Part shown: piece after piece, positions 1-64,000 of the stretch | Position numbering within the stretch: the first letter of the stretch is position 1 | Layout: the number at the start of each line of letters is the position of its first letter | Assembly: GCA_049279335.1 (NCBI GenBank) | Contig: JBAPNX010000024.1 | Location: 375,211 to 439,210 of the forward strand | DNA from: Candidatus Dormiibacterota bacterium | Lineage (GTDB): Bacteria > Chloroflexota > Dormibacteria > Aeolococcales > Bog-877 | Length of the DNA stretch: 64,000 bases | Reading direction: 5' to 3' | Translations under genes and position numbers: made by a program | Notes under the pieces: model-generated | Databases searched by the model: none | Told to the model about the DNA's origin: nothing | Seen by the model: only the letters and a program-made list of their open reading frames with translations

Positions 1-459
1 GTACACAGTCCCGGCCATCTGGTAGGCGAGACCACGGCTGAGCAGGCGCTCGACCAGGGCGATCATCGCGGGGACGTGGTCCGTGGCCCGGGGGAAGAAG
101 TCGGCTGGTTCGATCCCCAGTAGCGCCTCTGCCCGGTGAAACTCGTCCTCGAATTCGGTGGCGATCTCCCGCGGCGTCCGCCCCGCTGCCAGCGCCGCCG
201 CGATCACCTTGTCGCCGCCCCGCTCCGCCAGTTCCTGGCGCATGTGACCCACATCGGTGATGTTCTTGACGTGGATCACGCGCCATCCCTGGCTCTTGGC
301 GATGCGCTTGATCCAGTCCGCCAGCAGATAGGTGCGGAGATTGCCGATGTGCACCGAGCGGTAGACCGTTGGTCCGCAGCTGTACATGGTGACCTGGGGC
401 GGTTCCCGCGGTTCCACCGGTCGGACCTGCCTGGTCAGGGTGTCGCGGAGTCGGAGCAC
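1..459 (-). CDS. Class I aminoacyl-tRNA synthetase of the CysRS/MshC family, N-terminal part (3' end lies beyond window start)
   Basis: Reverse-strand translation from GTG at 459 gives VLRLRDTLTRQVRPVEP...VTMYSCGPTVYRSVHIGNLRTYLLADWIKR...VKNITDVGH, i.e. the CGPTVY / HIGH-like (HIGN) / NITD signatures of CysRS or MshC. A stop codon lies immediately upstream of the GTG. The listed + ORF 136..537 is its antisense artefact. Confidence 0.6.
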   Translation of the reverse strand, partial: MLRLRDTLTRQVRPVEPREPPQVTMYSCGPTVYRSVHIGNLRTYLLADWIKRIAKSQGWRVIHVKNITDVGHMRQELAERGGDKVIAAALAAGRTPREIATEFEDEFHRAEALLGIEPADFFPRATDHVPAMIALVERLLSRGLAYQMAGTVY

Positions 460-560
460 GGTTCGATGCTAGCAGTGGCCCCAATGCGAGCCTCAGACCT
501 GCTCCAACCCGGGAAAATTGCGACCGACTCGACCTGATGTTTCCGTCTCGGAGTTGCTGA

Positions 561-1250
561 ATGGACCCTGCCGGCACCCTTCGGACCTTGCTCCTGCTCG
601 GAGGTGGTGAGTGGCACCGCGCCGCCGAAGAGCCGGACAGGTGGTGGCTGGCACGGGCCGCCCGTCCACGGGTCACGGTCGTGACCTCTGCAGCCCAGGA
701 CATCCCCGCGACCCAGGTGCGCTGGGCAGCTGCCCACTTCGGTGAGATGGGTGCAAGCGTCGACGGATGTCAAATCCAGACCCACCAGGATGCCCACGAT
801 CCCCGTCTGCTCGGTCAGCTGCGGAACGCGGCCTCGATCTACCTCTGCGGTGGTGACCCCGGAGCAGCCCGGGAGGTACTGGTCGATAGCCCCGCCGGCG
901 AGCTGCTGATAACTGCGTATCGGGCCGGGATCCCTGTGGCCGGCTCAAGCGCCGGCGCCATGGTGCTGGGAAGCGATTGCCTCGTGCCCGGCCAGGACTT
1001 CGCTCTGCGCCGCGGCCTGGGGCTGGTGCCAGCCTTGGTGGTGCCTCACTGGAGCGACGCCGGCCCCAGATGGCGTCAGGTGGTGGAGCGGCTCGCTCGC
1101 GAGCACCAGGTGCTCGCCCTAGATGAGTCGACCGGCCTATGCTGGGACGGACTGGCCTGGGCGACCAGAGGCCCGGGCCGAGCGGTTCTGGTTACCCCCT
1201 CGGGAGAGCAGGAGATGGGGGAGGGTCAACCGCTACCGCCATTAGAATGA
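561..1250 (+). CDS. Peptidase S51 family protein (cyanophycinase / dipeptidase E-like, class I glutamine amidotransferase fold)
   Basis: 229 aa with LLLGGGEW..., IYLCGGDP and GSSAGAMVLG motifs, typical of the S51 Ser-His-Glu peptidases. ATG start. Confidence 0.45.
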   Translation: MDPAGTLRTLLLLGGGEWHRAAEEPDRWWLARAARPRVTVVTSAAQDIPATQVRWAAAHFGEMGASVDGCQIQTHQDAHDPRLLGQLRNAASIYLCGGDPGAAREVLVDSPAGELLITAYRAGIPVAGSSAGAMVLGSDCLVPGQDFALRRGLGLVPALVVPHWSDAGPRWRQVVERLAREHQVLALDESTGLCWDGLAWATRGPGRAVLVTPSGEQEMGEGQPLPPLE

Positions 1251-1309
1251 CGCGCACTGCCTGAGCCCGGGTCCTTTGGCGCGTCCTGCCGGGACCGCTG
1301 GAGGTCGAT

Positions 1310-2632
1310 GTGAGCGAGCCCGCCGCCAATCTGCTCGAGACCCTGGTCTCGCTGTGCAAGCGGCGAGGCTTTGTCTTCCAGAGCAGCGAGATCTACGGTG
1401 GCATCAACGCCATCTACGACTTCGGCCCGCTGGGGGTTCGGCTGCGCCGCCGCATCCGCGATGCGTGGTGGCGGCAGATGGTCGACCTCCGCGACGATGT
1501 CGAGGGCGTGGAGGCGGCGATTCTGATGAACCCGACCGTCTGGGAGGCCTCGGGCCACCTCAGCAACTTCAGCGATCCCCTGGTCGACTGCCTTGGTGAG
1601 TGCCATCAACGCTGGCGCTGGGACCAGCTCAATGGAGCAACCACCTGTCCCGACTGTGGTGGCCCGCTGAGCCCCCCTCGCCAGTTCAACCTCATGTTCA
1701 AAACGTTCATTGGACCGGTCGAAGATGAGGGTGCGGTGGTGTACCTGCGACCCGAGACCGCGCAGGGTATGTTCGTCAACTTCAGGAACGTGGTCAACAG
1801 CTCGCGGCAGCGAATCCCCTTCGGAATCGCCCAGATCGGGCGCAGTTTCCGCAACGAGATCTCCACCGGAAACTTCATCTTTCGACTTCGCGAGTTGGAG
1901 ATGATGGAGATGGAGTGGTTCTGCCAACCCGGTCAGGACGCCCAGTGGTTCGAGTATTGGTGTGGGCAGCGCATGGCCTGGCACCAATCGCTGGGCCTGA
2001 GTCCGGGCCATCTGCGCTTACGACCCCACGGCGAGCATGAAAAGGCGCACTACGCGCTGGCGTCCAGCGACATCGAGTACAACTTTCCCTGGGGCTGGGG
2101 CGAGCTCGAGGGGATAGCTCGTCGCGGCGACTACGACCTCCGACGGCATCAGGAGGTGAGCGGGCACGACCTGCAGTACACCGATCCCAGCACCAATGAG
2201 CGCTATCTCCCCTACGTGGTTGAGCCCGCGGTGGGTGTGGACCGCGTCTTCCTGGCGCTGCTGCTCGACGCCTACGCTGAGGAAGAGGTGAGGGGGGAGA
2301 AGCGGGTGGTGCTGCGACTGCACCAGAAGGTGGCGCCGTATCAACTCTCGGTGCTACCGCTGCAGAGGAAACCGGAGCTGGTGGAACTGGCGCGACGAGT
2401 CGAGCACGACCTGCGCCAGCGGTTCTCCACCGACTACGACGACACCCAGTCGCTGGGGCGTCGCTATCGGCGCCAGGACGAGATCGGCACCCCGCTGGCG
2501 ATCACCATAGACTTTGACAGCCTGGAAGATCACGCGGCCACCATCCGCGACCGAGACAGCATGGAACAGGTCAGGGTGGCCTTGGACCAGCTGGCCACGG
2601 TCTGTGGCGAGCGTCTCGGCGTCGACCGCTAG
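1310..2632 (+). CDS. glyQS: Glycyl-tRNA synthetase (alpha2 dimeric type)
   Basis: N-terminus LETLVSLCKRRGFVFQSSEIYGGINAIYDFGPLG is diagnostic for GlyRS. Zn-ribbon-like CxxC insertion (CLGEC...CPDCG), class II motifs, and 440 aa. Confidence 0.9.
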   Translation: MSEPAANLLETLVSLCKRRGFVFQSSEIYGGINAIYDFGPLGVRLRRRIRDAWWRQMVDLRDDVEGVEAAILMNPTVWEASGHLSNFSDPLVDCLGECHQRWRWDQLNGATTCPDCGGPLSPPRQFNLMFKTFIGPVEDEGAVVYLRPETAQGMFVNFRNVVNSSRQRIPFGIAQIGRSFRNEISTGNFIFRLRELEMMEMEWFCQPGQDAQWFEYWCGQRMAWHQSLGLSPGHLRLRPHGEHEKAHYALASSDIEYNFPWGWGELEGIARRGDYDLRRHQEVSGHDLQYTDPSTNERYLPYVVEPAVGVDRVFLALLLDAYAEEEVRGEKRVVLRLHQKVAPYQLSVLPLQRKPELVELARRVEHDLRQRFSTDYDDTQSLGRRYRRQDEIGTPLAITIDFDSLEDHAATIRDRDSMEQVRVALDQLATVCGERLGVDR

Positions 2633-2995
2633 CTAAACCCCGCCCCGCCTGGCGCTGAGGAGGCAAAATTCGTTGCCCTCGGGGTCAGCCAGCACCACCC
2701 AGCTGACGTCGGGCCCCTGGCCCACGTCCACGGGGTGTGCACCCAGTTGCTTGAGACGCTCGACCGCGGCGTCTCGGTCCTCCGGAGCCAGGTCGATGTG
2801 GAGTCGGTTTTTGACGGTCTTGGGCTCCGGGACCGGAACGAATACCAGCGCTGGATAGGTGTCCTCGTCCCGTGCAACCACCACCTCGTCCGGCTCCTCA
2901 AAGACGATCGGGTAGTCGAGGACTGCGGCCCAGAAGCGGGCCAGCGCCGAGGGATTCTGGGAGTCGATTACGATCCCGTAGAGCCGGGTGCTCAT
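2633..2995 (-). CDS. VOC / glyoxalase-bleomycin resistance family protein
   Basis: 120 aa: MSTRLYGIVIDSQNPSALARFWAAVLDY...RLHIDL...DPEGNEFCL, the typical glyoxalase-I fold pattern. Convergent with glyQS. Confidence 0.7.
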   Translation of the reverse strand: MSTRLYGIVIDSQNPSALARFWAAVLDYPIVFEEPDEVVVARDEDTYPALVFVPVPEPKTVKNRLHIDLAPEDRDAAVERLKQLGAHPVDVGQGPDVSWVVLADPEGNEFCLLSARRGGV

Positions 2996-3090
2996 GCCCC
3001 GAAATCGTACTCGCGACCACGGGGACGGGAGGGGGCGCCGATCGGTGTGGCAGGCGGCTGATCGAGGTGTGGACGGCGTAGGCTGGGGGC

Positions 3091-3576
3091 TTGGAAGCCA
3101 GCGGCGCCCAGGGCGGTGCGGAGCTCGTCGACGCTCGGACCAGAACCAGAATGCGCCTCTTGGCCGCCTCTGCGGTCGCCTGGGCGGTGGCGGACCTCCT
3201 GCTCCTCTTGACCCAGGGGTTCCCCTCCGGGTGGCAGCTGCAGGTCACGTTCCTGTGCATGGCTCTGGTCCCCGCCGCGGCATTGATTCTGGCGCTCAGG
3301 GGGCGGTCGCCGGAGACGTTGGTGGTGGCGCTCACAGCCCTGGGATCTTGGACTTCCATCTTGGGGGTGCTGGGGCTGGTCACCATCGTGGGCCTTCCCC
3401 TGATCCTGGTCGCTGCCTTCGCCTACCTGCTCACCTACAACTACGCGGACGGCATGCAGGGGCGCCCCGATGGCGGCTGGGCCGTGCGCGCCGGCCTGAT
3501 CACTGGAGGCATAGGCCTTGCGGTGGGGCTGATCGGGCTGGTGATCACCATCCTCAGTGCCGTGGGCGCGGGCTGA
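3091..3576 (+). CDS. Hypothetical integral membrane protein (4 predicted TM helices)
   Basis: Long hydrophobic segments (LLAASAVAWAVADLLLLL..., LVTIVGLPLILVAAFAYLL..., GLIGLVITILSAVGAG). No recognisable domain. The start could be internal (MRLL...). Confidence 0.35.
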   Translation: MEASGAQGGAELVDARTRTRMRLLAASAVAWAVADLLLLLTQGFPSGWQLQVTFLCMALVPAAALILALRGRSPETLVVALTALGSWTSILGVLGLVTIVGLPLILVAAFAYLLTYNYADGMQGRPDGGWAVRAGLITGGIGLAVGLIGLVITILSAVGAG

Positions 3577-3601
3577 GTCGGGCCGCGTGGCGAAGGTCGG
3601 G

Positions 3602-5446
3602 CTAGCCGGCCTCCTCCAGGGGCTGGCTGGCGAACTGCTGCAGGTAGAGGCGGGAGTAGGCGCCTCCTTGGGCCAGCAGCTGGGTGTGGGACCCGCGCTC
3701 GACGATCCGGCCGTGCTCCAGCATGAGGATCTGATCGGCAGCCAGGATGGTCGAGAGGCGGTGGGCGATGGCGATGGTGGTCCGGCCTTCCATCAGTCCC
3801 GAGACCGCGTCCTGGATCGCGCGCTCACTGTGGCTGTCGAGAGCGCTGGTGGCCTCGTCGAGAATCAGCACCCTGGGGTTCTTCAGGATCGCCCGGGCCA
3901 GGGCAACCCGCTGCTTCTCACCGCCGCTGAGCCGGTAGCCTCGCTCGCCGCCCACCGTGTCGTAGCCGTCGGGCAGCTCCATGATCCGGTCGTGAATCGC
4001 CGCCGCCCGGCCGGCCGCGATCAGCTCGGCCTCAGTAGCGTCGGGCTTGCCCACCAGGATGTTTTCCCGGATGGTGCTGTGGAAGATAAAGGTCTCCTGG
4101 GTCACCACCGCGATCGCCGAGCGCAGGGTGGCGCTGGTGAGATCCCGGAGGTCATGGCCGTCTAGGGTGATCCTGCCCTCATCCACGTCATAGAGCCGGG
4201 CCATCAGGTAGGTGAGGGTGCTCTTGCCGGCGCCGCTGGGGCCGACCAGCGCCACCAGTTGGCCGGGGTCGGCCTCGAAGGAAATCCCATCTACCGCCGG
4301 GGCGACGCCCTCCTGGTAGCTGAAGGTGACGTTCTCGAAGGCGATCCTGCCCTTGATCTGGCTGCTGGGGATGCTGATGGCTCCCTCGCGATCAGCGATC
4401 TCCACAGGAATGTCCAGGTACTGGAATATCCGGTCGAAAAGCGCCAACGCCCCCTGGAGCTCCACCTGGACGTTGAGCAGCTGGCCGATGGGGAAGAAGA
4501 GCCCGGCCTGGAAGGTCGTGAAGGCGACCAGGGTTCCCACCGACACCCCGCCCTTGAGCCCGGCGTGGAGGAACAGCCCCGCCACTAGGTAGACGCCGGC
4601 GGGCAGGATCGAGAAGAAGGTGGAGATGAATCCAAAGAACCAGCGCCCCACCATCTGCTGGCGGATCATCAAGGCGGTGAGGCGCGAGGTCTCATTGGAG
4701 TAGCGGTCCCGGGCCACCTGCTCTCGGCCGTAGACCTTGGTGAGGAGGATCCCGCTCACCGAGAGCGTTTCCTCGGCCAGTGCCGAGAGGTCGGCCAGGG
4801 TCACCTGAGTGGCGGCGCTCACCCGCCGGCGCACCTCTCCAACCCTGACCGTCACCAGAACGAAGAGCGGCAGCACCGCAACCGAGAGCAGGGTGAGCTG
4901 CCAGCTGAGGAAGGCCATGCCCGCCAGCGTCGCCGCGACCCTAGTCAGGTTGGAGACGGTGCTGGTGGCGGTGTTGGTTATCACCGAGTCCACCCCGCCC
5001 ACGTCGTTGGCCAGCCGGGACTGGATCTCGCCGGTACGGGTCGCGGTGAAGAAGCTGAGGGGGAGGTTCTGCAGGTGGGAGTAGAGCGCCAGGCGCAGGT
5101 CCTGCATCATCCGCTGGCCGACGACGGCGTTGAGGTACGTCTGCCAGACGCCCAGCCCGGTGCTGACCACCGGGGTTATCACCATGATCCCGAAGAAGAT
5201 CAGCAGAAGCCTGGGATTGTGCTTCAGGATGGCGTCGTCGATGATCAGCTTGAGCATGTAGGGGTTGACGATCCCCAGCACCGCCACCACCATCAGGATC
5301 AGCAGCACCCCGGCCACCTGCAGCTTGTAGGGCCGGAAGAGCTTGACCACGCGCCGGACCGTGCCGCGGGTGGGCGGGGTCAGCGAGGAGGGATCGAGGG
5401 GTCGGGAGCGGTGCGCCATCCCGCTGCCCCCGTAGTGCATGCCCAT
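3602..5446 (-). CDS. ABC transporter, fused permease/ATP-binding protein (MsbA/exporter type)
   Basis: 614 aa. N-terminal 6-TM exporter domain. C-terminal NBD with Walker A GPSGAGKST, ABC signature LSGGEKQRVALARA, and Walker B VLILDEATSALD. Confidence 0.9.
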   Translation of the reverse strand: MGMHYGGSGMAHRSRPLDPSSLTPPTRGTVRRVVKLFRPYKLQVAGVLLILMVVAVLGIVNPYMLKLIIDDAILKHNPRLLLIFFGIMVITPVVSTGLGVWQTYLNAVVGQRMMQDLRLALYSHLQNLPLSFFTATRTGEIQSRLANDVGGVDSVITNTATSTVSNLTRVAATLAGMAFLSWQLTLLSVAVLPLFVLVTVRVGEVRRRVSAATQVTLADLSALAEETLSVSGILLTKVYGREQVARDRYSNETSRLTALMIRQQMVGRWFFGFISTFFSILPAGVYLVAGLFLHAGLKGGVSVGTLVAFTTFQAGLFFPIGQLLNVQVELQGALALFDRIFQYLDIPVEIADREGAISIPSSQIKGRIAFENVTFSYQEGVAPAVDGISFEADPGQLVALVGPSGAGKSTLTYLMARLYDVDEGRITLDGHDLRDLTSATLRSAIAVVTQETFIFHSTIRENILVGKPDATEAELIAAGRAAAIHDRIMELPDGYDTVGGERGYRLSGGEKQRVALARAILKNPRVLILDEATSALDSHSERAIQDAVSGLMEGRTTIAIAHRLSTILAADQILMLEHGRIVERGSHTQLLAQGGAYSRLYLQQFASQPLEEAG

Positions 5447-5627
5447 CTAGTTCGGTAGGTCCTCTGGATTCACCACGGGGCCCGGATGATCCCCGAATCG
5501 CGGGAGCCGGCGATCGTGGGAACCGCCTCCGTGTCGTCCGATCGATCCTAGCACCAGTCTCGTCCTCGATCGAAGCCCGGCCCAGCTAAACTCGAACGGC
5601 AAGCGGGGACCCAGGGAGGCTTTGTCT

Positions 5628-8393
5628 ATGGCAGCGACCGCGGCGCGGACGAAGCCAGCGGCGGCGTGCAGGGTCGGGCCGAAGTACGTGTACGACTTCG
5701 AAGAGGGCAACGCCGGCATGCGGGCCCTGCTCGGGGGCAAGGGTGCCGGAGTTGCCGAGATGACCAACGCCGGGCTGCCGGTGCCGCCCGGATTCACCAT
5801 CACGACTGAGGCCTGCAATGCCTACATGCAGGCCGCCAACAAGTTCCCCGCCGGGCTGATGGACGAGGTGAAACAGCACCTCAGCAAGTTGGAGCAGAGA
5901 ACCGGCAAGCGCCTGGGTGACCCCGATGAGCCGCTGTTGGTCTCGGTCCGCTCTGGGGCCGCCCAATCGATGCCGGGAATGATGGACACGGTGCTCAACC
6001 TGGGGCTCAACCAGCGCAGCCTGGAGGGCTTGGCCAAGAAGACCGGTGATCGCCGCTTCGCCCTCGACGCCTATCGCCGTTTCATCCAGCTCTTCGGCCG
6101 CATTGTCAAGGGGGTTGAAGGCGAGCTCTTCGAGCATGAGCTCGAGGCGGCCAAGGCGGCCGCCAAGGTGAGCTCAGACGCCGAGCTGTCGGCCGCAGCC
6201 CTGACCAACCTGGCTGAGAAATTCCGCGAGATCTATCGTAGCCAGACCAAAGAGCCATTTCCCGAGGACCCCTGGGAGCAGCTGACCATGGCCATCGCGG
6301 CCGTCTTCTCCTCCTGGAATGGGCGCCGCGCCGTCGCCTACCGCGAGTACAACCACATCCCCCACAACCTCGGGACCGCAGTGAATGTTCAGGCCATGGT
6401 GTTCGGCAACATGGGCAACGACTCCGGCACCGGAGTCGCCTTCACCCGTGATCCCGCCACCGGCGCGCGTCGCCTCTTCGGCGAGTACCTGCTCAACGCC
6501 CAGGGCGAGGACGTGGTGGCCGGGATCCGGACTCCCCAGCCGATCGAGACACTACGCAAGTCCCTGCCCAAGGTCTATCGGAGTTTCGCGGACATCGCCT
6601 CCAAGCTGGAGGCTCACTACCGCGACGTCCAGGACATGGAGTTCACCATCGAGCAGGGCAAGCTCTACATGCTCCAGACCCGGGGCGCCAAGCGCACCGC
6701 TGCGGCCGCGGTCAAGATCGCCATCGACATGCTCAGCGAGGGGATCATCACCAAGGAGGAGGCCCTGACCCGGGTCGAACCGGAGCAGGTCGATCACCTG
6801 CTCCACCGAGCCATCGACCCCCACGCCAAGGTCAAGGTCCTGGCCACCGGTCTGGCGGCCTCTCCGGGAGCCGCGACCGGTGCCGCCGTCTTTGATGCCG
6901 ATCGCGCCGAGGCCGCCGCCAAGCGGGGTGAGAAGGTGATCCTGGTGCGGATCGAGACCAACCCCGACGACGTCCACGGCATGATCGCCGCCGAGGGCGT
7001 CCTCACCTCTCGGGGTGGCCGGACCTCCCACGCTGCCGTGGTCGCTCGGGGCATGGGCAAGCCCTGCGTCGCTGGCGCCGAGGACGTCAAGGTGGATCTC
7101 GCCCGCCAGGAGTTCGTCGCGGGCGGGGTCACGGTCAAAGAGGGCGACGTCTTCACCCTCGACGGCTCCGACGGGCGGGTCATCGAGGGCGTGGTGGCGA
7201 CCGTCGAGCCGGTGGTCTCCGGGGACCTGGAGCAGCTGCTGTCGCTGGCCGACTCGGTGCGCCGGCTGCGGGTCTTCGCCAATGCCGACAACCCCCCCGA
7301 CGCAGAACGAGCCCGCGGTTTTGGGGCTGAGGGAATCGGCCTCTGCCGGACCGAGCACATGTTCATGGAGCAGGAGCGCCTCCCTCACGTTCAGGAGATG
7401 ATCCTGGCGGCTGATGCCGAGGCCCGGCGTCAGGCGCTGGCCAAGCTGCTGCCCTTCCAGCGCGAGGATTTCATCGGAATCCTGGCGGCGATGCGGGGGC
7501 TGCCGGTGATCATCCGGCTGATCGACCCCCCACTCCACGAGTTCTTGCCCAACCACGACGACCTTCTGGTGCAGGTGACGCGTCTGCGGGCGCTCAAGAA
7601 ATCGCCCAAGAAACTGGCCCGGGCCGAGCGCATGCTGGCTGCGGTCGAGGAGCTTCGGGAGCAGAACCCAATGCTGGGCCTGAGGGGCTGTCGACTGGGC
7701 CTGCTGTTCCCCGAGATCATCGAGATGCAGGTCAGGGCAATCGCCGAAGCCGCCTCTGAGCTGCGCCGCCGCCGGATCAAGGCGACGCCCGAGATCATGG
7801 TGCCCCTGGTGGGCCATGTCGAGGAACTCCGGCGCTCGCGCGCGATCATCGAGTCCACCTTGAAGGAGGTGGCCAAGGAACAGGGGGTCCGGCTGGACAT
7901 CAAGATCGGGACCATGATCGAGGTGCCCCGGGCAGCCCTCACCGCGCGCCAGGTGGCGGAGGCCGCCGAGTTCTTCTCCTTCGGCACCAACGACCTGACC
8001 CAGATGACCTACGGGGTCTCGCGCGATGACGCCGAGGGCAAGTTCCTCAACCGCTACGTCAGCGAGGGGATCCTGCCGGCCAACCCCTTCGAGCACCTGG
8101 ACCCTGACGGGGTGGGCAGGCTGATGGAGCTGGCCACCACCGAGGGCCGGGCCACCAAGCCGTCGCTGGAAGTCGGCATCTGCGGTGAGCACGGTGGCGA
8201 TGCCCAGTCGATCGCCATCTGTGAACGCCTCGGTCTCGACTACGTTTCCTGCTCCCCGTTCCGGGTTCCGGCGGCGCGGCTGGCCGCGGCTCAGGCTCGG
8301 CTGCAGTCGCGGATCGAGAGCGGCAAGGGGGTGGCGCGCCGATCGGGCCTAGGTCCCTCCCGCCGAGCACGGGGAGCCCGTGCCGCCGGCTAG
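5628..8393 (+). CDS. ppdK: Pyruvate, phosphate dikinase
   Basis: N-terminus VYDFEEGNAGMRALLGGKGAGVAEMTNAGLPVPPGFTITTEAC is the PPDK signature. Central phospho-His domain (GGRTSHAAVVARGMGKPCV) and C-terminal PEP-utilising TIM barrel. RBS GGGAGG about 10 nt upstream of ATG 5628. Short basic C-terminal extension relative to typical PPDKs. Confidence 0.9.
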   Translation: MAATAARTKPAAACRVGPKYVYDFEEGNAGMRALLGGKGAGVAEMTNAGLPVPPGFTITTEACNAYMQAANKFPAGLMDEVKQHLSKLEQRTGKRLGDPDEPLLVSVRSGAAQSMPGMMDTVLNLGLNQRSLEGLAKKTGDRRFALDAYRRFIQLFGRIVKGVEGELFEHELEAAKAAAKVSSDAELSAAALTNLAEKFREIYRSQTKEPFPEDPWEQLTMAIAAVFSSWNGRRAVAYREYNHIPHNLGTAVNVQAMVFGNMGNDSGTGVAFTRDPATGARRLFGEYLLNAQGEDVVAGIRTPQPIETLRKSLPKVYRSFADIASKLEAHYRDVQDMEFTIEQGKLYMLQTRGAKRTAAAAVKIAIDMLSEGIITKEEALTRVEPEQVDHLLHRAIDPHAKVKVLATGLAASPGAATGAAVFDADRAEAAAKRGEKVILVRIETNPDDVHGMIAAEGVLTSRGGRTSHAAVVARGMGKPCVAGAEDVKVDLARQEFVAGGVTVKEGDVFTLDGSDGRVIEGVVATVEPVVSGDLEQLLSLADSVRRLRVFANADNPPDAERARGFGAEGIGLCRTEHMFMEQERLPHVQEMILAADAEARRQALAKLLPFQREDFIGILAAMRGLPVIIRLIDPPLHEFLPNHDDLLVQVTRLRALKKSPKKLARAERMLAAVEELREQNPMLGLRGCRLGLLFPEIIEMQVRAIAEAASELRRRRIKATPEIMVPLVGHVEELRRSRAIIESTLKEVAKEQGVRLDIKIGTMIEVPRAALTARQVAEAAEFFSFGTNDLTQMTYGVSRDDAEGKFLNRYVSEGILPANPFEHLDPDGVGRLMELATTEGRATKPSLEVGICGEHGGDAQSIAICERLGLDYVSCSPFRVPAARLAAAQARLQSRIESGKGVARRSGLGPSRRARGARAAG

Positions 8394-8433
8394 CCACGCG
8401 CTCGCCTACGCCAGGGGACTTTAGCTCAGCTGC

Positions 8434-9888
8434 TCAGAGCTGGATCGACTTGGGGACCAGGAATTCTTCCAGGCCGTACTTGCCGAACTCTCTACCGTGC
8501 CCGGACTGCTTGACCCCACCGAAGGGCGCCACCAGATTGAAGGCACCGCCATTGACCTCGACGGTCCCGGCCTCCAGACGGCGGGCGAAGTCGATCGCGT
8601 GGTCCTGGTCCCGCGACCAGACTGCACCCGCCAGGCCGTAGCGGGTGCCGTTGGCGATCGCGAGCGCATCTGCTTCGTCTCCGTAAGGGATGAGGGAGAG
8701 CACGGGGCCGAAGATCTCCTCCTGCGCGATGGTCATCTCGGGATGGACGTCGGCGAAGACGGTGGCTTGGACGAAGTACCCCTGCTCCAGTCCGGGCGGG
8801 GCGTCGGCCCCGCCGATCACCAGCCGGGCACCCTCAGCGATTCCCTGGCGGATGTAGCCGCGGACCCGCTCCAGCTGAGCCGCCGAGGCTAGGGGACCGA
8901 GTCGGGTGGACTCCTCGAGGGGATCGCCAAGGGTGAGCTTCTGGGCAGTCTCGACCGCGACGGCCAGCGCCCGCTCCTGCTCTGGAGCGGGCACCAGCAG
9001 GCGAGTCAGGGCGGTGCAAGTCTGGCCTGCGTTCGAGAAGGCGTTGTAGACCGCGAACTTGGCCGCCTTCTCGATATCGGCGTCGGGCAGCAGTACGCTG
9101 GCCGACTTTCCGCCCAGCTCCAGGGTCACCGGGGTCACCGATTCCGCCGCCATCTGGGAGACACGCCGGCCAGCCCGGGTCGACCCAGTGAAGGAGATCT
9201 GGTCGACCAGCGGGTGCAGCACCAGCCCCTCGCCTGCGGTTGCTCCCGTACCGGTGATGACGTTGAGCACTCCCGCCGGCAGGCCGGCGTCGGCGGCGAT
9301 CTCGGCCAGCATGAAGGCGGTGAGCGGCGCGATCTCGCTGGCCTTCAGCACGACCGTGCATCCCGCAGCCACCGCCGGCGCCACCTTGGCCACCACCTGC
9401 TGCAGCGGGTAATTCCAAGGGGTGATGGCGGCCACGACTCCCGCCGCCTGGTGGATCACCAGGTCATTGCCGATGTTCTCCTGGAACTGAAAATCGCGCA
9501 CCGCGGCGTTGGTGCCGGCGATGATGGCAATCGGATTCCCGACCTGGACGGCCCTGGCCATTCGGATGGGGCAGCCCACCTCCCTGGCTATAGTCCGAGC
9601 CAGCTCCTCGGTCCGCTCGGAGATTCCAGTGGAGATGGCCTCCAGGTAGCTAACCCGCTCGTCGACAGCGGTGGCGGACCAACTGGGCAAAGCCTCGGCG
9701 GCGGCTTGGACGGCGTTGTCGATGTCCTGCTCCGAGGCCTCCGCGACCTCGGCGAAGACCTCGCCAGTCGCGGCCTCGTGAACGTTGATCCGGGTACCGG
9801 AGGTAGCTAGCGCCCAGGCGCCGCCGATGTAAAAACGGTCTTTGATCTGACGGTCGTCAGATCTTTCCTGATCGGTGGGGTTGCTCAC
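8434..9888 (-). CDS. NAD(P)-dependent aldehyde dehydrogenase
   Basis: ALDH superfamily hallmarks: FYIGGAW near the N-terminus, ITPWNYPL, LELGGKSA, and catalytic-Cys region SNAGQTCTA. Proposed GTG start at 9888 preceded by GGGAG. The longer ORF to 9978 would add an atypical 30-aa leader. Confidence 0.85.
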   Translation of the reverse strand: MSNPTDQERSDDRQIKDRFYIGGAWALATSGTRINVHEAATGEVFAEVAEASEQDIDNAVQAAAEALPSWSATAVDERVSYLEAISTGISERTEELARTIAREVGCPIRMARAVQVGNPIAIIAGTNAAVRDFQFQENIGNDLVIHQAAGVVAAITPWNYPLQQVVAKVAPAVAAGCTVVLKASEIAPLTAFMLAEIAADAGLPAGVLNVITGTGATAGEGLVLHPLVDQISFTGSTRAGRRVSQMAAESVTPVTLELGGKSASVLLPDADIEKAAKFAVYNAFSNAGQTCTALTRLLVPAPEQERALAVAVETAQKLTLGDPLEESTRLGPLASAAQLERVRGYIRQGIAEGARLVIGGADAPPGLEQGYFVQATVFADVHPEMTIAQEEIFGPVLSLIPYGDEADALAIANGTRYGLAGAVWSRDQDHAIDFARRLEAGTVEVNGGAFNLVAPFGGVKQSGHGREFGKYGLEEFLVPKSIQL

Positions 9889-10014
9889 CGGCTCGCTCCC
9901 GGAGACAACCCGACCTTCACTACAGTCCGTCGGCTGGTCTCCGTTGCCAACTGGTTCACGCTGGCTCGATCCTAGCAATTGGTGTCCTGCTCGACCGGGT
10001 GAGGCCGGGATAAT

Positions 10015-10896
10015 GTGGCGACTGAAGTTCGGGAGAGTGCCAGGTTGCGAATCGCCAGATTTGCCGCCCCCGAGGGGCCTCGTTTCGCCGTCGCCGATCC
10101 CGACAAGCCCAGCTCCGAGGGTTGGGGCTGGCTCGACCTGGGCCTGGCCACCCCGGAACTCCAGGCGGCGCTGCTGGGTGGCAGGGTGCCCACTCCCGGC
10201 CCGGAGATCTGGCCGGAATTACCGATGCTGGCGCCGCTGGCGCCGAACCGGGTGTTCGCCATCGGGCGCAACTATCTGGCCCATGCTGAGGAGGGAGGGG
10301 CGAAGCCTCCCAAGTTGCCTCTGATCTGGACCAAGCTGAACTCCGCGGTGACCGGCGACGGGGCTGCCATCGTGATCCCCAGCGACCACCAGGACGCGAT
10401 TGACTACGAGGGTGAGCTGGCAGTCGTGATCGGCACCCCCGGTCGGCGCATCTCCGCAGCCACGGCCCTCGGCCACGTTGGCGGCTACACCGCCGCCAAT
10501 GACGTCACCGCTCGCGACGCCCAGGATGCTATGGCTCAATGGACCCTACCCAAGAGCATGCCCACCTTCGCCCCTTTGGGACCCCATCTCCTCACCGCGG
10601 ACGAGATCGCCGACCCCCAGGCCCTGATCATCGAGACCTGGGTGAGCGGGGAGCGGCGCCAGCAGGGCAACACCAAGGACATGATCTTTCCGATCGCCGA
10701 GCTGGTGAGCTTTCTCTCACAGTACGTGGATCTCGAGGTCGGCGATGTGATCGAGACCGGCACCCCGGCAGGCGTGGGCTGGAGGCGCCAGCCCAAAGCC
10801 ACCCTGCGGCCCGGCCAGGAGGTGGAGGTCAGAATCGAGCCCATCGGGGTGCTGCGCAACCCGGTCCAGGCGGAGGCTGCGACCGGGGGCGGCTAG
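10015..10896 (+). CDS. Fumarylacetoacetate hydrolase (FAH) family protein
   Basis: VFAIGRNYLAHAEE, DYEGELAVVIG and GDVIETGTPAGVG motifs are characteristic of the FAH / HpcE-like fold. GTG start. Confidence 0.8.
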   Translation: MATEVRESARLRIARFAAPEGPRFAVADPDKPSSEGWGWLDLGLATPELQAALLGGRVPTPGPEIWPELPMLAPLAPNRVFAIGRNYLAHAEEGGAKPPKLPLIWTKLNSAVTGDGAAIVIPSDHQDAIDYEGELAVVIGTPGRRISAATALGHVGGYTAANDVTARDAQDAMAQWTLPKSMPTFAPLGPHLLTADEIADPQALIIETWVSGERRQQGNTKDMIFPIAELVSFLSQYVDLEVGDVIETGTPAGVGWRRQPKATLRPGQEVEVRIEPIGVLRNPVQAEAATGGG

Positions 10897-10915
10897 CCCT
10901 GGGTCGCACTGCAGA

Positions 10916-11650
10916 GTGAGGAACGAGCGACAGCTGGCACCGTGGTTGGTCGGCGCCTCAATCGAGACCGTGGGCAAGGTGTCGGAGCGGCATCCGGGCC
11001 GGGGGCGGGTCAAGCAGCACCGACTGCATCGCCTGGAGCGCCGGGAGCAGCTGCTCCAGGCCTGCCTGGTGGCGTTCGCGCGAGACGGGCTGGAGGTGAC
11101 GACGATGGACTCCATCGCCGCCACCGCAGGTGTCAGCAAGCCGCTGGTCTACCGCCACTTCCACAACCGGCGCGAGGCGCTGACAGCGGTGGTCGAGCAG
11201 GAGAGCGAGCGTCTCTTGGACTTCCTCGACCTGGACGGGCCAGACTTGCCGGCTCCCAGCTTTGAGCAGCTGACCATAGCCTTCCTGCGCTTCGCCGCAG
11301 AGTACCCCGCCTCCTTCCGTCTGCTCTTCCAGTTGGTGGACGCCGCCGCCGGCAACGCCAAGCAGCGCGTGGACCAGCTCCGGGAGCGAATCGGGCGGGT
11401 CATGGTCACCTCGCTGCTCTCCGAGGCCGAGACAGCTGAACTTGCCAAGACGCTTCGACCCGATCCCGACGCCGGCTGGCTGGCCGGAATGGTGAGCTCG
11501 ATCGTCGAGGGAGTGGCCGGGGGACTGATCCTGGGCGAGGACCCCACCCTGCGAGCCGGGGCGCTCCGCCAGCTTCTGCGGCCTGAGGGGTTGATGGCCG
11601 CTCTGGTGGAGTTTCGCCAGGAGCCGGCTACCAGGATGGAGCGAGGCTAG
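10916..11650 (+). CDS. TetR family transcriptional regulator
   Basis: HTH region REQLLQACLVAFARDGLEVTTMDSIAATAGVSKPLVYRHF. The true start is probably an internal GTG around 10975-10984. Confidence 0.7.
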   Translation: MRNERQLAPWLVGASIETVGKVSERHPGRGRVKQHRLHRLERREQLLQACLVAFARDGLEVTTMDSIAATAGVSKPLVYRHFHNRREALTAVVEQESERLLDFLDLDGPDLPAPSFEQLTIAFLRFAAEYPASFRLLFQLVDAAAGNAKQRVDQLRERIGRVMVTSLLSEAETAELAKTLRPDPDAGWLAGMVSSIVEGVAGGLILGEDPTLRAGALRQLLRPEGLMAALVEFRQEPATRMERG

Positions 11651-11655
11651 AGATC

Positions 11656-14600
11656 TTGCCCGTCCGGGCTCTTCCGCTGGAGGTGGGCCTCCGTGACCTG
11701 GTCGGCCCCACCCGCGTGGTGGGCGGCCCGCGTTCGGGCAAGACCCAGCTACTGGTCGAACTGGCCGTGGAGTGGCTGCTGGGTGGAGGTGATCCCAAGC
11801 GCCTGGTGCTGGTCGTTCGGAGCGGGAGTAGCGCGGCGCTGCTGCAGCGACGGGTGGAAGCGATGCTGCCTGGCGCCCACCCGGCACCCTTGGTTCAGAC
11901 CCACGAACGCTTGGCGCGCGCGGTACTGGCCACGGTGGGCGAATCAGCCAAGCCAGCTGTGAGGCTGTCGCGGGTCGGGGAGTGGCTGGCGATGCGGGAA
12001 GCACTGAGTCGAGCTCGTGCTAGCCTGCCGCGCCTGGGGGAGCTGGTCGCGGAGCCCTCCTGCATCGACGACGCGCTAGCGGTCACCTCGGCATTCAAGC
12101 GGGCCCTGGTAGGGCCGGGGTTGCTGGCGCAGCGACTGCGCGGGGCGCCCGTCAGCCTGCGCGAGATGGTGGTGGTCGCCGCCAGCTACCAGACCGTCCT
12201 GGAGCAGATGGGCAGCCGGGACCCCCGCGACTGGCACGGCCTGGCGCTCACCGCCCTCGAGGACCCGAGCGCAATGCGGGACTGGGCTGAGGTCATGCTG
12301 GTGGACGAGGCGGAGGACCTCAGTCCTGCCCAGTGGTTCCTGGTACGCGAGCTGGGGCGGCGGCTGAGCCCGCCCGGACGCCTCGTCCTGGCTGGGCATT
12401 GGAGCGAGTCCGCTCCCGGCTTCCGAGGGGTCTCGAGCGAGTGTTCCAGCCGGCCCTTCGAGCAGTATTTCCCGAGCGAAATGGCGGCTGACGAGTGGGT
12501 GCTTCCCTCCGCGCTGCGCGGCTGGTCGCAGGCGCTCGTCGCCGAGCTCGGGCTTGGGACCGACGAACAGGTCGAGGACCAGTCCGGCGCCGAGGCGCAG
12601 ACCGCCGCGGAGGCGGCGTTCAGGGTCAGCCCCACTGCCCGGGTGTGGCAGGCTGTCGACGAGACCGGGGAGGCGATGGCAGTGGCCCGCGAGATCCTCA
12701 GGGCGCGCCTCGCGGGTGAGGTCGACTTCGGCGACGTGGCCGTCCTGGTCCGCTCCCCGGGAAGCCAGCTGGTCCCAATCCAAGCAGCCCTGAGCAGCCT
12801 GGGAATCCCCCACCGACTCCACGGCGGCGGTGGCTGGACTGGAGATCCCGTGGTGGCGGTGGTCCGCAACTGGCTGAGGGTCCTCTGCTCTCACCATGAC
12901 GACCAGGCGCTGCTGACGGCGCTGGGGATGGGTCCCCAGGCGGTGTCGCCGGCAGCGATCGCGGCGCTGCGCCGGGACGCCGGACTTAGCAATTGCTCGG
13001 TGACCACGGTTTTCTGGGCGGCCATGCGCAGCGACCAGAACCCCGATGCCGCCGAATGGGATGAGTTGCGCCGGGCGGGTCGTCCGTGGCTCCGGCTTGG
13101 TGCGGGCGACCCTGGAGTGGGCGGTCGGGAGCTCGATTGGCCGCAGCTCCGCGCGCTCCTGGGCGAGCTGGAACTGGCTGCTGGGCTGGCTGCCGCCGCC
13201 CTGGAAAACCTCGAGGTGGCGACGGTGCTGGCTGAGTTGACCCGGGTCGCGGCTGAGACCGCCGAAGCTACGGGACGGCTGAACCGGCCTAGGCGGAGCC
13301 TCACCGCGTGGCTGGAACTCTTGGAGCTGGCGGTTCGGCATGCCGGGGGGGAGGAGCCTGATCGCGAGTCGGACCGATCGGAGGTCTCGGTGTTGACCAT
13401 CAGCCAGGCCAAAGGCGGGGCCTGGTCCCGGGTCTTCCTCTGTGGTTGCGTCGACGGCACCATCCCTGCTCCTGTCGACTCGGGCGGAATGCTCGACGCC
13501 GAAGAGGTCAGCGAGCTGGTTCGGCTGGTGCCCGAGCTGGAAGACGTGCTCTCCTCCGGCGACTCCCAGCAGGACGCGGAGTCCCGGCTCTTCCTGGTGG
13601 CCTTGACCCGCGCCACAGCGGGAGTCACCTGTAGCTGGGCGCGACGCTATCGGGGGCGGCCGGCTGAGAGGTCCCCCCTGCTGCAGGCACTGATCGCAGC
13701 GGGCTGTGTCGAGACGGCGGCGCCTCATGCAGAGCTGGTCACGGCCGACGACCTGCTGATCGAGCTGTCGCTGGTCGCCGTCACCCCTGAGCCCGCCCCC
13801 CCGGGTCGAGATCCCCTGGGGTCGGCGGCAGCAGACCTACGGCAAGCGCTCGCCCCCTGGGATCCGGTCGCCGATGGTGCTGGCACGGTTGCCGGACCGG
13901 TCTCGATCAGTGCCACGTCACTCGCCAGCTGGTTGGCCTGTCCGCGTCAGTACCTGGCCCACACCCTGGAGCTGGCGCACGACCGTGGCATCAATCTCAC
14001 GTTGGGGGTCCAGGCACACCAACTCCTGCAGCGGCTGTATCAGGGAAAGGCCGACTGGGAGGACCGGCCGTTGGGGTTCCGCACCGCCGCCGCCGAACTA
14101 CTCCGCGAGAAGGTCATGCCCGAGGTCAGGGCGGAGGAGTGGGATCCGCTCAAGGTGCTTTTCGCCGAGCTGTGGCTGGGGGAGATGGTCTCGAGGTGGG
14201 AGCGGCGGGTCGTCGCAGCCGGAGAGAGCGCGGTGGGGGAGCCGATCGCCGAAGAGGTCAGCTTCGAACTGCCCCGGTCCGGCTGGCGCCTTCGGGGCAA
14301 GGTGGATGCGCTCTGGCGCCATCCCGACGGCGAGGTGGAACTGGTGGACTACAAGACCTCGCGGTTCAAGTCGAGCGACGCGGCGCTTCGCGCCGAAGTC
14401 TTCGGCAAGCCCCATGACGGACCGAAGCAGTGGCAGCTGCCGATCTACCAGCTGGCGGCGAGGGACGGCGCGTTCGAGGATCAGCTGGGTCGTCACCTGC
14501 CCGCGCGTGTCCGCAACTGGTACGTCGGAGTCGAGCCCAGCTCCAAGGGTCCTGACCCAATCAGCGCCGCCGGCTTCAGGGTGGTCACCGGCGCCGAGGA

Positions 14601-14820
14601 AGAGGGCGGAGCCGGGGTGCTGACCGAGAGGGAGTTGGACCGGATCGAGGCGGAGATCAACCGGGTGGCGGAGGCAATCCTCGGGGGTAGGTTCCCCGCC
14701 CAGCCGCGCCACGCTTTGCGGACCTGCAGGGACTCGCGGTCGGGCTGCCCGGTCGCCTTCTGGTGTGACGGCGAAGGCTCGGTGGGGGTGGACTTCCCCA
14801 CCCCGGCTCCAGAACTTTGA
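11656..14820 (+). CDS. adnA: AdnA/AddB-like subunit of a two-subunit helicase-nuclease (UvrD-like motor with weak motifs plus C-terminal RecB-family nuclease with Cys cluster)
   Basis: 1054 aa. Walker-A-like GGPRSGKTQ, DEAED box, helicase motif VI-like TISQAKGGAW. C-terminal PD-(D/E)XK nuclease motif GKVDALWRHPDGEVELVDYKTS. Cys ligands LACPRQY ... CRDSRSGCPVAFWC, consistent with an Fe-S-bearing AddB/AdnAB-type nuclease domain. Confidence 0.7.
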   Translation: MPVRALPLEVGLRDLVGPTRVVGGPRSGKTQLLVELAVEWLLGGGDPKRLVLVVRSGSSAALLQRRVEAMLPGAHPAPLVQTHERLARAVLATVGESAKPAVRLSRVGEWLAMREALSRARASLPRLGELVAEPSCIDDALAVTSAFKRALVGPGLLAQRLRGAPVSLREMVVVAASYQTVLEQMGSRDPRDWHGLALTALEDPSAMRDWAEVMLVDEAEDLSPAQWFLVRELGRRLSPPGRLVLAGHWSESAPGFRGVSSECSSRPFEQYFPSEMAADEWVLPSALRGWSQALVAELGLGTDEQVEDQSGAEAQTAAEAAFRVSPTARVWQAVDETGEAMAVAREILRARLAGEVDFGDVAVLVRSPGSQLVPIQAALSSLGIPHRLHGGGGWTGDPVVAVVRNWLRVLCSHHDDQALLTALGMGPQAVSPAAIAALRRDAGLSNCSVTTVFWAAMRSDQNPDAAEWDELRRAGRPWLRLGAGDPGVGGRELDWPQLRALLGELELAAGLAAAALENLEVATVLAELTRVAAETAEATGRLNRPRRSLTAWLELLELAVRHAGGEEPDRESDRSEVSVLTISQAKGGAWSRVFLCGCVDGTIPAPVDSGGMLDAEEVSELVRLVPELEDVLSSGDSQQDAESRLFLVALTRATAGVTCSWARRYRGRPAERSPLLQALIAAGCVETAAPHAELVTADDLLIELSLVAVTPEPAPPGRDPLGSAAADLRQALAPWDPVADGAGTVAGPVSISATSLASWLACPRQYLAHTLELAHDRGINLTLGVQAHQLLQRLYQGKADWEDRPLGFRTAAAELLREKVMPEVRAEEWDPLKVLFAELWLGEMVSRWERRVVAAGESAVGEPIAEEVSFELPRSGWRLRGKVDALWRHPDGEVELVDYKTSRFKSSDAALRAEVFGKPHDGPKQWQLPIYQLAARDGAFEDQLGRHLPARVRNWYVGVEPSSKGPDPISAAGFRVVTGAEEEGGAGVLTERELDRIEAEINRVAEAILGGRFPAQPRHALRTCRDSRSGCPVAFWCDGEGSVGVDFPTPAPEL

Positions 14821-17800
14821 ACCAGCGCCAGGCCTTCCTCGCCCTGGCCGAGGCGACTCTGACCCCAGCCCAGTTCCAGGTGGTGCAAGAACTGGGCCGA
14901 GGGCCGGTCAAGGTGGTGGCTGGGGCGGGCAGCGGCAAGACCACCACCATGGCCTATCTGTACGCCGCCGCCGTGGTCAGCGAGATCCCGGTGGGACGGA
15001 TCATGGCGGTCACCTTCACCGATCGGGCCGCCGTGGAGCTGCGGGCGAAGATCCTTGATGCCCTGGCTGCGGCTCGGCTGGTCCCAGCAGGAGCCGGACC
15101 CGATCCCCTCGAGGGAGCCTGGATCGGCACCTTCCATCAGCTGATCCGGCGGATGCTGGCGGAGCACGCCTACCTAGCCGGCCTGCCTCGGGATCTGGAA
15201 CTCGTCGACGAGGTGGTGGCGGGGATGGTGATGGAGGAGGCGCTGGACTCGGTGCGCCAGCAGGCGGCTACGTCCAGTTGGATGCAGCAGCTGCCACCTC
15301 AGCCCGACCCCCGCACCGTTCTTGGGCTCCTTGGCGGAGCCCGCGCCGCGGTGGAGCGACTCCGCTCCACCCAGCTCGAGGCAGACCAGTGCGAGCAGGA
15401 GTCCCTAGCCGCCTACGAATGGTTCGCCGCCAGTGGCGACTCTGCAGTGGAGATCGCCTGGCACCGAGCTGGGCTTGAACTGACAACCACCGTCTGGGCG
15501 GAGTACGAAGGTCGGCTCGCAGAACGTCAGACGCTCGACTTCGACGGGCTCCTTCGCCAAGGATTGCGAGCCCTGAGGAGCTCACCCGCCCTGCTCAGCT
15601 GGTGCCGTTCCACCTTCGAGCTGGTGATCGTCGACGAGTATCAGGACACCAGTGCCCTCCAGGAGTCAATGCTCCTGGAGCTCACTGGGCCGGCTCAGCG
15701 CAGCCTCTTCATGGTGGGCGACGCCCGGCAGTCGATCTATGCCTTTCGGGACGCCAAGCCCGGGATCATGACCTACGCGGCCGGCCGACCCTTCGGCCTG
15801 TTCCGCAACCACCGCTCGCGAAAGCCGATATTGGCTGCGGCCGATTTCGTAATCCGGGGCGATCCTCAGTTCGCAGACGACGATCCCATGGAAGCGGCCC
15901 GCGAGGGCGATTCCCCGCTCCCGGTCTGGGTCGCCGAGGTCGACCACCCCTCCAAGGAGGCAGAGGCGATCGCCGACGCGCTCCAGCAACTGCACCGGGA
16001 CGGGATCAATTATCCCGACGGCAGCCACCAGGACCTTCGCTGGTGTGACATGGCGGTACTCGCCTACACCCTCGGCCGGCTCGGTCTGTCGCTCGAGGAG
16101 TCGCTGAGGCTGCGAGGTATCCCCTTTCAGACCGTGAGCGGGGGGCTGTTGGCTCGGCCTGAGGTCAAGGATGTGCTGGCCTTCCTCAGGCTGGCGGCAG
16201 ACGACCGCGACGACCTTGCCTGCTTGCGCGTGCTGCAGTCACCGGTGGGGCGGATCCCGGACCGGGCCTTGCTTTCCCTGCGGCCCCGCCGGGGCGAGCG
16301 GGGTGCCTCGCTGGCCGAGCGGGCGCGTCGACACCTGGAGGAAGGCGGCGCGGGATGGGAGAGGTCGTGGACGGATCGTGCCCGGCGCATCCTGGCGCTG
16401 ATCGAGAAGCTCCGCGCCGCCGGCCGAACCTCTCCCGCTAGTCAGGTGCTGGCCCTGGCTCTGGCAGAGAGCGGTCTCCTGCGGCTGCAGCGAGCTCGAG
16501 TCCGGGCAGCGGACCCTCTGGGGCGCCGGGCCCTGGATGCCCTCTCAGAGCTGCAGCGGGTGGTTTGGGCCGCGGAGTCCAGCAGCCGCTGGCTCGGCTT
16601 GGGCGAACTGCTGGCCCGACTGGATGCCATGCGGGAAGACGCCACGACTGCCGAGCCGACGCCCCAGACCGACGAGGACCTGGTGACTATCAGCACCATC
16701 CACCGGGCCAAGGGCCTGGAGTGGCCCGTGGTGGTCCTGGCTGACTGCCGGCCCTACCAAGCGAGAAACCCTGGCTCGGTCATCTGGGACCGGCAGGCCA
16801 AGGCGGTCATCTGCACGCGAGTCGCCGGAGTCAAAACCTTAGCCTTCAAGCGCTGGTCTGAGAGTCCGGCCAAGAGGATCGACCTCGAAGAGCGTCGGCG
16901 CCTGATCTATGTGGCGATGACCAGGGCACGCGACCTGCTCTTGGTGACCACCAGTCGCAGCGGCACTCAGGGTGAGTTTGTCGAACTGGCCGCGGCGGCG
17001 GCGGGGCCGGCCAATTGGGCCAGCGAGTGGCCCGATTTCGCCGCCGAGGTGAGGCTGCCGTGGGCGGCGGCTGCGGGCGCCACCGGGGGCGTCACACAAA
17101 CCGGCGCTGCCGATGCGCAGCGCACCGTTTCAATGGCTCGGCTAAGGCAACGCTGGCTAGAGATAGAGCAGCTGCAAGCTACTGCCGGAACCGGCGTCTT
17201 CCGGCCAAAGCAGCTCAGTTTCACTGCAATGGAGACTCTTAACCGCTGCCCCCGGCAGTACTGGTATCGCTATCTGGCCCAGTATCCGATCGACTCAGCC
17301 GACCCAGGCTCGCCCAGGGGCCTCGTTGATGACGAATGGGGGGGCGAATCCGAGGGGATCGGCAGCGAGGCGGCTCGGGAGTTGGGCATTGCCGTGCACC
17401 AGGTCCTGGAGCGACTGCATGCCAGCCAACCCCTACGAGCCCCGACTCCCGTGGAGGCCGAAGTGGCGCTGGATGCGATGGCGGACAGCCTCAGTCTCCA
17501 GCAGCGGGACCTGGCGGAGGACATGGTCGGTCGCTACATCGCTGGGCGGGCTGCGGGGCTGCCAACGGTAGCCACCGAATTCAGCTTCAGCTGGAGAGAC
17601 TGGGCCGGACCCGGCTGTCCCACCCTGATCGGTGTCATCGACCGAGTCGCGCAGCTCCCGTCGGGCCAGCTCCTGATCATCGACTACAAGACCAACGTCA
17701 GCCTCGCGCCTGGGGAGCTGGCCGACTACTCGCGGCAGCTCCAGCTTTACGCGGCGGCGGTCACCGCCGGGGTGATGGGGACTGCAGTGCGGCCGCCGGC

Positions 17801-18041
17801 CACCGCGCTGGCCATGCTCCGGTCAGGGGAGCTGCTCGAGGTGCTAAGTGGCGACCTCGAGCGCCGGCAGGCGCTCAGCTGGGCCGCCGATGCGGCGCGC
17901 CGGGTCGAGGTGGGTGACTACCGATCGGCGGAGGCATTCCCCGCGCGCCCCTGCACTGCTTGTCCCTTTGTCGAGCGTTGTCCCGAACGCCGGCCAGGCA
18001 TCGCCGCGGGCTTAGCTGGGGAGCTTGAAGAGTCCCTGTAG
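14817..18041 (+). CDS. adnB: AdnB/AddA-like helicase-nuclease subunit (UvrD/Rep-family motor plus RecB-family nuclease)
   Basis: 1074 aa. Walker A AGAGSGKTT, motif II VIVDEYQDTS, motif III VGDARQSIYAFR. C-terminal LIIDYKTN nuclease motif and Cys cluster NRCPRQYW ... CTACPFVERCP. TTG start overlaps the upstream stop (TTGA), suggesting translational coupling. Confidence 0.75.
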   Translation: MNQRQAFLALAEATLTPAQFQVVQELGRGPVKVVAGAGSGKTTTMAYLYAAAVVSEIPVGRIMAVTFTDRAAVELRAKILDALAAARLVPAGAGPDPLEGAWIGTFHQLIRRMLAEHAYLAGLPRDLELVDEVVAGMVMEEALDSVRQQAATSSWMQQLPPQPDPRTVLGLLGGARAAVERLRSTQLEADQCEQESLAAYEWFAASGDSAVEIAWHRAGLELTTTVWAEYEGRLAERQTLDFDGLLRQGLRALRSSPALLSWCRSTFELVIVDEYQDTSALQESMLLELTGPAQRSLFMVGDARQSIYAFRDAKPGIMTYAAGRPFGLFRNHRSRKPILAAADFVIRGDPQFADDDPMEAAREGDSPLPVWVAEVDHPSKEAEAIADALQQLHRDGINYPDGSHQDLRWCDMAVLAYTLGRLGLSLEESLRLRGIPFQTVSGGLLARPEVKDVLAFLRLAADDRDDLACLRVLQSPVGRIPDRALLSLRPRRGERGASLAERARRHLEEGGAGWERSWTDRARRILALIEKLRAAGRTSPASQVLALALAESGLLRLQRARVRAADPLGRRALDALSELQRVVWAAESSSRWLGLGELLARLDAMREDATTAEPTPQTDEDLVTISTIHRAKGLEWPVVVLADCRPYQARNPGSVIWDRQAKAVICTRVAGVKTLAFKRWSESPAKRIDLEERRRLIYVAMTRARDLLLVTTSRSGTQGEFVELAAAAAGPANWASEWPDFAAEVRLPWAAAAGATGGVTQTGAADAQRTVSMARLRQRWLEIEQLQATAGTGVFRPKQLSFTAMETLNRCPRQYWYRYLAQYPIDSADPGSPRGLVDDEWGGESEGIGSEAARELGIAVHQVLERLHASQPLRAPTPVEAEVALDAMADSLSLQQRDLAEDMVGRYIAGRAAGLPTVATEFSFSWRDWAGPGCPTLIGVIDRVAQLPSGQLLIIDYKTNVSLAPGELADYSRQLQLYAAAVTAGVMGTAVRPPATALAMLRSGELLEVLSGDLERRQALSWAADAARRVEVGDYRSAEAFPARPCTACPFVERCPERRPGIAAGLAGELEESL

Positions 18042-18350
18042 CCGCATCGCCAGCCCCATGTCGCCTTTGAGCTTGAGCTTGCCGGTCATGAAGGCCATGG
18101 TTCCGTCGAGCTTGCCGCTGATCAGCTTGACGAAGTTCTCGTCGCTGATGCTGACCGTGATCTTGGCTTCCGCTGACGTGCCCTTGTGAACGGCGCAGCT
18201 GCCGTCCTTGATCACCATGTACCATTGACCGCCCTGGTCACCCGAGATGTCGAACTGGTAGGTGGCGGTGAGTCCTTGTGCCTTGTCGGCCTGGAAGGCA
18301 GCGGGTATCTGGTCGATGATGTCCTGCGGTGTCAGTTCGGCTTGGGCCAC
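18012..18350 (-). CDS. SCP2 sterol-binding domain protein
   Basis: C-terminal 112 aa (VAQAELTPQDIIDQIPAAF...GKLKLKGDMGLAMRLQGLFKL) match the SCP2 fold. GTG at 18350 preceded by GGAGG. The upstream part of the long listed ORF is Arg/Ala-rich and non-coding-like. Confidence 0.65.
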   Translation of the reverse strand: MAQAELTPQDIIDQIPAAFQADKAQGLTATYQFDISGDQGGQWYMVIKDGSCAVHKGTSAEAKITVSISDENFVKLISGKLDGTMAFMTGKLKLKGDMGLAMRLQGLFKLPS

Positions 18351-18400
18351 GAAAATCCTCCGGAGAGCGGCTCTCGGTAACGCGGACGGGCTGGATCGAC

Positions 18401-19330
18401 TCAGGCGGCCATTTTTGGCCAGCGACGGCGGCGTTTGAGGTAACCCAGACTGCCCCACATTGGTCGGGGCTCGAATCCAAACTCGGTCCTCACCGCGTCC
18501 ACCCGGGTCACGTTGGGCTTGGCCAGCATGTCCAGCTGCTGAGGCGTGACCAGCGGATTCGGCAAGAGCTTGTCCATCAGCAACGCTCCTGGACGGATCA
18601 TCCGGGGATCGACGTGCATCGGCTTGCGCTTGGAGATGCCGAACCACTCCTTGTCGATGGCCTGGGCCACCGCGAAGGTGATCTGCTCCAGGGTGACCTG
18701 GTCGGGACCACCGATTTCATAGAGGTGGCGGGCGCGGCGACTGTCCTCGACGGCGGCCAAGAGACAACGGCCCACGTCGTCGGCGTCGATGGGCTGGAAG
18801 ACGGCAGCCCCATCCCCGGGGATGATCAGGAATGGGGCGGGTAGTGAGATGGCCTTGGCCAAAAGGGAAAAGAAGCCGTCTCCGGTTCCGAAAATGGTCG
18901 ATGCGCGGATGATGACCCACTCCAACGAGCTGGCGATGACCGCCTGTTCACCCCGCCATTTGCTGATCAGGTAAGGAAAATTGGGGTCGGGGTCGGCCCC
19001 GATCGCGCTCAGTTGCACCAGTCTTTTCACCCCCGCGCGCGACGCTGCGTTGACCACATTGGCGGTGCCCTGGGCGTTGACGGAGTCAAACGTCTGCAGT
19101 CCCCGCTCACGGATGACAGCCACCAGGTTGACCACCACATCGGCGGACTGGAAGGCGGCCTCCAGCCCCTCGCCGCTAATCACATCCCCGTAGGTGGGAT
19201 TGAGGCCAGGAGGCAGGGTGGGCGGGCGCACCCCGCGCCCAACCACCCTGACCTCGTGCCCGGCCTTCAGGACTTGCGGTACCAGGTGCGAGCCCACAAA
19301 CCCGGTACCGCCGACGATGGCTACCCGCAC
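18401..19330 (-). CDS. NAD-dependent epimerase/dehydratase (SDR family, complex-I NDUFA9-like)
   Basis: MRVAIVGGTGFVGSHL Rossmann motif. 309 aa extended SDR. Confidence 0.8.
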   Translation of the reverse strand: MRVAIVGGTGFVGSHLVPQVLKAGHEVRVVGRGVRPPTLPPGLNPTYGDVISGEGLEAAFQSADVVVNLVAVIRERGLQTFDSVNAQGTANVVNAASRAGVKRLVQLSAIGADPDPNFPYLISKWRGEQAVIASSLEWVIIRASTIFGTGDGFFSLLAKAISLPAPFLIIPGDGAAVFQPIDADDVGRCLLAAVEDSRRARHLYEIGGPDQVTLEQITFAVAQAIDKEWFGISKRKPMHVDPRMIRPGALLMDKLLPNPLVTPQQLDMLAKPNVTRVDAVRTEFGFEPRPMWGSLGYLKRRRRWPKMAA

Positions 19331-19358
19331 GGCCGGAGACCTGTTATGTCCGTCGGTT

Positions 19359-19709
19359 TTAGGAGCGCTTGGCGGCAGTGCGACGGCGTGATGCGGTCTT
19401 GCCCGCGACGGCCGCCTTCAGTCCGGTGGAGGGGTAAAAACGCACCTTCTGAGAAGCCGGTACCCGCACCATCTCCTGGGTCTGAGGATTGCGCCGTAGG
19501 CCAGCCGCGGTCTGCCGGACCTTCCAGCGACCGAATCCGGCGACCGAGACCTCGCCGCCACCCTGGAGCTCGGTGCTGATGATTTGGAAGATCAGCTTGA
19601 GGGTGTCATCGGCAAGCTGAAAACTTGAGAAAAATGGCTCCTTCTTGCCTTCGTCGTTCTCAAATTGGATGCGGGTTTGTAGGGTTTTGGCCAGCTCACG
19701 GCGATTCAT
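19359..19709 (-). CDS. hup: HU family DNA-binding protein with short basic C-terminal tail
   Basis: FQIISTELQGGGEVSVAGFGRWKVRQTAAGLRRNPQTQEMVRVPASQKVRFYPS is the HU/IHF fold signature. Lys/Ala-rich tail as in actinobacterial HU. Start at MNRRELAK. Confidence 0.85.
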   Translation of the reverse strand: MNRRELAKTLQTRIQFENDEGKKEPFFSSFQLADDTLKLIFQIISTELQGGGEVSVAGFGRWKVRQTAAGLRRNPQTQEMVRVPASQKVRFYPSTGLKAAVAGKTASRRRTAAKRS

Positions 19710-19856
19710 AGATGTAGATCCTCCCTTGGGACGAACTGAGACGGTCAATGCGACGCACGAATACTAAGGAAAACGTGGGAGGTTGTGCAGGTTTCGTAGC
19801 TGCACAGTGGCTGCTTCCCGGCCTTTTCCCGAGCCTGAGCCCGGGATTTGCCTTGA

Positions 19857-19870
19857 CGAACATACGTTCG
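19857..19870. promoter_or_regulatory. LexA (SOS) box, Cheo/actinobacterial type CGAAC-N4-GTTCG, upstream of imuA'
   Basis: cGAACatacGTTCg is a perfect palindromic match to the GAAC-N4-GTTC core. Flanked by TTGACG (19853-19858) and TATACT (19871-19876) promoter-like hexamers. Lies 77 nt upstream of the imuA' start. Confidence 0.6.
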
Positions 19871-19946
19871 TATACTTGGGGAGGGCCAGGCCGGCGACCT
19901 AACCCCGCCTCGGCCCCCTCCAGAGCTTCACACAGGTGGTTTTCCA

Positions 19947-20765
19947 GTGTCCTCAAAGCCGGTCGGGCGGGGGGAGGGGAGGCTCGCCAAACCACTGGTT
20001 GGAGCTCTGGAGTCGGCGCTGTCCGCGCTCAGCCACCGCTATGGCCCGGGGACGGTTCAGGCTGGAGTTCCACCACCGCTCCTGGGGCTGGCAACTGGGG
20101 TGAGCGTCCTGGACGCCCTCACCGGGTGCCAAGGTCTGCCCCGGGGCCGTATCAGCCGGTTGCTGGGCAAGCCTTCGTCTGGGGCGTTCGATCTCGGTTT
20201 AGCACTGGCGGCGGACGCGTCCCAGTCCGAATCGGTAGCCCTGGTCGACTTCACCCTGGAGGTGGATCCCGGCGCTGTCGAGGCCTATGGGGGTGAGCTG
20301 GACAACTTCTGGCTGGTCAGGCCAAGGAGCTCGGAGGAGGGTTGGGCGGCGGCCAGAGCCCTGGCCAAGGCGGGGGTGGGTCTCTGTCTGCTGGTGGCCG
20401 ATGACTGGTCCCGTCTCACCCCCGGCGCTGCCCCCGCGGCCCTGTTGGCTGCCCTCTCCGAAGGAGCTGGCGCGGGCTTGGTCCTGGGAGGAGGGCGGAT
20501 CCCGGCAGCACTCAAGGAGAGGATCTGCCTGGAGCTGGAGTGCTGGCGCCTTGATTGGTCTTGGGCCCATGGGGATATCTGTGGTCTCCGGACGAGGGTG
20601 CAGGTCAGCCGCAGCCATCTAGGTGCTCCTGGGGCCAGCTGCCAACTGCAGCTCAACTTTCCCCGGCCCTATCCCCTGCGGATCGGTCTCGAGGTGTCAG
20701 TGGCGGTAGGGGATGAGGAGTTGGCGGCGGAGCCACTGCCTCAGGCGGCTGGGAGTCAGCGGTGA
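19947..20765 (+). CDS. imuA: ImuA' - RecA-derived mutasome protein with degenerate Walker A
   Basis: 272 aa, alignable to the RecA core (ALESALSALSHRYGPG..., LDALTGCQGLPRGRISRLLGKPSSGAF..., ALVDFTLEVDP...), but the P-loop is GKPSSGAF rather than GPESSGKT. GTGA overlap with imuB. Confidence 0.65.
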   Translation: MSSKPVGRGEGRLAKPLVGALESALSALSHRYGPGTVQAGVPPPLLGLATGVSVLDALTGCQGLPRGRISRLLGKPSSGAFDLGLALAADASQSESVALVDFTLEVDPGAVEAYGGELDNFWLVRPRSSEEGWAAARALAKAGVGLCLLVADDWSRLTPGAAPAALLAALSEGAGAGLVLGGGRIPAALKERICLELECWRLDWSWAHGDICGLRTRVQVSRSHLGAPGASCQLQLNFPRPYPLRIGLEVSVAVGDEELAAEPLPQAAGSQR

Positions 20766-22003
20766 GCCAGAGCCGCAAGGCGCGCCTGGCCTGCCTCACC
20801 TTTCCCCACCTCGCGCTGGTGCTGGTTTGGCGTGCCCATCCCGAGCTCAAGCCAGAGCCGGTGTTGGTGGGGGGCCAGGGCCCTGGTGGCAGGCAGGTGG
20901 TGATGGCGGCTTCAGCGCCTGCCTGGGCCCGGGGGGTACGGCCCGGCCAGGATTGGCGTCGGGCGGAGGTCCTCTGCCCCTTGGGGGCTCGGTTCTCGGC
21001 CGACCCTGCAGCTTTGACCGAGCTGCGGCGGATCGCCCGGCTGGCGCTGGCCGCCTGCAGCCCGCTGGTGGAGTGGGGGGATGACGCCAGCGCCTACGTC
21101 GATCTGGCCGGAAGCGATCCCATCAGGCCTCAGGAGGGGTTGCGGGCCGCTCAATGTGGCCGTGCCATCGAGGAGGCTCTGGGAGTGACGCCCAGTGTCG
21201 GCGTGGGTCCCTCTCGCTTCTCCGCCTGGGTGGCGGCTCAGCTGGCAGCCCCGGGCCGGGTGCGCCTGGTCCCGGAGGGAGAGGCCGCGGAATTTCTGGC
21301 CAATTGGCCGGTAACCGAACTGCCGATCCCTCCCCAAGTCGCGGAGCGGCTGGTTCAGTTCGGTCTCCATACCTGTGGCGATTGCGCCTCGATCACCATG
21401 GTGGAGCTACAACGCCAGTTCGGTCCGGATGGGATTCTTCTCCACCGACTCTGCCGGGGACAGGACTCAGCCGGGGTCGATCCCTGGTGGGCGGCACTCC
21501 CCTGTGGGGTGCGCCGGGTCCTGGCGGGGGGAGTCGACGACTCCGAGTCGCTTCGCTTCGGTGCCGCCGAGCTGGCCAGAGGCTTGGCCCAGGAGCTGTC
21601 CCGCCAGGGACAGGCGGCGGGACGGATACGGCTGCTCCTGCGCGGCGAGGACGAGACCAGGCATCCGGCTCAAGCGGACCGGCAACTCTGGTGGGGTGAG
21701 GTGGCGCCCCCCGCTCCCATGGCCACCGCCGATGAGCTGATGGGGCCGCTGCTCAGCCTTTTCAGCAAAGCTCGTCTCCTAGCCCCAGTGACGGTGGTGG
21801 AGCTGGAGGCCTTGGACCTGGTTGCTCCCCCGGTGAACCAGATCGGACTCTGGCAGGGGCGGGCGGCTGACCGAGAGGTGATCAAGCGGGCGGTGGACCG
21901 ACTCCACGACCGATTCGGCACCGGTCTGGTCTGGCGGGTGGAGGTACGTCCAGGGCACCCTGGGGACGTACCCGAGGAGCGGCTGGTCTGGAACTCCCGT
22001 TGA
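20762..22003 (+). CDS. imuB: ImuB - catalytically inactive Y-family polymerase-like mutasome protein
   Basis: N-terminus LACLTFPHLALV lacks the catalytic Asp/Glu of Y-family polymerases but keeps the fold motif LGVTPSVGVGPSRFSAWVAAQLA (compare G.T.S.GIA.NK.LAK). Lies between imuA' and dnaE2. 413 aa, which is shorter than the 527-aa M. tuberculosis ImuB. Confidence 0.7.
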   Translation: MSQSRKARLACLTFPHLALVLVWRAHPELKPEPVLVGGQGPGGRQVVMAASAPAWARGVRPGQDWRRAEVLCPLGARFSADPAALTELRRIARLALAACSPLVEWGDDASAYVDLAGSDPIRPQEGLRAAQCGRAIEEALGVTPSVGVGPSRFSAWVAAQLAAPGRVRLVPEGEAAEFLANWPVTELPIPPQVAERLVQFGLHTCGDCASITMVELQRQFGPDGILLHRLCRGQDSAGVDPWWAALPCGVRRVLAGGVDDSESLRFGAAELARGLAQELSRQGQAAGRIRLLLRGEDETRHPAQADRQLWWGEVAPPAPMATADELMGPLLSLFSKARLLAPVTVVELEALDLVAPPVNQIGLWQGRAADREVIKRAVDRLHDRFGTGLVWRVEVRPGHPGDVPEERLVWNSR

Positions 22004-22248
22004 CTTCGATCGAGGTTCGATCCGGAGGTGTGGCGGCTAGTCCACTGGCGGTGGACACCGGCACCGGCTGGGTGGGGGTGGAGGAGGTGGTGGAGCGCTG
22101 GCGAGTCGAGGTGGGCTGGTGGCGGGTCCCCTCTGAGCGTCCGGTCCAGCGCAGCTGCTGGCGAGTGCTGCTCGCGGATGGCCGCTGCCTCGACCTGCGG
22201 CTGGATCTGGCCTCCCGGCGTTGGGGGTTGGAGCGGACCTGGGGATGA
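22000..22248 (+). CDS. Small Trp/Arg-rich hypothetical protein overlapping the imuB stop (possible detached ImuB C-terminal module)
   Basis: 82-aa ORF with TTG start overlapping the imuB TGA (TTGA): ...VVERWRVEVGWWRVPSERPVQRSCWRVLLADGRCLDLRLDLASRRW. No recognisable domain. Confidence 0.35.
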   Translation: MTSIEVRSGGVAASPLAVDTGTGWVGVEEVVERWRVEVGWWRVPSERPVQRSCWRVLLADGRCLDLRLDLASRRWGLERTWG

Positions 22249-22346
22249 GACCGAACGTCTTCTGCTAGCGTCACTACATGCCCGACCGCCCGGCCACATC
22301 GACCTCGCCTCCGCCTTCGAACGCCCCACCCGGCGGGCGGCCGCCC

Positions 22347-24278
22347 ATGAACTACCGCTCGATGCGCAACTGGCTGCCGCTGATCATCATCCTGGTCCTC
22401 AACGTCCTGATCGTGAACGTCTTCCTGGCTCCATCCGCCCCCAAGACCATCACCATCCCCTACAGCACCTTCGTCAAAGACGTCGGCGGGAACGACGTCA
22501 GCAGCATCACCACCAGCTCGGGAACGATCAACGGCACCTTTCGGCATCTGACCGGGACCACCGCCACCTCCAAGACCAAGGCCAGGTATTTCACCACCCA
22601 GGTGCCCAGCTTCGCCGGGGGCGGCCTGGAGACCCTGCTCCAGAAGCACAACGTGACCATCAACGCCGAGAGCACCCTCACCCCCTTCTGGGAGGAGCTG
22701 CTGCTCAGCTTTGGTCCCACCTTGCTGATCGTCTTCGGCTTCATCTATTTGATGCGCCGGGTCGCTGCCTCGTCCAGTGGTGGCCTCTTCAGCATGGGGC
22801 GGAGCCAGGCCCGCCTCTACGATGCGGAGCGACCGGCCACCACCTTCGCCGATGTCGCGGGGATCGAGGAGGCAAAGGAGGAACTCGAGGAAATCGTGGA
22901 TTTCCTGCGCCAACCGGCCAAGTACCAACGCCTCGGTGGCACCGTGCCCAAGGGAGTGCTGCTGGTGGGGCTGCCCGGCACCGGAAAGACCCTTCTAGCC
23001 CGGGCGGTGGCGGGCGAGGCCAAGGTGCCCTTCTTCAGCCTCTCGGCCTCGGAGTTCATCGAGATGATCGTGGGAGTGGGTGCGTCGAGGGTCCGGGACC
23101 TCTTCACCAAGGCCCGGGCCGCGGCCCCGGCCATCATCTTCATCGACGAGCTCGACGCCATCGGGCGCAGCCGGGGAGCCGGGCCGAGCTTCGGGGGCCA
23201 CGATGAGCGCGAGCAGACGCTGAATCAGATCCTCACCGAGATGGACGGATTCGACTCCCGCGAGGGCGTGATCGTTCTCGCTGCCACTAACCGCGCCGAC
23301 GTGCTGGATCCGGCGCTGCTCCGGCCCGGGCGCTTCGACCGCCGGGTCATGGTCCAGCCCCCGGACCGGGTGGGCCGGGCCGCGATCCTCAAGATCCACA
23401 CCCGGGGAGTGCCCCTGGCCGATGACGTTGATCTCAACATCGTGGCCTCCCAGACCCCAGGACTGGTGGGCGCCGAGCTCCGCAACCTGGTTAACGAGGC
23501 GGCGCTCCTGGCCGCACGCCGCGACCGCAAGGCGGTGGCCATGGCCGACTTTACCGACGCCTTTGAGAAGGTACTCCTGGGGGCGGCCAGACGAATCGTT
23601 CTCTCCGAGGAGGACCGACGCCGCACCGCCTGCCACGAGAGCGGTCATGCCCTGCTGGGGCTGCTCATCCCCGAGGCCGACCCGGTGCGACGGGTTTCGA
23701 TCGTGCCTCGAGGGCGGGCCCTAGGGATTACGGTCCAGTCCCCGGTCGACGACCGCCAGAACTACCCCGAGACCTACCTCCGGGCCCGCATCGTCGGGGC
23801 GCTCGGGGGCCGGGCCGCTGAGAAGCTGGTCTACGACGTGGTCACCACCGGCGCCGAGAGCGACCTCCAGCAGGTGACGATCATCGCCCGGCAGATGGTG
23901 GTCCACTGGGGGATGAGCCCATTGATTGGTCCGCTCAACCTGACCGAGGAGCCAGACCAGCAGGCCCTGGTGATGCCGCAGCGGGCTTACAGCGAGGTGA
24001 CCGCCCAGGTGATCGATTCCGAGGTAAAGCGGATCGTGGAGGAGTGCTTCGCCGAGGCCTGTGATCTGCTGAGCAAGAATCGGGACAAGCTGGAGGCGTT
24101 GACCCAGGCCCTGCTGCGCGACGAGTCCCTCGACGAGGATGAGATCCTCAAGGTCACCGGCCTTTCCCCCAAGCCCAGCGCGGCACCGCCGCCTGCGATC
24201 TCCGGCAATGGGGTGGGCGGGGCTCCTCCCGAGCCGGACCCCGCCCACGAGCACCCTGCTCCCGAGCCGGTCCGCTAG
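22347..24278 (+). CDS. ftsH: ATP-dependent zinc metalloprotease FtsH
   Basis: N-terminal TM helices. AAA module with [17 protein letters not shown], and [26 protein letters not shown]41 HEXXH site [13 protein letters not shown] at 22347; the upstream part of the listed ORF is Pro-rich and non-native. Confidence 0.9.
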
Positions 24279-25015
24279 AACCAGATCCGCATCGCGATCC
24301 CCAGCTCGCGGTCGGTCTCGTCAGCATGGCTAGGGACCCAGCTGGCCTTGCCGGCGACGATTCGACGGGCGGTCCAGAGGCAGGCGTAGGCGTCCAGCGC
24401 GTCCTCGCTTGAGGGGCGGCGGGGATTGACCCCAGCCACCTCGGCGAACTCGGCCAGTAGCAGCCGCCGCCGGTGGGACCGCCCCTCGACGGTGTGCTTG
24501 GACCCGAGCGCGGCCCCGCCGAGCTCGCGAAAGGCAAGTTCCGGGTGACCCTCGTAGAACTTCTGAGCGTCTCCGCGTACCAGCGCCTCGTCGACCTCCC
24601 GGACCTTGGCCAGGATCCCGAAGGCCTGGCGCGACAAGCCCTTGCCCTCGATCTGGCGCCGGATGTCCTGGGCCTGCTGGTAGCTGGTTGCGCTCAGCAT
24701 CGGGCGCAGAGGGGCTGGGAACACGCTGGTGAGGCGGGGCCACCCCAGGAGTCGGCGGGCCTCCAGGTCGCAGGCTCGGGCGCCTCGCGTGGGCAGCCCG
24801 ATGGGGATGTCGAGGACGGCGGCTAGCACCGAGTGTCGGTTGCTGACGGCGGCCAGGAGGGGGGTGTCCCAGTGCTCCAGGGAGGTGGTCTGGTCGGCGT
24901 ACTGGAGGGCCACCATCCAGCCACCGGGGCAACCATCGGCGCCTATCAGCCTAAGGGCGGAGGGCACTGGCAAATCGTAGACCTGAGGGGAGTTGGAGGC
25001 CACTAAAGCGAACAT
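24275..25015 (-). CDS. DUF429 family protein (predicted RNase H-like nuclease)
   Basis: LRLIGADGCPGGWMVAL matches the DUF429 GIDGC.GGW signature. 3' end overlaps the ftsH stop (CTAG shared). The 5' end is uncertain: candidate starts at 25015 (ATG), 24973 (TTG) and 24967 (GTG). The longest one overlaps the dnaE2 SOS box. Confidence 0.55.
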   Translation of the reverse strand: MFALVASNSPQVYDLPVPSALRLIGADGCPGGWMVALQYADQTTSLEHWDTPLLAAVSNRHSVLAAVLDIPIGLPTRGARACDLEARRLLGWPRLTSVFPAPLRPMLSATSYQQAQDIRRQIEGKGLSRQAFGILAKVREVDEALVRGDAQKFYEGHPELAFRELGGAALGSKHTVEGRSHRRRLLLAEFAEVAGVNPRRPSSEDALDAYACLWTARRIVAGKASWVPSHADETDRELGIAMRIWF

Positions 25016-25022
25016 CAGTTCG
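25009..25022. promoter_or_regulatory. LexA (SOS) box upstream of dnaE2, with adjacent -10-like TATCAT
   Basis: gCGAACatcaGTTCGt is a perfect CGAAC-N4-GTTCG palindrome. TATCAT sits at 25023-25028, only 6 nt before the dnaE2 ATG (25035), suggesting a leaderless or very short-leader transcript. Confidence 0.6.
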
Positions 25023-25034
25023 TATCATGTGGCG

Positions 25035-28000
25035 ATGCCTCAGCTCAGCTTCTCGGAACTCTGGGCCCGTTCCTACTTCTCCTTTTTGGAAGGTGCCAGC
25101 GCCCCCGAGGCGATGGTCGCCCGGGCCGCCGAACTGGGGATGGCCGCCTTGGGCCTGGTGGATCGAGGCGGCCTATATGGAGCGGTACGGTTGGTCCAGG
25201 CTGCCGAGAGGGTCGGGCTGGCTGCCATGGTGGGGGCGGAACTGGACCTGGAGGGTGGGGGCCGACTGGTCCTGCTGGCCACCGACCGCCCCTCGTACCA
25301 ACAGCTCTGCCGAGCGGTGAGCCGGGCCCAGTTGGCGGGGGACAAGGGGGCCCACCGCCTCCACCTGACGGGACTGCAAGCAGTCCTCGCCGACGCTGCG
25401 GGCAGGGTAGGCGGTGAGCGCGATGCCGTCCCCTTGCCAGCGCTGACCCGGCGACGGAGCCGGCAGGACGGAGCGGAGGTCGCCGCTGACAGCCAGGTGG
25501 CGCCGGAGCAGGTCAGCCGCTGCACGGTGATGGCGGGAGGACCCCACAGCCCCATCAGCCTGGCCCTTCTCCGTGGTGACAGGGAGGCGGCCGATCGGGC
25601 TGCCCTGGCCCTCCGCGAAGCCTTCCCCAGAGGCCTGGTCTACCTCTCCATGCACCACCATCTCCATCCCGGAGACAGCTGGCTGGCGGCGGAGACCGCC
25701 GCCTGTGCGCTGCGGACTGGGGTGGGTCTCTTGGTTTCAGGCGCTCCCCGTTATGCCACAGCTCCCGAGGCGTCCCTCTTGGACGTGCTCACCGCCATTC
25801 GCCACAACTCCACCCTGGATGAGGCAGCCGAGCGAGGGCTGCTACTGCCCAACCACCAGTACCAGATGCGAGATGGGGACCAGCTGAGGGAGCTGCTCCC
25901 ATATCCGGCTGCCTTCCAGGCCACCGCCGATCTGGCTGCCCGAGCCGAGCTCAAGCTCGACTTCCGCCACAGCCGCTTCCCCGGCTTCAGGGCGCCTTCG
26001 GGACTGAGCCCCGATCAGTACTTGGAGCAGCTCTGCCGCCGAGGGCTGCCGAGCAGATACCCGACTCCCAGCGCTGAAGTTGAGGCCCGGCTGGTCCATG
26101 AGCTCCGGGTCATCGCCAAGTGCAAACTGGCCGAGTTCTTTCTCATCGTCTGGGAGCTGATGGACTTCGCCTCCCGCGAGGGGATACCGGCCCAGGGCCG
26201 GGGTTCCGCCGCCGACAGCCTGGTGGCCTACCTGCTGGGCATAACCCGGGTCGACCCCATTGCTCACCGCCTGCTCTTTGAGCGCTTTCTCCACGAGGAG
26301 ATGCAGGGCACTCCCGACATCGACATCGACATCTCGACTGCCCACCGGGAGCAGTTGCTCCGCCACGTCTACGACACCTACGGCCAGGATCGCACCGGGA
26401 TGGTGTGCACCGTCATCACCTTCCAGCTCCGGATGGCGGTCCGCCAGGTAGGGGCCGCCTTCGGGCTGCCCCAGCCGGTGGTGGACAAGCTCAGCCGCTC
26501 GGTGGACCGCTGGTACGGGAAGGGCGAGCAGGCCATGGTCGCCCAGCTGCTGGAGTCGGCTGGCGAACTCCCGGAACAGGTCCTGGTCTCACCGTCCTGG
26601 CGCCAGTTCGCCAGCATGGTGGAGGCGGTGGTGGGAGTGCCGCGCCATCTCTCCATCCATGTCGGCGGCATGCTGGTCACCGGAGAGCCGCTCTGGGATA
26701 TCGCCCCCTTGGAGCGAGCCACCATGCCCGGCCGGGTGGTGGTCCAGTTCGACAAGGACGACGTCGAGGACCTGGGCCTGATCAAGATCGACCTGCTTGG
26801 GCTGCGCACCCTCTCGGTGGTGGCCGAGACCCTTGACGAGCTGGAGCAGGCCACCGGTGAGCGCCCCGACCTGGAGGCACTGGACCTAGCCGACCCAGAG
26901 GTCTATGCCATGTGCGCCAGGGCTGACACCATCGGGGTCTTTCAGATCGAGTCGCGGGCCCAGCAGCAGACCCTGCCCCGCACCAACCCCAAGGAGTTCA
27001 ACGACCTGGTGGTCGAGGTGGCGATCATCCGGCCCGGCCCCATCCAGGGCAAGGCGGTCCACCCCTACATGCGCCGCCGCCAGGGTCGTGAAGAGGTGAG
27101 CTACCTCCATCCGCTGCTGGAACCGATCCTCCACGACACCCTGGGGGTGATCCTCTTCCAGGAGCAGATCCTGGAGATCGCCATGCAGCTGGCGGGATTC
27201 AGCGCCGGGGAGGCCGATCGCTTCCGCCGGGCCATGAACCGCCATCGCTCCCGGGTGGAGATGGGCTCCCTGGAGCAGGGATTTCTGGACGGCTGCTCTC
27301 GCCACCAGGTGTCGAGGGAGGTGGCGGCCGAGCTGTTCGAAGCAGTGAGGGGCTTCGCTGAGTTCGGTTTCTGCCGCAGCCATGCCGCCGCCTTCGCCCG
27401 CACCGCCTACGAGACCGCCTGGCTGCGGCTCTACCATCCCGCCGCCTATCTGGTGGGGCTGCTCAACCACCAGCCCATGGGTTTCTATCACCCGTCGGTG
27501 CTGGTCGAGGACGCCAAGCGGCGCGGAGTCAAGGTGCTCTCCGTGGACGTCAACCTCAGCCGGAGCCGCTGTCATCTGGAGGAGGGATCCAGGACTCCCC
27601 GCCAATTCGGCGTCCGACTCGGCTTCAACTACGTCAGAGAGCTGGGCGGGAACCTGGGTGAAGAGCTGGATCGAGAACGTGAGCTGGGCCCGTACCGATC
27701 ACCGGAGGACTTCTGGCGCCGTACCGAACTCTCCCGACCGGCGCTGGACTCCCTGGTGATGGTGGGTGCCCTGGACAGCTTTGGTGAGTCCCGCCGCAAA
27801 CTGCTCTGGCGGCTCAAGACGGTAGAGGAGGAGCTGGCGGGGAGCCGCGGACCGCGATCCACCCTCATCCCCGGACAGGCTGAACCGGTGAGTGCCAGGC
27901 AGCAGCAGTTGCTGGCGCTGCCGGCGGAACCACCGCGGCTGGCGGATCTGACCGCGAGGGAGCGGGCCGCGGCCGACTACCGAATCATGGGTCTGACCAC

Positions 28001-28403
28001 CGGAGAGCACCTGGTCTCCTTCCTGCGGCCGCAGCTGGCCGAACTGGGGGCGATTCCTCTGGCTGAGGTGAGAGAGGCGGGCAATGGCAGAAGGGTGCGG
28101 GCCGCCGGGCTGGTGATAACCCGCCAAGCGCCCTACTCCGCCCACGGCATGCGCTTCTTCACCGTGGTTGACGAGACGGCGCACCTGGACCTGGTTCTCC
28201 GCCCCCAGGTCTACCGGGCCCACCGGTCCTGGGCCAACCATGAGCCGGTGATCTGCGCCGAGGGGGTGTTGCAGGTGGCGGACGGGGCCCTCAGCCTCCT
28301 GGTCGAGAAATTGCTGCCACTACCCCGGCCGGTGCCCCAGGCGGCTGACCCTAGCCCGACCGACTCGTTGTTCCCCGCCCCGTCGGCTCACGACTACCAC
28401 TGA
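25035..28403 (+). CDS. dnaE2: Error-prone DNA polymerase III alpha subunit DnaE2 (ImuC)
   Basis: N-terminal PHP domain (FSFLEGASAPEAMVARAAELGMAALGLVDRGGLYG), polIIIalpha core and C-terminal OB fold. 1123 aa from ATG 25035, typical of DnaE2 rather than the replicative DnaE1 (about 1180 aa). Confidence 0.85.
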   Translation: MPQLSFSELWARSYFSFLEGASAPEAMVARAAELGMAALGLVDRGGLYGAVRLVQAAERVGLAAMVGAELDLEGGGRLVLLATDRPSYQQLCRAVSRAQLAGDKGAHRLHLTGLQAVLADAAGRVGGERDAVPLPALTRRRSRQDGAEVAADSQVAPEQVSRCTVMAGGPHSPISLALLRGDREAADRAALALREAFPRGLVYLSMHHHLHPGDSWLAAETAACALRTGVGLLVSGAPRYATAPEASLLDVLTAIRHNSTLDEAAERGLLLPNHQYQMRDGDQLRELLPYPAAFQATADLAARAELKLDFRHSRFPGFRAPSGLSPDQYLEQLCRRGLPSRYPTPSAEVEARLVHELRVIAKCKLAEFFLIVWELMDFASREGIPAQGRGSAADSLVAYLLGITRVDPIAHRLLFERFLHEEMQGTPDIDIDISTAHREQLLRHVYDTYGQDRTGMVCTVITFQLRMAVRQVGAAFGLPQPVVDKLSRSVDRWYGKGEQAMVAQLLESAGELPEQVLVSPSWRQFASMVEAVVGVPRHLSIHVGGMLVTGEPLWDIAPLERATMPGRVVVQFDKDDVEDLGLIKIDLLGLRTLSVVAETLDELEQATGERPDLEALDLADPEVYAMCARADTIGVFQIESRAQQQTLPRTNPKEFNDLVVEVAIIRPGPIQGKAVHPYMRRRQGREEVSYLHPLLEPILHDTLGVILFQEQILEIAMQLAGFSAGEADRFRRAMNRHRSRVEMGSLEQGFLDGCSRHQVSREVAAELFEAVRGFAEFGFCRSHAAAFARTAYETAWLRLYHPAAYLVGLLNHQPMGFYHPSVLVEDAKRRGVKVLSVDVNLSRSRCHLEEGSRTPRQFGVRLGFNYVRELGGNLGEELDRERELGPYRSPEDFWRRTELSRPALDSLVMVGALDSFGESRRKLLWRLKTVEEELAGSRGPRSTLIPGQAEPVSARQQQLLALPAEPPRLADLTARERAAADYRIMGLTTGEHLVSFLRPQLAELGAIPLAEVREAGNGRRVRAAGLVITRQAPYSAHGMRFFTVVDETAHLDLVLRPQVYRAHRSWANHEPVICAEGVLQVADGALSLLVEKLLPLPRPVPQAADPSPTDSLFPAPSAHDYH

Positions 28404-29961
28404 CCTGGGCTTGGGCCGAGACCGAGGCCACCGCCACTGGCCTGCCGCCGGGGTCGGCAGGGCCCAGTCCCAGCCGGGGGCGCAAACGCTCCAACTGGCG
28501 CATGGTCGCCTCCAGATCCGCAGAACTGAAGGCCGAGCGAGTCCGCTTGTGCAGCGCCACGGTGAAGCCGGCGAAGCCGGGCAGGTCTAGGGGCAGCGCC
28601 ATCGCCGACTCCAGCTCGACATTGGTCCTGGCTTGGGGTCGGCTCGAGGGGGGCTCGACCCAGAGCACGGGAACCCCACCTTCCCGGGCGCGCTCGGCCA
28701 GGGATGTGAAGAGCTGACCAGCACCGGCAGCGGGCTCGCCGGCGGCCGCGACCTCCTGACCCTTGGGGTCGAGCATCACGGTCAGCTGGGCACGACCGGC
28801 CCGGCCCAGCTGGGCCAGGAAGTGATCGACGCCGATCGGCTGCAGTGAGGGGCGACGGTGCCGGCGGGCCAGTTGCCAGTTGAGGGTGGCGTTGACGGCC
28901 ATCCCCAACACCGCTGCCAGCAGACCGTCCAGCACTAGCGGCAGGGAGGTGCCCACCAGTCCCAGGAAGACGACCAGCTGAGCCCCGCCTGCGGTCAGGG
29001 CAGATGAGACGTAGCGTCGCATCAGGGGATAGCGCTCGCGGCGGAGATCCGCGAATGTGAGTCTCAGGTTCCAGCCGAAGTTCCAGAGCCCGGAGATGAC
29101 GAAGGCAACCGCCCAAGCCGCCAGAGCCGGCCAGCCCAGGACCACTCCGCCCAGCTCGATCAGGACCAGGAAAAGGCCCAGGCCGCTGATCCCCACTGCC
29201 GCGAACTTCCAGATCCGGGCACTTCCCGGGACATCCCAAACCAGTGACCAGACGTGGCGGAGGAAGAGCAGCCCCTGGGCGGTGCTCGCCTTGCTCTCGC
29301 CGGTCGCCCGGGCCTGGAACTGGAGGGGCACGTCCACCACCACCGGGTGGGGAGAGCAGACCAGGAGCTCGAGCAGGATCTTGAAGCCAACCGGGCGGAA
29401 CTCGAGCCCGCGCAGGAGCGAGGAACGGCTGAGGAAGAACCCAGCCAGGGGATCCGTGCTGGTCCGGGCCTCGACGAAAACCGTCCGCACCAAGACGCTG
29501 GCCGCTCGCGAGACGAAGTGCCGGAAGCCGCCGGCCAATCCCTCCCGGCTGCCACCCGGCAGGTAGCGACTGGCGACTACCAGATCGGCCCCGGCCCGCT
29601 CGGCGTCGAGCATGGCCGGGATGGTCTCGGGGGGATGCTGCAGGTCCGCGTCCATGACACAAACCACCCGCCCCCGGGCCTCTCTCAGGCCTAGGACCAC
29701 CGCCGTGCTGAGTCCACCGGTCCGGGCCTCGGCTTGGCGGTGGATCACCCGGATGCGCCGGTCGCGGCTGGACTGGCTGGCCAGCAGCTGGGCGGTCTGG
29801 TCGTCGCTGTCGTCGATGAAGACCAGCTCGAATTCGACGCCGTCGAGGGCGGCTGTCAGCCTCGCCAGCAGGGGCTCGATGTTACCGGCCTCGTTGCGCG
29901 TCGGCAGGACGACCGACAGTTCAGGCGATGCCGCCCCGGGCTCGGCGCGCAGGTCGGCCAT
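28351..29961 (-). CDS. GT2 glycosyltransferase (DPM1/polyprenol-phosphate sugar synthase-like) fused to a GtrA-like membrane domain and a roughly 170-aa C-terminal extension of unknown function
   Basis: N-terminus LSVVLPTRNEAGNIEPLL...FIDDSDDQT...VMDADLQHPPE (GT2 DxD/QxxRW-like). Mid region 4 TM helices as in GtrA. C-terminal soluble region (HFLAQLGRAGRAQLTVMLDPKGQEV...) has no recognisable motif. Its 3' end overlaps the dnaE2 3' end by 53 nt (convergent). Confidence 0.7.
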   Translation of the reverse strand: MADLRAEPGAASPELSVVLPTRNEAGNIEPLLARLTAALDGVEFELVFIDDSDDQTAQLLASQSSRDRRIRVIHRQAEARTGGLSTAVVLGLREARGRVVCVMDADLQHPPETIPAMLDAERAGADLVVASRYLPGGSREGLAGGFRHFVSRAASVLVRTVFVEARTSTDPLAGFFLSRSSLLRGLEFRPVGFKILLELLVCSPHPVVVDVPLQFQARATGESKASTAQGLLFLRHVWSLVWDVPGSARIWKFAAVGISGLGLFLVLIELGGVVLGWPALAAWAVAFVISGLWNFGWNLRLTFADLRRERYPLMRRYVSSALTAGGAQLVVFLGLVGTSLPLVLDGLLAAVLGMAVNATLNWQLARRHRRPSLQPIGVDHFLAQLGRAGRAQLTVMLDPKGQEVAAAGEPAAGAGQLFTSLAERAREGGVPVLWVEPPSSRPQARTNVELESAMALPLDLPGFAGFTVALHKRTRSAFSSADLEATMRQLERLRPRLGLGPADPGGRPVAVASVSAQAQVSGSREPTGRGTTSRSG

Positions 29962-29971
29962 GGGCCGAAGT

Positions 29972-30283
29972 CTAGCCTCGATCCCGCCTCGGATCCGGCT
30001 CCGTTACCGAATCGTCAGCCGCCGCCGGTTCGCTGTCGCCGATCCCATCCAGAGCCGCTCTGAGCTGGTTGGGCTCGACCCTGCCCTCCGCCAGCACCCG
30101 CCCCCGATAGAGGATCACCGGGACTCGATCGGTGAACTGGCGCTGCAGCCGAGGATCCTCGTCGATGTCGTACTCCGACACAGCCAGCTGGCGGGAGCCG
30201 GCCAGCTCGATCAGGAGTGACCGGGCCGACTCGCAGAGCGGGCAGTTGCGCCGGGAGAGAAGCCCGAGGCGGTCAGCCGTCAA
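29972..30283 (-). CDS. Glutaredoxin-like / thioredoxin-fold protein (DUF836-like)
   Basis: 103 aa with CPLCE active-site-like CxxC near the N-terminus and ...VPVILYRGR..., typical of glutaredoxin-2/DUF836 proteins. Confidence 0.6.
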   Translation of the reverse strand: MTADRLGLLSRRNCPLCESARSLLIELAGSRQLAVSEYDIDEDPRLQRQFTDRVPVILYRGRVLAEGRVEPNQLRAALDGIGDSEPAAADDSVTEPDPRRDRG

Positions 30284-31004
30284 GGACCCCCCAGCCCTGA
30301 AGGCGGGACCGGTAGCTTCGGTTCCAGTTCCAGAACGCCGCCCAGGCGGCTACCCAGAAGCCGAGCTCCACGGCGACTCCACCCAGGGTCGTCCCGGCCA
30401 GCCGGCTGCCGGAGAGTGCCAGCACGGCATAGACGATGACTCGGATCAGCACCATCCCGACCAGACCGGAGATTACCAAGAAGGCGACGCTAACCGCCCG
30501 GCGCTCGGACCGCAGCGCCTCCCGCAGTTGCCTGGCGCTGCCGGCCGCTCTGCTGAGGCGGCTGGGGGGCTCCGGTTGCGAGCCGCTCAGGCGCAGGGTG
30601 CCCCAGGCGGCCAGCAAGGCGGCCAGCACGACCGGAATCAGGGCCTGCCAGGGGGCGCCCACCCGAAGAAAGTTCTGCCAGCCGCTGAGCCGGTGGCCGG
30701 CTTGATATGAGGTGGTGAACTGGCTCTGCAAGTCAAAGGAGGCCAAGCTCGCCGCCAGACCGAGGATCAGGCTGCTTCCGGCCACGGCGCTGGGCCAGGG
30801 GTGGCGGCGCACTGTGGCCACGATCCAGGCACCGGCTCGAGCTGGTACCGCGGTCACGCGCTCTGGGAGTCGGACCTTGGGAGGCGCGCCTTCAGCCACG
30901 TGTCCAGGTTCCATCGAGCATGCCGAGATATCGCTCGACCGAGCGCAGCACCCTGACCTTGGCGTCGGCACTGATCTCGTCGCCTGGCCAGGCTCCGTAA
31001 ACAC
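30273..31004 (-). CDS. Hypothetical membrane protein (about 4 TM helices)
   Basis: Hydrophobic helices AVAGSSLILGLAASLA, ALIPVVLAALLAAW, VAFLVISGLVGMVLIRVIVYAVLAL, VELGFWVAAWAAFW. The 5' end likely lies downstream of 31004, because the long ORF overlaps the upstream MBL gene by 112 nt. 11-nt 3' overlap with the Grx-like gene. Confidence 0.4.
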   Translation of the reverse strand: MFTEPGQATRSVPTPRSGCCARSSDISACSMEPGHVAEGAPPKVRLPERVTAVPARAGAWIVATVRRHPWPSAVAGSSLILGLAASLASFDLQSQFTTSYQAGHRLSGWQNFLRVGAPWQALIPVVLAALLAAWGTLRLSGSQPEPPSRLSRAAGSARQLREALRSERRAVSVAFLVISGLVGMVLIRVIVYAVLALSGSRLAGTTLGGVAVELGFWVAAWAAFWNWNRSYRSRLQGWGVLDG

Positions 31005-31716
31005 GGTCGAAACGGACCTCCCTTATCCGCCTGCCGATGGCGGCCACGTCCTCCGCCGGCAAGGGGATGCGGTTGGGATAGCTGTAGAGGAACGCGGCCC
31101 AGCGGCGGTCGGCGGCGACGGCGATGGTGTCTCCGGTCAGCAGCGCTCCCCTGCCGGAGGCGCCGGCAGCCCAGTGCAGCACGGTCGAGCCGTGAAAGTG
31201 TCCTCCCAGGCGCAGAACTCGGAAACCTTCGAGCGGCTCAATCTCGTCGCCTTCGAAGTGGACCACGGTTGAGCTGGGACGCGGCAGGTATTCCCGATCT
31301 CGGGCGCTGAGGTAGATGGGAACGCCGCCGAAGGCCTGGCTCCATTCGACGCAGCTCCCGTAGAAGTGAGGGTGACTGATCGCGATCGCCGCCAACCCTC
31401 CCCGGTCTTTGATCTCGACCTGGGTGGCGGAGTCGATAAAGCTAAGACAGTCCCATAAGAGGTTGCCCTGAGGAGTGGCCAGCAGGAGTGCCCGCTGTCC
31501 GATCCCGAAGGACGGCTCGGTAGTGACCTGCCAGAGGCCGGGTTCGAGCTCGAGGAACTCGGATCGAAACTTGTCTTGCATCTCTGCCAGGGTGGTCCAG
31601 TGCTGGCCTGCGCGGCCGACATACTGGCGCTCGTCGGCACAGATCGGGCAGCGTTCTGGCGGATCGCTGGCGGGAGCCACCTGCACGCCGCAGGTCTGGC
31701 AGATGAATGCGAACAT
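30892..31716 (-). CDS. MBL-fold metallo-hydrolase with N-terminal rubredoxin-like zinc ribbon
   Basis: N-terminus CQTCGVQ...CPICADE (4-Cys ribbon) followed by the MBL-fold motif HPHFYG/ISHPHF and conserved His/Asp ligands. 274 aa. Confidence 0.7.
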   Translation of the reverse strand: MFAFICQTCGVQVAPASDPPERCPICADERQYVGRAGQHWTTLAEMQDKFRSEFLELEPGLWQVTTEPSFGIGQRALLLATPQGNLLWDCLSFIDSATQVEIKDRGGLAAIAISHPHFYGSCVEWSQAFGGVPIYLSARDREYLPRPSSTVVHFEGDEIEPLEGFRVLRLGGHFHGSTVLHWAAGASGRGALLTGDTIAVAADRRWAAFLYSYPNRIPLPAEDVAAIGRRIREVRFDRVYGAWPGDEISADAKVRVLRSVERYLGMLDGTWTRG

Positions 31717-31745
31717 CGCGCCCCTGATTCTGAAGCCGTTCGAGA

Positions 31746-32933
31746 GTGGGCGCCGAGTCTAGAATCTGGCCAATGGGTTCGACGCCGGTCGGGCAGAGGC
31801 CTTCGTCCCAGCCGGCGAGCTCCCCGACGGTGAGTTTCGCCACCTACAACATTCTTTTGGGGGGCGGGGGGCGCTGGCCCGAAATCACCGAGCTGCTGCG
31901 CTCGGTCGATGCCGACGTGGTCGCGCTCCAGGAGGCAGATGACCGAGCCGCGGTCGCCCGGGCCGCGGACCAGCTCGGGTACCAGCTGATCTATGGCATC
32001 GCGCCAACCCCGGCGCAACAGGCGACGCCTCGGCACCAGGCGGTGCTCTCGCGCCTGCCGGTCGCGCGCTGGGTCAACCATCGCGATCCCACGGTGTTCC
32101 TGCGCAATTCACTGGAGGTCTGGCTGGAGACACCTCCCGGCAGCCAGATCAAACAGCTCTGTCTGCACACTGTTCACCTGACTGCGGCGTTCCAGCGCCG
32201 CGGGCGGGCAGAGCCAGACCGGGTCCGCGAGCTGGCGGCGGTCCAGGCCCACGCCGCTCAGCACCCCGAGGTTCCCCACCTGGTGGCCGGCGACTTCAAC
32301 TCGGTGGCTCCGGGTGACAGGATCCAGGCCACCGACTTCTTTGCCCAGATCAACCTCTGGCGCCGAACCGGAGTTCTCCAGGGGGCGGGAGCCATCGGGC
32401 CTATTCCCCCCGGCCTGTCGCGCCTCCGCTGGTGGCAGGACCCGGAGACAGCCGATGCCATCGTGGAGGAGTTGCCTGAGGCGGTGAGGAGCGGATTGCC
32501 CCGGCTGCCCTGGCTGGTCCATCCCCTTTTGGAGGTGCTGCCTCGGGGCGATACCACCGACGCGGTCCTGGGGGCGCTGTTGCCGCGGGCCGCGGTTCGG
32601 AGCATGCTCAGGGCGGGATACATCGATTGCCTGCGGGCTCTCCACCCCCGAGCCAGCGCCTTCACTTGTCCCACCTATCAACCAGCGGCTCGCATCGACT
32701 ACGTTTTCGTCACCAGGGGACTTGACCGGCGGCTGGTCCGCTGCGAGGTTGTGGGGGGGTCGGGCGACCTGGGGAAGCTGGCCCGGCGGGCCAGCGATCA
32801 TTTCCCGGTGATAGCGGAATTCGGTCTCGCCTCGACTCGGTCCCAATCTCTGGGACCGGCCCGGGCCTCTCGTACCGGGAGCCCCGGTGGGGCTGGCACG
32901 TCGCCATCGCGGGACGACGCGCCAGCCGGGTAG
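31746..32933 (+). CDS. Endonuclease/exonuclease/phosphatase (EEP) family protein
   Basis: SFATYNILLGG...DVVALQEAD...GDFNS...SDHFPV are the EEP catalytic motifs. Alternative ATG start at 31773. Confidence 0.75.
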   Translation: MGAESRIWPMGSTPVGQRPSSQPASSPTVSFATYNILLGGGGRWPEITELLRSVDADVVALQEADDRAAVARAADQLGYQLIYGIAPTPAQQATPRHQAVLSRLPVARWVNHRDPTVFLRNSLEVWLETPPGSQIKQLCLHTVHLTAAFQRRGRAEPDRVRELAAVQAHAAQHPEVPHLVAGDFNSVAPGDRIQATDFFAQINLWRRTGVLQGAGAIGPIPPGLSRLRWWQDPETADAIVEELPEAVRSGLPRLPWLVHPLLEVLPRGDTTDAVLGALLPRAAVRSMLRAGYIDCLRALHPRASAFTCPTYQPAARIDYVFVTRGLDRRLVRCEVVGGSGDLGKLARRASDHFPVIAEFGLASTRSQSLGPARASRTGSPGGAGTSPSRDDAPAG

Positions 32934-32943
32934 CGGCCAGGAC

Positions 32944-34089
32944 CTAACTCACTGCGATTCCTTCGATCCCCGCTCCGAGTCCGGTTACAGATCCGATTTC
33001 CCTGAGCGACCCGTTCCATTGGATCTGGAACTCATCGATAGCTCCGGCTGCCCCTGCCTCGGCGTAAAGCGCGCCGTCGGAGCTAACCGCCATGTCGATG
33101 GGACCGGCATCGGTGTTAGCGACCACACCACCGTCGGAGCCCAGGAGGGCCAAGCTGCCGTTGAAGCCAACGCTGTAACCGCTGAGGGTGTTGCTGCCGG
33201 CGTTGGCGCCGTAGTAAAAGCCATCAGCCCGGACGATCCAGCAAAGAGCTGCCTGCCCGTCCCCAAGCGTTGCGACCGCGAGTAGTCCACCACTCGGGGT
33301 CACGTCGTAGGTGGTGATGCTGCTGGAACCGGCCTCGGTCACGACCAGTCGCCCGAAGCTGTCGAAGGTGAACCCAAACGGCACCGGTTGCGCGCTGGCG
33401 TTAGTGGTCGCAGCCCCGAGCTGGCCATTCCATGTCACCGCGAAGACATCGATGTCGCTGCCGCTAGCCTTGGTGGTGACCACCAGCTGCCTGCCACTTG
33501 GGGTGAATCCCACCTGCCCGGGCGACTCCAGGTAATTGGGGTGATCGGCGTTGGCCAATCCCAAGGACCGTGCCGAGCCGGGGATGGGACTCAGCCAATC
33601 GCCGGCGAAACGATATCCCTGGAGCACGCCGGCGCCGCCGCCGTTAAGGACATAGACCAGCTGCCCGCTGACGGCGACACTGTCAGGGAACGCACCTTCG
33701 GAGGGGAGAACCTGATTCAATGCGATCCCGCCGTTTCCAACTCGGAAAACAGAGATCGAGTCACTGCCGGCGTTGACGCTGATCAAGACCTGATGGGCAG
33801 GATCGAAAACCAGTGAGCCCTGAGACGCAAGGGAATCCACCACCGCACCGCTGGCGGTTGCACCCAACCCACCCGTCGCGTAGCGGCCGACGAGGGTCAG
33901 GCCCTCGGGGCTGTGCCGGTAGACGATGACCTGGTTACCACTGGCCGCGTTGGTCTGGGCGAAGACCAACTGTGGACCGCCCCACCAGCTGGGTTGCCCT
34001 GGGCTTGCCGCACTGACCGGTAAGTTCAGCAGGGCTGCACAGCCGGCCAGAAAGGCGACTGCCGTACCTAGTCGCAGGCGATTCCTCAT
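32944..34089 (-). CDS. Secreted lipoprotein, 7-bladed beta-propeller lactonase family (6-phosphogluconolactonase-like)
   Basis: Signal peptide plus lipobox FLAGC. Repeated SG/YV..N..S.S..VF propeller blades. Strong RBS GGAAGGAGG 7 nt upstream of ATG 34089. Confidence 0.65.
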   Translation of the reverse strand: MRNRLRLGTAVAFLAGCAALLNLPVSAASPGQPSWWGGPQLVFAQTNAASGNQVIVYRHSPEGLTLVGRYATGGLGATASGAVVDSLASQGSLVFDPAHQVLISVNAGSDSISVFRVGNGGIALNQVLPSEGAFPDSVAVSGQLVYVLNGGGAGVLQGYRFAGDWLSPIPGSARSLGLANADHPNYLESPGQVGFTPSGRQLVVTTKASGSDIDVFAVTWNGQLGAATTNASAQPVPFGFTFDSFGRLVVTEAGSSSITTYDVTPSGGLLAVATLGDGQAALCWIVRADGFYYGANAGSNTLSGYSVGFNGSLALLGSDGGVVANTDAGPIDMAVSSDGALYAEAGAAGAIDEFQIQWNGSLREIGSVTGLGAGIEGIAVS

Positions 34090-34568
34090 CTGGGTTCCTC
34101 CTTCCGGCACAGTTAGGTCCCCCCGCGGGGGCCGGAGCTTCGGGGGGGTGGAGACTCTCCGGGACCAACCCAGGGTTGGCTGATGTGGAGTCCCGACACC
34201 GACGCTAGCCCGGGGGCCTTACGTAAATCGGACCCTGGGCTTACCTTTCGGTGACACCGGTTGAGGACCTGCTCGGATCTGGGGGATCGAGCCGAGCACT
34301 TCTAGCTTGTCGGCTCCCGAATCACAGTTGGACTTAGGGGCGCAATCATTTCGTAAGCATTCGACAAGGGCTGCGTGAGTTCCCGACCCGAGACTGGCAG
34401 ACATGGCACCGCGGGTGCTTCTCAGGCGGAGTGGAGAGCAGACATGCCACCGGTGGGCGAGGGTAGCGGGGGGGGCAACCGATCGCCGCTGGGGCTCTCA
34501 AGCGCTTCATGCACGGCAGCGGCAGCTATGGGGAGGCACCTTCGGGTGGTGGGGGATACGATCTGAAG

Positions 34569-35252
34569 ATGCCGACTGTGCTGGTCGTCGACGACGACAC
34601 GGTGGTCCGGGACGTGGTGAGCCGCTATCTGGAGCGGGACGGGGTCAAGGTAGTGCAGGCGGGCACCGGTGACCAGGCGAGGCAGTTGCTAGAGCGGGCC
34701 CGTCCCGACTTGGTCGTCCTTGACGTCATGATCCCCGGCGTCAACGGTTTGGATCTGTGCCGGTGGATCCGCGACCGTGGCCAGGCAGCCGTGATCCTGC
34801 TTACCGCCCGCACTGAGGAGGCCGATCGCATCGTCGGCTTGGAACTCGGAGCTGATGACTACGTCACCAAGCCCTTTTCTCCTCGTGAGCTGGCTGCCCG
34901 TGTCAAGGCCGTGCTGCGTCGATCGTCAGCCCCACCGGCGCGAAGCCTGCCCATCGAGGCCGGCGCCTTGATGATTGACCCAGAGGCACGCGAGGTGACC
35001 CTCGGAGGCGCCCAGGTCGAGCTCACTGCCCTGGAGTTCGATCTGCTCCGTTTCCTGGCCGGCAACCCTCGAGTGGTCTTCTCGAGGGACCAGCTGCTGA
35101 CGAGAGTCTGGGGTCACCAGCGCAGTGTGGAGACCGCCGCCAGCACGGTCACGGTTCACGTGCGCCGGCTGCGCGAGAAGATCGAGGCCGACCCCTCGAG
35201 TCCGGCTCTCATCCAGACGGTCTGGGGAGTGGGCTACAGGTTCGTGCCGTGA
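34569..35252 (+). CDS. OmpR-family response regulator
   Basis: Receiver domain (VLVVDDD...DLVVLDVMIPG...TARTEE) plus winged-helix output (TVHVRRLREKIE...IQTVWGVGYRF). ATG at 34569. Confidence 0.85.
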   Translation: MPTVLVVDDDTVVRDVVSRYLERDGVKVVQAGTGDQARQLLERARPDLVVLDVMIPGVNGLDLCRWIRDRGQAAVILLTARTEEADRIVGLELGADDYVTKPFSPRELAARVKAVLRRSSAPPARSLPIEAGALMIDPEAREVTLGGAQVELTALEFDLLRFLAGNPRVVFSRDQLLTRVWGHQRSVETAASTVTVHVRRLREKIEADPSSPALIQTVWGVGYRFVP

Positions 35253-36448
35253 TCGGGCTCTTCTTGGCGGTTGGTGCCGCCACCCTGGTTGCGGGGGTGC
35301 TGGGGGCGCTGGCACTGCAGCTACTGCCGACGGTGAGGCTCCAGCTGGTGGGGCTGGCCATGCTGGCGGTGGGCCTGCCTCTGGCGGCGGTATCCGTGTC
35401 TGGTCTAGCCATGTTCCACGGCGGGCCAGCTCGAGCGATCTTGGTGGTGTCATCCGCCTCGGCGGTGGCTGCCCTGGCCGGGGCCACGCTGGTCGAGCGA
35501 CGGATCATGGGCCGGTTGCAGCGACTTCGGGCAGCCTCTTCTGACCTGGCGGCGGGAGTGCTGGCGGCGCGGGCTCCTCGAGGGGGACCCGCGGAGCTGG
35601 CCGAACTCGCCACTTCCTTCAACGTCATGGCCCAGAACCTGGAGGATCTTTTCGACGCCCGGCGTGAACTGGTGACTTGGGCCAGTCACGATCTCCGAGC
35701 TCCTGTCACCTCGATCCGAGCCATGCTGGAGGCGCTGGAGGACGGACTGGCGACCACGGCTGAATACCTGTCGCCCCTCCAAGACCAGGTGCGGCTGCTG
35801 GAGAGAAGGATCAGCGAACTCTTCGAGATGGCCCGGATCGATCGCGGGTCTACTCCGGCAGAAACCAAGGAGGTCGATTTGGCCCCCCTGATTGAGACCT
35901 GCGCCGGTTGGTTCGACGCGGAGGCGCGGAGCGCCGGGATCAGCCTCCAGACCGACAACTTCGACGCCGCTCTGATGGCCTTCTGTGTCCCGGAGAAGGT
36001 TGAGAGGGTCGTCTCCAACCTCATCACCAATGCGGTGCAGCACACTCCCGCTGGGGGAGAGATCCGAGTGTCGGCCACCGAGCAGCAGGGAGCCATCCTG
36101 GTGGCCGTCAGCGACACGGGTTGCGGGATCCCCGCCCAGGATCAGGCCCGGGCATTTGAGCCCTTCTGGCGGGCGGACCCAGCGCGTTCCACCGCCAACG
36201 GTGGGTCGGGGCTGGGCTTGGCCATCGCCAAGGGGCTGGTTGAAGCTCAGGGTGGCCGGATATGGGTCGATCCCGTGCCCAGCAGGGGTACAAGAATCTG
36301 CTTCCTTCTGCCGGCGGCCCCGAGCGCGAGGCAAGAAAGCATGTCCGCGTCGGCAGACCGAGCCCGAGGGACTGGTAGGGCTTCCGGCGCGGGAGTCGCA
36401 GCCATGACCAGAGGGGAGTTGCCCGTCACACGTAGCCAGTTGGGCTGA
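35249..36448 (+). CDS. Sensor histidine kinase (HAMP-HisKA-HATPase)
   Basis: 2 TM helices plus HAMP, H-box ASHDLRAPVTSI, and ATPase N/G boxes (NLITNAVQHT, DTGCGIP, GGSGLGLAI). GTGA overlap with the response regulator. Confidence 0.85.
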   Translation: MIGLFLAVGAATLVAGVLGALALQLLPTVRLQLVGLAMLAVGLPLAAVSVSGLAMFHGGPARAILVVSSASAVAALAGATLVERRIMGRLQRLRAASSDLAAGVLAARAPRGGPAELAELATSFNVMAQNLEDLFDARRELVTWASHDLRAPVTSIRAMLEALEDGLATTAEYLSPLQDQVRLLERRISELFEMARIDRGSTPAETKEVDLAPLIETCAGWFDAEARSAGISLQTDNFDAALMAFCVPEKVERVVSNLITNAVQHTPAGGEIRVSATEQQGAILVAVSDTGCGIPAQDQARAFEPFWRADPARSTANGGSGLGLAIAKGLVEAQGGRIWVDPVPSRGTRICFLLPAAPSARQESMSASADRARGTGRASGAGVAAMTRGELPVTRSQLG

Positions 36449-36535
36449 CCTCCACAGCCCCAGGTAGCGACGGGCCGAAGGCGGCGGCGGCAGAGTGGTC
36501 GAGGCGAGCTTCAGATCCGCTCATATACTCGGGCG

Positions 36536-37432
36536 ATGGTCAGGGCAAGTCGGCAGTCCGGCATCCCCAAGGCGGAGTTCGCACTCCTGGGCGGTTCGGG
36601 GACTGGTACCCAGGGTTCTCCCGAGCAAGAGTCCTCGGTCAAATTGCTTGCCCGTGACACCGTCTTCGAGACTCCATTCGGGAGCAGCCCTCCGATCACG
36701 CACTTCGAGGTCGCACGCGAGGCTGGCGGGGAGAGGACGGTGCTCTTCTCCCGACCCCACGCCGGCCTTGGCGCGGGGCTGGCTGGGCGTTCCAGCCAGG
36801 AGCGGGCCCAGACGGCGCTGGCCCTCTTCTGGGTATTCGAGCGGGCTGGGGTGGTGCGGGTGGTCGCCGAGTCGGGCTCGGCCAGCATCACCCAGCACTT
36901 CCACCCGAGAGACCTGGTGGTGCCCCATGACTTCATCGACTTCACCCAGCAACGGGGGGGCCAGCTTGTGCCCGGCGTGATTCTGGTCATGCGTGACCCC
37001 TTCTGCCCGGAGATCAGGGAGGCGCTCTGGCAGCGAGCCCGACAGTTCGCCGCCGATAAGGCGACCAGGGCCTTCAACCGGGCCGTTCACGTCACGGTCG
37101 AGGGACCGCGGATGGAAACGGCTGCCGAGGTGGCGGCGCTGGCACGAATGGGCGGTGACATCATCAGCCAGACCCTCACGCCCGAGGTTTATCTGGCCCG
37201 CGAGATCGGAGCCTGCTTCGGGTCGGTGGAGATGGTTCTCAACTACGCCGAGGGGGTGCGTCCGGAGTGGGATTTCGATCTGCTCCGCGCGATCGTGCGC
37301 GAGGGGGCGGAAGAGCTGGGCAGGGTGGCGTTGGATGCTCTGATCGCCCTTCCCGACGCCATGGGCTGCGCCTGCAGCAGTTACCGCCAGGCGGGCCACC
37401 CGGTGACCGAAGCGGTTGCGGCGTCGGCGTGA
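36536..37432 (+). CDS. mtnP: S-methyl-5'-thioadenosine phosphorylase (purine nucleoside phosphorylase family 2)
   Basis: FALLGGSGTG, VTVEGPRMETAAE, and GGDIISQTLTPEVYLAREIGACFGSVEMVLNYAEG align with the MTAP signature regions. Confidence 0.7.
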   Translation: MVRASRQSGIPKAEFALLGGSGTGTQGSPEQESSVKLLARDTVFETPFGSSPPITHFEVAREAGGERTVLFSRPHAGLGAGLAGRSSQERAQTALALFWVFERAGVVRVVAESGSASITQHFHPRDLVVPHDFIDFTQQRGGQLVPGVILVMRDPFCPEIREALWQRARQFAADKATRAFNRAVHVTVEGPRMETAAEVAALARMGGDIISQTLTPEVYLAREIGACFGSVEMVLNYAEGVRPEWDFDLLRAIVREGAEELGRVALDALIALPDAMGCACSSYRQAGHPVTEAVAASA

Positions 37433-38187
37433 GCCAGGACGGGTTCTCCCGGGTCGCCCTGCCGACCGTCGAGAGCCCGGAACCGGATGCGGTGAAGGGG
37501 ATGTTCGCCAGCCTGGCGCAGCGCTACGACCTGCTCAACTCTGTGCTCAGCCAGGGCCAGGACCGGCGCTGGCGCCGCCGGGCCGCCCAGCTCACCAGGG
37601 CCCAACCGGGGGACGCGGTGCTGGACGTCTGCACCGGTACGGGAGCCCTGGCAGCCCTCCTGCGCCGTCGGGTCGGCGGGAGCGGCCAGGTGGTGGGGAT
37701 CGACTTGACCGAGGCCATGTTGGAGGTGGCCAGGGCCAGGGTTCCCGAGGTCAGGTTCGTGGCGGCGGACGCCTGCGCCCTGCCCTTCCCCGATCAGTCC
37801 TTCGACGCCACCACCATGGCGTTCGGGCTGCGCAACATAGGCGACCGGCAGAAGGCGCTGGACGAGCTGGCCCGGGTCCTGCGCCCGGGAGGCCGGGCTG
37901 TGATTCTCGAGTTCAGCCAGGTCCACCCGCTGCTGCGGCCCGCCTACCACTGGTACAGCCGGCGGCTGATCCCGGTGGTCGCGAGGGCGGTCATGGGCCG
38001 GGACAGCGCCTATCGCTATCTCACCGAGTCGATCGCCGCCTTTGCGTCGCCGGAGCTAGTCGCCTCCTGGCTCAAGCAGGCTGGCTTCAGCCCGGTTCAC
38101 CACTACCGGATGACTGCTGGGGTGGTGGCCATCCACGTGGGCCGGCGCCAGGGGACGCTTCTCAGACGGGAGGCTGCAGGAGGCTGA
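37429..38187 (+). CDS. menG: Demethylmenaquinone / ubiquinone C-methyltransferase (UbiE/MenG family)
   Basis: MFASLAQRYDLLNSVLSQGQDRRWRR, SAM-binding LDVCTGTGAL, and LRPGGRAVILEFS. Proposed GTG start overlapping the MTAP stop (GTGA). ATG alternative near 37501. Confidence 0.8.
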   Translation: MSQDGFSRVALPTVESPEPDAVKGMFASLAQRYDLLNSVLSQGQDRRWRRRAAQLTRAQPGDAVLDVCTGTGALAALLRRRVGGSGQVVGIDLTEAMLEVARARVPEVRFVAADACALPFPDQSFDATTMAFGLRNIGDRQKALDELARVLRPGGRAVILEFSQVHPLLRPAYHWYSRRLIPVVARAVMGRDSAYRYLTESIAAFASPELVASWLKQAGFSPVHHYRMTAGVVAIHVGRRQGTLLRREAAGG

Positions 38188-38626
38188 GGGTCTCCGCCAC
38201 CAGCGCGGGACGCTCGGAGCCCTCCAGTTCGTAACTGATCTCGTAGGTGACCAGGAAGCCCGAAGGGGGGCGCTCACGCACCTCAAGCACCTTGGCTCGC
38301 AGCCTGACCCGGCTTCCGGCTGTCACCGGCGCGAGGAAGCGCAGTCGGTTGAGTCCGTAATTGATGCTGGTGGCGTGACGGCGAACGTGGTTGATCTGGT
38401 CCAGCAGCATCGGAGTCAGGGAGAGCGTGAGGTACCCGTGGGCGATGGTGTTGTGGAACTCGCTTTGGGCCGCCCTCTCGGGGTCGACATGGATCCACTG
38501 GTGGTCGCCGGTGACCTCGGCGAAGGCGTCGACCTTGGCCTGGTCGAGCTCCACCCATTCGCTCGGCCCCAGGGTCGAGCCGACCGCTTTTCGTAGATCA
38601 TCGATCGTCTCGGGCGGCACTGCCAT
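38162..38626 (-). CDS. MaoC-like (R)-specific enoyl-CoA hydratase / hotdog-fold dehydratase
   Basis: C-terminal 155 aa from MAVPPETIDD... with the hotdog core (FAEVTGDHQWIHVDPERAA...HGYLTLSL). The upstream part of the listed ORF is low-complexity. Confidence 0.7.
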   Translation of the reverse strand: MAVPPETIDDLRKAVGSTLGPSEWVELDQAKVDAFAEVTGDHQWIHVDPERAAQSEFHNTIAHGYLTLSLTPMLLDQINHVRRHATSINYGLNRLRFLAPVTAGSRVRLRAKVLEVRERPPSGFLVTYEISYELEGSERPALVAETLSLLQPPV

Positions 38627-38683
38627 CGCTTCTTGGGTAGGGTACAGTGAGCGCCAGGTCGGTAGTCCGGGGGGACCGGGCCG

Positions 38684-40381
38684 ATGGAATCCGGGAGCAG
38701 AGAAGTCCGCGTGATTCGCACCTTGGTGGTAGCGGGGGGCCGGCAGGCGGAGGACCTGGCTCCGTGGCTGGAATACATGGGCCGGACTGGGACCATCACC
38801 GCCCAGGTGACAGCCGACGTCTCCGCGCTTAGCCAACCCGAGGGCTATGACGTGATCGTGGCCCATCCTCCTCAGGGCGAGCTCTTCCCGGCGGCCGAGA
38901 CCGGCCTCTGCAATTTCGTGCGTCGGGGCGGGGGCTTCCTGGGTCTGCATTGCACCAACGCCACCTGGGCCTCGGCCCGCCAGTACCTAGACCTGGTCGG
39001 GGGCGGCCCGGAGGGTCGGCTGCCCAGCAGCGAGATCGTGAGCCAGGTCAGCGATGGCGGCCACGACATCACCCGCCGTCTGGCCGGCTCACTGACGCTG
39101 CACGACTCCTGCTACACCCAGCCTCAGGCGCCGCCCGATTGCCGGGTCTTGCTCGACACCACCTGGCAGGCCAAACGACTTCCAGTCGCCTACGTCAGGG
39201 AGCCGGGCGCGGGCCGTGTCTTCTACTGGGGGATGGGGGAGGCGGCGTCGACCTTCCGCGAGCCCGAAGTTCAGGAGCTTCTCTACCGGGGGCTGCGCTA
39301 CCTGGCCGGCGAGGTGGAGCGAGACTATGTGGGCCTGGGCATGCTCGGCTTCGGCGCCATCGGCGGCGACCACGTCGCCTCCATTGCGGCTGTGGCGGGG
39401 CTGAGCCTGCGGGCGGTGGCCGACCCCAACCCCACCCGGGTCGAGGCGGCCAGTCAGCTGGTCCCAGACGTGGCCGTCGCCTCCAGCCTGGCTGACCTGG
39501 TGAAGACGCCCGGTGTCGAGGTCGTGATCATCTCCACTCCCCCCAACACCCACGCCGCTCTGGCCGAGCAGGCGCTTCAAGCCGGCAAGCACGTGGTGCT
39601 GGAGAAGCCCTTCTGCCTCACCCTCGCCGACGCGGACCGGCTGGTGGACTTGGCCAAGGAGACCGACAGGACCCTCACCGTCTACCAGAACCGCCGCTGG
39701 GACCCTGACTTCCTGGCGCTGAGGGCGGCAATTGAGCGGGGTGACCTGGGCTCGATCTTTCACCTGGAAGCCTTCGTCGGCGGCTACGACCATCCCTGCC
39801 ACTACTGGCACTCGCATTCGCCGGTCAGCGGCGGGGTGATCTTCGACTGGGGGGCTCACTACCTGGACTGGATCCTGCAGCTGATCCCGGGACCGGTGGT
39901 TCAGATCGCGGCCCGCAACCAGAAGCTGGTCTGGCAGGACGTCACCAACGACGACCACTTCGAGGTCCGGATGACCTTTGCCAATGGGGCCGAGGCTACC
40001 TTTATCCACTCCGACATCGCCGCCGCTCGCAAGCCCAAGTGGTATGTGCTGGGCACGCGGGGGGCTGCGGTAGGCCATTGGCGCGAGGGCAGGCTGACCA
40101 GCCGCGGGCCGAGTGGGCAGCTGGTGGAGGAGCTGCTTTCGGTAACCGATCTACCCTGCGAGCTCCACATCCTCACCCCCAGCGGCTCCGGGGAGAGCCA
40201 CGACCAGCTGCTCTCGCTGCCGCCCGCGCCGCCCCAGGCCTTCTACCGGAATTTGGCCGGCCATCTCCTGGCCGGGGAGCCGCTGGCGGTGACCCCGGAG
40301 TCGGCGCGTCGCAACGTCGCACTGATGGAGGCCGCGCTGCGTGCGGCCGAGCTGGGGCAGCCGCTCAACCAGCGAGTGTGA
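38684..40381 (+). CDS. Fusion protein: ThuA-like (class I glutamine amidotransferase-like) N-domain plus Gfo/Idh/MocA oxidoreductase (ThuB-like) C-domain
   Basis: Residues about 1-215 resemble ThuA (VVAGGRQ...FVRRGGGFLGLHC...). Residues about 225-565 are a Gfo/Idh/MocA Rossmann plus C-terminal domain (LGMLGFGAIGGDHVAS..., EKPFCLT..., dimerisation region). Confidence 0.7.
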   Translation: MESGSREVRVIRTLVVAGGRQAEDLAPWLEYMGRTGTITAQVTADVSALSQPEGYDVIVAHPPQGELFPAAETGLCNFVRRGGGFLGLHCTNATWASARQYLDLVGGGPEGRLPSSEIVSQVSDGGHDITRRLAGSLTLHDSCYTQPQAPPDCRVLLDTTWQAKRLPVAYVREPGAGRVFYWGMGEAASTFREPEVQELLYRGLRYLAGEVERDYVGLGMLGFGAIGGDHVASIAAVAGLSLRAVADPNPTRVEAASQLVPDVAVASSLADLVKTPGVEVVIISTPPNTHAALAEQALQAGKHVVLEKPFCLTLADADRLVDLAKETDRTLTVYQNRRWDPDFLALRAAIERGDLGSIFHLEAFVGGYDHPCHYWHSHSPVSGGVIFDWGAHYLDWILQLIPGPVVQIAARNQKLVWQDVTNDDHFEVRMTFANGAEATFIHSDIAAARKPKWYVLGTRGAAVGHWREGRLTSRGPSGQLVEELLSVTDLPCELHILTPSGSGESHDQLLSLPPAPPQAFYRNLAGHLLAGEPLAVTPESARRNVALMEAALRAAELGQPLNQRV

Positions 40382-41397
40382 TCGCAGCGCCGCTCCGGTG
40401 GGGGGTGCTGGGCGCGGCTGACATCGCCAACAAGGCGGTCATCCCCGCGATTCTCGCGGCCGGTGGGCAGATGGTGGCGCTGGCCAGCAGAGACCTCGAG
40501 CGGGGCGGGGAGATAGCCGCCAAGTTCGCCATCCCCCAGCTTTGCCCAAGCTATGAGGCGCTGCTGGAGGCCGACCTGGACGCGGTCTACATCCCGCTTC
40601 CCAACTCGCTCCACCGGCCCTGGACCCTGCGGGCGGTGGCTGCCGGCAAGCACGTCCTCTGCGAGAAGCCGATGGCCCTCACCGCGGCGGAGGCTAGGGA
40701 GATGGGGGAGGCTGCTGCCGACCACGGCGTGGTGCTGGCGGAGGCGGTCATGTATCGCTATCACCCACGCTGGCACGTGATACGGGAACTCGTCGGCCAG
40801 GGAAGCCTAGGCGGCCTGCGCCACATCCAGGGAGCCTTCACCTTTCCTTTGCGGCAAGAGTCGGATATCCGCTGGGACCCCGCCCTGGGAGGCGGCGCGC
40901 TCTACGACGTCGGGTCTTATCTGGTCAATGCCAGCCGTTGGCTGGTAGGCGAGCCGACCAGGGTGCTGACGCGAGCCCAGCTAAGGCATGGTGTTGTCAG
41001 CGATGGCTCCATGCTGCTGGAGTTCAAGACCCCTCAAGGCGCTGTCTCGGCTGAGCTCGCCTACAGCTTCGAGTCCGCCGAGCACCAGCGTCTGGAGTTG
41101 ATCGGAACCGAGGCCTCCCTGACCATCCCCAAACCCTTCACCGCCTGGCATGAGGAGGCGATCCCGCTCTGGCTTAGCCCGGCGCCTGGGGGCACATCTC
41201 GACGCGTCCCCACCCCCGCGGCGGATCCCTACCGGGAGATGGTTTCGGCATTCACGGTCCGGGTTGGTGGGGGAGCGCTGCTGCCAACCGAGGCGGATGA
41301 CGCGGAGCTGGGCCTGCGGGTTCTCGACGCTGGTCACCGTAGCCACGTCAGTGGCAAGTGGGAGACCCCCTGGGCAGCGGCTAGCCCTATCCCCTGA
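40378..41397 (+). CDS. Gfo/Idh/MocA family oxidoreductase
   Basis: LRWGVLGAADIANKAVIPAI (Rossmann), EKPMALT, and the conserved C-terminal alpha/beta domain. GTG start overlapping the upstream stop (GTGA). Confidence 0.8.
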   Translation: MIAAPLRWGVLGAADIANKAVIPAILAAGGQMVALASRDLERGGEIAAKFAIPQLCPSYEALLEADLDAVYIPLPNSLHRPWTLRAVAAGKHVLCEKPMALTAAEAREMGEAAADHGVVLAEAVMYRYHPRWHVIRELVGQGSLGGLRHIQGAFTFPLRQESDIRWDPALGGGALYDVGSYLVNASRWLVGEPTRVLTRAQLRHGVVSDGSMLLEFKTPQGAVSAELAYSFESAEHQRLELIGTEASLTIPKPFTAWHEEAIPLWLSPAPGGTSRRVPTPAADPYREMVSAFTVRVGGGALLPTEADDAELGLRVLDAGHRSHVSGKWETPWAAASPIP

Positions 41398-42781
41398 TCT
41401 CGATCGCGCAGCTGGGAGCTGAGAGCTTCAGGTCCAGGAGACCGGTGGTGGATCTGTAGGGTGCGGCCATCTGGGCACATTGACTAAGGATGGTCGGCAT
41501 GCCCACCGAGGAAGGCCAGGAGACCAGCATCCGGCTGCCCACCGGCGCGGCCTGGACATCGGCCGAAAGGGTCGAGGAAGCCACCTGATAGTCGAGGTGA
41601 CTCAGTTTCCCGGGTGCCGCGCGCACGAAGGGCTGGGCGAGGACGTCGAGCCAAGCATGGTCGACTGGCCCGCTGCCGCGCTCGACCCCCCAGTTGTCCG
41701 GATCATTCCACTCCCACCAGGCCCAGCCGGTGAGGAATCGATTGGAGAGGGAGATCTCGGCGCGGGCCCAGGAGGCGGCGATGGGCCGGGTGTGGTCGAT
41801 GCCGAGCTCGCCTGACCAGTACGCGGCGGGGAGCTGACCCGCCTCGGCCAGCCCTTGCTCGAGCTCGGACTCAAGCGGTTGCAGGTTGCCGTTGAACGGG
41901 GGCCCGAGGATGCTGCCGCTGTAGAGATGAGTGGAGTAGACGAGGTTCGGTGCCGCGAGCGGGCGGATGGCGGTGGGCAGGTCGGCGAAGAGGTCTCCCT
42001 CGACGATGAAGAGGTGGTTGGGATCAACTTTGGCCAGGGCGCTGATGCCGGCGGCGTAGAAGGGCCAGAGGATGTGGGTCTCAAAGATGGCCGGGGGGAC
42101 CGGGAAGGGATGGGGCTCGTTGTAGAGGTCGTAGCCAGCGACCGCGGAGTCGCCTCGAAAATCCGCCGCGACCTTGGCCCAAGCCTGCCAGTAGAGGCGC
42201 TGCCAGTTGGGATAGAGCCAGAAGTAGGCGAGCGCGGCGTTCACGGCGGGGGAGAGATGGCGTTGCCAGGCCGCGGTCAAGAAGGGTAGGTGCAGGTCGG
42301 GCACCCCTGGGATCGATAGCCAGGCGGGGGCGCCGCTGCCGCCGAAGCCGACTCCGAAGTCCTCGGTGTGCATGTCCAGTACCACGTAAAGGTGGTGGCT
42401 GGCGCAGCGGGCGACCACGGCTCTGATCCGGCGCAGGTAGCTCTGGCTGAACTGTCCCCGATGGGGCTCGAGCAGAGACCACGAGATCGGCAGCCGAACC
42501 ACGTCGAAGCCCTCCGACTCCATCAGAGATGCGTCTGCCGGAGTCATGGGAGGAGCGGCTGCCTGTCCTCCGATCTGGAGAAGGGTGTCGTCGTTGAAGC
42601 CGCGGAGGATGACCGTCCGGCCCTGGCTGTCGACGATCCGGCCCTGGCTGACGGAAAGCCAGGGCAGTGGGCCGGCGGCGGGCCGGGCCGTCTCGAATGT
42701 CACCGACAGGGCGGGCACCGGCAGGTAGACAACCGCGGCCAGCGCCAGCACCAGCCCAATCGCGCTGGGGAGTGACGACAT
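41387..42781 (-). CDS. Glycoside hydrolase family 5 (cellulase superfamily) secreted/anchored protein
   Basis: N-terminal hydrophobic anchor or signal. GH5 motifs including the NEP acid/base catalytic motif (LYNEPH) and a later catalytic Glu region (GELG). About 465 aa. Confidence 0.6.
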   Translation of the reverse strand: MSSLPSAIGLVLALAAVVYLPVPALSVTFETARPAAGPLPWLSVSQGRIVDSQGRTVILRGFNDDTLLQIGGQAAAPPMTPADASLMESEGFDVVRLPISWSLLEPHRGQFSQSYLRRIRAVVARCASHHLYVVLDMHTEDFGVGFGGSGAPAWLSIPGVPDLHLPFLTAAWQRHLSPAVNAALAYFWLYPNWQRLYWQAWAKVAADFRGDSAVAGYDLYNEPHPFPVPPAIFETHILWPFYAAGISALAKVDPNHLFIVEGDLFADLPTAIRPLAAPNLVYSTHLYSGSILGPPFNGNLQPLESELEQGLAEAGQLPAAYWSGELGIDHTRPIAASWARAEISLSNRFLTGWAWWEWNDPDNWGVERGSGPVDHAWLDVLAQPFVRAAPGKLSHLDYQVASSTLSADVQAAPVGSRMLVSWPSSVGMPTILSQCAQMAAPYRSTTGLLDLKLSAPSCAIEIRG

Positions 42782-42896
42782 CCCGCCCGCGCGCTGGTTG
42801 CGGGCGGACCTCAACGCTAGGCGCAGCACCTGGGGATTGTGTCGCACCGGGGGCGGCCTGCCTGGAGACCGCGGTCAGATGCGAAGAGGGGAAAGG

Positions 42897-43415
42897 CTAC
42901 TCGTTGCCGACCTTGGAGTTGGGAGTGGAACTGCCGAAGTTGATGAAGCCTTCGATTACTGCGCCGGTTTGGGCGTCCACCAGGACCGTGTCCAAGCGGA
43001 TGGCTCCTGGGGCCGGAGGATTGATCTCCTCCGCGGCGGCGGGGTTCAGGAAAACCACCCAGCAGAGCCTGCCTGGAGGTGAGATAGCCGAGCCCGGCGA
43101 CCCAACCGCGACTGCCAGCAGCACCTGGTCGACAAGGGCCCCGGACCGGCCCGCCGTGGCCGCGGACTCGGCCCGAGCCGCGCTGATGTCGGCCGGTCGG
43201 GTAGGCGTCTGCAGGGTGACCCCGCTCTGCTCCAGCAGGGTCTGGGTGCTGGGCAGGATGCCTAGGCCGTTGGCACTCTCCGGCGCGTGGGTGGCGGTCA
43301 AACTCAAGGCCGCCATCACACCCACTACCAGGGCGACGGCTATCGCTCGCAAGCGCCACCAGGCGCGTGGGCGGGGACCCGGATTGGTCCAGTGCACGCT
43401 GGAATCATCGGACAC
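42897..43415 (-). CDS. Hypothetical membrane-anchored protein
   Basis: Single N-terminal TM helix (LRAIAVALVVGVMAALSL) followed by an extracytoplasmic domain. No recognisable motif. Confidence 0.35.
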   Translation of the reverse strand: MSDDSSVHWTNPGPRPRAWWRLRAIAVALVVGVMAALSLTATHAPESANGLGILPSTQTLLEQSGVTLQTPTRPADISAARAESAATAGRSGALVDQVLLAVAVGSPGSAISPPGRLCWVVFLNPAAAEEINPPAPGAIRLDTVLVDAQTGAVIEGFINFGSSTPNSKVGNE

Positions 43416-43539
43416 GAGAGATCTATGGTGGAATCGGGAGATGGCGCCGGGTTTGGCCGGCGCCCGGCTGCGGTAGGGTAGCTCTAGCGGTGCCTCGACG
43501 TGGCATCAGGCTGCAGTGCAACGGAGGTTCGGAGACGTA

Positions 43540-45465
43540 ATGGCCAAGACCGTCGGAATCGACCTGGGAACGACCAACTCCGTGGTCGCCGTCATGGAGG
43601 GCGGCGAGCCCGTTGTCATACCCAACGCTGAGGGCGGTCGCACGACCCCGTCGGTGGTGGCCTTTACCAAAGGTGGGGAGCGGCTGGTCGGGCAGTTGGC
43701 CCGGCGGCAGGCTGCTGTCAACCCCGAGAACACCGTCTACTCGATCAAGCGATTCATGGGTCGCCTCTATAACGAGGTGGCGAGCGAGCGCAAAATCGTC
43801 CCCTACAAGGTGGTGGCCGGCAAGGATGGTCGCGCTGAGGTGGACATCGCCGCCACCAAGTACACCCCCGAGCAGATCTCGGCCATGATCCTGCAGAAGC
43901 TCAAGGTCGACGCTGAGGCCTACCTGGGGGAGAAGGTCACCGACGCGGTGATCACTGTGCCTGCCTATTTCAACGACGCCCAGCGGCAGGCCACCAAGAA
44001 CGCCGGCCAGATCGCCGGGCTAAACGTGCTCCGGATCATCAACGAGCCCACCGCTGCATCTCTGGCGTACGGGCTGGACCGCAAGGAGTCCGAGAAGATC
44101 CTTGTCTTCGACCTCGGCGGAGGCACCTTCGACGTCTCCATCCTCGAGGTCGGCGAGGGGGTATTCGAGGTCAAGTCGACCAACGGCGACACCCACCTGG
44201 GTGGAGACGACTACGACCGTCGCATCGTTGACTGGCTGGCCGAGGAGTTCAAGAAGGAGCAGGGCATCGACCTGAAGACGGATCGTCAGGCCCTGCAGCG
44301 CCTGACCGAGGCCGCCGAGAAGGCCAAGATCGAGCTCTCTCAGCTTCAGGAAACCCAGATCAACCTGCCCTTCGTCACCGCCGATCAGAACGGTCCCAAG
44401 CACCTTGACACTCGGCTGTCGCGGGCCAAATTCGAGCAGTTGACGGCTGATCTCACCGACCGCTGCAAGGCGCCCTTCGAGAACGCTCTCAAGGACGCTG
44501 GCATGAAGACCGGTGACCTGGACGAGGTCATCCTGGTTGGAGGCTCCACCCGGATGCCGGTGATCCAGGAGTTGGTTCAGAAGCTCAGCGGCAAGGAGCC
44601 CCACCGGGGGGTCAACCCCGACGAGGTCGTCGCCGTAGGCGCCGCCATCCAGGCCGGCGTGCTCAAGGGTGAAGTCAAGGACGTGCTCCTGCTGGACGTG
44701 ACCCCGCTGTCCTTGGGCATCATGACCGAGGGGGAGGTCAACACTCGGCTGATCGAGCGCAACACCACCATTCCCAGCAGCAAGACCCAGGTCTTCTCCA
44801 CCGCCGCCGACAACCAGTCCTCGGTGGAGATCGTGGTCCTCCAGGGCGAGCGACCCCTGGCCAAGGACAACCGGACGCTGGGGCGCTTCATGCTGGACGG
44901 GATTCCCCCGGCCCCGCGCGGCGTGCCCCAGGTCGAGGTGACCTTCGACATTGACGCCAACGGCATCCTCAACGTGACCGCCAAGGACCTGGGCACCGGA
45001 CGCGAGCAGAAGGTCACCATCACCGGGTCCACCACGCTCCAGAAGGAGGAGGTGGAGAGGATGGTCAAGGAGGCGGAAGCCCACGCCGACGAGGACCGCC
45101 AGCGAGCCGAGGACATCTCCCGGCGCAACCAGGCCGACACCCTGGTCTACAGCGCCGAGAAGACGCTGCGTGAGCACGGCGACAAGATCTCGGACGAGCT
45201 CCGAGAGGAGATCACCCAGAAGACCGACGCCCTGAAGGAGGCGGTGGCCGCCCAGAACTCCCAGGACATAGAGAGCCGGCAGAAGGAGCTCTCCGATGCG
45301 CTCCAGAAGGTGGGCGAGGCCATCTACCAGCAGGCCAACCCATCGACACCTGGTTCCGACGGTGAGCACGGTGGGGGAGAGGACATTCCCCCAGCCGCAG
45401 GAGCGCCGGATGCCGCCGCGGGCAGCGACGGCGATGTCGTCGACGCCGAGTTCAAGGAAGTGTGA
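43540..45465 (+). CDS. dnaK: Molecular chaperone DnaK (Hsp70)
   Basis: [18 protein letters not shown]..., [22 protein letters not shown]. Full-length Hsp70. RBS GGAGG upstream of ATG. Confidence 0.95.
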
Positions 45466-46424
45466 ATCGACCCAAGCTTGATCTCGCGATCGGGCTTGGG
45501 CTCACGGTCTGCGGATACGCCGCCCTAGTGGGTTGGGCTAGGCGGGCCGCCGTTTCCGACCCGCCGATGGCGGAAATGGAGTCGGCGCTGAACCGACGCC
45601 TCGACCAGGCAGGGCTGGCCGCAAGCCACCGCTACGTTCACACCCCGGCTGGGCGGGTCCACCTGTTGGTCGGGGGCACGGGCGAGAGCACGCTGCTCTT
45701 CGTTCCGGGGCTGGGCGCCTCGGCAGGAGACTTCCCCGAGCTGCTGGCCCAGCTGGCCCGCCGCCACCGGGTGGTGGCGGTCGACCTTCCCGGCAGCGGG
45801 CTCAGCGATCCGGTCGCCTTCAAGGGGCATCCGGGTCGAGCTTGGAACCAAGTGATCTCTGCCGTGACCGAGCAGCTGGGCATCGGTGAGTTCGACCTGG
45901 TGGGCCACTCGCTGGGCGGCCTGGCGGTGGGAGGATTCGCCATCAGCCACCCGGAGAGGCCGAGACGGCTGGTTCTGCTCAGCCCCTTCGGACTCAGTCG
46001 TCGCATCCCACTCCACTGGAACCTGGCCCTGGTGCCGGGATCCATGGATCTGCTGGCTTTCTCGAGAAGGCTGGCCTTGGCGCGCAGCGCCGGAAGTGAG
46101 TCCGCCAGGGGCGACGATCGCTACTTAGAGCTGGTGGGAACCAGATTCGGGTCCGGTTCCGACTTCAACTTGGTGGCCCGCATGTTGCGGCTGCTGCGTC
46201 TTCGGGCCGAGTCGGAGCTGGCTCCCGCCCTCGGGCTCCTCTCGGGCCGCGCGCTCGTGATCTGGGGCAGCGAGGACGGCCAGCTCCCGCTCCCAGACGC
46301 GGCCCGCCAACTCAGCTACTACCCGGGCATCCAGCTGGAGATCTTGCCGGGCGCCGGTCACCTATTTCCCGCTACCCAACCCGAGTCAACTGCCCGCCTG
46401 ATCACGGCCTTCCTCGCCGGCTGA
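45462..46424 (+). CDS. Alpha/beta-fold hydrolase
   Basis: GHSLGG nucleophile elbow and HG oxyanion motif (LLFVPGLG). GTG start overlaps the dnaK stop (GTGA). Confidence 0.75.
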
Positions 46425-46501
46425 GGCTCGACTTCACTGTTTCCCCGCTACCACGCGCGGGTAAAAACACTGCATGGGAAAAATGGATCGGGGGGTGGCG
46501 G

Positions 46502-49186
46502 GTGCAGCTTGACCGACTGACACAGCGCAGTCGTGAGGCTCTAGAGCAGTCCCAGGAACTGGCAACTGAGCTCCAGCACCCGGAGGTGGAGCCGGAGCAT
46601 CTCCTCCTGGCGCTCGTCGACCAGACCGACGGCGTGGTCTCGCCGCTGCTGCGCCAGGTGGAGGTGGACCCCGGTCAGGTTCGCGCCCGTCTGCTCTCAG
46701 ATCTCGAGAGTCGGCCCAAGCAGCAGGGAGCCAGTCCCCGGCTCTCCCGAGCGCTGGAGGATGTCCTCAACCAGGCCTTCGAGTTCATGGGCAAGCTGGG
46801 TGATGAGTACTGCAGCTCCGAGCACTTGCTAGTGGCGCTGGCCAGTCGCAGAGTCGGCCCGGCGGCGGGGATCCTGGCCCAGTTGGGGGCCACCCCACAG
46901 CGCCTGACCTCGGCCCTGGAGGCCCTCCGCCAGGGACAAAAGGTCACCGACCCTAATCCGGAGAGCAAGTTCCAGGTGCTGGAGCGCTATACCCGCGACC
47001 TCACCCAGCAGGCCCGGGAGGGCAAGCTCGATCCGGTGATCGGGCGCGACGAAGAGATCCGCCGGACCATGCAAGTCCTCTCCCGCCGGACCAAGAACAA
47101 CCCCGTCCTCATCGGGGAGCCCGGGGTGGGCAAGACTGCCATCGTCGAGGGACTGGCGCAACGGATCTCCAGCGGCGACGTGCCTGAGACCCTCAAGGAG
47201 AAGCAGGTGGTGGCCTTGGACCTGGGCGCCCTGATCGCGGGCACCAAGTTCCGGGGAGAGTTCGAGGACCGGCTCAAGGCGCTTCTGAAGGAGGTGACCG
47301 GCTCCGACGGCCGGATCATCATGTTCATCGACGAGCTCCACACCCTGATCGGGGCAGGAGCGGCCGAGGGCGCCATGGACGCGGGCAATATGCTCAAGCC
47401 CGCGCTGGCTCGGGGCGAGCTGAGGGCGATCGGAGCCACCACCTTCGACGAGTACCGCAGGTACATCGAGCGCGACGCCGCCCTGGAGCGCCGCTTCCAA
47501 CCGGTCCAGGTGGGTGAGCCGTCGGTGGAGGACACCATCAGCATTCTGAGAGGCCTTAAAGAGCGCTATGAGGTCCATCACGGAGTGCGGATCAAGGATT
47601 CGGCTCTGGTGGCGGCGGCGGTTCTCTCCAGCCGATACATATCGGGACGTTTCTTGCCGGACAAGGCGATCGACCTTGTCGATGAGGCCGCGTCTCGGCT
47701 TCGGATGGAGATCGATTCCATGCCGGTGGAGCTGGACGCGGTGGAACGGCAGGTACGCCAGCTGGAGATCGAGCGCGAGGCGCTGCGCAAGGAGACCGAC
47801 CGTGCCTCGGCGGACCGACTGCAGGCACTGGAGCGCGAGCTGGCTGAGCTCCAGGAAAGCGCTGTGGGGCTGCGCCAGCGCTGGGAGCGGGAGAAGGCTG
47901 TCATCGGTCAGATCCGCGCCACCAAGCAGGAGCTTGAGCGCACCGCCTTCGAAGCCGAGCGGGCCGAGCGGCTGGCCGACTTCGCCAAGGCAGCCGAGCT
48001 TCGCTACGGCAAGCTGAACGAGCTGCGCAAGCGGCTGGAGCAGGAGCAACAGCAGCTGACCCAAGACCAGGGCGGCAGCCCTTTGCTACAGGAGGAGGTT
48101 GGCGAGGAGGACATCGCCGAGGTGGTGGCGCGCTGGACCGGGATTCCGGTGCAGCGCATGCTCGAGGGCGAGATGCACAAGCTGCTGCAGATGGAGGACC
48201 GCCTGCACCAGCGGGTTGTCGGCCAAGACGAAGCCATCGCGGCGGTTGCCAGCTCAGTACGTCTGGCTCGCGCAGGCCTCAACGATCCCCGTCGTCCCTT
48301 GGGTTCGTTCATCTTCCTGGGGCCCACCGGAGTTGGCAAGACCGAGGTGGCCCGAGCCCTAGCTGAGTTCCTCTTCGACAGCGAGGACGCCATGATCCGG
48401 CTGGACATGAGTGAGTACATGGAGAAGCACTCGGTGGCTCGCCTGGTGGGTGCTCCCCCCGGCTACGTCGGCTACGACGAGGGTGGCCAGCTCACCGAGG
48501 CGGTGCGGCGGCGCCCCTACGCGGTGCTTTTGCTGGACGAGATCGAGAAAGCCCATCCCGACATCTTCAACATCCTGCTGCAGCTACTCGACGACGGTCG
48601 CCTGACCGATGGCAAGGGCCGCACGGTGGACTTCCGGAACTGCGTCGTGATCATGACCAGCAACCTGGGCAGCCCCGTGATCGCGGCACTTCCCGACCAT
48701 GCCAGCCATGAGCAGGAGGAGGCCGCCAAGTCGGAGGTGCTGGCCGAGCTGCGCCAGCATTTCCGCCCCGAGTTCCTCAATCGGGTCGACGACGTCATCC
48801 TCTTCCACCGACTCGACCAGGCCCAGTTGGAGCGGATCGTGGAGCTCCAGTTGCGCCAGCTGGAGGAGCGTCTCGCCCACCGCCGACTGCAGCTGCAGGT
48901 TATGCCTGCTGCCAGGGCTTGGCTCGCAGAGCAGGGCTACGATCCCGTCTACGGGGCCCGCCCGCTACGACGGGTGCTGCAACGCCAACTTGGCGACCGC
49001 ATCGCCACCGCCGTCCTCCAGGGTGATTTTGGCGAGGGTGACACCATCCTGGTAGATGCGGGGAGTGACGGCCTCGTCCTCAGCCGGGGCGGGGGCTCTT
49101 TTCCGGGACCGGAGGAGCCCGAAGAAGCGCAGGGCGGCAAGACCCCGGTCGAGGTTGAGCCGGTGAGAGGCGCTCAAGCGGGCTGA
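46502..49186 (+). CDS. clpB: ATP-dependent chaperone ClpB
   Basis: N-domain, two AAA+ modules ([16 protein letters not shown]) with a long coiled-coil middle domain between them. 894 aa. Confidence 0.95.
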
Positions 49187-49326
49187 CCCTGATCGGGAGC
49201 CGCAAGGGGCGGCGATCGAGAGGGTCGCCTTCCCCGGCGATATGCCTCCGCGGTGGAACCCAATCGTGTAGGCCGATCGAGTGGCTGGGCCGTTACCCTC
49301 AAGAGGTTGCAGCTCGCCAGCTCGCA

Positions 49327-49398
49327 GGCCGACGTAGCTCAGTGGTAGAGCAGCGGTTTCGTAAACCGCTTGTCCGGGGTTCAAATCCCCGCGTCGGC
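49327..49398 (+). tRNA. tRNA-Thr (anticodon CGU)
   Basis: Cloverleaf: acceptor GCCGACG/CGTCGGC, D-arm GCTC-AGTGGTA-GAGC, anticodon arm GCGGT-TTCGTAA-ACCGC (anticodon CGT), T-arm CGGGG-TTCAAAT-CCCCG. CC encoded, A not encoded. Confidence 0.85.
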
Positions 49399-49729
49399 TC
49401 CGTTTTCATGTGCTAGTTCGGGTGACACGTCGCCAAAGGGCTTCGGCTGATGGGTCGCACAACTTCGGCTGAGGTGTCATCACTTCCTCAGCCTGGTGTT
49501 CCCGCTCGATCATTCAGACTTCGAATTCCTCGATTCTTAGCCGAGTGATGGCGGCGCTGGCGCGCCACCCGTCGCCTAACTTGCGCACCGTCTGACGCCG
49601 GACCTGTCGAAGTGGCCACCGGATCCCAAACACCGCGGCTAGTTACTGTCGGTACTGCCGCCACCCAGGCGGTTTCGCAGCTTGCGCGCCCAACATGATC
49701 AGTCGAGCCAGGAGGACCACTCATGTCCT

Positions 49730-50344
49730 CTAGTGCTTGGGCTCCAGCCTCCACGTGAACCATGGCACCACTTGGGGGACGTGCTGACGGTATCGGGCGT
49801 AGTCATCCGGGAACGTCGCCGCCATCAGGCGTTCCTCAGAACGGATCTTGGCCCCGAAGACCACGACCGCAAACGGAAGGATGAGAATCCAGGACCCAAC
49901 CCCGGCCAGTAGCACCGATCCCAGGAGCATGCCAAGCACTCCCGTGTAGATGGGGTTGCGGGTGATGCCGTACGGCCCGTCAGTTCGGAGTTGATGATTC
50001 TCTCTGAGTACCGTTTCGATGCTCCACATGGTGCCTAACGCGGCGCGAGCCCAAAGCGTGAAGGCCGTAGACAGGAGGAGGATGGCCAGTCCAAAACCGG
50101 TGACCCAGAGGGAGTCCACCTGAAGGTGGTCCCAATCGGCAGCGGAGACCACATGGGCGACCACGACCAAAACAGCCACCGACGCGACGATGATCCCGAC
50201 GAAAGACCTGGGCATCATGTTCCACCTGGCGCGCCTCGGCCCTTTCGCCGCGTTGTAGATCGCGCCAACCACCCAGACCGAAGCAAACGCCACCCAGCAG
50301 ACCGCGATCCCGATCGTGGCGACCAATTGCTGAGATTGCGGCAC
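49730..50344 (-). CDS. Isoprenylcysteine carboxyl methyltransferase (ICMT/PEMT) family membrane protein
   Basis: Multi-TM with C-terminal ...RTDGPYGITRNPIYTG...EERLMAATFPDDYARYRQHVP, the ICMT family signature. Confidence 0.7.
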   Translation of the reverse strand: MPQSQQLVATIGIAVCWVAFASVWVVGAIYNAAKGPRRARWNMMPRSFVGIIVASVAVLVVVAHVVSAADWDHLQVDSLWVTGFGLAILLLSTAFTLWARAALGTMWSIETVLRENHQLRTDGPYGITRNPIYTGVLGMLLGSVLLAGVGSWILILPFAVVVFGAKIRSEERLMAATFPDDYARYRQHVPQVVPWFTWRLEPKH

Positions 50345-50495
50345 CGTGCCACTCTAGTCCAACATCGCCGGGATTGCCCGCGATCGCCTGCTGTCCTGAG
50401 CCGGTCTCCTAACTGAATCGCCGTCTTCTGATCTCGAGCGATGGCAGCGGATGGAACTCGGGTGCAGCGAGGCTGGACTAGGGGTTGCAGTACGG

Positions 50496-50951
50496 TCAGC
50501 TTTTGCCACGAAGGTCAGCGATGACTCGGAAACGTTCCAGTACCACCAGAGTTGCGTCGTCCACGGTGAAGGCGGGGTTGCCCAGCGCACGTCGCATCTT
50601 TGGACTATGCCAAAAGCGCACGTGCGCCTTCCTCCACTGGGAGATGGTGGTGAACCCCTCGCCCTCGGCGACCGCGTGGGCCACGTCAACCTGTACCAAG
50701 GGTGCGACCCGCACGCTGGTCGTCTCGATGATGGCAACGGGCCGCTCATCGGAGTCGACAACCACCGAGAGGTCGCCGACGGTGGGCAACGGCTCGCGGC
50801 CATGCTCGTGCTCCTCGACCAGGCCGGTGGTCGAGGTCTTGGACCCATCAAGGATGGCGGCGACTAGTTGGTCGCGGAAGCGGCCGGGAAAGGCGAACTC
50901 AGCCTTGGGCAGCGCGCCGGGGTCCATCGGCACTGCGGAGTTGCTCGACAC
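50496..50951 (-). CDS. ASCH domain protein
   Basis: AILDGSKTSTTG (compare the ASCH GxKxxExR motif region) and overall beta-barrel pattern. 151 aa. Alternative start at MDPG (50927). Confidence 0.6.
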   Translation of the reverse strand: MSSNSAVPMDPGALPKAEFAFPGRFRDQLVAAILDGSKTSTTGLVEEHEHGREPLPTVGDLSVVVDSDERPVAIIETTSVRVAPLVQVDVAHAVAEGEGFTTISQWRKAHVRFWHSPKMRRALGNPAFTVDDATLVVLERFRVIADLRGKS

Positions 50952-51593
50952 AGACCGATCCTATAGCGCTCGCGAAGGCCCAGCGACTGGGGTCGAAGTC
51001 GCGCCATCAGCTCGTGGGGACTACATTGAGGCCGCAATCGAAGGTGACCTAGCGACTGAGGACGAACATGTCGAGTAAGTCGGCGGTGCTTGTGGTGGTG
51101 GGGACGGCGGCAGCGATGGCCATCATGGATGCGCTGTTTCATATTCATCACGGCTGTTGGGACACGTCGGGGCGAGTCCACCATGATCGAAGCGCTGGCA
51201 CCTTGGCCAGCGAGCCCAGAGCTCGTATGGCTTGAGCTCGACGGCACGGGCAGATCAGGGGCAAGGCGCGAGGGGTGCCTCCCCGGCCGCTTGGGCAGGG
51301 GGCACCGATGTCATTCCATGATCTGCCCCATGCCGTCGCGAGCTAATGATCGTGTCGCGGTCGACCCAGGTACCGTCTCGGCTTGACGGGCGGCTCCGTC
51401 ATCAGCCTCGCCACATCCACGATGTCGTGGTCGCGCTGAGTCTCAAGCGCCGAGCAACGGATCAGCGGTCCGGTTGCTGGCGCACCCGAGAGATCACCGT
51501 TGGGCTCCTCTTGGACTACCCGGTGCAGTTTGCGGGCCCTGGAGGTGAACCACCTGAGACCTAGCCACGGGCCAAACACCACCGAAATGGCCG

Positions 51594-52331
51594 TTGTTGG
51601 GGCCAGTGGCTGGCGTCGCTGACGTAGGCTCCGGCCCATCCAGGGGGACGGACGTCCGATTTCCTGCCACGCTTGGCCGAGGAGTGGTCGTCGGCGCGAT
51701 CTGCTGGGCCCTATGTCTGCTCTTCTTCATCGATCAGGGGATCGCTGAAGCAGCCTCCAAGGCCCCCTACAGCCCCATCACCAATCTCATCAGTGACCTC
51801 GGCGTCACCAGGTGTGGTCCTCTGGCCCTGGGCAGTTATCACAACAGCATCTGTTCTCCGCTCCATGCGCTCATCGACTGGACGTTCGTTGTTGTCGGGG
51901 TGCTGCAGGCGCTCGGAGCCATCCTTCTCTTCCCTGCGTGGCCGCGGCAGAGCCGTGAATGGATAAACGGCATGATCGGCCTCGCACTTATCCCGATGGC
52001 CGGCGCCTGCCTGACGATCGTAGGTTTGGCGCCGGAGAACGTCTCACCGGACGCGCACGCCACCGCCGCCAAGATCGGGATCTACCTCTTGAATGCGGCG
52101 GTCCTTCAGATTGGCATCAGCCTAGTGCGCGTCAGCCGAGTTGCTGGGGGCCTGAGCCTTGTTGCCGCGATCACCGGCTGGGTCGGCACCGGGCTCCTGT
52201 TCGGCGCTGCTACGGCTGTCCCCCTTGGTCTCTCAGAGAGGTTGGCGGACTTTCCCGGGTCAGGGGTACTGGTAGCGCTCGGGGTGTTCGTACTCGCAAG
52301 GGCGCTTCACGCCCGGCTCCGAACGTCGTGA
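51594..52331 (+). CDS. DUF998-like integral membrane protein
   Basis: 6 hydrophobic helices with conserved CGPLALG and NSICSPLHAL segments as in DUF998 proteins. Start uncertain. Confidence 0.5.
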   Translation: MLGPVAGVADVGSGPSRGTDVRFPATLGRGVVVGAICWALCLLFFIDQGIAEAASKAPYSPITNLISDLGVTRCGPLALGSYHNSICSPLHALIDWTFVVVGVLQALGAILLFPAWPRQSREWINGMIGLALIPMAGACLTIVGLAPENVSPDAHATAAKIGIYLLNAAVLQIGISLVRVSRVAGGLSLVAAITGWVGTGLLFGAATAVPLGLSERLADFPGSGVLVALGVFVLARALHARLRTS

Positions 52332-52588
52332 CGTACCGACCTCAAACAGGGTGTACCAGGAACTCCAACCGGTCAAGTCGTCCATCAGCAGATGAAGCAT
52401 GGCAAGAGTCAAGCAGCAAAACAGGAAAGCGCGACCGGAGCCACCGAGGGTGCGCCCCAGGCCTTGGGTGTGTCCTGGGCTCTCCCAGCTCCCCTCGAGC
52501 GACAACCTTGGCCCTATCTACACGAATTTGACCAGCGCGCACACAAAATCCCAACGTCGGGGATGCCACGGAAACCCAGGGAGGCTGG

Positions 52589-52843
52589 ATGGGAACGCCT
52601 GAGACCGGCCCGCCCCTTGAGCCACTCTCCCGGGAAGACTTGGTGGCGACGGCGGCTGCTGGGGAGGAGCTCGGTCCGGAACACACTGCCGTGCTTGTCG
52701 ACTCCTTCCTCTCCAAGGTGGAGAAGGAGATTGATGCCAGGGTGGACGCCCGGCTGGCCAAAGGCCGGAAGGCGGTCGTGTCAGACCACTCCCGGGGGGT
52801 TGGGGTCGTCCTTCCATTAGGGTCGATAGTGCTGGCAATACCC
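52589..52843 (+). CDS. Hypothetical protein; likely continues in another frame (possible frameshift near the G-run at about 52795-52800)
   Basis: N-terminal 85 aa look protein-like (LSREDLVATAAAGEELGPEHTAVLVDSFLSKVEKEIDARVDARL...). Downstream in-frame sequence is Arg/Gly junk. A neighbouring frame encodes a TM-like segment (ITGAIAGTTSGDQALIGLAVAWAGIAAVNVAHVLG). Confidence 0.3.
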
Positions 52844-53170
52844 CATCACCGGAGCCATCGCCGGAACTACGTCCGGAGACCAAGCATTAATCGGGCTGGC
52901 GGTCGCATGGGCGGGAATCGCAGCCGTCAACGTGGCCCACGTGCTAGGCAGACGCACGGTGAGCGGGGCCCGCATACCTGCCAGGCGCCCAGCCGGCCAC
53001 GGGCCGGGGAGCCGCCACCCGACCGCGGTGGTGGCGGGCCAGATCTGGGAAGTGGGTCGAGGCACCTCAGTCCGCCAGCGGACAGACACCAGACCCAATA
53101 TGGCGCACAGTGGTGCTGACGTCTGGATAGGTCGACCGGGACGCCAACGCATCGGCGTGCGTCAATCGGG

Positions 53171-53602
53171 TTGACTCCGGGAGACCCAGACATGATCGCA
53201 CCAGAAGTCAGCGAACAAGAACGCACGGCGACCCGCGTCGATCCTGCCGGTAACGGCGAGCAGACCACAACCCGCACCACTGCCACCGTGACGCCGATGG
53301 GGTCCAGGCTGCAGAGCGCGGTATGGCTTGCGGTCGGGATCGTAGACGTGATCCTGGCGCTGGATTTTGTCTTCAAACTCCTGGCCGCAGCGAACGTTGG
53401 GTTCGTCGGGTTCATCACCAGCGTCGCTGGATCCCTGAGCGCCCCGTTCAGGGGAGTGATGGCTTCGTCGGTACCAAGCGGACACTACTTTTACTGGCCC
53501 GACGTGGTGGCGGTGGTGGTGTATGTGATCGCTGCTTGGATCGTAGTCAGCCTGATCCGGATCATGGCCGGCCGCCGCTCTCCTCAGAAGAACGGGATCT
53601 GA
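53171..53602 (+). CDS. YggT-family membrane protein
   Basis: AVWLAVGIVDVILALDFVFKLLAA...SAPFRGV...YVIAAWIVVSLI resembles the YGGT repeat. Start likely internal (MIAPEV or MGSRLQ). Confidence 0.45.
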   Translation: MTPGDPDMIAPEVSEQERTATRVDPAGNGEQTTTRTTATVTPMGSRLQSAVWLAVGIVDVILALDFVFKLLAAANVGFVGFITSVAGSLSAPFRGVMASSVPSGHYFYWPDVVAVVVYVIAAWIVVSLIRIMAGRRSPQKNGI

Positions 53603-53694
53603 TGCGACAGGGAACCACTCTGGCAGCGGAACAGCACGCCAGCGTATGGGCGTGGGCGTGCGCCAAACAGGTTGAGTCTTTGGAGGAACTGGCA

Positions 53695-53850
53695 TGATCG
53701 TACTGGGCGTCATTCTGCTAATCGCCGGGTTCGTATTGGCGATTCCAATACTCTGGACAATCGGCGTGATCCTAGCCCTGGTCGGGCTCGCTCTCTGGGT
53801 CCTAGGCAGCATGGGTCACAAAGTCGGACGCCGTGCCCACTACTACTGAT
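53695..53850 (+). CDS. Small (51 aa) two-helix membrane protein, not in the supplied ORF track
   Basis: ATG preceded by GGAGGA at the ideal 6-nt spacing. Encodes MIVLGVILLIAGFVLAIPILWTIGVILALVGLALWVLGSMGHKVGRRAHYY. Codon usage matches the genome (GC3-rich). Confidence 0.5.
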
Positions 53851-53999
53851 AGGCGGTGCCTCGGCCAGACGACGGTGTCAGTGGGCGGTGGGTCACTTAC
53901 AGCGACTCGACTGGGCAAGCGGACACTCCCCTCCACCGCGTCATCGAGAGTTCCAGCTCAGCAGCAGACGACGGCTGAGCTGGAGCGGGGCGTCCTCCG

Positions 54000-54584
54000 G
54001 TGTTGAACGCGACGCGGACCAGCACGCAGGAACTCGCCGTGGACACGGGTTCCGATGCCGTCATCGCGGCTGGCGACGGCCCTGGGACGGGACTGGCAGC
54101 CGATGCGTCCAGCTACGTGGTGGATCTGTGGATCGACTTGGTTAGTCAGGCTGCGAGCAGTGAGTCGTCGCCGCGACTTTTGAGTGTCACCGGGCTGAGT
54201 CGCCAGCAGTTCCGGGCACTCAACTGCCTCCAGAGCGAACCGCTTTCGATCCCCGGTCTTGCCCACTGCCTGGGCATCAGCACAGCTGCAGCCACGGCGA
54301 CTGCGGACTGCCTCGTTGCCGCCGGAGCTGCAGAACGCTTTCGGGATACTCTCGACGGCCGGAAGGTCCGGGTGGTAGCCACGGTCGCAGGGATTCAGAT
54401 GGCGAGCGACTACCGGGCCACCCAAGTGGCGCTGCTGGAGACGCTGCTGGGCAATCTGGTGCCCGCGAGGCGGGCGGTCCTCGCCCTGGCCATGCAAGAA
54501 ATAGCGAAGGCGATGGAATGGACCTCAACAGCGTCGCTTGACCGGACGGTCAGTCCCCATCCAGAGCCCGGGATGTTGAACTAG
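54000..54584 (+). CDS. MarR family transcriptional regulator
   Basis: Winged-HTH region LSRQQFRALNCLQSEPLSIPGLAHCLGISTAAATATADCLVAAGAAER...DGRKVRVV. GTG start. Confidence 0.65.
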   Translation: MLNATRTSTQELAVDTGSDAVIAAGDGPGTGLAADASSYVVDLWIDLVSQAASSESSPRLLSVTGLSRQQFRALNCLQSEPLSIPGLAHCLGISTAAATATADCLVAAGAAERFRDTLDGRKVRVVATVAGIQMASDYRATQVALLETLLGNLVPARRAVLALAMQEIAKAMEWTSTASLDRTVSPHPEPGMLN

Positions 54585-55080
54585 GCTGCGTCGCCCCTCG
54601 ATCGGCCCGAGCCCTCCGCTGGTCGACCCGAACCCGTCCTCTGGATAGATTCGGCGCCGTGACCCCAGCACAGTGACCTTCCAAGCAACGCTTCAGACCT
54701 GGCATACCTTCTACGCGACCACGGGCCAAGCGGCCGCCGGTCTGGTCGGGCTCCTTTTCGTGGGGCCGCGACGATCACCGCTCCGCCTCGGCAGCCAACT
54801 GCGCGAGCAGCCGGGAGCCAACTGTCGTGATGGGCTAGGCCGGGGGTGGTCGTATCAGCCCTGCTGACGTCGATGGCTATGGCTCCGGCCAAACGGATGG
54901 CTCGAGTGCTACCTTGGGCATGAGACCGGCTCGAATGGACATCCGTGCAGGCGCTCGCCGAGATTCCCCGCTTTTCTGTGGAGAGGGGAAGGGATAGAAC
55001 TCTCTCGATTGCGCCAAGGAATTGACGAGGAAATCGAGTCACCTCTTTTTTCTGGTCGTGCTGTGCTCCACAGGCGGGGC

Positions 55081-55644
55081 ATGCCCTCAGCCGACCGGCT
55101 GACCGCAGTTACCTTCGGACTATTGCTGGCCTTTGTCAGTGCGGGCTGCGGAACGACACCTCACGAACCCGGATCGCGTCCGACTCTCCGGCCCAGTGTC
55201 CGCGAGGCCTGCACCGCCTCCAGTCTGACCGTGACAGGAACCTGGCAAGGCGCCACCGGGTCGATGCTCGGAGATATCGCCTTCACCAACACTGGGACAC
55301 GGCGGTGCGCGCTCCCCGGATATCTCGGCCTGGAGTTGGTCAATCAGCGGAGTCAGGTTTTGGCGGTGCAGGTGCAGCGGGGACAGGCGGGTAGCGCCGC
55401 ACTCCCGACCGGTGCGGTGGCCAAGGCTGTTGTGCTGGCACCAGGCAAACCCAACTCTGCTTCAGAGACCTTGCAATGGTCGAACTGGTGTGGAGCTACT
55501 CCGGATAACTTGGCCCTCGACGTGGTCCTGCCCGACCATGAGAAGGTCGCAGCCACCCCGGTACGCCAACCCTGGGGAGTGCCTCGCTGCGACGACTCGG
55601 CGGCACCGTCGGTAATCGTTGAGGGACCCGTTCTGCTCTCGTAG
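55081..55644 (+). CDS. DUF4232 family lipoprotein
   Basis: Lipobox FVSAGC. Cys-containing pattern C..SSLTV......GA.G.....FTNTG...C.L.GY.G and later WCG...CDD are typical of actinobacterial DUF4232. Confidence 0.6.
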   Translation: MPSADRLTAVTFGLLLAFVSAGCGTTPHEPGSRPTLRPSVREACTASSLTVTGTWQGATGSMLGDIAFTNTGTRRCALPGYLGLELVNQRSQVLAVQVQRGQAGSAALPTGAVAKAVVLAPGKPNSASETLQWSNWCGATPDNLALDVVLPDHEKVAATPVRQPWGVPRCDDSAAPSVIVEGPVLLS

Positions 55645-55759
55645 ATGGTTCGGGGCTAGGCAAGAAGATCCCTCGGCGCCGTCCCCAACCGCGGCCTTGC
55701 ACAGGCCTTCGCCCGTGGCTAGTGTGGCTTGATGGTGTCCCGAGTGAGCCAGGTCTGAG

Positions 55760-56764
55760 ATGAGTTCCGTGCAGTCGGCAACGAGCCTGAGCGCCCGCTC
55801 TCAGGCAGCCGAGCAGGCAGCGGGGGCGACTTCCCCGGAGACGATCGCCAAGATCAAACGAACAATGCTCTGGGCCCTCGCCCTGCTGTGGCTGCTGGAT
55901 GCGGCACTCCAGGCCCAGCCGAGGGTGTTCACGATCGACTTCATCAGCAACATCATGAAGCCGTCGATCGCCATCTCCCCGTCATTCATCGGGGCTCTGT
56001 CGAACTGGACCTTGACGTTCGTCACGCCCCACATCTGGCTCTTCAATTGGCTATTCACAGTCACTCAGTTCGTGATTGCTTTCGCACTCCTAGGAGGGCT
56101 GATCAGACGGAACCAAACTCTGATCCGGGCCGGCCTCGTGCTATCGATCGCCTGGGGAATGGTGGTCTGGGTGGCGGGCGAGGGCACCAGCGGTGTTTTT
56201 ACCGGAAACGGGACCTTGTTCACCGGAGCACCGGGATCGGTGTTCCTCTACATGGCGATCGCCATCTTCTACCTGTTGGGTGACAACTGGTGGCAGCTGG
56301 GGGAGCGCTTCTGCCTTCCCCGAGACTTTCTCGCCGTGGTCTTTCTCTACGGCGGAGTTGCCCAGGTGGTGACCCCGGGCTTCTGGGGGTCGCAGGGAAT
56401 TTCGATTCTGATCGTGGGCCAGGCGAGCATGGCGCCCTCCTGGATGATCAACACGATGATGCCCTTGGTTACCCTTACCCACCAGTACCCGGTGATCTCC
56501 AATGCGGTGCTCTCCGCATCCTTCTTAGCTCTGGCCGGTCTTCTGTACGGGCGAAACCCCAAGTCCGTGGGCTTCGTTCTGATGATTCCCGTGCTCGGCG
56601 TCGTCTGGTACTGGGGCCAAGCGTTCGGCGGCATCTTCTCGGGCATGGGGACTGACCCGAACACGATCCCGCCCCTGCTGCTCCTGGCTATCCCCGCTTT
56701 CGTTGTCTGGCGGGCCGGGCGTCGGAGAGTGATAGTCCCCTCGGGGATCGGTACCGGGGAGTAG
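55760..56764 (+). CDS. Hypothetical polytopic membrane protein
   Basis: 334 aa with about 8 hydrophobic helices. No recognisable domain. Confidence 0.45.
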   Translation: MSSVQSATSLSARSQAAEQAAGATSPETIAKIKRTMLWALALLWLLDAALQAQPRVFTIDFISNIMKPSIAISPSFIGALSNWTLTFVTPHIWLFNWLFTVTQFVIAFALLGGLIRRNQTLIRAGLVLSIAWGMVVWVAGEGTSGVFTGNGTLFTGAPGSVFLYMAIAIFYLLGDNWWQLGERFCLPRDFLAVVFLYGGVAQVVTPGFWGSQGISILIVGQASMAPSWMINTMMPLVTLTHQYPVISNAVLSASFLALAGLLYGRNPKSVGFVLMIPVLGVVWYWGQAFGGIFSGMGTDPNTIPPLLLLAIPAFVVWRAGRRRVIVPSGIGTGE

Positions 56765-56832
56765 CTGCGGCACCGGCGCTACCGCCAGCGCCGCCTCGAG
56801 CCACCGAGGTGGGGGCTTGCCACCCCGAGGTA

Positions 56833-57039
56833 TCAGGAGGGCGGCGACGCTGACCGGGCCATGTCCAGCGCCACCGACCAGCCGATCAAGGTCCAACCCA
56901 AGAGCAGATTGACCGCCAGCACTGCGGCCCGCCGGTGGTGACGGTCAAAGGCGACGAAGGTAGGAATGAAGTAGCCAGCGGCCCCGGTCAGGAGCAGTAA
57001 GGGCAGAATCGGGGGCCCCGCGCTGAGATCCAGAACCAT
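56833..57039 (-). CDS. Superinfection-immunity-like small membrane protein (Imm_superinfect family)
   Basis: 69 aa ...GYFIPTFVAFDRHHRRAAVLAVNLLLGWTLIGW... matches the family consensus (GYF.P...A..R.H.....NLLLGWT.IGW). RBS GAGAGGA 7 nt upstream of ATG 57039. Confidence 0.55.
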   Translation of the reverse strand: MVLDLSAGPPILPLLLLTGAAGYFIPTFVAFDRHHRRAAVLAVNLLLGWTLIGWSVALDMARSASPPS

Positions 57040-57142
57040 GGACAAATCCTCTCGCAATGCCGTACCGCGGTGAGCGCCTGGCCGCTCCGAGCCTCCTTCA
57101 GCTCCTGCTCGGAGGCCCTCCGATGCCTTAGCTTTCCCCGAG

Positions 57143-58042
57143 ATGGATCTCAGCGCTCAGGTGACTAGGGCTGGCGACGGCCGGACCCTCGTGTTTGCCG
57201 AGTGGGGCGACCCCGAGGGCCAGCCCATCTTCCACCTCCACGGCACCCCCAGTTGCCGGCTGAACCGTCACCCCAACCAGGCGCTGGTGCGGTCAACCGG
57301 AGTCCGGCTCATCACCTATGACCGTGCCGGCTATGGCGGCTCAGATCGCCATCACGGCCGCGAGGTGGCGGACTGCGTCGCAGATGTCGCGGCCATCGCC
57401 GATGCTCTCGGCCTCGAGCGTTTCGCGGTGTCAGGAACCTCGGGTGGAGGCCCGCACGCCTTGGCGGTCGCCGCTCTGCTGGGGGATCGGGTGGCCCGCG
57501 CCGCATGTGTGGTAGGAGTTGCGCCCTTCGAAGCCTTGGGCGATGACTGGTTCATCGGCATGGATCCGGAGAACGTCAAGGAGTTTGGCTGGGCTCTCCA
57601 GGGCGAGGACCGGCTCCAGGTCGAGCTCGAGCGGGAGGACCACATCCGCCAACAGCGGGCTCTGGGCGACTCTTCAGACATCCTTGCGGAGTTCCAGCTG
57701 CCCCCCTCAGACCGGGCGGTCCTGGCTCGGGAGGACCTTCTCCAAGTTCGTCGAGAGACCACTTTAGAGTCCACCCGCAATGGCGTTGGGGGCTGGGTTG
57801 ATGACGACATCGCCTTCACCAAACCCTGGGGTTTTGACCCGGAGTCCATCAGGGTGCCAACCCTGGTCTGGTACGGCACGGCCGATGTCATGGTTCCTCC
57901 ACGCCACGGGGAATGGCTGGCGCACACCATCCCAGGTGCGGTCGCGAGACCGGACCAACTGGGGCACATGGGCGACCCCGACGCCGACCTGGTGGAGCGC
58001 TTCGCCTGGCTGGTCGGTGCCTCCGGGGCTGCCGCTAGCTAG
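57143..58042 (+). CDS. Alpha/beta-fold hydrolase (proline iminopeptidase-like)
   Basis: HLHGTPSCRL (HG motif) and VSGTSGGGPHA nucleophile elbow. 299 aa. Confidence 0.75.
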   Translation: MDLSAQVTRAGDGRTLVFAEWGDPEGQPIFHLHGTPSCRLNRHPNQALVRSTGVRLITYDRAGYGGSDRHHGREVADCVADVAAIADALGLERFAVSGTSGGGPHALAVAALLGDRVARAACVVGVAPFEALGDDWFIGMDPENVKEFGWALQGEDRLQVELEREDHIRQQRALGDSSDILAEFQLPPSDRAVLAREDLLQVRRETTLESTRNGVGGWVDDDIAFTKPWGFDPESIRVPTLVWYGTADVMVPPRHGEWLAHTIPGAVARPDQLGHMGDPDADLVERFAWLVGASGAAAS

Positions 58043-58158
58043 AAGCCGACGCCCGTACCCCAACCGGCCGCGCCGCGCATCGTTCGTCGGCGCGCCTGAG
58101 TGCGGCCGGACCGCGACGGTTAACATTCGGAGCGCGTCGGGCTCTGAAGGAGGCGCCG

Positions 58159-61100
58159 GTGGTCTGCTCGAACTGCAGGGCGGAGACGATCCCAGGCAGC
58201 AAGTTCTGTGGCGAATGCGGGGCGGCGGTCGCCCAGGTCTGTGCCGCGTGCGGCTTCGCCAACGGTGGGACTGAGAAGTTTTGCCGCGATTGTGGTGCGG
58301 CGCTGAGATCGGCCGCCCACGGCGCAGCTTCAGCGGCACCGCTCGCTTCGCCACCGCCAGATCCCATCAACACGGTCGAGTTGCGGGTCGTGTCGGTCTT
58401 GTTTGCGGACCTGGTGGGATTCACCGCGCTATCGGAGTCGCGAGACCCCGAGGAAGTTCGCGATCTGCTCAGCCGCTACTTCGATGTCTGTCGGGAGTTG
58501 GTGGAGCGCTACGGCGGAACAGTGGAGAAATTCATCGGGGACGCGGTCATGGCGGTCTGGGGCGCGCCGGTGGCCCAGGAGGACGACGCTGAGCGGGCGG
58601 TCCGGGCCGCGCTGGATCTGGTGGAGGCGGTCGGCGCCCTGGGAGAGGAGGTCAGGGCTCCCGAGCTAGCAGCGCGGGCCGGCGTTCTCAGCGGTACAGC
58701 GGCGGTCAACCTCGGAGCCAAGGGCCAGGGGATGGTGGCAGGCGATCTCGTGAACACCGCGTCCCGGATCCAGACCCAGAGCCAGCCCGGGTCGGTGCTG
58801 GTCGGGGAGACAACCAAACGAGCCACCGAGGCGGCCGTGGCTTATGAGGATGCCGGCACCTATGAGCTCAAGGGCAAGGCTGAGCCGGTCCCGCTCTACC
58901 GGGCGCTTCGTGTCGTTGCCGGACGGGGCGGCCTGCTCAAGTCCGAGCGCCTGGAGGCGCCGTTCGTGGGCCGGGATCGCGAGCTGCGGCTGGTCAAGGA
59001 GGTCTTCCACGCCAGTACCGAGGACAGGCGGGCCCACCTGGTGCAGATAACCGGGATCGCCGGAATCGGCAAGTCCCGCCTGGCCTGGGAGTTCTTCAAG
59101 TACATGGACGGTCTGCGGACGGGCTACTTCTGGCACCGCGGCCGCTGCCTGGCCTATGGCCAGGGCGTGACGTATTTCGCCCTGGCGGAGATGGTGCGGG
59201 GCCGAGCTGGCATTCTCGAGGCTGAAAACCGCGATTCAGCCATCGCCAAGCTCCAGGCTGCGGTTGATGAGTATGTCCCCGACGCCGAGGACCGCCGCTT
59301 CGTCCTTCCGCGCCTCGCCCACCTGATCGGCCTGGAGGAGCGAACCGCAACCGACAAGCAGGACCTCTTCGCCGCCTGGCGACTCTTCTTCGAGCGCCTG
59401 GCCGAGGAGAGCCCGGTGCTGATGGTCTTCGAGGACATGCAGTGGGCCGACCCCTCGCTCTTGGAATTCATCGCATATCTGATGGAGTGGTCCCGGGCCT
59501 ACCCCCTCTTCGTGGTGAGCCTGGTCCGTCCCGACGTCGCCGCCACCGCACTGGCGGCAGCGACCCGCAACGCCACCTCGGTCCACCTCGAGCCACTCAC
59601 GGCCGGCGCCATGGACAAGCTCCTCACCGGCTTGGTCCCGGGGCTGCCCCCGGCGCTGGCCGAGCGCATCCGGGGAAGAGCGGAGGGCATTCCCCTATAC
59701 GCGGTGGAGACGGTGAGGATGCTGCTGGACCGGGGGCTGTTGGTCGAGGAAGGCTCGGCTTACCGGCCCACCGGCCAGATCGATACCCTCGAAGTTCCAG
59801 AGACCCTCCAGGCCCTGATCGCGGCACGCCTGGACGGGATGTCGCAAGAGGAGCGACAGCTGGCCCAGGATGCCTCGGTGCTGGGCAAGACCTTCACCCT
59901 TCAGGGCCTGGCGGCGCTCTCCGGGCACAGTGAGAGCGCGCTTCAGCCCATCCTCAGCGCTCTGGTGGCCAAGGAGGTCCTCTCAGTCCAGGCCGACCCC
60001 CGCTCCCCCGAGCGCGGTCAGTACGGCTTCCTGCAGGACTTGGTACGAACCGTCGCGTACGAGACCCTCTCCAAGAGGGAGCGTCGGTCCAAGCACCTCG
60101 CAGTCGCCACCTACCTGGAGCGGTCCTGGAGCGCGGACGCCGAGGAGATTGTCGAAGTCCTCGCCTCCCACTACCTCGAAGCCTGGCGCCTGGATCCGGA
60201 CGAACCCGGCGCTCAGGAGATCAAGAACAAGGCGCGTCAGATGCTGGTGCGGGCAGCCGAGCGGGCGGCTGCGCTGGCCGCCGCAGAGGAGGCCGAGTTC
60301 GGATTCGTCAGGGCCGCCGAGCTCAGCGAGTCTGAGCTGGAGCAGGCGGCCCTCACCGAGCGAGCCGGCGAGATGGCGGAGCTGCGAGGGCGTCCAGACG
60401 AGGCGGCCGGCCGATATGAGGAGGCCAGCCGCCTGTTTGAAACCGCGGACCAGACTCGACCAGCCGCCAGGGTCCAGGCCCGTTTAGCCGGGGCGGAATG
60501 GGTCAGCGGTCATGTGGAGCAAGCGATCGAGCGCATGCAGAAGGCTTACTCGGGGCTGGCCGGGGGCAGGGCCGACCCTGATCTCGCCCTGGTGGCGGCC
60601 CAGCTGGGCCGCATCCTCGCCCTCGGCGGGCGCTACGACGAAGCGAATCCGGTGCTGGAGGAGGGCCTCGAACTCGCGGAGCACCTCGAGCTGCGAGAGG
60701 TCTACTCCCAGGCACTGAGCAGCAAGGCGGTCAGTCTCATGCACAGCGACCGGCTGGATGAGGCAAACGTTCTGCTGAGGCGAGCCCTGGAGGTGGCTCT
60801 TGAGCACGGGCTCACAGCTGCGGCCCAGCGCGCCTACAACAACCTGGCTGTCGCGCTGGTCGCCCAGGATAGGTGGGCTGAGTCGGTCGCCATGGACGAG
60901 CCGCGTCTGGAGTTGGCCCACCGGGTCGGCGACCGCTTCTGGGAGTTGACGGTACTCACCGGCTCGCTTCGCGCCCTCATCAACCTCGGTCGCTGGGACG
61001 AGGCCGAGGCGCAGGCCGAGACCGTGCGTGGTGCGGAGGAACTGCAGTCCTTGGAGACCTGGACCGCATCTCTGCTGGCGCTGACCACGATCGATGTCCA

Positions 61101-61713
61101 CCGGGGTGACGTCGCCAAGGCCAAGCTGGCGATCGACTCGATGATGTTCGCAGGCAGATCCGAGGACTGGGAGACCAAGGGGGAGTTCGCGACGGCCATG
61201 TCCGAGGTCTGTCGCGCGGAAGATCGCCCAGCCGAAGCCTTGGCGGCGGCCGAAGAGTTTCTGGCGACCCGGGCCGAACTCGGAATCGGGCTCACCAACA
61301 GCCACGTCAAGAGGCTGTTGGTCCAGGCCGTTGAGGCTGCCCTGGATCTCGGCGACCTGGGCCACGCTGATGAGCTACTCGAGACGGTGCGGGAGGCTCA
61401 ATCGGGTCAGGTCACCCCCTGGCTCCGGGCCCAGGTGGCGAGGCTTGGGGCCAGGTTGTCCACGGCCGTTGGCCTACCCGAGTTGGTGGAGGCGGGATTC
61501 GTAACGGCTGAGGCCGGGTTCCACGATGCCGGTGCGCCTTTCGACCTCGCGGTGGCCCAGACCGAGCACGCTGAGTGGCTGGTGAGCCGCGGTCGCGAGG
61601 ACAAGGCGGGGCCCCTGCGCGATCTGGCCCGCGCCACCTTCCTGAGTTTGCAGGCCCAACCATGGCTTGAGCGCCTGGGAGCGCTCAGCAGCGAGGAGAC
61701 CGTATCCGCCTAA
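58159..61713 (+). CDS. Multidomain signalling ATPase: double zinc ribbon plus class III adenylate/guanylate cyclase plus AAA/STAND NTPase plus TPR repeats
   Basis: N-terminus CSNC...CGEC...CAAC...CRDC (zinc ribbons). Cyclase homology domain VSVLFADLVGFTALSE...FIGDAVMAVWGAP. P-loop ITGIAGIGKSRLAWEF, then about 550 aa of TPR-like helical repeats. No C-terminal LuxR HTH. Confidence 0.8.
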   Translation: MVCSNCRAETIPGSKFCGECGAAVAQVCAACGFANGGTEKFCRDCGAALRSAAHGAASAAPLASPPPDPINTVELRVVSVLFADLVGFTALSESRDPEEVRDLLSRYFDVCRELVERYGGTVEKFIGDAVMAVWGAPVAQEDDAERAVRAALDLVEAVGALGEEVRAPELAARAGVLSGTAAVNLGAKGQGMVAGDLVNTASRIQTQSQPGSVLVGETTKRATEAAVAYEDAGTYELKGKAEPVPLYRALRVVAGRGGLLKSERLEAPFVGRDRELRLVKEVFHASTEDRRAHLVQITGIAGIGKSRLAWEFFKYMDGLRTGYFWHRGRCLAYGQGVTYFALAEMVRGRAGILEAENRDSAIAKLQAAVDEYVPDAEDRRFVLPRLAHLIGLEERTATDKQDLFAAWRLFFERLAEESPVLMVFEDMQWADPSLLEFIAYLMEWSRAYPLFVVSLVRPDVAATALAAATRNATSVHLEPLTAGAMDKLLTGLVPGLPPALAERIRGRAEGIPLYAVETVRMLLDRGLLVEEGSAYRPTGQIDTLEVPETLQALIAARLDGMSQEERQLAQDASVLGKTFTLQGLAALSGHSESALQPILSALVAKEVLSVQADPRSPERGQYGFLQDLVRTVAYETLSKRERRSKHLAVATYLERSWSADAEEIVEVLASHYLEAWRLDPDEPGAQEIKNKARQMLVRAAERAAALAAAEEAEFGFVRAAELSESELEQAALTERAGEMAELRGRPDEAAGRYEEASRLFETADQTRPAARVQARLAGAEWVSGHVEQAIERMQKAYSGLAGGRADPDLALVAAQLGRILALGGRYDEANPVLEEGLELAEHLELREVYSQALSSKAVSLMHSDRLDEANVLLRRALEVALEHGLTAAAQRAYNNLAVALVAQDRWAESVAMDEPRLELAHRVGDRFWELTVLTGSLRALINLGRWDEAEAQAETVRGAEELQSLETWTASLLALTTIDVHRGDVAKAKLAIDSMMFAGRSEDWETKGEFATAMSEVCRAEDRPAEALAAAEEFLATRAELGIGLTNSHVKRLLVQAVEAALDLGDLGHADELLETVREAQSGQVTPWLRAQVARLGARLSTAVGLPELVEAGFVTAEAGFHDAGAPFDLAVAQTEHAEWLVSRGREDKAGPLRDLARATFLSLQAQPWLERLGALSSEETVSA

Positions 61714-61927
61714 TGCGCACCCCGCGACACCGGGCTGGGAAGACCCTGGCCAAACGTTCGTCGCTGAGAAAGCCATCACCATCCCTGCGTCCGCCGCTGC
61801 CGTCTGGCAGGCATTGCCACACCCGGAGACGGTGAGGCAGTACCTGCATGGAGCGAACCGGGAAACGGACTGCCCGGTCGGAGGCCCGGTCACCAGGAAG
61901 GCGGAGTGGCAGGGCCTGACAGCCTAA
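61667..61927 (+). pseudogene. Truncated SRPBCC (AHSA1/START-like) gene fragment
   Basis: TFVAEKAITIPASAAAVWQALPHPETVRQYLHGA... matches the N-terminal roughly 55 aa of SRPBCC/AHSA1 proteins, but the ORF ends after about 86 codons. A perfect hairpin follows it. Confidence 0.35.
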
Positions 61928-62072
61928 GGTCACTCCCGAGGTTGTCGGGAGTGCGAACCGACTCATCCCGCGGCATGGGCCGGCCTCTAGTTCGTCTCCG
62001 GAGGCCTGAGTTCGAATCGAAGCTGCTAGTGCGACCGGCGGTGCCGGCAGACGGCTCCCTAGAGTTTCGCCC

Positions 62073-62504
62073 GTGGCGGGCGAGCAGTTACTGGTTTCGA
62101 TCCTGATCTTCTTCGCGCTCCTGTTCATCGGTGTGGGGGTTTGGAGCATCGAGCGTCGTTCGGCCTCTGCCGCCCGACGGGCGAAGGAGTTGGCTAAGAC
62201 GGACTCCGAGCTCAGACGGCTGGAGCTACTGCTGGTACTGCTCCTCGAGATGCAGGCCCTATTCGTCAGCCAGCTCGGGCCCAGTTTCCCCAAGGCACCT
62301 AACTCGGCTGGAGCCGTGGAGCGAAGGCGCCTCCAGCGGGCCTTGTCGGCTCAACTGGCAGCGGTCGATCCCTACAGAAACAAGATGCCGAACGCCATCG
62401 CCTTGGCTGAGAGCAAGGATGTCTTGAAGTGGAGAGGGGACGACGTGGAACGGTCGATTGCCCAAGTCCTGTTTCTGCTGAGAGAGGTAGCCGAACGCCG
62501 ATGA
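62073..62504 (+). CDS. Hypothetical protein with N-terminal TM helix and coiled-coil-like region
   Basis: GTG start. LLVSILIFFALLFIGVGVW helix then charged/helical region. No motif. Confidence 0.35.
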   Translation: MAGEQLLVSILIFFALLFIGVGVWSIERRSASAARRAKELAKTDSELRRLELLLVLLLEMQALFVSQLGPSFPKAPNSAGAVERRRLQRALSAQLAAVDPYRNKMPNAIALAESKDVLKWRGDDVERSIAQVLFLLREVAERR

Positions 62505-62529
62505 CACTCGCTGCGCCGGGACAGCACCG

Positions 62530-63633
62530 GTGAGAAAGACCAGCACCAGGCTGGTTGACGGCCGGGAGCTGATCTACTTCGACGAAGACGACTCGACCAT
62601 TCGCGAGACCGTCGACCGCCGAAGTCTCTCGGCGATTCCGGCCACTTCAGAGCTGCGCTTTGACCCCCTCCTCAGCGAATGGGTCACTGTGGCCTGGCAG
62701 CGCCAGGACCGGACCCTGCTGCCGGACGCGGATGACTGCCCGCTCTGCCCCTCGACGCCGGAGCGAGCAACTGAGATCCCGGCTCATGACTACGACGTGG
62801 TGGTGTTTGAGAATCGCTTCCCAGCCTTCGCGACCCGGGAGGCAAGCCTCGGCCTCGGCGATCACGCCGGCGCTGCCGCTCTAGGCCCTGACGACCAACT
62901 CCTCGGCAGGCGCCGGGGTGCGGGACGGTGCGAGGTCCTGGTCTTCACCGCCGAGCACGGCTCCTCGTTCTCCGCCCTTACCGAGAGCAGGGTCGAAACC
63001 GTGGTCGCGGCGTGGATAGATCGAAGCGAGGCCCTGGCGGCGGTGGATGGGGTGGAGGAGGTCTTCTGCTTCGAAAACCGGGGCCGAGAGGTTGGCGTGA
63101 CCCTTACCCATCCCCACGGACAGATCTACGGCTACCCATTCATCACCCCCCGGACTCAACGGATGCTGCGGTCTGCGCGCGAGTACCGCGACACCAGGGG
63201 GCGAGACCTCCTCCCCGACATGCTCGCAGCTGAGCAAGAGGCTAAGGTTCGCGTTGTCGCCGCCACGCCCCACTGGACAGCCTTTGTGCCCAGTGCGGCC
63301 CGCTGGCCCTTCGAAGTGCACCTCTACCCCAACCGCCAGGTTCCCGACCTGGCCGCCCTGTCTGCGCGGGAGCGCCATGAGTTAGCCGGCGTCTATCTGG
63401 AAGTGCTGTCGCGGATGGAGTCTCTCGACCCTGGGCCGATGCCTTACATCGCCGCCTGGCATCAGGCTCCGGTGAGAACTGGCAGGGACCTGGCCTATCT
63501 GCATTTGGAGCTCTTCACCGTTTGGCGAGCTCCAGGGAAGCTGAAGTACCTGGCGGCATCGGAGTCGGCCATGGGTGCCTTCGTCAACGATGTCAGTCCC
63601 GAGGAAGCAGCGCGACGCCTTCGAGGTGACTGA
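62530..63633 (+). CDS. galT: Galactose-1-phosphate uridylyltransferase
   Basis: Zn-site CPLCPS...HDYDVVVFENRFPAF and the HIT-like active site HPHGQIYGYPFITP (HxHxQ). Confidence 0.85.
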   Translation: MRKTSTRLVDGRELIYFDEDDSTIRETVDRRSLSAIPATSELRFDPLLSEWVTVAWQRQDRTLLPDADDCPLCPSTPERATEIPAHDYDVVVFENRFPAFATREASLGLGDHAGAAALGPDDQLLGRRRGAGRCEVLVFTAEHGSSFSALTESRVETVVAAWIDRSEALAAVDGVEEVFCFENRGREVGVTLTHPHGQIYGYPFITPRTQRMLRSAREYRDTRGRDLLPDMLAAEQEAKVRVVAATPHWTAFVPSAARWPFEVHLYPNRQVPDLAALSARERHELAGVYLEVLSRMESLDPGPMPYIAAWHQAPVRTGRDLAYLHLELFTVWRAPGKLKYLAASESAMGAFVNDVSPEEAARRLRGD

Positions 63634-64000
63634 TCCCGCCTCCGACACTGACACCCATTCCGACTCGATAACGCGCCAGCTCGCCGCTCGCTTCGCAAGC
63701 TGGACCGGACACCCGCCGTTAGGTATCTGGTCGGCGCCAGGACGCGTCAACCTCATCGGGGAGTACCTCGACCTCAACGGAGGCCTGGTGCTGCCCTTGG
63801 CGATACCCCAGCGGGCGCGGGTGGCGCTAGCAGAAAGAGCTGATGGTCGCCTGCGCGTTCGCTCGGACCAGCGTCCGGAGGTGGTCGAATTTGAGGTCGG
63901 CGATCTCGTCCCCGGGCAGGTGTCGGGATGGGCAGGCTACCTGGCCGGGGTGCTCTGGGCCGTGCGCCAGCATGCCGGCCTTGATCGGGGCGTCGACCTC
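63626..64000 (+). CDS. galK: Galactokinase (5' part; continues beyond window end)
   Basis: WSAPGRVNLIGEYLDLNGGLVLPLAI is the GHMP galactokinase N-terminal signature. GTG start overlaps the galT stop (GTGA). Confidence 0.8.
   Translation, partial: MTDPASDTDTHSDSITRQLAARFASWTGHPPLGIWSAPGRVNLIGEYLDLNGGLVLPLAIPQRARVALAERADGRLRVRSDQRPEVVEFEVGDLVPGQVSGWAGYLAGVLWAVRQHAGLDRGVDL

Follow-up and report, generated by a model that had tools for sequence, protein, structure and literature searches.

The window analysed here, a stretch of 64,000 nucleotides from a soil bacterium of Candidatus Dormibacterota, carries a mutasome-type locus in two arms, each with a conserved LexA-type box in an operator-like placement, as had been proposed in a preliminary description of the same DNA. 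The reading favoured here, to which a probability of about 70% was assigned, is that the arms constitute a LexA-type-controlled translesion mutasome made of two putatively damage-inducible units, with ftsH as a syntenic passenger and a DUF429 gene as a dispensable neighbour. This reading was built on gene identities, motif states, the conservation of operators and promoters, and synteny. Relative to published surveys, in which a standalone ImuB-C is found only in the absence of ImuA, the novelty lies in the pairing of a split ImuB with an ATPase-dead, dedicated RecA paralogue.

An imuA-like gene, imuB, a small ORF, ftsH, DUF429, dnaE2 and both palindromes were present at the coordinates first reported; the features are listed in Table 1. 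The imuA-like gene, iPolY (the N-terminal part of ImuB) and imuB-C form one arm and dnaE2 the other, with ftsH and DUF429 in between. Actinobacteria had served as the yardstick for this layout; the choice was misplaced, since the host is Candidatus Dormibacterota and the genomes closest to the stretch are Candidatus Dormibacterota MAGs. DUF429 had been called divergent, which is correct relative to dnaE2; relative to ftsH the gene is convergent, and the two stop codons share CTAG at 24275-24278. The most likely start of dnaE2 is ATG 25035 rather than 24993, and that of DUF429 is GTG 24967 rather than 25015; transcription starts across the locus are predictions.

Table 1. Features of the mutasome locus (positions in the window).
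Feature	Position	Strand	ORF as called	Basis
imuA promoter	19848-19876	+		Consensus scan; architecture kept in 16 related loci
LexA-type (Cheo) box 1, CGAACATACGTTCG	19857-19870	.		Pattern scan; same place kept in relatives
imuA-like gene, RecA-derived paralogue	19947-20765	+	19947-20765	Pfam RecA, E 1.4e-11
imuB N-part (iPolY), dead Y-family polymerase without ImuB-C	20762-22003	+	20762-22003	Pfam IMS and IMS_HHH
Standalone imuB-C (DUF6504), 82 aa	22000-22248	+	22000-22248	Weak Pfam DUF6504; profile of 9 orthologues
ftsH promoter, extended -10 TG-c-TAGCGT	22263-22271	+		Conservation in 15 distinct loci
ftsH, membrane AAA+/M41 protease	22278-24278	+	22278-24278	Walker A/B, SRH and HESGH intact
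DUF429 gene, 230 aa, RuvC/RNase H-like nuclease fold	24275-24967	-	24275-25015	Pfam DUF429, E 2e-47
DUF429 -10 element TACGAT (minus-strand reading)	24974-24979	-		TAnnnT-N6-start kept in 10 loci
LexA-type (Cheo) box 2, CGAACATCAGTTCG	25009-25022	.		Pattern scan; same place kept in relatives
dnaE2 -10 element TATCAT	25023-25028	+		TATsAT-N6/7-ATG/GTG kept in 11 loci
dnaE2, error-prone C-family polymerase	25035-28403	+	24993-28403	NCBIfam NF004225; Pfam

The first gene of the operon, encoded with imuB, specifies a subunit derived from RecA that lacks an ATPase site, in agreement with the preliminary description. Its N-terminus is RecA-NT-like, and its degenerate P-loop (GKPSSGAF) is not conserved among 8 orthologues. 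With the NCBIfam models the protein scored 46.9 bits for RecA and 25.7 bits for ImuA (NF033429, cut-off 150), which places it outside the curated ImuA family, with the RecA models scoring higher. The best annotated matches in tblastn were true recA genes, and recA only, at about 29% identity. The imuB product, previously read as an inactive Y-family fold, is indeed one: it scored under every DinB cut-off (NCBIfam), the DMD catalytic motif is replaced by LTFPHLAL and the DE motif is altered. At its C-terminus, QIGLWQ resembles a clamp-binding motif and REVIxRAVDRLHDRFGxGLVWRV a RecA-NT motif; both are kept in 10 loci.

The small W-rich ORF that follows had been left anonymous; it codes for a standalone ImuB-C domain. 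The profile of its orthologues matched both free-standing proteins 70-160 aa long and the very C-terminal ends of IMS proteins of 416-576 aa, and its terminal W and basic residues agree with the published description of the domain (PMC3765255). In all relatives ImuB-C is encoded by an ORF of its own, in a different frame, rather than as a C-terminal extension of ImuB; here it overlaps imuB by TTGA, an arrangement indicative of translational coupling, and the NTGA stop/start junction is conserved. ImuB thus exists here as two proteins, an inactive Y-family polymerase and ImuB-C. The polymerase of the second arm is of the DnaE2 type (996.7 bits with NF004225, 'error-prone DNA polymerase', cut-off 939) and contains the Pfam domains PHP, pol3_alpha, finger, HHH_6 and OB.

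The ImuA-ImuB-DnaE2 systems (ImuA'-ImuB-DnaE2 of M. tuberculosis; imuABC of Caulobacter and Pseudomonas) share with this locus an SOS-box-controlled cassette, an error-prone DnaE2, an ATPase-dead RecA-like subunit, a dead Y-family scaffold with clamp-binding and RecA-NT motifs, and an ImuB-C module. Here, by contrast, ImuB consists of two polypeptides, the RecA-like subunit scores below the cut-off of the curated ImuA model and lies closer to true RecA, and dnaE2 forms a leaderless unit of its own, set apart by unrelated genes. The DnaE2X-iPolY-ImuB-C-RecA module of the Kyrpidia tusciae type likewise combines an inactive PolY, a standalone ImuB-C and a DnaE2. Such systems have been reported only in genomes lacking imuA, in which the housekeeping RecA is presumed to substitute, and the module has been proposed as the ancestor of ImuA-ImuB-DnaE2 (Timinskas & Venclovas 2019; NAR 2026). 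The present locus differs in having, ahead of iPolY, a dead RecA paralogue dedicated to the system. That Dormibacterota possess an undescribed mutasome architecture (dead RecA paralogue, unfused iPolY and ImuB-C, DnaE2) is more likely than the read-through reading of ftsH discussed below. If so, the architecture would supply the intermediate that has been missing between the split system that lacks ImuA and the fused ImuA-ImuB-DnaE2; this would imply either that RecA duplication and inactivation preceded the fusion of ImuB or that the fusion is reversible.

In the proposed mechanism, unit 1 would comprise the imuA-like gene, iPolY and imuB-C, in this order, transcribed from a sigma-70-type promoter (-35 TTGCCT at 19848-53, -10 TATACT at 19871-76) with the operator filling its 17-nt spacer. 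The same arrangement, the box between TTGCnT and TAyAmT, was found in relatives. The leader is about 70 nt long and contains an AGGTGG Shine-Dalgarno sequence, and the ORFs of the unit would be coupled in translation by 4-nt overlaps. Unit 2 would be the leaderless dnaE2, with its -10 directly abutting the second operator and separated by 6 nt from the ATG. DNA damage would cause RecA-stimulated cleavage of LexA and so derepress both promoters. As a scaffold, the dead Y-family protein would use QIGLWQ to dock on the beta clamp and its RecA-NT-like motif to bind the dead RecA paralogue; it and the beta-barrel of the separate ImuB-C would jointly recruit DnaE2 for error-prone bypass. These roles follow those described for the RecA-NT motif, ImuB-C and clamp binding (PMC6511836, PMC11791113, PMC10421592, PMC12926913), and both damage induction and complex formation are predicted from sequence. 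Transcription of ftsH would start at its own extended -10 leaderless promoter, with read-through from unit 1 at most, and DUF429, which faces away from dnaE2, would likewise be transcribed from a leaderless promoter of its own.

The DUF429 protein has the RNase H-like/RuvC-like fold, with conserved acidic residues, that had been ascribed to it, and is a candidate nuclease; RNase HII activity was reported for the DUF429 domain of M. smegmatis MSMEG_5849 (PMC4429107), although the protein encoded here is a single domain with no RelA/SpoT fusion. DUF429 could thus be imagined as an accessory nuclease of DnaE2, co-regulated by LexA through a shared box that represses both divergent promoters. We regard this as unlikely, and give the same standing to the suggestion that it would process structures arising during error-prone synthesis, for example RNA-DNA hybrids, embedded ribonucleotides or branched DNA. 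Most members of the clade retain the divergent pair, which extends from the window as far as L004, whose DUF429 is 46% identical, and the box lies mostly 29 nt 5' of the DUF429 -10 (29 nt in the window, with 6 nt from this -10 to the leaderless GTG), beside the place expected for a -35. This distance, however, varies between 21 and 33 nt across loci, whereas that to the dnaE2 -10 is constant; the box is centred at about -48 relative to the DUF429 start, an unusual position for repression. DUF429 is a degraded pseudogene remnant in L096, where dnaE2 and the box are retained, and is not found beside dnaE2 in L099 and L013. Homologues in other phyla (42-46% identity) occur in cobalamin, msrA or restriction-modification contexts without dnaE2, the pairing with dnaE2 being confined to this clade, unlike the RuvC-clade RNase H-like DUF429 nucleases at large. 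Control of DUF429 by LexA is possible, but the geometry does not point to it. The assignment to family and fold made at the outset thus stands; partnership with the mutasome is weakly supported, and DUF429 is better described, from its distribution, as a lineage-specific, dispensable neighbour of dnaE2.

The ftsH gene is full-length, as first reported, and encodes the complete Pfam set (FtsH_ext, AAA, lid and M41) with its catalytic motifs; the product scored 749.9 bits with the equivalog model TIGR01241 (cut-off 600) and shares 53-62% identity with FtsH of other phyla. It differs from housekeeping FtsH in its location, 29 nt after an SOS operon, and in a Pro-rich 23-aa N-terminal extension from the leaderless ATG. 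The gene had been put forward as a damage-induced mutasome partner with no obvious promoter of its own. The 29-nt gap after imuB-C, however, contains TCTG-n-TAGCGT followed by 6 nt and ATG 22278; across 15 distinct loci, conservation of TCTG, TAG and the last T is 100%, against 40-60% identity immediately upstream. No LexA-type box was found in 22249-22277 or in the equivalent segments of relatives. The promoter element persists in L099 and L013, where ftsH has parted from imuB-C and is preceded by an unrelated 921-aa ORF and by an Ig-like ORF, respectively. The gene is most likely an ordinary housekeeping ftsH and not a new mutasome partner.

A function of ftsH in the damage response, by co-transcription with imuA-imuB-imuB-C from the LexA promoter and action on mutasome components or division, is quite improbable. 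As noted in the preliminary description, ftsH lies on the same strand as imuB and the small ORF; the segment between imuB-C and ftsH has no predicted terminator, so transcripts of the SOS operon could read through into ftsH, and with a gap of only 29 nt in most relatives the gene may be partly co-transcribed. Of about 15 imu-bearing loci, about 14 have imuB-C next to ftsH, though the DNA directly 3' of ftsH has been repeatedly rearranged; this adjacency could be due to selection instead of common ancestry. The control of UmuD and UmuC by Lon and ClpXP offers an analogy for FtsH acting on the mutasome. A standalone ImuB-C adjoining a zinc metallopeptidase has also been described, but of the DUF955 family, which is distinct from that of FtsH (Aravind et al., PMC3765255). 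Against this function stand the conserved, box-free leaderless promoter, its persistence away from imuB-C and the unremarkable protein. The upstream flank (helicase-nucleases, SCP2, epimerase and HU) is conserved to the same degree, so that general synteny explains the adjacency. An imu-adjacent ftsH was seen in one Dormibacterota clade only, with no imu genes beside ftsH in Dormibacterota loci L006, L014 and L100 or in any of 72 loci of other phyla, and the literature search returned no paper connecting ftsH with imuB and LexA. A related idea, that read-through from the LexA operon boosts ftsH on top of its own promoter and that FtsH tunes the lifetime of mutasome subunits or division proteins, is very improbable; if true, it would add a new post-translational layer of control to SOS mutagenesis. 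On balance, ftsH as a mutasome partner is not supported.

Both perfect Cheo-type boxes lie where the preliminary description had put them, one on each arm. They are the only two CGAAC-N4-GTTCG sites in the 64 kb, against 0.06 expected, and none of 100 shuffles reached two. The sequence is identical to the LexA consensus of Gram-positives and Chloroflexi (Cheo box), which argues for LexA operators, and it is placed over core promoter elements at both imuA and dnaE2; the point of difference is that candidate operator 2 abuts the -10 of a leaderless gene. Conservation in relatives, on which the original proposal had been made to depend, was found at both promoters, with the box position fixed across about 15 related loci. 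Neither the window nor any of the Dormibacterota loci retrieved showed a lexA or recA gene, and we therefore infer the identity of the repressor from the motif alone; binding of LexA to both boxes is accordingly a prediction. That the palindromes are instead promoter-associated sequence or sites of another regulator, kept by close kinship only, is highly improbable: no lexA gene was seen in the DNA examined and the loci compared are all from one phylum-level clade, but the half-sites are constant while the 4-nt spacer and flanks vary, 26 of the 28 GAAC-N4-GTT[CT] sites in 320 kb (19 related loci) lie exactly at the imuA and dnaE2 promoters and only two elsewhere, and these genes belong to the best conserved LexA-regulated cassette in bacteria (PMC3765255).

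The comparison of neighbourhoods that had been suggested at the outset showed that the divergent DUF429/dnaE2 pair and the imuB-C/ftsH junction are mostly kept and that the interval between ftsH and dnaE2 is variable. This interval holds an MFS gene in L008-12 and L091-95, a CLIPPER gene in L004, and vapBC, Uma2, GntR and Big_1 genes in L099; it is free of added cargo in the window, L007 and L090, and dnaE2 is absent nearby in L002/3. The single compact block of 8.5 kb is real in this genome but a variable state among relatives, and probably a derived one. In PADLOC, DUF429, the ImuA-like protein and ImuB-C matched none of the anti-phage models, and FtsH matched generic AAA+ models only. The leaderless start architecture is typical of this genome, being found at the starts of 13 of 47 genes and at 0 of 933 internal start-like codons.

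The six open reading frames noted in the preliminary description were found at their reported positions, and their family assignments were upheld (see the table below). The dnaE2 product scored 996.7 against the NCBIfam model 'error-prone DNA polymerase' (cut-off 939) and FtsH scored 749.9 (equivalog cut-off 600, NCBIfam). An FtsH identical to that of the window is encoded by an NCBI MAG, and all nearest FtsH homologues came from Candidatus Dormibacterota. The closest genome among the matches listed was the closed 2.49-Mb MAG chromosome OY969577.1, with the same gene order and an FtsH 94% identical; the Actinobacteria, used before as a yardstick, were therefore a misplaced comparison. The block was instead compared with about 15 distinct related loci (designated L002, L003 and so on), gathered through contig look-ups and scans of genomes and metagenomes. 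The initial observation proved largely right: the two-operator mutasome locus stood, the role given to ftsH was not supported, and that of the DUF429 gene was supported only weakly.

Features of the imu-ftsH-dnaE2 block (window positions)
Feature	Position	Strand	Assignment
Box 1 (imuA promoter)	19857-19870		candidate LexA operator, Cheo type
ImuA-like gene	19947-20765		RecA N-terminal/core match, E 1.4e-11
imuB (iPolY)	20762-22003		Y-family, IMS + IMS_HHH
ImuB-C ORF	22000-22248		near-threshold DUF6504 match
ftsH	22278-24278	plus	complete FtsH domain set
DUF429 gene	24275-25015	minus	DUF429, E 2e-47
dnaE2	24993-28403		DnaE-type polymerase
Box 2 (dnaE2 promoter)	25009-25022		candidate LexA operator, Cheo type

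The novelty of the locus is a mutasome with a dedicated ImuA-like subunit plus a split ImuB; otherwise it is a known kind of system. For the translesion-synthesis field the useful result is this architecture, not ftsH. The 'small W-rich ORF' downstream of imuB, previously left anonymous, is an ImuB-C domain. Its nine orthologues are all 82-85 aa long (82 aa in the window) and share an invariant W-rich pattern with a W-G end. A profile of these nine retrieved 89 cluster representatives, most of them standalone and of 70-160 aa; several matches were proteins of 416-576 aa that carry IMS (Y-family) domains and were matched at the extreme C-terminus only. The domain is the ImuB-C of Aravind et al. 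(PMC3765255) and Timinskas and Venclovas (PMC6511836). A PDB sequence search with ImuB-C gave no informative match, and a literature search found no papers on DUF6504. The inactive polymerase part (iPolY, 413 aa) lacks the catalytic Asp motif, with LTFPHLAL where DMD is expected, and its DE motif is altered; a PDB sequence search with ImuB matched DinB-type polymerases only. The iPolY C-terminus carries a clamp-binding-like QIGLWQ and a RecA-NT-like motif, both kept in ten loci. The iPolY stop and the ImuB-C start overlap as NTGA in relatives with ImuB identities of 56-95%. On this conserved two-ORF junction the split is judged genuine, and a frameshift or sequencing error was ruled out.

The ImuA-like protein retains a RecA-NT-like N-terminus and the RecA core. 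Its P-loop reads GKPSSGAF, a segment that varies among orthologues. It scored 25.7 bits against the curated ImuA model (cut-off 150), RecA models scored better, and its best annotated tblastn relatives were true recA genes (about 29% identity); the name ImuA-like is therefore given by position and state, and not for membership of the curated family. A single-sequence structure model (pLDDT 37) was unusable. A metagenome scan with the ImuA alignment returned nine loci, all of the same clade. Two surveys (NAR 2019, PMC6511836; NAR 2026) described standalone ImuB-C with inactive PolY and DnaE2 solely in genomes without imuA, and proposed these ImuA-less split systems as the precursor of ImuA-ImuB-DnaE2. 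Here, in contrast, a dedicated dead RecA paralogue accompanies the split ImuB, a combination absent from the types of both surveys. The conserved operon of a dead RecA paralogue and an unfused ImuB would thus be a concrete intermediate for the proposed ancestry. Published models predict contacts of ImuB-C with the DnaE2 PHP domain and of the iPolY RecA-NT motif with the ImuA-like core. With the ImuB-C/DnaE2 and RecA-NT/ImuA interfaces on separate polypeptides, it also offers a natural system convenient for biochemistry.

Both palindromes lie exactly where first reported, and the 64 kb of the window contain no other perfect CGAAC-N4-GTTCG site (chance expectation 0.06; at least two in 0 of 100 shuffles). 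At imuA the box occupies the 17-nt spacer between a -35 element (TTGCnT) and a -10 element (TAyAmT), an arrangement kept in 16 loci; the predicted imuA transcription start is at about 19883. At dnaE2 of related loci, box 2 abuts TATsAT, followed after 6-7 nt by ATG or GTG; with this spacing dnaE2 looks leaderless, with a predicted start at ATG 25035. The related loci, 320 kb in all, contain 28 GAAC-N4-GTT[CT] sites, and 26 of these fell at imuA and dnaE2 promoters. The locus gives the first sequence-level evidence of a Cheo-box SOS system in the uncultured soil phylum Dormibacterota. A third GAAC-N4-GTTC in the window (CGAACCGGAGTTCT, 32364-32377) was not accepted as an operator, since it falls within the coding region of an Exo_endo_phos ORF (31746-32933) and lacks the flanking C/G; the match is probably fortuitous. 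Degenerate dnaE2 boxes (GTAC-N4-GTTT or GTAC-N4-GTTC) occur in the more distant relatives L004 (15625-15644) and L099 (about 14990-15005), and in L099 the box no longer adjoins the -10 element, which suggests that operator function may be weaker or altered there. With the E. coli LexA and RecA proteins as queries, tblastn against the window and the full set of loci gave no lexA or recA in Dormibacterota DNA. A Gaiellaceae MAG (L064, 13161-13724) has a lexA homologue about 5 kb downstream of ftsH, probably by coincidence.

Two genes between the arms had been put forward as partners. The DUF429 gene is divergent from dnaE2 in most of the clade, and this pairing weakly suggests a partnership. However, in one relative (L096, 12220-12750) only a minus-strand DUF429 remnant lies between ftsH and dnaE2 (broken up over several frames and about 30% identical over 121 aa), while dnaE2 keeps an intact box and promoter; L099 and L013 have no DUF429 gene beside dnaE2, and homologues from other phyla (42-46% identity) occur in unrelated contexts. 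The DUF429 gene is a lineage-specific, dispensable neighbour. Its putative promoter (minus-strand TACGAT, 6 nt, GTG 24967) is kept in ten loci, at a distance from box 2 that varies from 21 to 33 nt among loci. LexA control of the gene is possible; the promoter geometry gives no indication of it. A PDB sequence search with DUF429 gave no informative match. Assignment as a defence-island gene was rejected, with no PADLOC match and no defence genes around DUF429 in this clade. The stop codons of ftsH and DUF429 overlap in the palindrome CTAG (24275-24278); the genes converge without a spacer or terminator, so that transcription of either gene would run into that of the other.

The proposal that ftsH is a damage-response partner co-transcribed with the imu operon was not supported. 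The gene directly adjoins imuB-C in about 14 imu-bearing loci, and no terminator is predicted in the 29-nt gap; read-through from the SOS promoter may be possible. However, the gap, formerly described as having no intervening promoter, holds TCTG-n-TAGCGT, then 6 nt, then ATG 22278. Among 15 distinct sequences this putative promoter never varies in its TG, its TA or its last T, whereas the bases directly upstream are only 40-60% conserved, as expected of an extended -10 promoter combined with a predicted leaderless start. The adjacency is what general synteny predicts, since conservation is just as strong across the entire upstream flank (two helicase-nucleases, SCP2, epimerase, HU). In L099 a 921-aa ORF of no known family separates imuB-C from ftsH, and in L013 the ORF upstream of ftsH is Ig-like; the same TCTGCTAGCCT-N6-ATG precedes ftsH in both. 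The ftsH genes of more distant Dormibacterota (L006, L014, L100) have no imu neighbours, nor do any of the 72 ftsH loci from other phyla. The FtsH protein is standard, and no paper tying ftsH to imuB and LexA was found in the literature. We conclude that ftsH is an independent, probably housekeeping, unit. A pattern-based scan found one ftsH locus in each Dormibacterota genome among the matches listed, including OY969577.1, and there is no second ftsH anywhere in the 64-kb window. The 921-aa ORF (L099, 5068-7833) has no Pfam match and occurs in one lineage; L013 seems to carry its C-terminal Ig-like part upstream of ftsH. An Actinomycetota MAG (L051, 3226-4338) carries a Y-family polymerase-like gene 5.6 kb upstream of ftsH, probably by coincidence.

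TAnnnT was found 5-8 nt before the start codon of 13 of the 47 window genes and before none of 933 internal in-frame start-like codons used as control, so leaderless mRNAs appear to be common in the source genome. The locus also points to widespread leaderless promoters of the extended -10 type in Dormibacterota. In genomes using leaderless TAnnnT promoters, co-transcription cannot be read off from closely spaced genes and a missing -35/-10 consensus match.

The compact 8.5-kb arrangement is present in the window but is one state of a region that varies among relatives. Nothing is inserted between ftsH and dnaE2 in the window, L007 and L090; L008-12 and L091-95 carry an MFS transporter gene in this interval, L004 a gene for a CLIPPER-domain protein, and L099 genes of the toxin-antitoxin, GntR and Big_1 kinds. 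L002 and L003 have no dnaE2 nearby.

Upstream of the imu block, in the window and all relatives, lie two consecutive genes (11656-14820 and 14817-18041) for proteins of about 1050 aa, each a UvrD-type helicase with a PD-(D/E)XK nuclease (an AdnAB/AddAB-like end-resection pair). The pair is preceded by a TetR gene and has no LexA-type box in front. An HU/IHF-like gene (19359-19748, minus strand), divergent from imuA, is kept in every related locus and has a promoter region clear of the LexA-type box. Elsewhere in the window, a chaperone cluster (43516-49186) comprises dnaK (43516-45465), an alpha/beta hydrolase gene and clpB (46502-49186), followed by tRNA-Thr (49328-49401). An 1184-aa protein (58159-61713) has a double zinc ribbon, adenylate/guanylate cyclase and AAA_16 ATPase domains, and TPR repeats.

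Follow-up and report, generated by a model that had tools for sequence, protein, structure and literature searches.

Described ImuB-C systems and the Dormibacteria locus

In M. smegmatis, ImuB (525 aa) carries its clamp motif at residues 352–356 and a RecA-NT motif at residues 360–387, a linker (388–421) then leading to the C-terminal domain ImuB-C (422–525; PMC11791113), and ImuB without ImuB-C still binds ImuA' (PMC11791113). Stand-alone forms of ImuB-C were published in 2013, 2019, 2021 and 2026, in systems described as lacking ImuA. The DnaE2X-iPolY-ImuB-C-RecA modules, such as that of Kyrpidia tusciae, have been described as a split ImuB that may be ancestral to the canonical system, and they are reported to have no ImuA in either operon or genome, RecA being the presumed substitute (PMC6511836, PMC12926913). 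In Deinococcus, SOS mutagenesis that depends on ImuY and DnaE2 was shown experimentally.

The locus described here lies in the window (i.e. the whole 64,000-nucleotide stretch of Candidatus Dormiibacterota DNA that was analysed) and has much in common with the mycobacterial ImuA'-ImuB-DnaE2 mutasome (PMC11791113, PMC10421592): a RecA-like accessory protein without ATPase motifs, SOS regulation (predicted for the window), a dead Y-family scaffold in which the clamp motif is followed by RecA-NT, an ImuB-C domain, DnaE2 and a split imuA'-imuB/dnaE2 gene layout. Whereas mycobacterial ImuB-C is joined covalently to ImuB via a linker of ~34 aa, the Dormibacteria ImuB, which has the core, the clamp motif and RecA-NT, ends inside this linker and is followed by a separate ImuB-C of 82 aa. 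The DnaE2X-iPolY-ImuB-C-RecA modules (PMC6511836, PMC12926913) resemble this locus in that DnaE2 is accompanied by a stand-alone ImuB-C and an inactive PolY that has RecA-NT, but they are reported to be without ImuA, whereas the operon in the window begins with the gene of an ImuA-like protein. The Dormibacteria ImuB-C is also without the N-terminal 'RPLNxP' extension found in the ~95-aa forms of split-ImuB systems. Three further split-ImuB loci recovered during this study encode a PolY of ~393 aa, an ImuB-C of 87–96 aa and DnaE2, and no RecA-family or imuA-like gene was called in these three.

The Deinococcus ImuY cassette resembles that of Dormibacteria in its inactive Y-family protein, its stand-alone ImuB-C of ~80 aa, DnaE2 and RecA/LexA control (predicted for Dormibacteria). 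It has no ImuA, however, and includes lexA in the operon, whereas the Dormibacteria operon starts with an inactivated RecA paralogue and contains no lexA; in the lineage of the window, unlike in Deinococcus, ftsH and other genes are found between imuB-C and dnaE2. The DnaE2B-[ImuB-C] pairs of Actinobacteria (e.g. Arthrobacter alpinus; PMC12926913) have ImuB-C directly upstream of dnaE2 but differ from the Dormibacteria locus in the lack of a nearby Y-family or ImuA-like gene and in the length of ImuB-C (107–123 aa). As has been pointed out before (PMC6511836), ImuB-C is also analogous to UmuD' (Pol V) and YolD/YqjX (YqjW), which are small beta-rich subunits that complete a Y-family/RecA-dependent mutasome and are encoded by a gene adjoining that of the polymerase. 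These proteins are nevertheless not homologous to ImuB-C, having SH3-like cores instead of the different beta-barrel reported for it (PMC12926913), and UmuD in addition requires self-cleavage.

The 82-aa ORF and its neighbouring genes

An earlier sequence-only reading of the window had described a 413-aa imuB whose stop codon overlaps, in a TTGA, the start of an 82-aa ORF rich in Trp and Arg. All of these elements were found (Table 1), the peptide then quoted being part of the translation of the ORF, which contains seven Trp and 12 Arg in its 82 residues.

Table 1. Features of the imu locus and its surroundings (positions are those of the window)
Feature	Position	Strand	Basis or remark
Promoter-like TTGCCT-17-TATACT, with TTGACG at 19852-19857 also seen by eye; contains the SOS box below	19848..19876	+	Sequence
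LexA/Cheo-type SOS box (predicted) CGAACATACGTTCG	19857-19870	+	Exact CGAAC-N4-GTTCG
imuA-like, inactivated RecA paralogue, 272 aa; stop overlaps imuB start	19947..20765	+	Pfam, alignment
imuB, 413 aa with GTG start, catalytically inactive homologue of Y-family polymerases without own ImuB-C	20762..22003	+	Pfam IMS, IMS_HHH_1, IMS_C
Beta-clamp-binding-type motif QIGLW (putative), ImuB residues 360-364	21839..21853	+	Position and similarity only
RecA-NT-like motif GRAADREVIKRAVDRLHDRFGTGLVWRV, ImuB residues ~366-393, expected ImuA-binding element	21857..21940	+	Found throughout the aligned orthologues
C-terminal tail PGDVPEERLVW, ImuB residues 400-410	21959..21991	+	Conservation
TTGA stop/start overlap (imuB TGA 22001-22003, imuB-C TTG 22000-22002)	22000..22003	+	Read from sequence
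imuB-C, free-standing C-terminal domain of ImuB (82 aa; DUF6504)	22000..22248	+	Homology, dN/dS, fold model
ftsH (context only)	22278..24278	+	29 nt 3' of imuB-C
Second SOS box (predicted) CGAACATCAGTTCG, then TATCAT, immediately 5' of likely dnaE2 start	25009..25022	+	Exact CGAAC-N4-GTTCG
dnaE2 (imuC), error-prone C-family polymerase	25035..28403	+	Likely ATG start; ORF listed from TTG 24993

The 82-aa protein scored 23.3 bits (E = 7.8e-5) against Pfam DUF6504 (PF20114), just below the gathering threshold of 24.2; its orthologues P0005-P0007 have a precomputed PF20114 match and another, P0008, is named 'DUF6504 family protein' by NCBI. An exhaustive profile search of 1.84 billion proteins yielded 89 relatives. 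Five of these are proteins of 416–576 aa that were matched at their extreme C-terminus (library-wide E 1e-6 to 4e-4), four of them carrying Pfam IMS domains and the fifth a DUF6504 match only. The link to fused ImuB C-termini that the sequence-only reading had raised was recovered by hhalign, which aligned 75 of the 82 columns with the C-termini of fused Y-family proteins (99.2%, E 3e-19). The published ImuB-C signature, W-x-[VI]-[DE]-x-x-W-W-[RD] plus an Arg and a C-terminal Trp that are both conserved (PMC3765255), is represented by RWRVEVGWWR, R51 and W75, and residues W40, W41 and W75 are invariant across 68 family members. The AF2 model (pLDDT 91.6) displays an all-beta fold of six strands for which a fold search gave no specific PDB neighbour, in agreement with the description of ImuB-C as a 'novel beta-barrel fold' (PMC12926913). 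These comparisons indicate that the protein is homologous along its whole length to ImuB-C, and the 82-aa 'hypothetical proteins' of Dormibacteria should be named as such.

The ORF is a genuine gene. Its relatives in other assemblies are all 82 aa in length (62–100% identity), with identical or related proteins being encoded in many Dormibacteria assemblies and a 100%-identical one in another Candidatus Dormibacteria MAG. The family alignment contains 36 invariant columns, and pairwise dN/dS values of 0.14–0.48 (dS 0.7–1.2) point to purifying selection acting on the ORF in its own frame. The GC3 of the ORF is 0.80, similar to that of the adjoining genes. The source organism is uncultured, MAGs being its only record.

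The frame of the ORF is -1 relative to imuB and is open from 21871 (upstream stop at 21868). The TTGA overlap suggests translational coupling of imuB-C to imuB, a proposal drawn from the overlap itself because a Shine-Dalgarno-like GGAG, 6 nt 5' of the start, is present in some orthologues only.

In the upstream protein, the positions equivalent to DinB D8/D10 are occupied by T/P ('CLTFPH'), and the D8-equivalent is never acidic among the aligned ImuB orthologues; the 413-aa 'DNA polymerase IV' calls should read ImuB-like inactive Y-family proteins. The counterpart of the putative clamp motif in M. smegmatis ImuB is 352-QLPLW-356 (PMC11791113). In the Dormibacteria protein the motif is directly followed by the RecA-NT-like motif, which is similar to the N-terminus of RecA. 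The tail is conserved phylum-wide as DPGDLPERRFxW; a 'P-E-[ER]-R' motif precedes ImuB-C in fused Y-family proteins, and in other split systems PolY has the PERR element at its C-terminus. Since clamp motif, RecA-NT and a PGDxPE(E/R)R tail are all retained in the 413-aa protein, the position of the break corresponds to the linker between RecA-NT and ImuB-C in mycobacteria. Together with the full-length ImuB-C homology, this bears out the earlier suggestion of a split C-terminal module or separately encoded small partner. The shortfall of about 110 aa noted there relative to M. tuberculosis ImuB is also about right, given the 525 aa of the M. smegmatis protein (PMC11791113).

The imuA-like product has a RecA-NT-like N-terminus but its L1/L2 loop regions are deleted and the RecA C-terminal domain is missing. 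It was matched by Pfam RecA over residues 20–161 (E = 1.4e-11), while the NCBIfam models for ImuA (25.7 bits, cut-off 150) and RecA (higher, at 46.9 bits) both scored far below cut-off. When aligned with 19 orthologues and with E. coli RecA, its Walker A motif was degenerate (GKPSSGAFD vs GPESSGKTT in RecA), with Lys and Thr lost. The gene may be an independent RecA duplication.

The exact motif CGAAC-N4-GTTCG occurs only twice in the 64 kb, 5' of imuA and 5' of dnaE2. Related loci (n = 80) were collected in a genome scan with a narrow alignment that is biased toward Dormibacteria-like ImuB-C, so that the counts given here carry little information on other phyla. An SOS box is present ~85 nt 5' of imuA in nearly all of them, and the imuA-like gene itself in nearly every one that also holds imuB. 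A second box was detected 5' of imuB-C in nine genomes with a detached imuB-C and in one locus without imuB.

No terminator-like site was seen between imuB-C and ftsH, the gene that separates imuB-C from dnaE2 in the lineage of the window, where dnaE2 is 2.8 kb downstream of imuB-C. The start of dnaE2 was placed at ATG 25035 because of the N-termini of its orthologues; the product is a DnaE-type protein of ~1120 aa, with PHP, DNA_pol3_alpha, finger and HHH_6 domains assigned by Pfam in orthologues. Across the loci examined, imuB-C is always beside imuB or dnaE2. In Thermoleophilia it is paired with dnaE2 alone and, with an SOS box, lies directly 5' of that gene (L074-L079, L084, L085 and L087).

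Proposed role of the free ImuB-C

We consider it very probable that imuB-C is a genuine gene encoding a free-standing beta-barrel C-terminus of ImuB, i.e. that the ImuB scaffold is naturally split, that imuA-imuB-imuB-C form a LexA-box operon and that the link to DnaE2 is made in trans. The three genes would be transcribed from the LexA-box promoter and dnaE2 under its own LexA box, with imuB-C being translated by coupling to imuB via the TTGA. The 413-aa ImuB would contribute the dead Y-family core, the clamp motif, RecA-NT for the docking of ImuA and the PGDxPE(E/R)R tail. After DNA damage, the 82-aa protein would join the mutasome non-covalently and connect the DnaE2 polymerase to the clamp-bound ImuB/ImuA platform. 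We infer this bridge in trans between ImuA/ImuB and the PHP domain of DnaE2 by analogy with what has been modelled for the fused ImuB of mycobacteria, and from the gene neighbourhood; in those published AlphaFold models ImuB-C contacts both the DnaE2 PHP domain and ImuA (PMC12926913).

The same protein might instead act mainly as a sensor of DNA or DNA lesions that recruits repair enzymes, in line with the recognition of damaged DNA proposed for ImuB-C by Aravind et al. 2013 (PMC3765255). Its strongly basic and aromatic composition would suit such a role, and stand-alone ImuB-C accompanies many repair systems, not only DnaE2 (PMC3765255). We think this improbable as the principal function, since the published models place the domain at the DnaE2 PHP and ImuA interfaces (PMC12926913) and the gene keeps constant company with imuB or dnaE2, in Thermoleophilia with dnaE2 alone. 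The adaptor and sensor roles are, however, compatible with each other.

Literature searches for DUF6504 by name and for Dormibacteria together with imu genes found no paper. The locus is in our view a modest new variant, combining a stand-alone ImuB-C with an inactivated RecA paralogue as the first gene of the operon; the remainder of the finding is confirmatory, stand-alone ImuB-C having been known since 2013. The expression 'missing piece of the mutasome' used in the sequence-only reading is fair for the locus in the window, stand-alone ImuB-C as such being already in the literature. We are somewhat inclined to regard the Dormibacteria cassette (dead RecA paralogue, truncated ImuB, free ImuB-C and DnaE2) as a mutasome composition that has not been described before, either intermediate between the RecA-dependent split-ImuB systems and the canonical fused form or the result of a secondary fission. 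If so, ImuB-C would be a small subunit in its own right, with a function comparable to that of UmuD'; the differing gene linkages among Dormibacteria lineages would suggest that it can be tethered either to DnaE2 or to the platform of ImuB and ImuA, and these genomes would offer a natural separation-of-function system for its role. The occurrence of a separate and tightly conserved 82-aa ImuB-C together with an ImuA-like protein implies that covalent attachment to ImuB can be dispensed with even where such a protein is present. The protein also represents a compact, well-folded target for separate tests of binding to DnaE2-PHP, ImuA and DNA.

Conservation of the split

The NTGA overlap between imuB and imuB-C is kept in 60 of the related loci, with ATG, GTG or TTG as start codon, and the imuA-imuB-(NTGA)-imuB-C layout recurs in independent assemblies from different sequencing projects and many species. 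In ~11 genomes, imuB-C is located 0.4–5.3 kb away from the called end of imuB while still adjoining dnaE2. All Dormibacteria ImuB homologues (down to 51% identity) are ~400–430 aa in length and none is fused.

These data bear on the possibility of a programmed -1 ribosomal frameshift ahead of the TGA that would yield a fused ImuB::ImuB-C, alone or beside the separate products. Between 21871 and the junction the -1 frame contains no stop, and a shift anywhere in the final 44 codons would lead to a canonical-like fusion; yet positions 21871–22003 contain no slippery heptamer of the form X XXY YYZ, and start codons are found exactly at the overlap in the 60 loci. In the ~11 genomes with a detached imuB-C, mostly provided with its own SOS box, the distance to the called end of imuB makes such a fusion impossible, and we regard frameshifting as very unlikely.

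Still harder to uphold is an indel artefact, or a recent mutation, that would have broken a fused imuB of ~495 aa into a pseudogene. Two adjacent ORFs whose reading frames are offset by a single base, with the second open for 130 nt 5' of the TTG, are what such an event might leave behind, but no homopolymer of at least 5 bases occurs at the overlap region. The recurrence of the NTGA across species, sequencing projects and three start codons, the uniform length of the Dormibacteria Y-family homologues, the purifying selection on the 82-aa ORF in its own frame and the genomes in which the two genes are kilobases apart refute this explanation, and with it the 'frameshifted ImuB' that had been the other option of the sequence-only reading. 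Finally, although long spurious ORFs are common in GC-rich DNA and several antisense ORFs overlap the 82-aa region, family-wide homology, conserved length, dN/dS below 0.5 and a high-confidence fold leave a chance ORF with practically no credibility, and this reading was rejected.

The sequence between imuB and imuB-C in detached genomes consists, where examined, of ordinary genes. A mobile element at the imuB/imuB-C junction had been suspected from a recurrent GACGTC GTAG GCTTCGCC end, but this idea was dropped, the insert of locus L019 comprising ordinary genes. Judged by eye only, these include a 1185-aa ORF resembling a nucleotide-cyclase/ATPase/TPR-type regulator, a 127-aa RidA-type-like ORF and a 299-aa alpha/beta hydrolase-like ORF.

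The 82-aa protein and its gene

The sole Pfam match of the 82-aa imuB-C product (7 Trp, 12 Arg) was DUF6504 (PF20114; E 7.8e-5, 23.3 bits, slightly below the 24.2-bit gathering score). An exhaustive HMMER search of 1.84 billion representatives with a profile of the Dormibacteria family gave 89 matches at E <= 1e-3, the majority being free-standing proteins of 70-160 aa; five were 416-576-aa proteins matched over their last 60-75 residues, four of these carrying Pfam IMS domains and the fifth a DUF6504 match only. Profile-profile comparison aligned the family with the C-termini of these five long proteins at 99.2% probability (E 3e-19, 75/82 columns). The family signature present in the imuB-C product (W-R-[VI]-[DE]-x-x-W-W-R, a conserved Arg and a C-terminal Trp) matches the 'ImuB-C' domain of Aravind et al. 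2013 (PMC3765255), and the AlphaFold2 model, built on a 68-sequence alignment, contains six beta-strands (pLDDT 91.6, pTM 0.80). The protein is thus a previously undescribed member of the known ImuB-C family, and the sequence-only reading was right, given this homology to the C-termini of fused Y-family proteins, to propose a split ImuB C-terminal module or separate small partner; its description of the ORF (TTGA overlap, 82-aa Trp/Arg-rich frame, quoted sequence) also matches the window in every detail.

A word-indexed search of 5.8 billion proteins retrieved an identical protein from one Candidatus Dormibacteria MAG, eight more 82-aa relatives (identity down to 62%) and one 85-aa relative that is visibly frameshifted; 36 positions are invariant in an alignment of the nine good sequences. 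In the DNA around five relatives the order was the same each time: a RecA-like gene, a Y-family gene (411-414 aa) and an 82-aa gene that shares 4 nt with the end of the Y-family frame. When the window and five such loci were compared codon by codon, imuB-C showed dN/dS of 0.14-0.48 at dS 0.7-1.2, and its GC3 (0.80) is similar to that of imuA and imuB. Its frame is -1 relative to imuB and open back to 21868. From the homologues, conserved layout, dN/dS and GC3, the ORF is a protein-coding gene under purifying selection.

Features of the mutasome region (window positions; residue numbers for ImuB motifs)
Feature	Position	Strand	Remarks
AddA-like helicase (UvrD-type, C-terminal PD-(D/E)XK nuclease domain)	14817-18041		1074 aa; upstream of mutasome genes
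129-aa ORF	19359-19748		divergent from imuA; HU-type (Bac_DNA_binding) gene at same position in related loci
SOS box 1	19857-19870		within the region's only promoter-like site, about 75 nt upstream of imuA
RecA-like ORF (ImuA-like)	19947-20765	+	272 aa; ORF reading
Y-family polymerase ORF (imuB)	20762-22003	+	413 aa; ORF reading
Clamp-type motif QIGLW	ImuB 360-364		retained in 413-aa protein
RecA-NT-like motif AVDRLHDRFGTGLVWRV	ImuB about 366-393		retained in 413-aa protein
Conserved tail PGDVPEERLVW	ImuB C-terminus		polypeptide stops thereafter
imuB-C ORF	22000-22248	+	82 aa; TTG start on TGA of imuB (TTGA)
ftsH	22278-24278	+	downstream of imuB-C
DUF429 gene	24275-25015	-	between ftsH and dnaE2
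SOS box 2	25009-25022		followed by TATCAT (25023-25028), then dnaE2 ATG
dnaE2 (DnaE-type polymerase)	24993-28403 (ORF); ATG at 25035 the probable start	+	ORF reading

The split in ImuB and its distribution

The first catalytic carboxylates of DinB are missing from the 413-aa ImuB, in which 'CLTFPH' aligns with 'HVDMDC' of E. coli DinB. Since its clamp motif and RecA-NT follow the same order as in M. smegmatis ImuB (clamp motif 352-356, RecA-NT 360-387, linker 388-421, ImuB-C 422-525; PMC11791113), the Dormibacteria protein, judged by alignment, ends within the linker region, ImuB-C being produced as a separate protein. The P-E-R-R element of the tail also precedes ImuB-C in fused proteins and is found at the PolY C-terminus in other split systems.

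A narrow ImuB-C alignment, used to scan 185,579 species genomes, yielded 80 loci, annotated by phmmer with the window proteins as queries. Most come from Dormibacterota MAGs of many species, some being labelled Chloroflexota or Thermoleophilia; to our knowledge, the Dormibacteria phylum is represented by MAGs only. The imuB TGA is overlapped by the ATG, GTG or TTG of imuB-C in 60 loci (a count that takes in L001-L007), with an imuA-like gene upstream in nearly all and dnaE2 within the available stretch in 51. Most Dormibacterota have a contiguous imuA-imuB-imuB-C-dnaE2 operon; ftsH, in some cases together with an MFS gene and DUF429, separates imuB-C from dnaE2 in the window's lineage. In 11 detached loci imuB-C begins 0.4-5.3 kb beyond the called end of imuB, and it is directly upstream of dnaE2 in all 10 whose stretch extends beyond imuB-C. 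The Thermoleophilia loci contain only imuB-C (107-123 aa) and dnaE2. No fused homologue of the window ImuB was found down to 51% identity, all being about 400-430 aa.

Single-assembly frame breaks are common in these MAG data, and comparative support is therefore needed. The data across related loci make it very unlikely that ImuB and ImuB-C are fused by programmed frameshifting, as the start overlaps the stop in 60 loci, the gene is detached in 11 and none of the ImuB homologues down to 51% identity is fused; moreover, neither a slippery heptamer nor a homopolymer occurs in 21871-22003. The same three observations exclude an assembly frameshift or pseudogene, so that the other option raised from the sequence alone, a frameshifted ImuB C-terminus, was wrong.

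In nine loci (L019, L023, L031, L033, L035, L041, L045, L046 and L086) the gap measures 0.9-5.3 kb; a second SOS box precedes imuB-C in all nine, and imuB ends alike (…GTCGTAGGCT…) in eight. The L019 gap (2902-7980) holds ordinary-looking genes, by eye a 1185-aa ORF resembling a nucleotide-cyclase/ATPase/TPR-type regulator, a 127-aa RidA-like ORF and a 299-aa ORF resembling an alpha/beta hydrolase. The dnaE2 gene is split into several ORFs in L025, L031, L033, L034, L039, L065 and L083, mostly MFD-series MAG assemblies, probably through sequencing indel errors.

SOS boxes and transcription units

Exact CGAAC-N4-GTTCG (Cheo/LexA-type) palindromes occur only twice in the 64 kb. A box about 85 nt upstream of imuA is almost universal in related loci, and a second is found ahead of dnaE2 in much of the window's lineage and 43-172 nt upstream of imuB-C in 9 of the 11 detached loci, as well as in one locus without imuB. 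With boxes before imuA, dnaE2 and detached imuB-C, nearly every transcription unit with a mutasome gene has its own predicted SOS box. As TATCAT lies 6 nt ahead of the dnaE2 ATG, the dnaE2 mRNA may be leaderless. The divergent DUF429 gene has its annotated start (25015) within box 2.

Throughout the window's lineage ftsH follows imuB-C, other Dormibacterota having dnaE2 directly after; it starts about 20-190 nt past imuB-C (L001-L017, L020, L054; 29 nt in the window), with no terminator-like site in window 22249-22278, and some of its transcription may run through from the SOS operon. Synteny of the AddA-like helicase gene and the 129-aa ORF is kept in related loci; no SOS box was seen for either in the window.

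The ImuA-like protein, a proposed mechanism and known systems

The ImuA-like protein has a RecA core (Pfam RecA, E 1.4e-11) and, like its orthologues, an N-terminal RecA-NT-like motif, LxxALxxLxxRYGP. The Walker A motif has degenerated to GKPSSGAFD or GPSGRLT (RecA has GPESSGKTT), with loss of the lysine; in the same alignment the L1/L2 regions are deleted and the C-terminal domain is absent. A degenerate RecA core of this kind defines the ImuA1/ImuA2 groups (PMC12926913). As the NCBIfam ImuA model scored 25.7 bits, below RecA (46.9) and both far under cut-off, we use the cautious name 'ImuA-like', an independent RecA duplication being possible. Having kept the RecA-NT-like motif and lost the Walker A lysine and L1/L2 loops, the protein could in principle self-associate or cap a RecA filament, besides accepting the RecA-NT of ImuB.

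In AlphaFold models of the M. tuberculosis mutasome, the largest ImuB-DnaE2 interface is that of ImuB-C with the DnaE2 PHP domain, ImuB-C also touching ImuA and the ImuB thumb the (HhH)2 region of DnaE2 (PMC12926913); experimentally, ImuB without ImuB-C still binds ImuA' via RecA-NT (PMC11791113). A comparable arrangement in Dormibacteria would have clamp-bound ImuB recruiting the ImuA-like protein via RecA-NT, with free ImuB-C then bridging this platform to DnaE2; the stop-start overlap would favour equimolar synthesis of ImuB-C and ImuB. The alternative linkage of imuB-C to imuB in one lineage and to dnaE2 in another is consistent with a bridging subunit. Aravind et al. proposed instead that ImuB-C is a sensor of DNA lesions (PMC3765255), a less probable alternative here. 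In the metagenomic protein P0090 (182 aa) an ImuB-C domain runs on, without a change of frame, into a typical DnaE2 N-terminus (MSYIELHAKSFHSF…). Either the two are naturally fused (ImuB-C::DnaE2) or a stop codon has been lost; a fusion, if real, would support direct partnership of ImuB-C with DnaE2.

Stand-alone ImuB-C was first described in 2013 (PMC3765255) and surveyed in 2019 (PMC6511836) and 2026 (PMC12926913). According to the surveys, free-ImuB-C systems lack ImuA in operon and genome, and DnaE2A alone is associated with ImuA and ImuB; the Dormibacteria cassette differs solely in encoding an ImuA-like protein, the operon being a modest variation on a known mutasome system. Both surveys were restricted to complete genomes (PMC6511836, PMC12926913), and the Dormibacteria phylum was probably missed for this reason; no paper linking Dormibacter* with imu genes was found in the literature searched. 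The main value lies in correct annotation and in a natural construct for dissecting ImuB-C function.

Three non-Dormibacteria split systems (L088-L090) agree with the surveys: each encodes a PolY of about 393 aa, DnaE2 and an ImuB-C of 87-96 aa, and no RecA-family or imuA-like gene was called; a SRAP (DUF159) gene is nearby in two. In two of the three, imuB-C is called from about 50 nt before the end of polY, and ImuB-C in these two carries an N-terminal 'LRxLNxP'-type extension, unlike the Dormibacteria protein.

Follow-up and report, generated by a model that had tools for sequence, protein, structure and literature searches.

A LexA-type box at the dnaE2 promoter and two predicted leaderless starts at a divergent DUF429–dnaE2 junction in Dormibacterota

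Organization of the locus

In the 64-kb stretch of DNA analysed here (the window), the gene for an error-prone DNA polymerase, dnaE2, lies head to head with a DUF429 gene, and an imuA'-imuB unit is located upstream of dnaE2. The features are listed below.

19848–19876, plus strand: imuA'-imuB promoter, with TTGCCT (−35), a 17-nt spacer, and TATACT (−10).
24275–24967, minus strand: DUF429 gene (PF04250; RuvC-like, RNase H superfamily), 230 aa, probable start GTG 24967.
24968–25015, minus strand: in-frame extension of the DUF429 ORF by 16 codons, ending at the ATG within the box; most plausibly promoter DNA that is not translated.
24974–24979, minus strand: predicted DUF429 −10 hexamer TACGAT, 6 nt (TTGCCA) upstream of GTG 24967.
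24998–25003, minus strand: putative weak −35-like element GTGGCC of the DUF429 promoter, with an 18-nt spacer.
25009–25022, no strand assigned: predicted LexA-type SOS box CGAACATCAGTTCG, a GAAC-N4-GTTC palindrome of the Gram-positive/Actinobacteria type.
25023–25028, plus strand: predicted dnaE2 −10 hexamer TATCAT, directly adjoining the box.
25035–28403, plus strand: coding sequence of the error-prone polymerase dnaE2 (imuC).

The polymerase scores 996.7 bits against the NCBIfam model NF004225, ‘error-prone DNA polymerase’ (cut-off 939). The ORFs at 19947–20765 and 20762–22003 give Pfam RecA-like and IMS matches, placing a RecA-like ImuA' and a Y-family ImuB 3–5 kb upstream of dnaE2. A score above the curated cut-off, combined with linkage to imuA'/imuB, identifies the polymerase as DnaE2/ImuC. 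Synteny of imuA'/imuB with dnaE2 is found in 16 of 17 Dormibacterota genome loci; in L011, the contig ends before the region.

The longest DUF429 ORF covers 24275–25015 on the minus strand (246 aa), and its ATG (CAT on the plus strand, 25013–25015) lies inside the palindrome. The ORF matches Pfam DUF429 with a value of 2e-47 and 162 bits (cut-off 23), and the match begins at residue 25.

A LexA-type box abuts the dnaE2 −10 element

The box CGAACATCAGTTCG fills the spacer of the dnaE2 promoter from −26 to −13. GAAC-N4-GTTC is the established LexA motif in Firmicutes and Actinobacteria; variants of it occur in Chloroflexi and Cyanobacteria (PMC4951493). Exact copies of CGAACN4GTTCG occur twice in the 64-kb window against 0.06 expected, and none of 100 shuffles contains two or more, indicating that the box is beyond chance. 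Both copies abut a −10 element, one for each mutasome transcription unit (dnaE2 and imuA'-imuB). The second copy, CGAACATACGTTCG (19857–19870), is positioned inside the imuA'-imuB spacer and directly abuts TATACT, and this promoter layout is the same in 13 related loci. A third GAAC-N4-GTTC, at 32365, is attributed to chance, as it is apparently coding (ORF 31746–32933) and has neither the flanking C/G nor a −10 element.

Among the related dnaE2 loci examined, 17 keep the box in the form CGAACNNNNGTTCG, and deeper lineages carry the variants G(T/C)AC-N4-GTTTG or AAAAC-N4-GTTCG. The palindrome at 25009–25022 matches CGAAC-N4-GTTCG, is located at a core SOS promoter, and is conserved in orthologous promoters; these features support its assignment as an SOS box of the LexA type in the promoter of dnaE2. 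Across phyla, the imuA-imuB-dnaE2 cassette belongs to the core of the LexA regulon (PMC4951493), and ChIP-seq of M. tuberculosis LexA shows peaks at dnaE2 and imuA'-imuB (PMC3381160). A tblastn search of the window and 80 genome loci with E. coli LexA gives no match to lexA.

The window and M. tuberculosis have in common a GAAC-N4-GTTC box at the dnaE2 promoter, a second box at imuA'-imuB, and separate transcription units (PMC3381160). In contrast to M. tuberculosis, the window belongs to Dormibacterota, ftsH and DUF429 separate its two units, which lie 5 kb from each other, the box abuts the −10 element of both units, and its LexA binding is a prediction.

Start sites of dnaE2 and DUF429

The start codon of dnaE2, ATG 25035, opens MPQLSFSELWARSYFSFLEGAS, and the six bases GTGGCG separate it from TATCAT, which places the hexamer's first T 12 nt before the ATG. 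Leaderless genes are marked by a TANNNT that begins ~12 nt before the start codon (PMC3160421). Because only GTGGCG separates the −10 element and the ATG, there is no room for a Shine–Dalgarno sequence, and a −10 element 6 nt before the ATG predicts that the first transcribed base is the A of ATG 25035 or one beside it. The geometry of box, TANNNT, gap, and dnaE2 start is kept in ~22 related loci. Every related locus has a −10 element at this position, as TATCAT, TATGAT, TATTAT, TATACT, or TATCCT. The gap that follows it is 6 nt long in ~20 loci, whereas L081 and L084/85 have 7 nt. The 6-mer in the gap varies in sequence, and either ATG or GTG serves as the start codon, but the phasing is kept. 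On this geometry, the dnaE2 mRNA is very probably leaderless, with the A of ATG 25035 as the predicted transcription start site.

On the opposite strand, the DUF429 orthologues share an M/V (ATG/GTG) column that corresponds to window position 24967, 48 bases downstream of 25015. TANNNT is positioned exactly 6 nt before this start in 13 of 13 close loci and also in L082, L083, and L090; in the deeper clade, CACAAT or GAGAAT is followed by 6 nt and then GTG. Five relatives (L004, L006, L007, L008, and L009) carry TTGGCA or TTGGCG 17 nt upstream of the DUF429 −10 element and 5–6 nt from the box. In the window, the −35-like GTGGCC overlaps the would-be dnaE2 −35 site (25000–25005, CCACTA). The spacer between the box and the DUF429 −10 element is 21, 22, 26, 27, 28, 29, 30, or 33 nt in relatives with a canonical box, owing to indels that break the reading frame. 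In the structure model of the DUF429 protein, the first β-strand begins at residue 5. Because of the M/V column, the invariant TANNNT, the frame-breaking indels upstream, and the position of the first strand, DUF429 probably begins at GTG 24967 and has its own promoter; its mRNA is probably leaderless as well. GTG 25003 and TTG 24973 are rejected as starts, as neither is conserved in relatives.

The original prediction had described the palindrome, the adjacent TATCAT, and the dnaE2 ATG 6 nt further on, all of which is correct, and its proposal of a very short or leaderless dnaE2 mRNA agrees with the geometry kept in the related loci. It had also placed the start of DUF429 inside the operator. 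There the comparison points the other way, to a start at 24967 with an independent promoter, the outcome that the prediction had itself named as counting against it: the orthologues begin at that column, a −10 element lies 6 nt before it, and five relatives add a −35 element.

Proposed model

We consider it likely that the 67-bp gap holds two back-to-back leaderless promoters, that the LexA box serves dnaE2, and that DUF429 has a promoter of its own. A LexA dimer would occupy −26 to −13 and, since the operator abuts the dnaE2 −10 element, would block RNA polymerase. Upon DNA damage, RecA-stimulated cleavage of LexA would derepress both dnaE2 and the imuA'-imuB unit that lies 5 kb upstream. DUF429 would be transcribed in the opposite direction from its own promoter (−10 TACGAT, weak −35 GTGGCC) and translated from GTG 24967, and the ATG within the operator would be a by-product of the half-site ATGTTC. 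The model is built on the observed geometry, conservation, and gene identities and on the RuvC-like fold, from which we infer LexA binding, the transcription start sites, and the regulatory outcome.

The operator and DUF429 transcription

In another reading, LexA bound at this one operator shuts off the two divergent genes, and DUF429 is a bona fide SOS gene that is co-induced with the error-prone polymerase. The DUF429–dnaE2 gap is 67 bp, and the predicted start points are 68 bp apart, so the footprints of RNA polymerase must overlap. The divergent junction and the box are kept in all 15 genome loci that span them (the clade of the window and the L020/L022 clade); the junction is also present in 5 further metagenome lineages and persists despite gene insertions 3' of DUF429. 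However, a tiny gap with two promoters is a poor target for insertion, which alone can explain this persistence.

The position of the box also argues against co-repression. In the window, the box spans positions −42 to −55 relative to GTG 24967, outside the DUF429 core promoter, and the operator does not overlap the −35 to +1 region of both genes. A LexA dimer bound there, 5–6 nt from the −35 element, could still hinder upstream contacts of the polymerase. Overlap of the operator with both core promoters is found only in L020 and L022 and is marginal in L010, L012, and L082; in these five loci, the box extends up to or over the site of the DUF429 −35 element, with a spacer of 14 nt in the former two and 21–22 nt in the latter three. 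In these lineages, judging from the spacing, DUF429 may well be repressed by LexA. Among relatives with the canonical box, the distance from box to promoter is unconstrained (21–33 nt), differing by 4 nt even between relatives that are 92% identical.

Moreover, the box, −10 element, 6-nt gap, and start stay on dnaE2 in ~4 lineages in which DUF429 has moved or is missing (L013, L015, L086/87, L088, and L089). In L013, DUF429 is ~250 nt from dnaE2, in L015 a GGDEF gene lies between the two, and the 3 kb around dnaE2 contain no DUF429 in L086/87, L088, and L089. Because the box stays there when DUF429 is displaced or absent, we assign the operator to dnaE2. Upstream of the DUF429 genes in 62 loci from other phyla, the box is not enriched: a search with at most one mismatch gives 1 match against ~1.3 expected. 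Co-repression in the window is therefore doubtful. As the operator is upstream of the DUF429 core promoter, LexA control of DUF429 in this organism would be at most weak or indirect. The claim that one operator acts on both genes thus stands for dnaE2, whose promoter carries the box, and the distance and drift of the box lean against its DUF429 part.

In E. coli, one LexA box is common to the divergent pair uvrA and ssb. The window resembles this pair in having a single SOS operator between two divergent genes. Unlike in uvrA-ssb, the operator here overlaps just one core promoter, that of dnaE2, and in the window it is upstream of the −35 element of DUF429.

Fold and possible role of the DUF429 protein

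The Pfam score and the acidic active-site residues place the protein in the DUF429 (PF04250) RNase H-like clade D. Across 60 sequences, residues D53, E139, H141, D189, and D192 (230-aa numbering) are invariant, and D11 is conserved in at least 90%. As modelled, the protein has a RuvC-like fold; compared with RuvC, MOC1, phage RuvC, and Ydc2, it shows 10–13% identity and is ~70–80 residues longer. Neither Foldseek nor sequence comparison with the PDB gives a significant match. The DUF429 domain of M. smegmatis MSMEG_5849 (MS_RHII-RSD), of the same Pfam family, is reported to have RNase HII activity (PMC4429107), and an architecture of DUF429 with RelA/SpoT is listed (PMC3985635). In contrast to MSMEG_5849, the window protein is a single domain without the RelA/SpoT part and is likened to it by family only. 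A defence-system nuclease is rejected, as the protein has no PADLOC match and no NCBIfam match.

It has to be considered whether the DUF429 protein may cut junctions, flaps, or RNA–DNA hybrids at stalled forks, its expression being coupled to dnaE2 via the 67-bp bidirectional leaderless promoter region by LexA co-repression or promoter competition. We regard this as improbable. A role of the putative nuclease in translesion synthesis is speculation based on a gene neighbourhood that only part of one phylum shows. A general link of DUF429 to dnaE2 or the SOS response is rejected, since none of 63 loci from other phyla (flanks of up to 10 kb) has a dnaE, imuB, imuA, or ftsH match. A nuclease co-regulated with an error-prone polymerase would be interesting if true, but the evidence does not carry it.

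Read-through and a start within the box

If TATCAT were not a promoter, dnaE2 would be transcribed with a leader from upstream, for example by plus-strand read-through from imuA'-imuB-ftsH, and the palindrome would be a roadblock or the site of another regulator. The genes imuA', imuB, ftsH, and dnaE2 are all on the plus strand, the stop codons of ftsH and DUF429 overlap, and no terminator-like site lies between ftsH and dnaE2. A consensus −35 element is absent, and a simple sigma-70 and terminator scan of 24100–25300 finds no consensus promoter, because the −35 elements are weak, and no intrinsic terminator. However, the 6–7 nt phasing of TANNNT and start in ~22 loci is hard to explain otherwise, imuA' is driven by the same module of box and −10 element, and the transcript would run antisense to DUF429 for 690 nt. 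Read-through as the source of the dnaE2 mRNA is thus very unlikely. An Rfam scan of the whole window at gathering thresholds gives one tRNA only, and hence no structured RNA in the DUF429–dnaE2 gap.

Translation of a 246-aa DUF429 protein from ATG 25015 within the operator, as chosen by gene callers for several orthologues, is likewise very unlikely. In its favour, no stop codon interrupts the frame downstream of 25015, ATG is preferable to GTG as a start codon, and the database entries of five orthologues begin with the same ‘MF...’. Against it, this ‘MF’ is dictated by the LexA half-site ATGTTC, the 16 extra residues are not conserved and are needed by neither the Pfam domain nor the modelled fold, no Shine–Dalgarno sequence or −10 element is suitably placed, and about half of the related loci either lack the ATG or have it out of frame (spacers of 30 nt in L001, 28 nt in L081, and 33 nt in L090; ACG in L007). 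Since the ATG is in frame and open in 7 of the 13 close loci, the window included, occasional initiation there may occur.

Leaderless genes and SOS control in Dormibacterota

The locus is a well-formed, lineage-new example of known things. A literature search for Dormibacterota and the SOS response found no paper, and the locus offers a first sequence-level view of SOS control in this uncultured soil phylum, in which a Gram-positive-type LexA box is fused to the −10 element of both mutasome promoters. In the literature searched, there is likewise no earlier description of leaderless mRNAs in Dormibacterota. Many appear to exist in the phylum, which matters for calling gene starts in metagenome-assembled genomes; several DUF429 entries in databases carry a probably false N-terminus (MF...) made by the operator.

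The leaderless pattern is found at dnaE2 (TATCAT-GTGGCG-ATG) and DUF429 (TACGAT-TTGCCA-GTG). The ORFs of the window with this pattern resemble the leaderless mRNAs of Actinobacteria and Deinococcus-Thermus, with the first T of TANNNT 12 nt upstream of ATG or GTG and without a Shine–Dalgarno sequence (PMC3160421), whereas those of Dormibacterota are predicted from sequence alone. Further papers on leaderless mRNAs agree with this signature (PMC3898074, PMC4007540, and PMC12340547). In the window, the pattern is present in 11 of 47 crudely called ORFs, ftsH included, and the gaps between TANNNT and start peak at 6 nt (8 cases) and 7 nt (3 cases); no other gap between 0 and 15 nt occurs more than twice.

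LexA-type SOS box and probable leaderless start of dnaE2

On the plus strand, the junction reads CCACTAAAG CGAACATCAGTTCG TATCAT GTGGCG ATG CCT CAG. Re-reading of the DNA confirms the elements originally described: the palindrome, TATCAT, the dnaE2 ATG, and a DUF429 ATG at 25015 within the palindrome.

25009–25022, palindrome CGAACATCAGTTCG, SOS box
25023–25028, plus strand, TATCAT, predicted -10 element of dnaE2

The ATG at 25035 opens a 1122-residue protein (N-terminus MPQLSFSELWARSYFSFLEGAS) with PHP, pol III alpha, finger, HhH, and OB domains, which scores 997 bits against NCBIfam NF004225 'error-prone DNA polymerase' (cut-off 939). The divergent minus-strand ORF (24275–25015) encodes 246 residues, with its first ATG seen as CAT at 25013–25015 within the palindrome; its Pfam DUF429 match (2e-47) begins only at residue 25.

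The 64-kb window contains two exact copies of CGAACN4GTTCG versus 0.06 expected, and 0 of 100 shuffles contain as many as two, indicating that the palindrome is beyond chance. The second copy (19857–19870) lies within TTGCCT-N17-TATACT, which precedes ORFs for a RecA-like protein (imuA') and a Y-family protein (imuB). Allowing up to one mismatch gives four matches versus ~2 expected, and the near-matches at 32364–32377 (CGAACCGGAGTTCT, in an apparently coding stretch without an adjoining -10) and 15860–15873 (CGATCCTCAGTTCG) are consistent with chance. In Firmicutes and Actinobacteria the established LexA motif is GAAC-N4-GTTC, of which Chloroflexi and Cyanobacteria have variants (PMC4951493). 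The predicted boxes at both dnaE2 and imuA'-imuB parallel M. tuberculosis, where LexA ChIP-seq peaks are found at dnaE2 and at Rv3395c, the imuA'-imuB operon (PMC3381160). No lexA gene was found in the window or in the genome loci searched with E. coli LexA.

We compared the intergenic region in 13 close loci, the deeper loci L013, L015, L020, and L022, and 10 related metagenome loci, which were retrieved with the DnaE2 N-terminus and carry taxonomic labels inferred from similarity only. The order of box, TANNNT, 6 nt, and start codon is invariant, except that L081 and L084/85 have a gap of 7 nt. The -10 is TATCAT, TATGAT, TATTAT, TATACT, or TATCCT, the following 6-mer varies by locus (GTGGCG, GGCAAG, GGCGTG, TGCGGG, GACGTC, GGGTCG, and others), and the start codon alternates between ATG and GTG. 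An eleventh metagenome locus, L091, only 32–36% identical, is without this module. The geometry matches the published leaderless signature, in which the first T of the -10 lies 12 nt 5' of the start codon (PMC3160421; also PMC3898074 and PMC4007540). In addition, among 47 ORFs of the window, obtained by crude ORF calling, TANNNT lies 6 nt from the start in 8 and 7 nt in 3, versus 0–2 at each other gap from 0 to 15; ftsH (TAGCGT-CACTAC-ATG at 22278) is among these 11.

Examples of ORFs with a gap of 6–7 nt
22266–22278, ftsH
28350–29961, minus strand
34568
36535
50344, minus strand
50951, minus strand

The dnaE2 mRNA is thus very probably leaderless, in line with the original proposal of a very short or leaderless mRNA, and this would be an ordinary trait for the organism. 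Leaderless mRNAs seem to be frequent in this genome, which would bear on how start codons are assigned in Dormibacterota MAGs.

Predicted start and promoter of DUF429

Of the original prediction, the SOS box on a leaderless dnaE2 is supported, but the DUF429 start inside the operator is not: comparative evidence places it at 24967 (GTG, residue V17), with its own predicted promoter and a predicted leaderless mRNA, an arrangement originally named as one that would refute the proposal. All orthologues that reach the V17 column have M or V in it, and ten database proteins start there with M (P0013 with V), the preceding residues being unconserved. In DNA comparison, TANNNT lies exactly 6 nt 5' of the DUF429 ATG or GTG in all close loci (TACGAT, TAGGAT, TACGCT, TACCCT, TACTCT, or TAATCT), and TTGGCA or TTGGCG lies 17 nt further upstream in five. 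Among relatives, 21, 22, 26, 27, 28, 29, 30, or 33 nt separate this -10 from the box, so that the ATG within the box is out of frame in nine loci (L001, L002, L009–L012, L081, L082, and L090); in L007 it is absent (ACG). The AlphaFold2 model of the 230-residue protein is confident (pLDDT 96), with the first strand from residue 5. Together, the V17 column, the invariant TANNNT, and the frame-breaking length variation make a start at 25015 very unlikely. In several database entries, the 'MF' N-terminus is no more than the half-site ATGTTC read as codons.

Putative operator and the two divergent genes

The box spans -26 to -13 relative to dnaE2, a standard repressing position and equal to that at imuA'. 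Relative to the DUF429 start it spans -42 to -55 in the window, 5–6 nt 5' of the -35-like hexamer, and the spacing between the box and the DUF429 -10 is inconstant (29 nt in the window versus 33 nt in L090, at 92% DnaE2 identity). Where DUF429 lies ~250 nt away (L013), is separated by a GGDEF gene (L015), or is absent within 3 kb upstream (L086/87, L088, and L089), the box, -10, and 6-nt gap remain with dnaE2. With a spacing of 21–22 nt in L010, L012, and L082 and of 14 nt in both L020 and L022, the box extends to or overlaps the DUF429 -35 position, making LexA repression of DUF429 plausible there. In the present organism, meaningful repression of DUF429 by LexA appears rather unlikely, and the proposed co-repression of both genes from a single operator is speculative. 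The predicted start points are 68 bp apart; two RNA polymerase footprints would have to overlap, and promoter competition is a possibility.

The diguanylate cyclase-like GGDEF gene of L015 (8600–9790) separates dnaE2 from DUF429 in that lineage alone; the DUF429 start there retains CACAAT-6 nt-GTG, and no box is nearby.

DUF429 protein and distribution

The DUF429 protein has no NCBIfam or PADLOC match, no sequence relative in the PDB, and no significant Foldseek match to the PDB. Acidic residues are conserved in its GxDG, DIPIG, and EGHPE motifs and in a C-terminal DxxDA, in agreement with Majorek et al. (PMC3985635), who assign DUF429 to RNase H-like clade D together with RuvC and YqgF. RNase HII activity is reported for a mycobacterial DUF429-RelA/SpoT fusion (PMC4429107). 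By these analogies, DUF429 is likely a nuclease whose substrates are branched DNA or RNA–DNA hybrids. The suggested role in translesion synthesis is speculative, and we found no mechanistic tie.

Candidatus Dormibacterota MAGs are the source of the best DUF429 homologues and of the genome loci. The order imuA'-imuB-ftsH-(DUF429 reversed)-dnaE2 recurs, as far as contigs reach, in 17 genome loci (L001–L015, L020, and L022; the contigs stop before ftsH in L011 and before dnaE2 in L014). In other phyla, none of 63 DUF429 loci has a dnaE, imuB, imuA, or ftsH match in the flanks searched, which reach up to 10 kb, and the box is not enriched upstream (one match at up to one mismatch versus ~1.3 expected). 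Therefore, the DUF429–dnaE2 association belongs to a particular lineage and does not characterize the DUF429 family; Majorek et al. found DUF429 genomic context kept only in close taxa (PMC3985635). The locus adds a clean new case from an unstudied phylum to known regulatory designs and does not represent a system of a new kind.

Three TPA MAG records (L006, L007, and L009), labelled Nanopelagicaceae, Acidiferrales, and 'Micrarchaeaceae archaeon', carry the Dormibacterota-type imuA'-imuB-ftsH-DUF429-dnaE2 locus at 82–86% DnaE2 identity, and these labels look wrong.

Convergent ftsH and DUF429 end in one common CTAG (24275–24278) with overlapping stop codons. Since no terminator-like hairpin was seen there, transcription of either gene is expected to continue antisense into the other. 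Insertions at this junction comprise an MFS-type transporter gene in L003–L012 and a large surface protein in L020.

Variant operators and other features

In deeper lineages, a variant operator, (C/A)GTAC-N4-GTTTG or GGCAC-N4-GTTTG, lies beside the dnaE2 -10.

L015, ~8040–8065
L020, ~4225–4250
L022, ~3235–3260
L088 and L089, ~2965–2995

The L086/87 variant is AAAAC-N4-GTTCG. The GTTTG-containing form resembles the cyanobacterial LexA operator type, RGTAC-N3-DGTWCB, and suggests that LexA specificity may be drifting within the phylum.

The imuA'-imuB promoter (19848–19946) has a canonical layout, TTGCCT and TATACT with a 17-nt spacer wholly enclosing the second SOS box. Unlike dnaE2, it is followed by a leader of 60–69 nt, and a GGTGG Shine-Dalgarno-like element precedes the imuA' GTG (19947). 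By eye, the leader holds a conserved hairpin (GGTGGAGC-CTA-GCTCCACC in L007; GGGGAGGGCCAGGC...GCCTCGGCCCCCTCC in the window); a quick RNAalifold analysis of MAFFT-aligned sequences failed to recover it. The sole Rfam gathering-level match in the window is a tRNA gene.

49328–49399, tRNA gene
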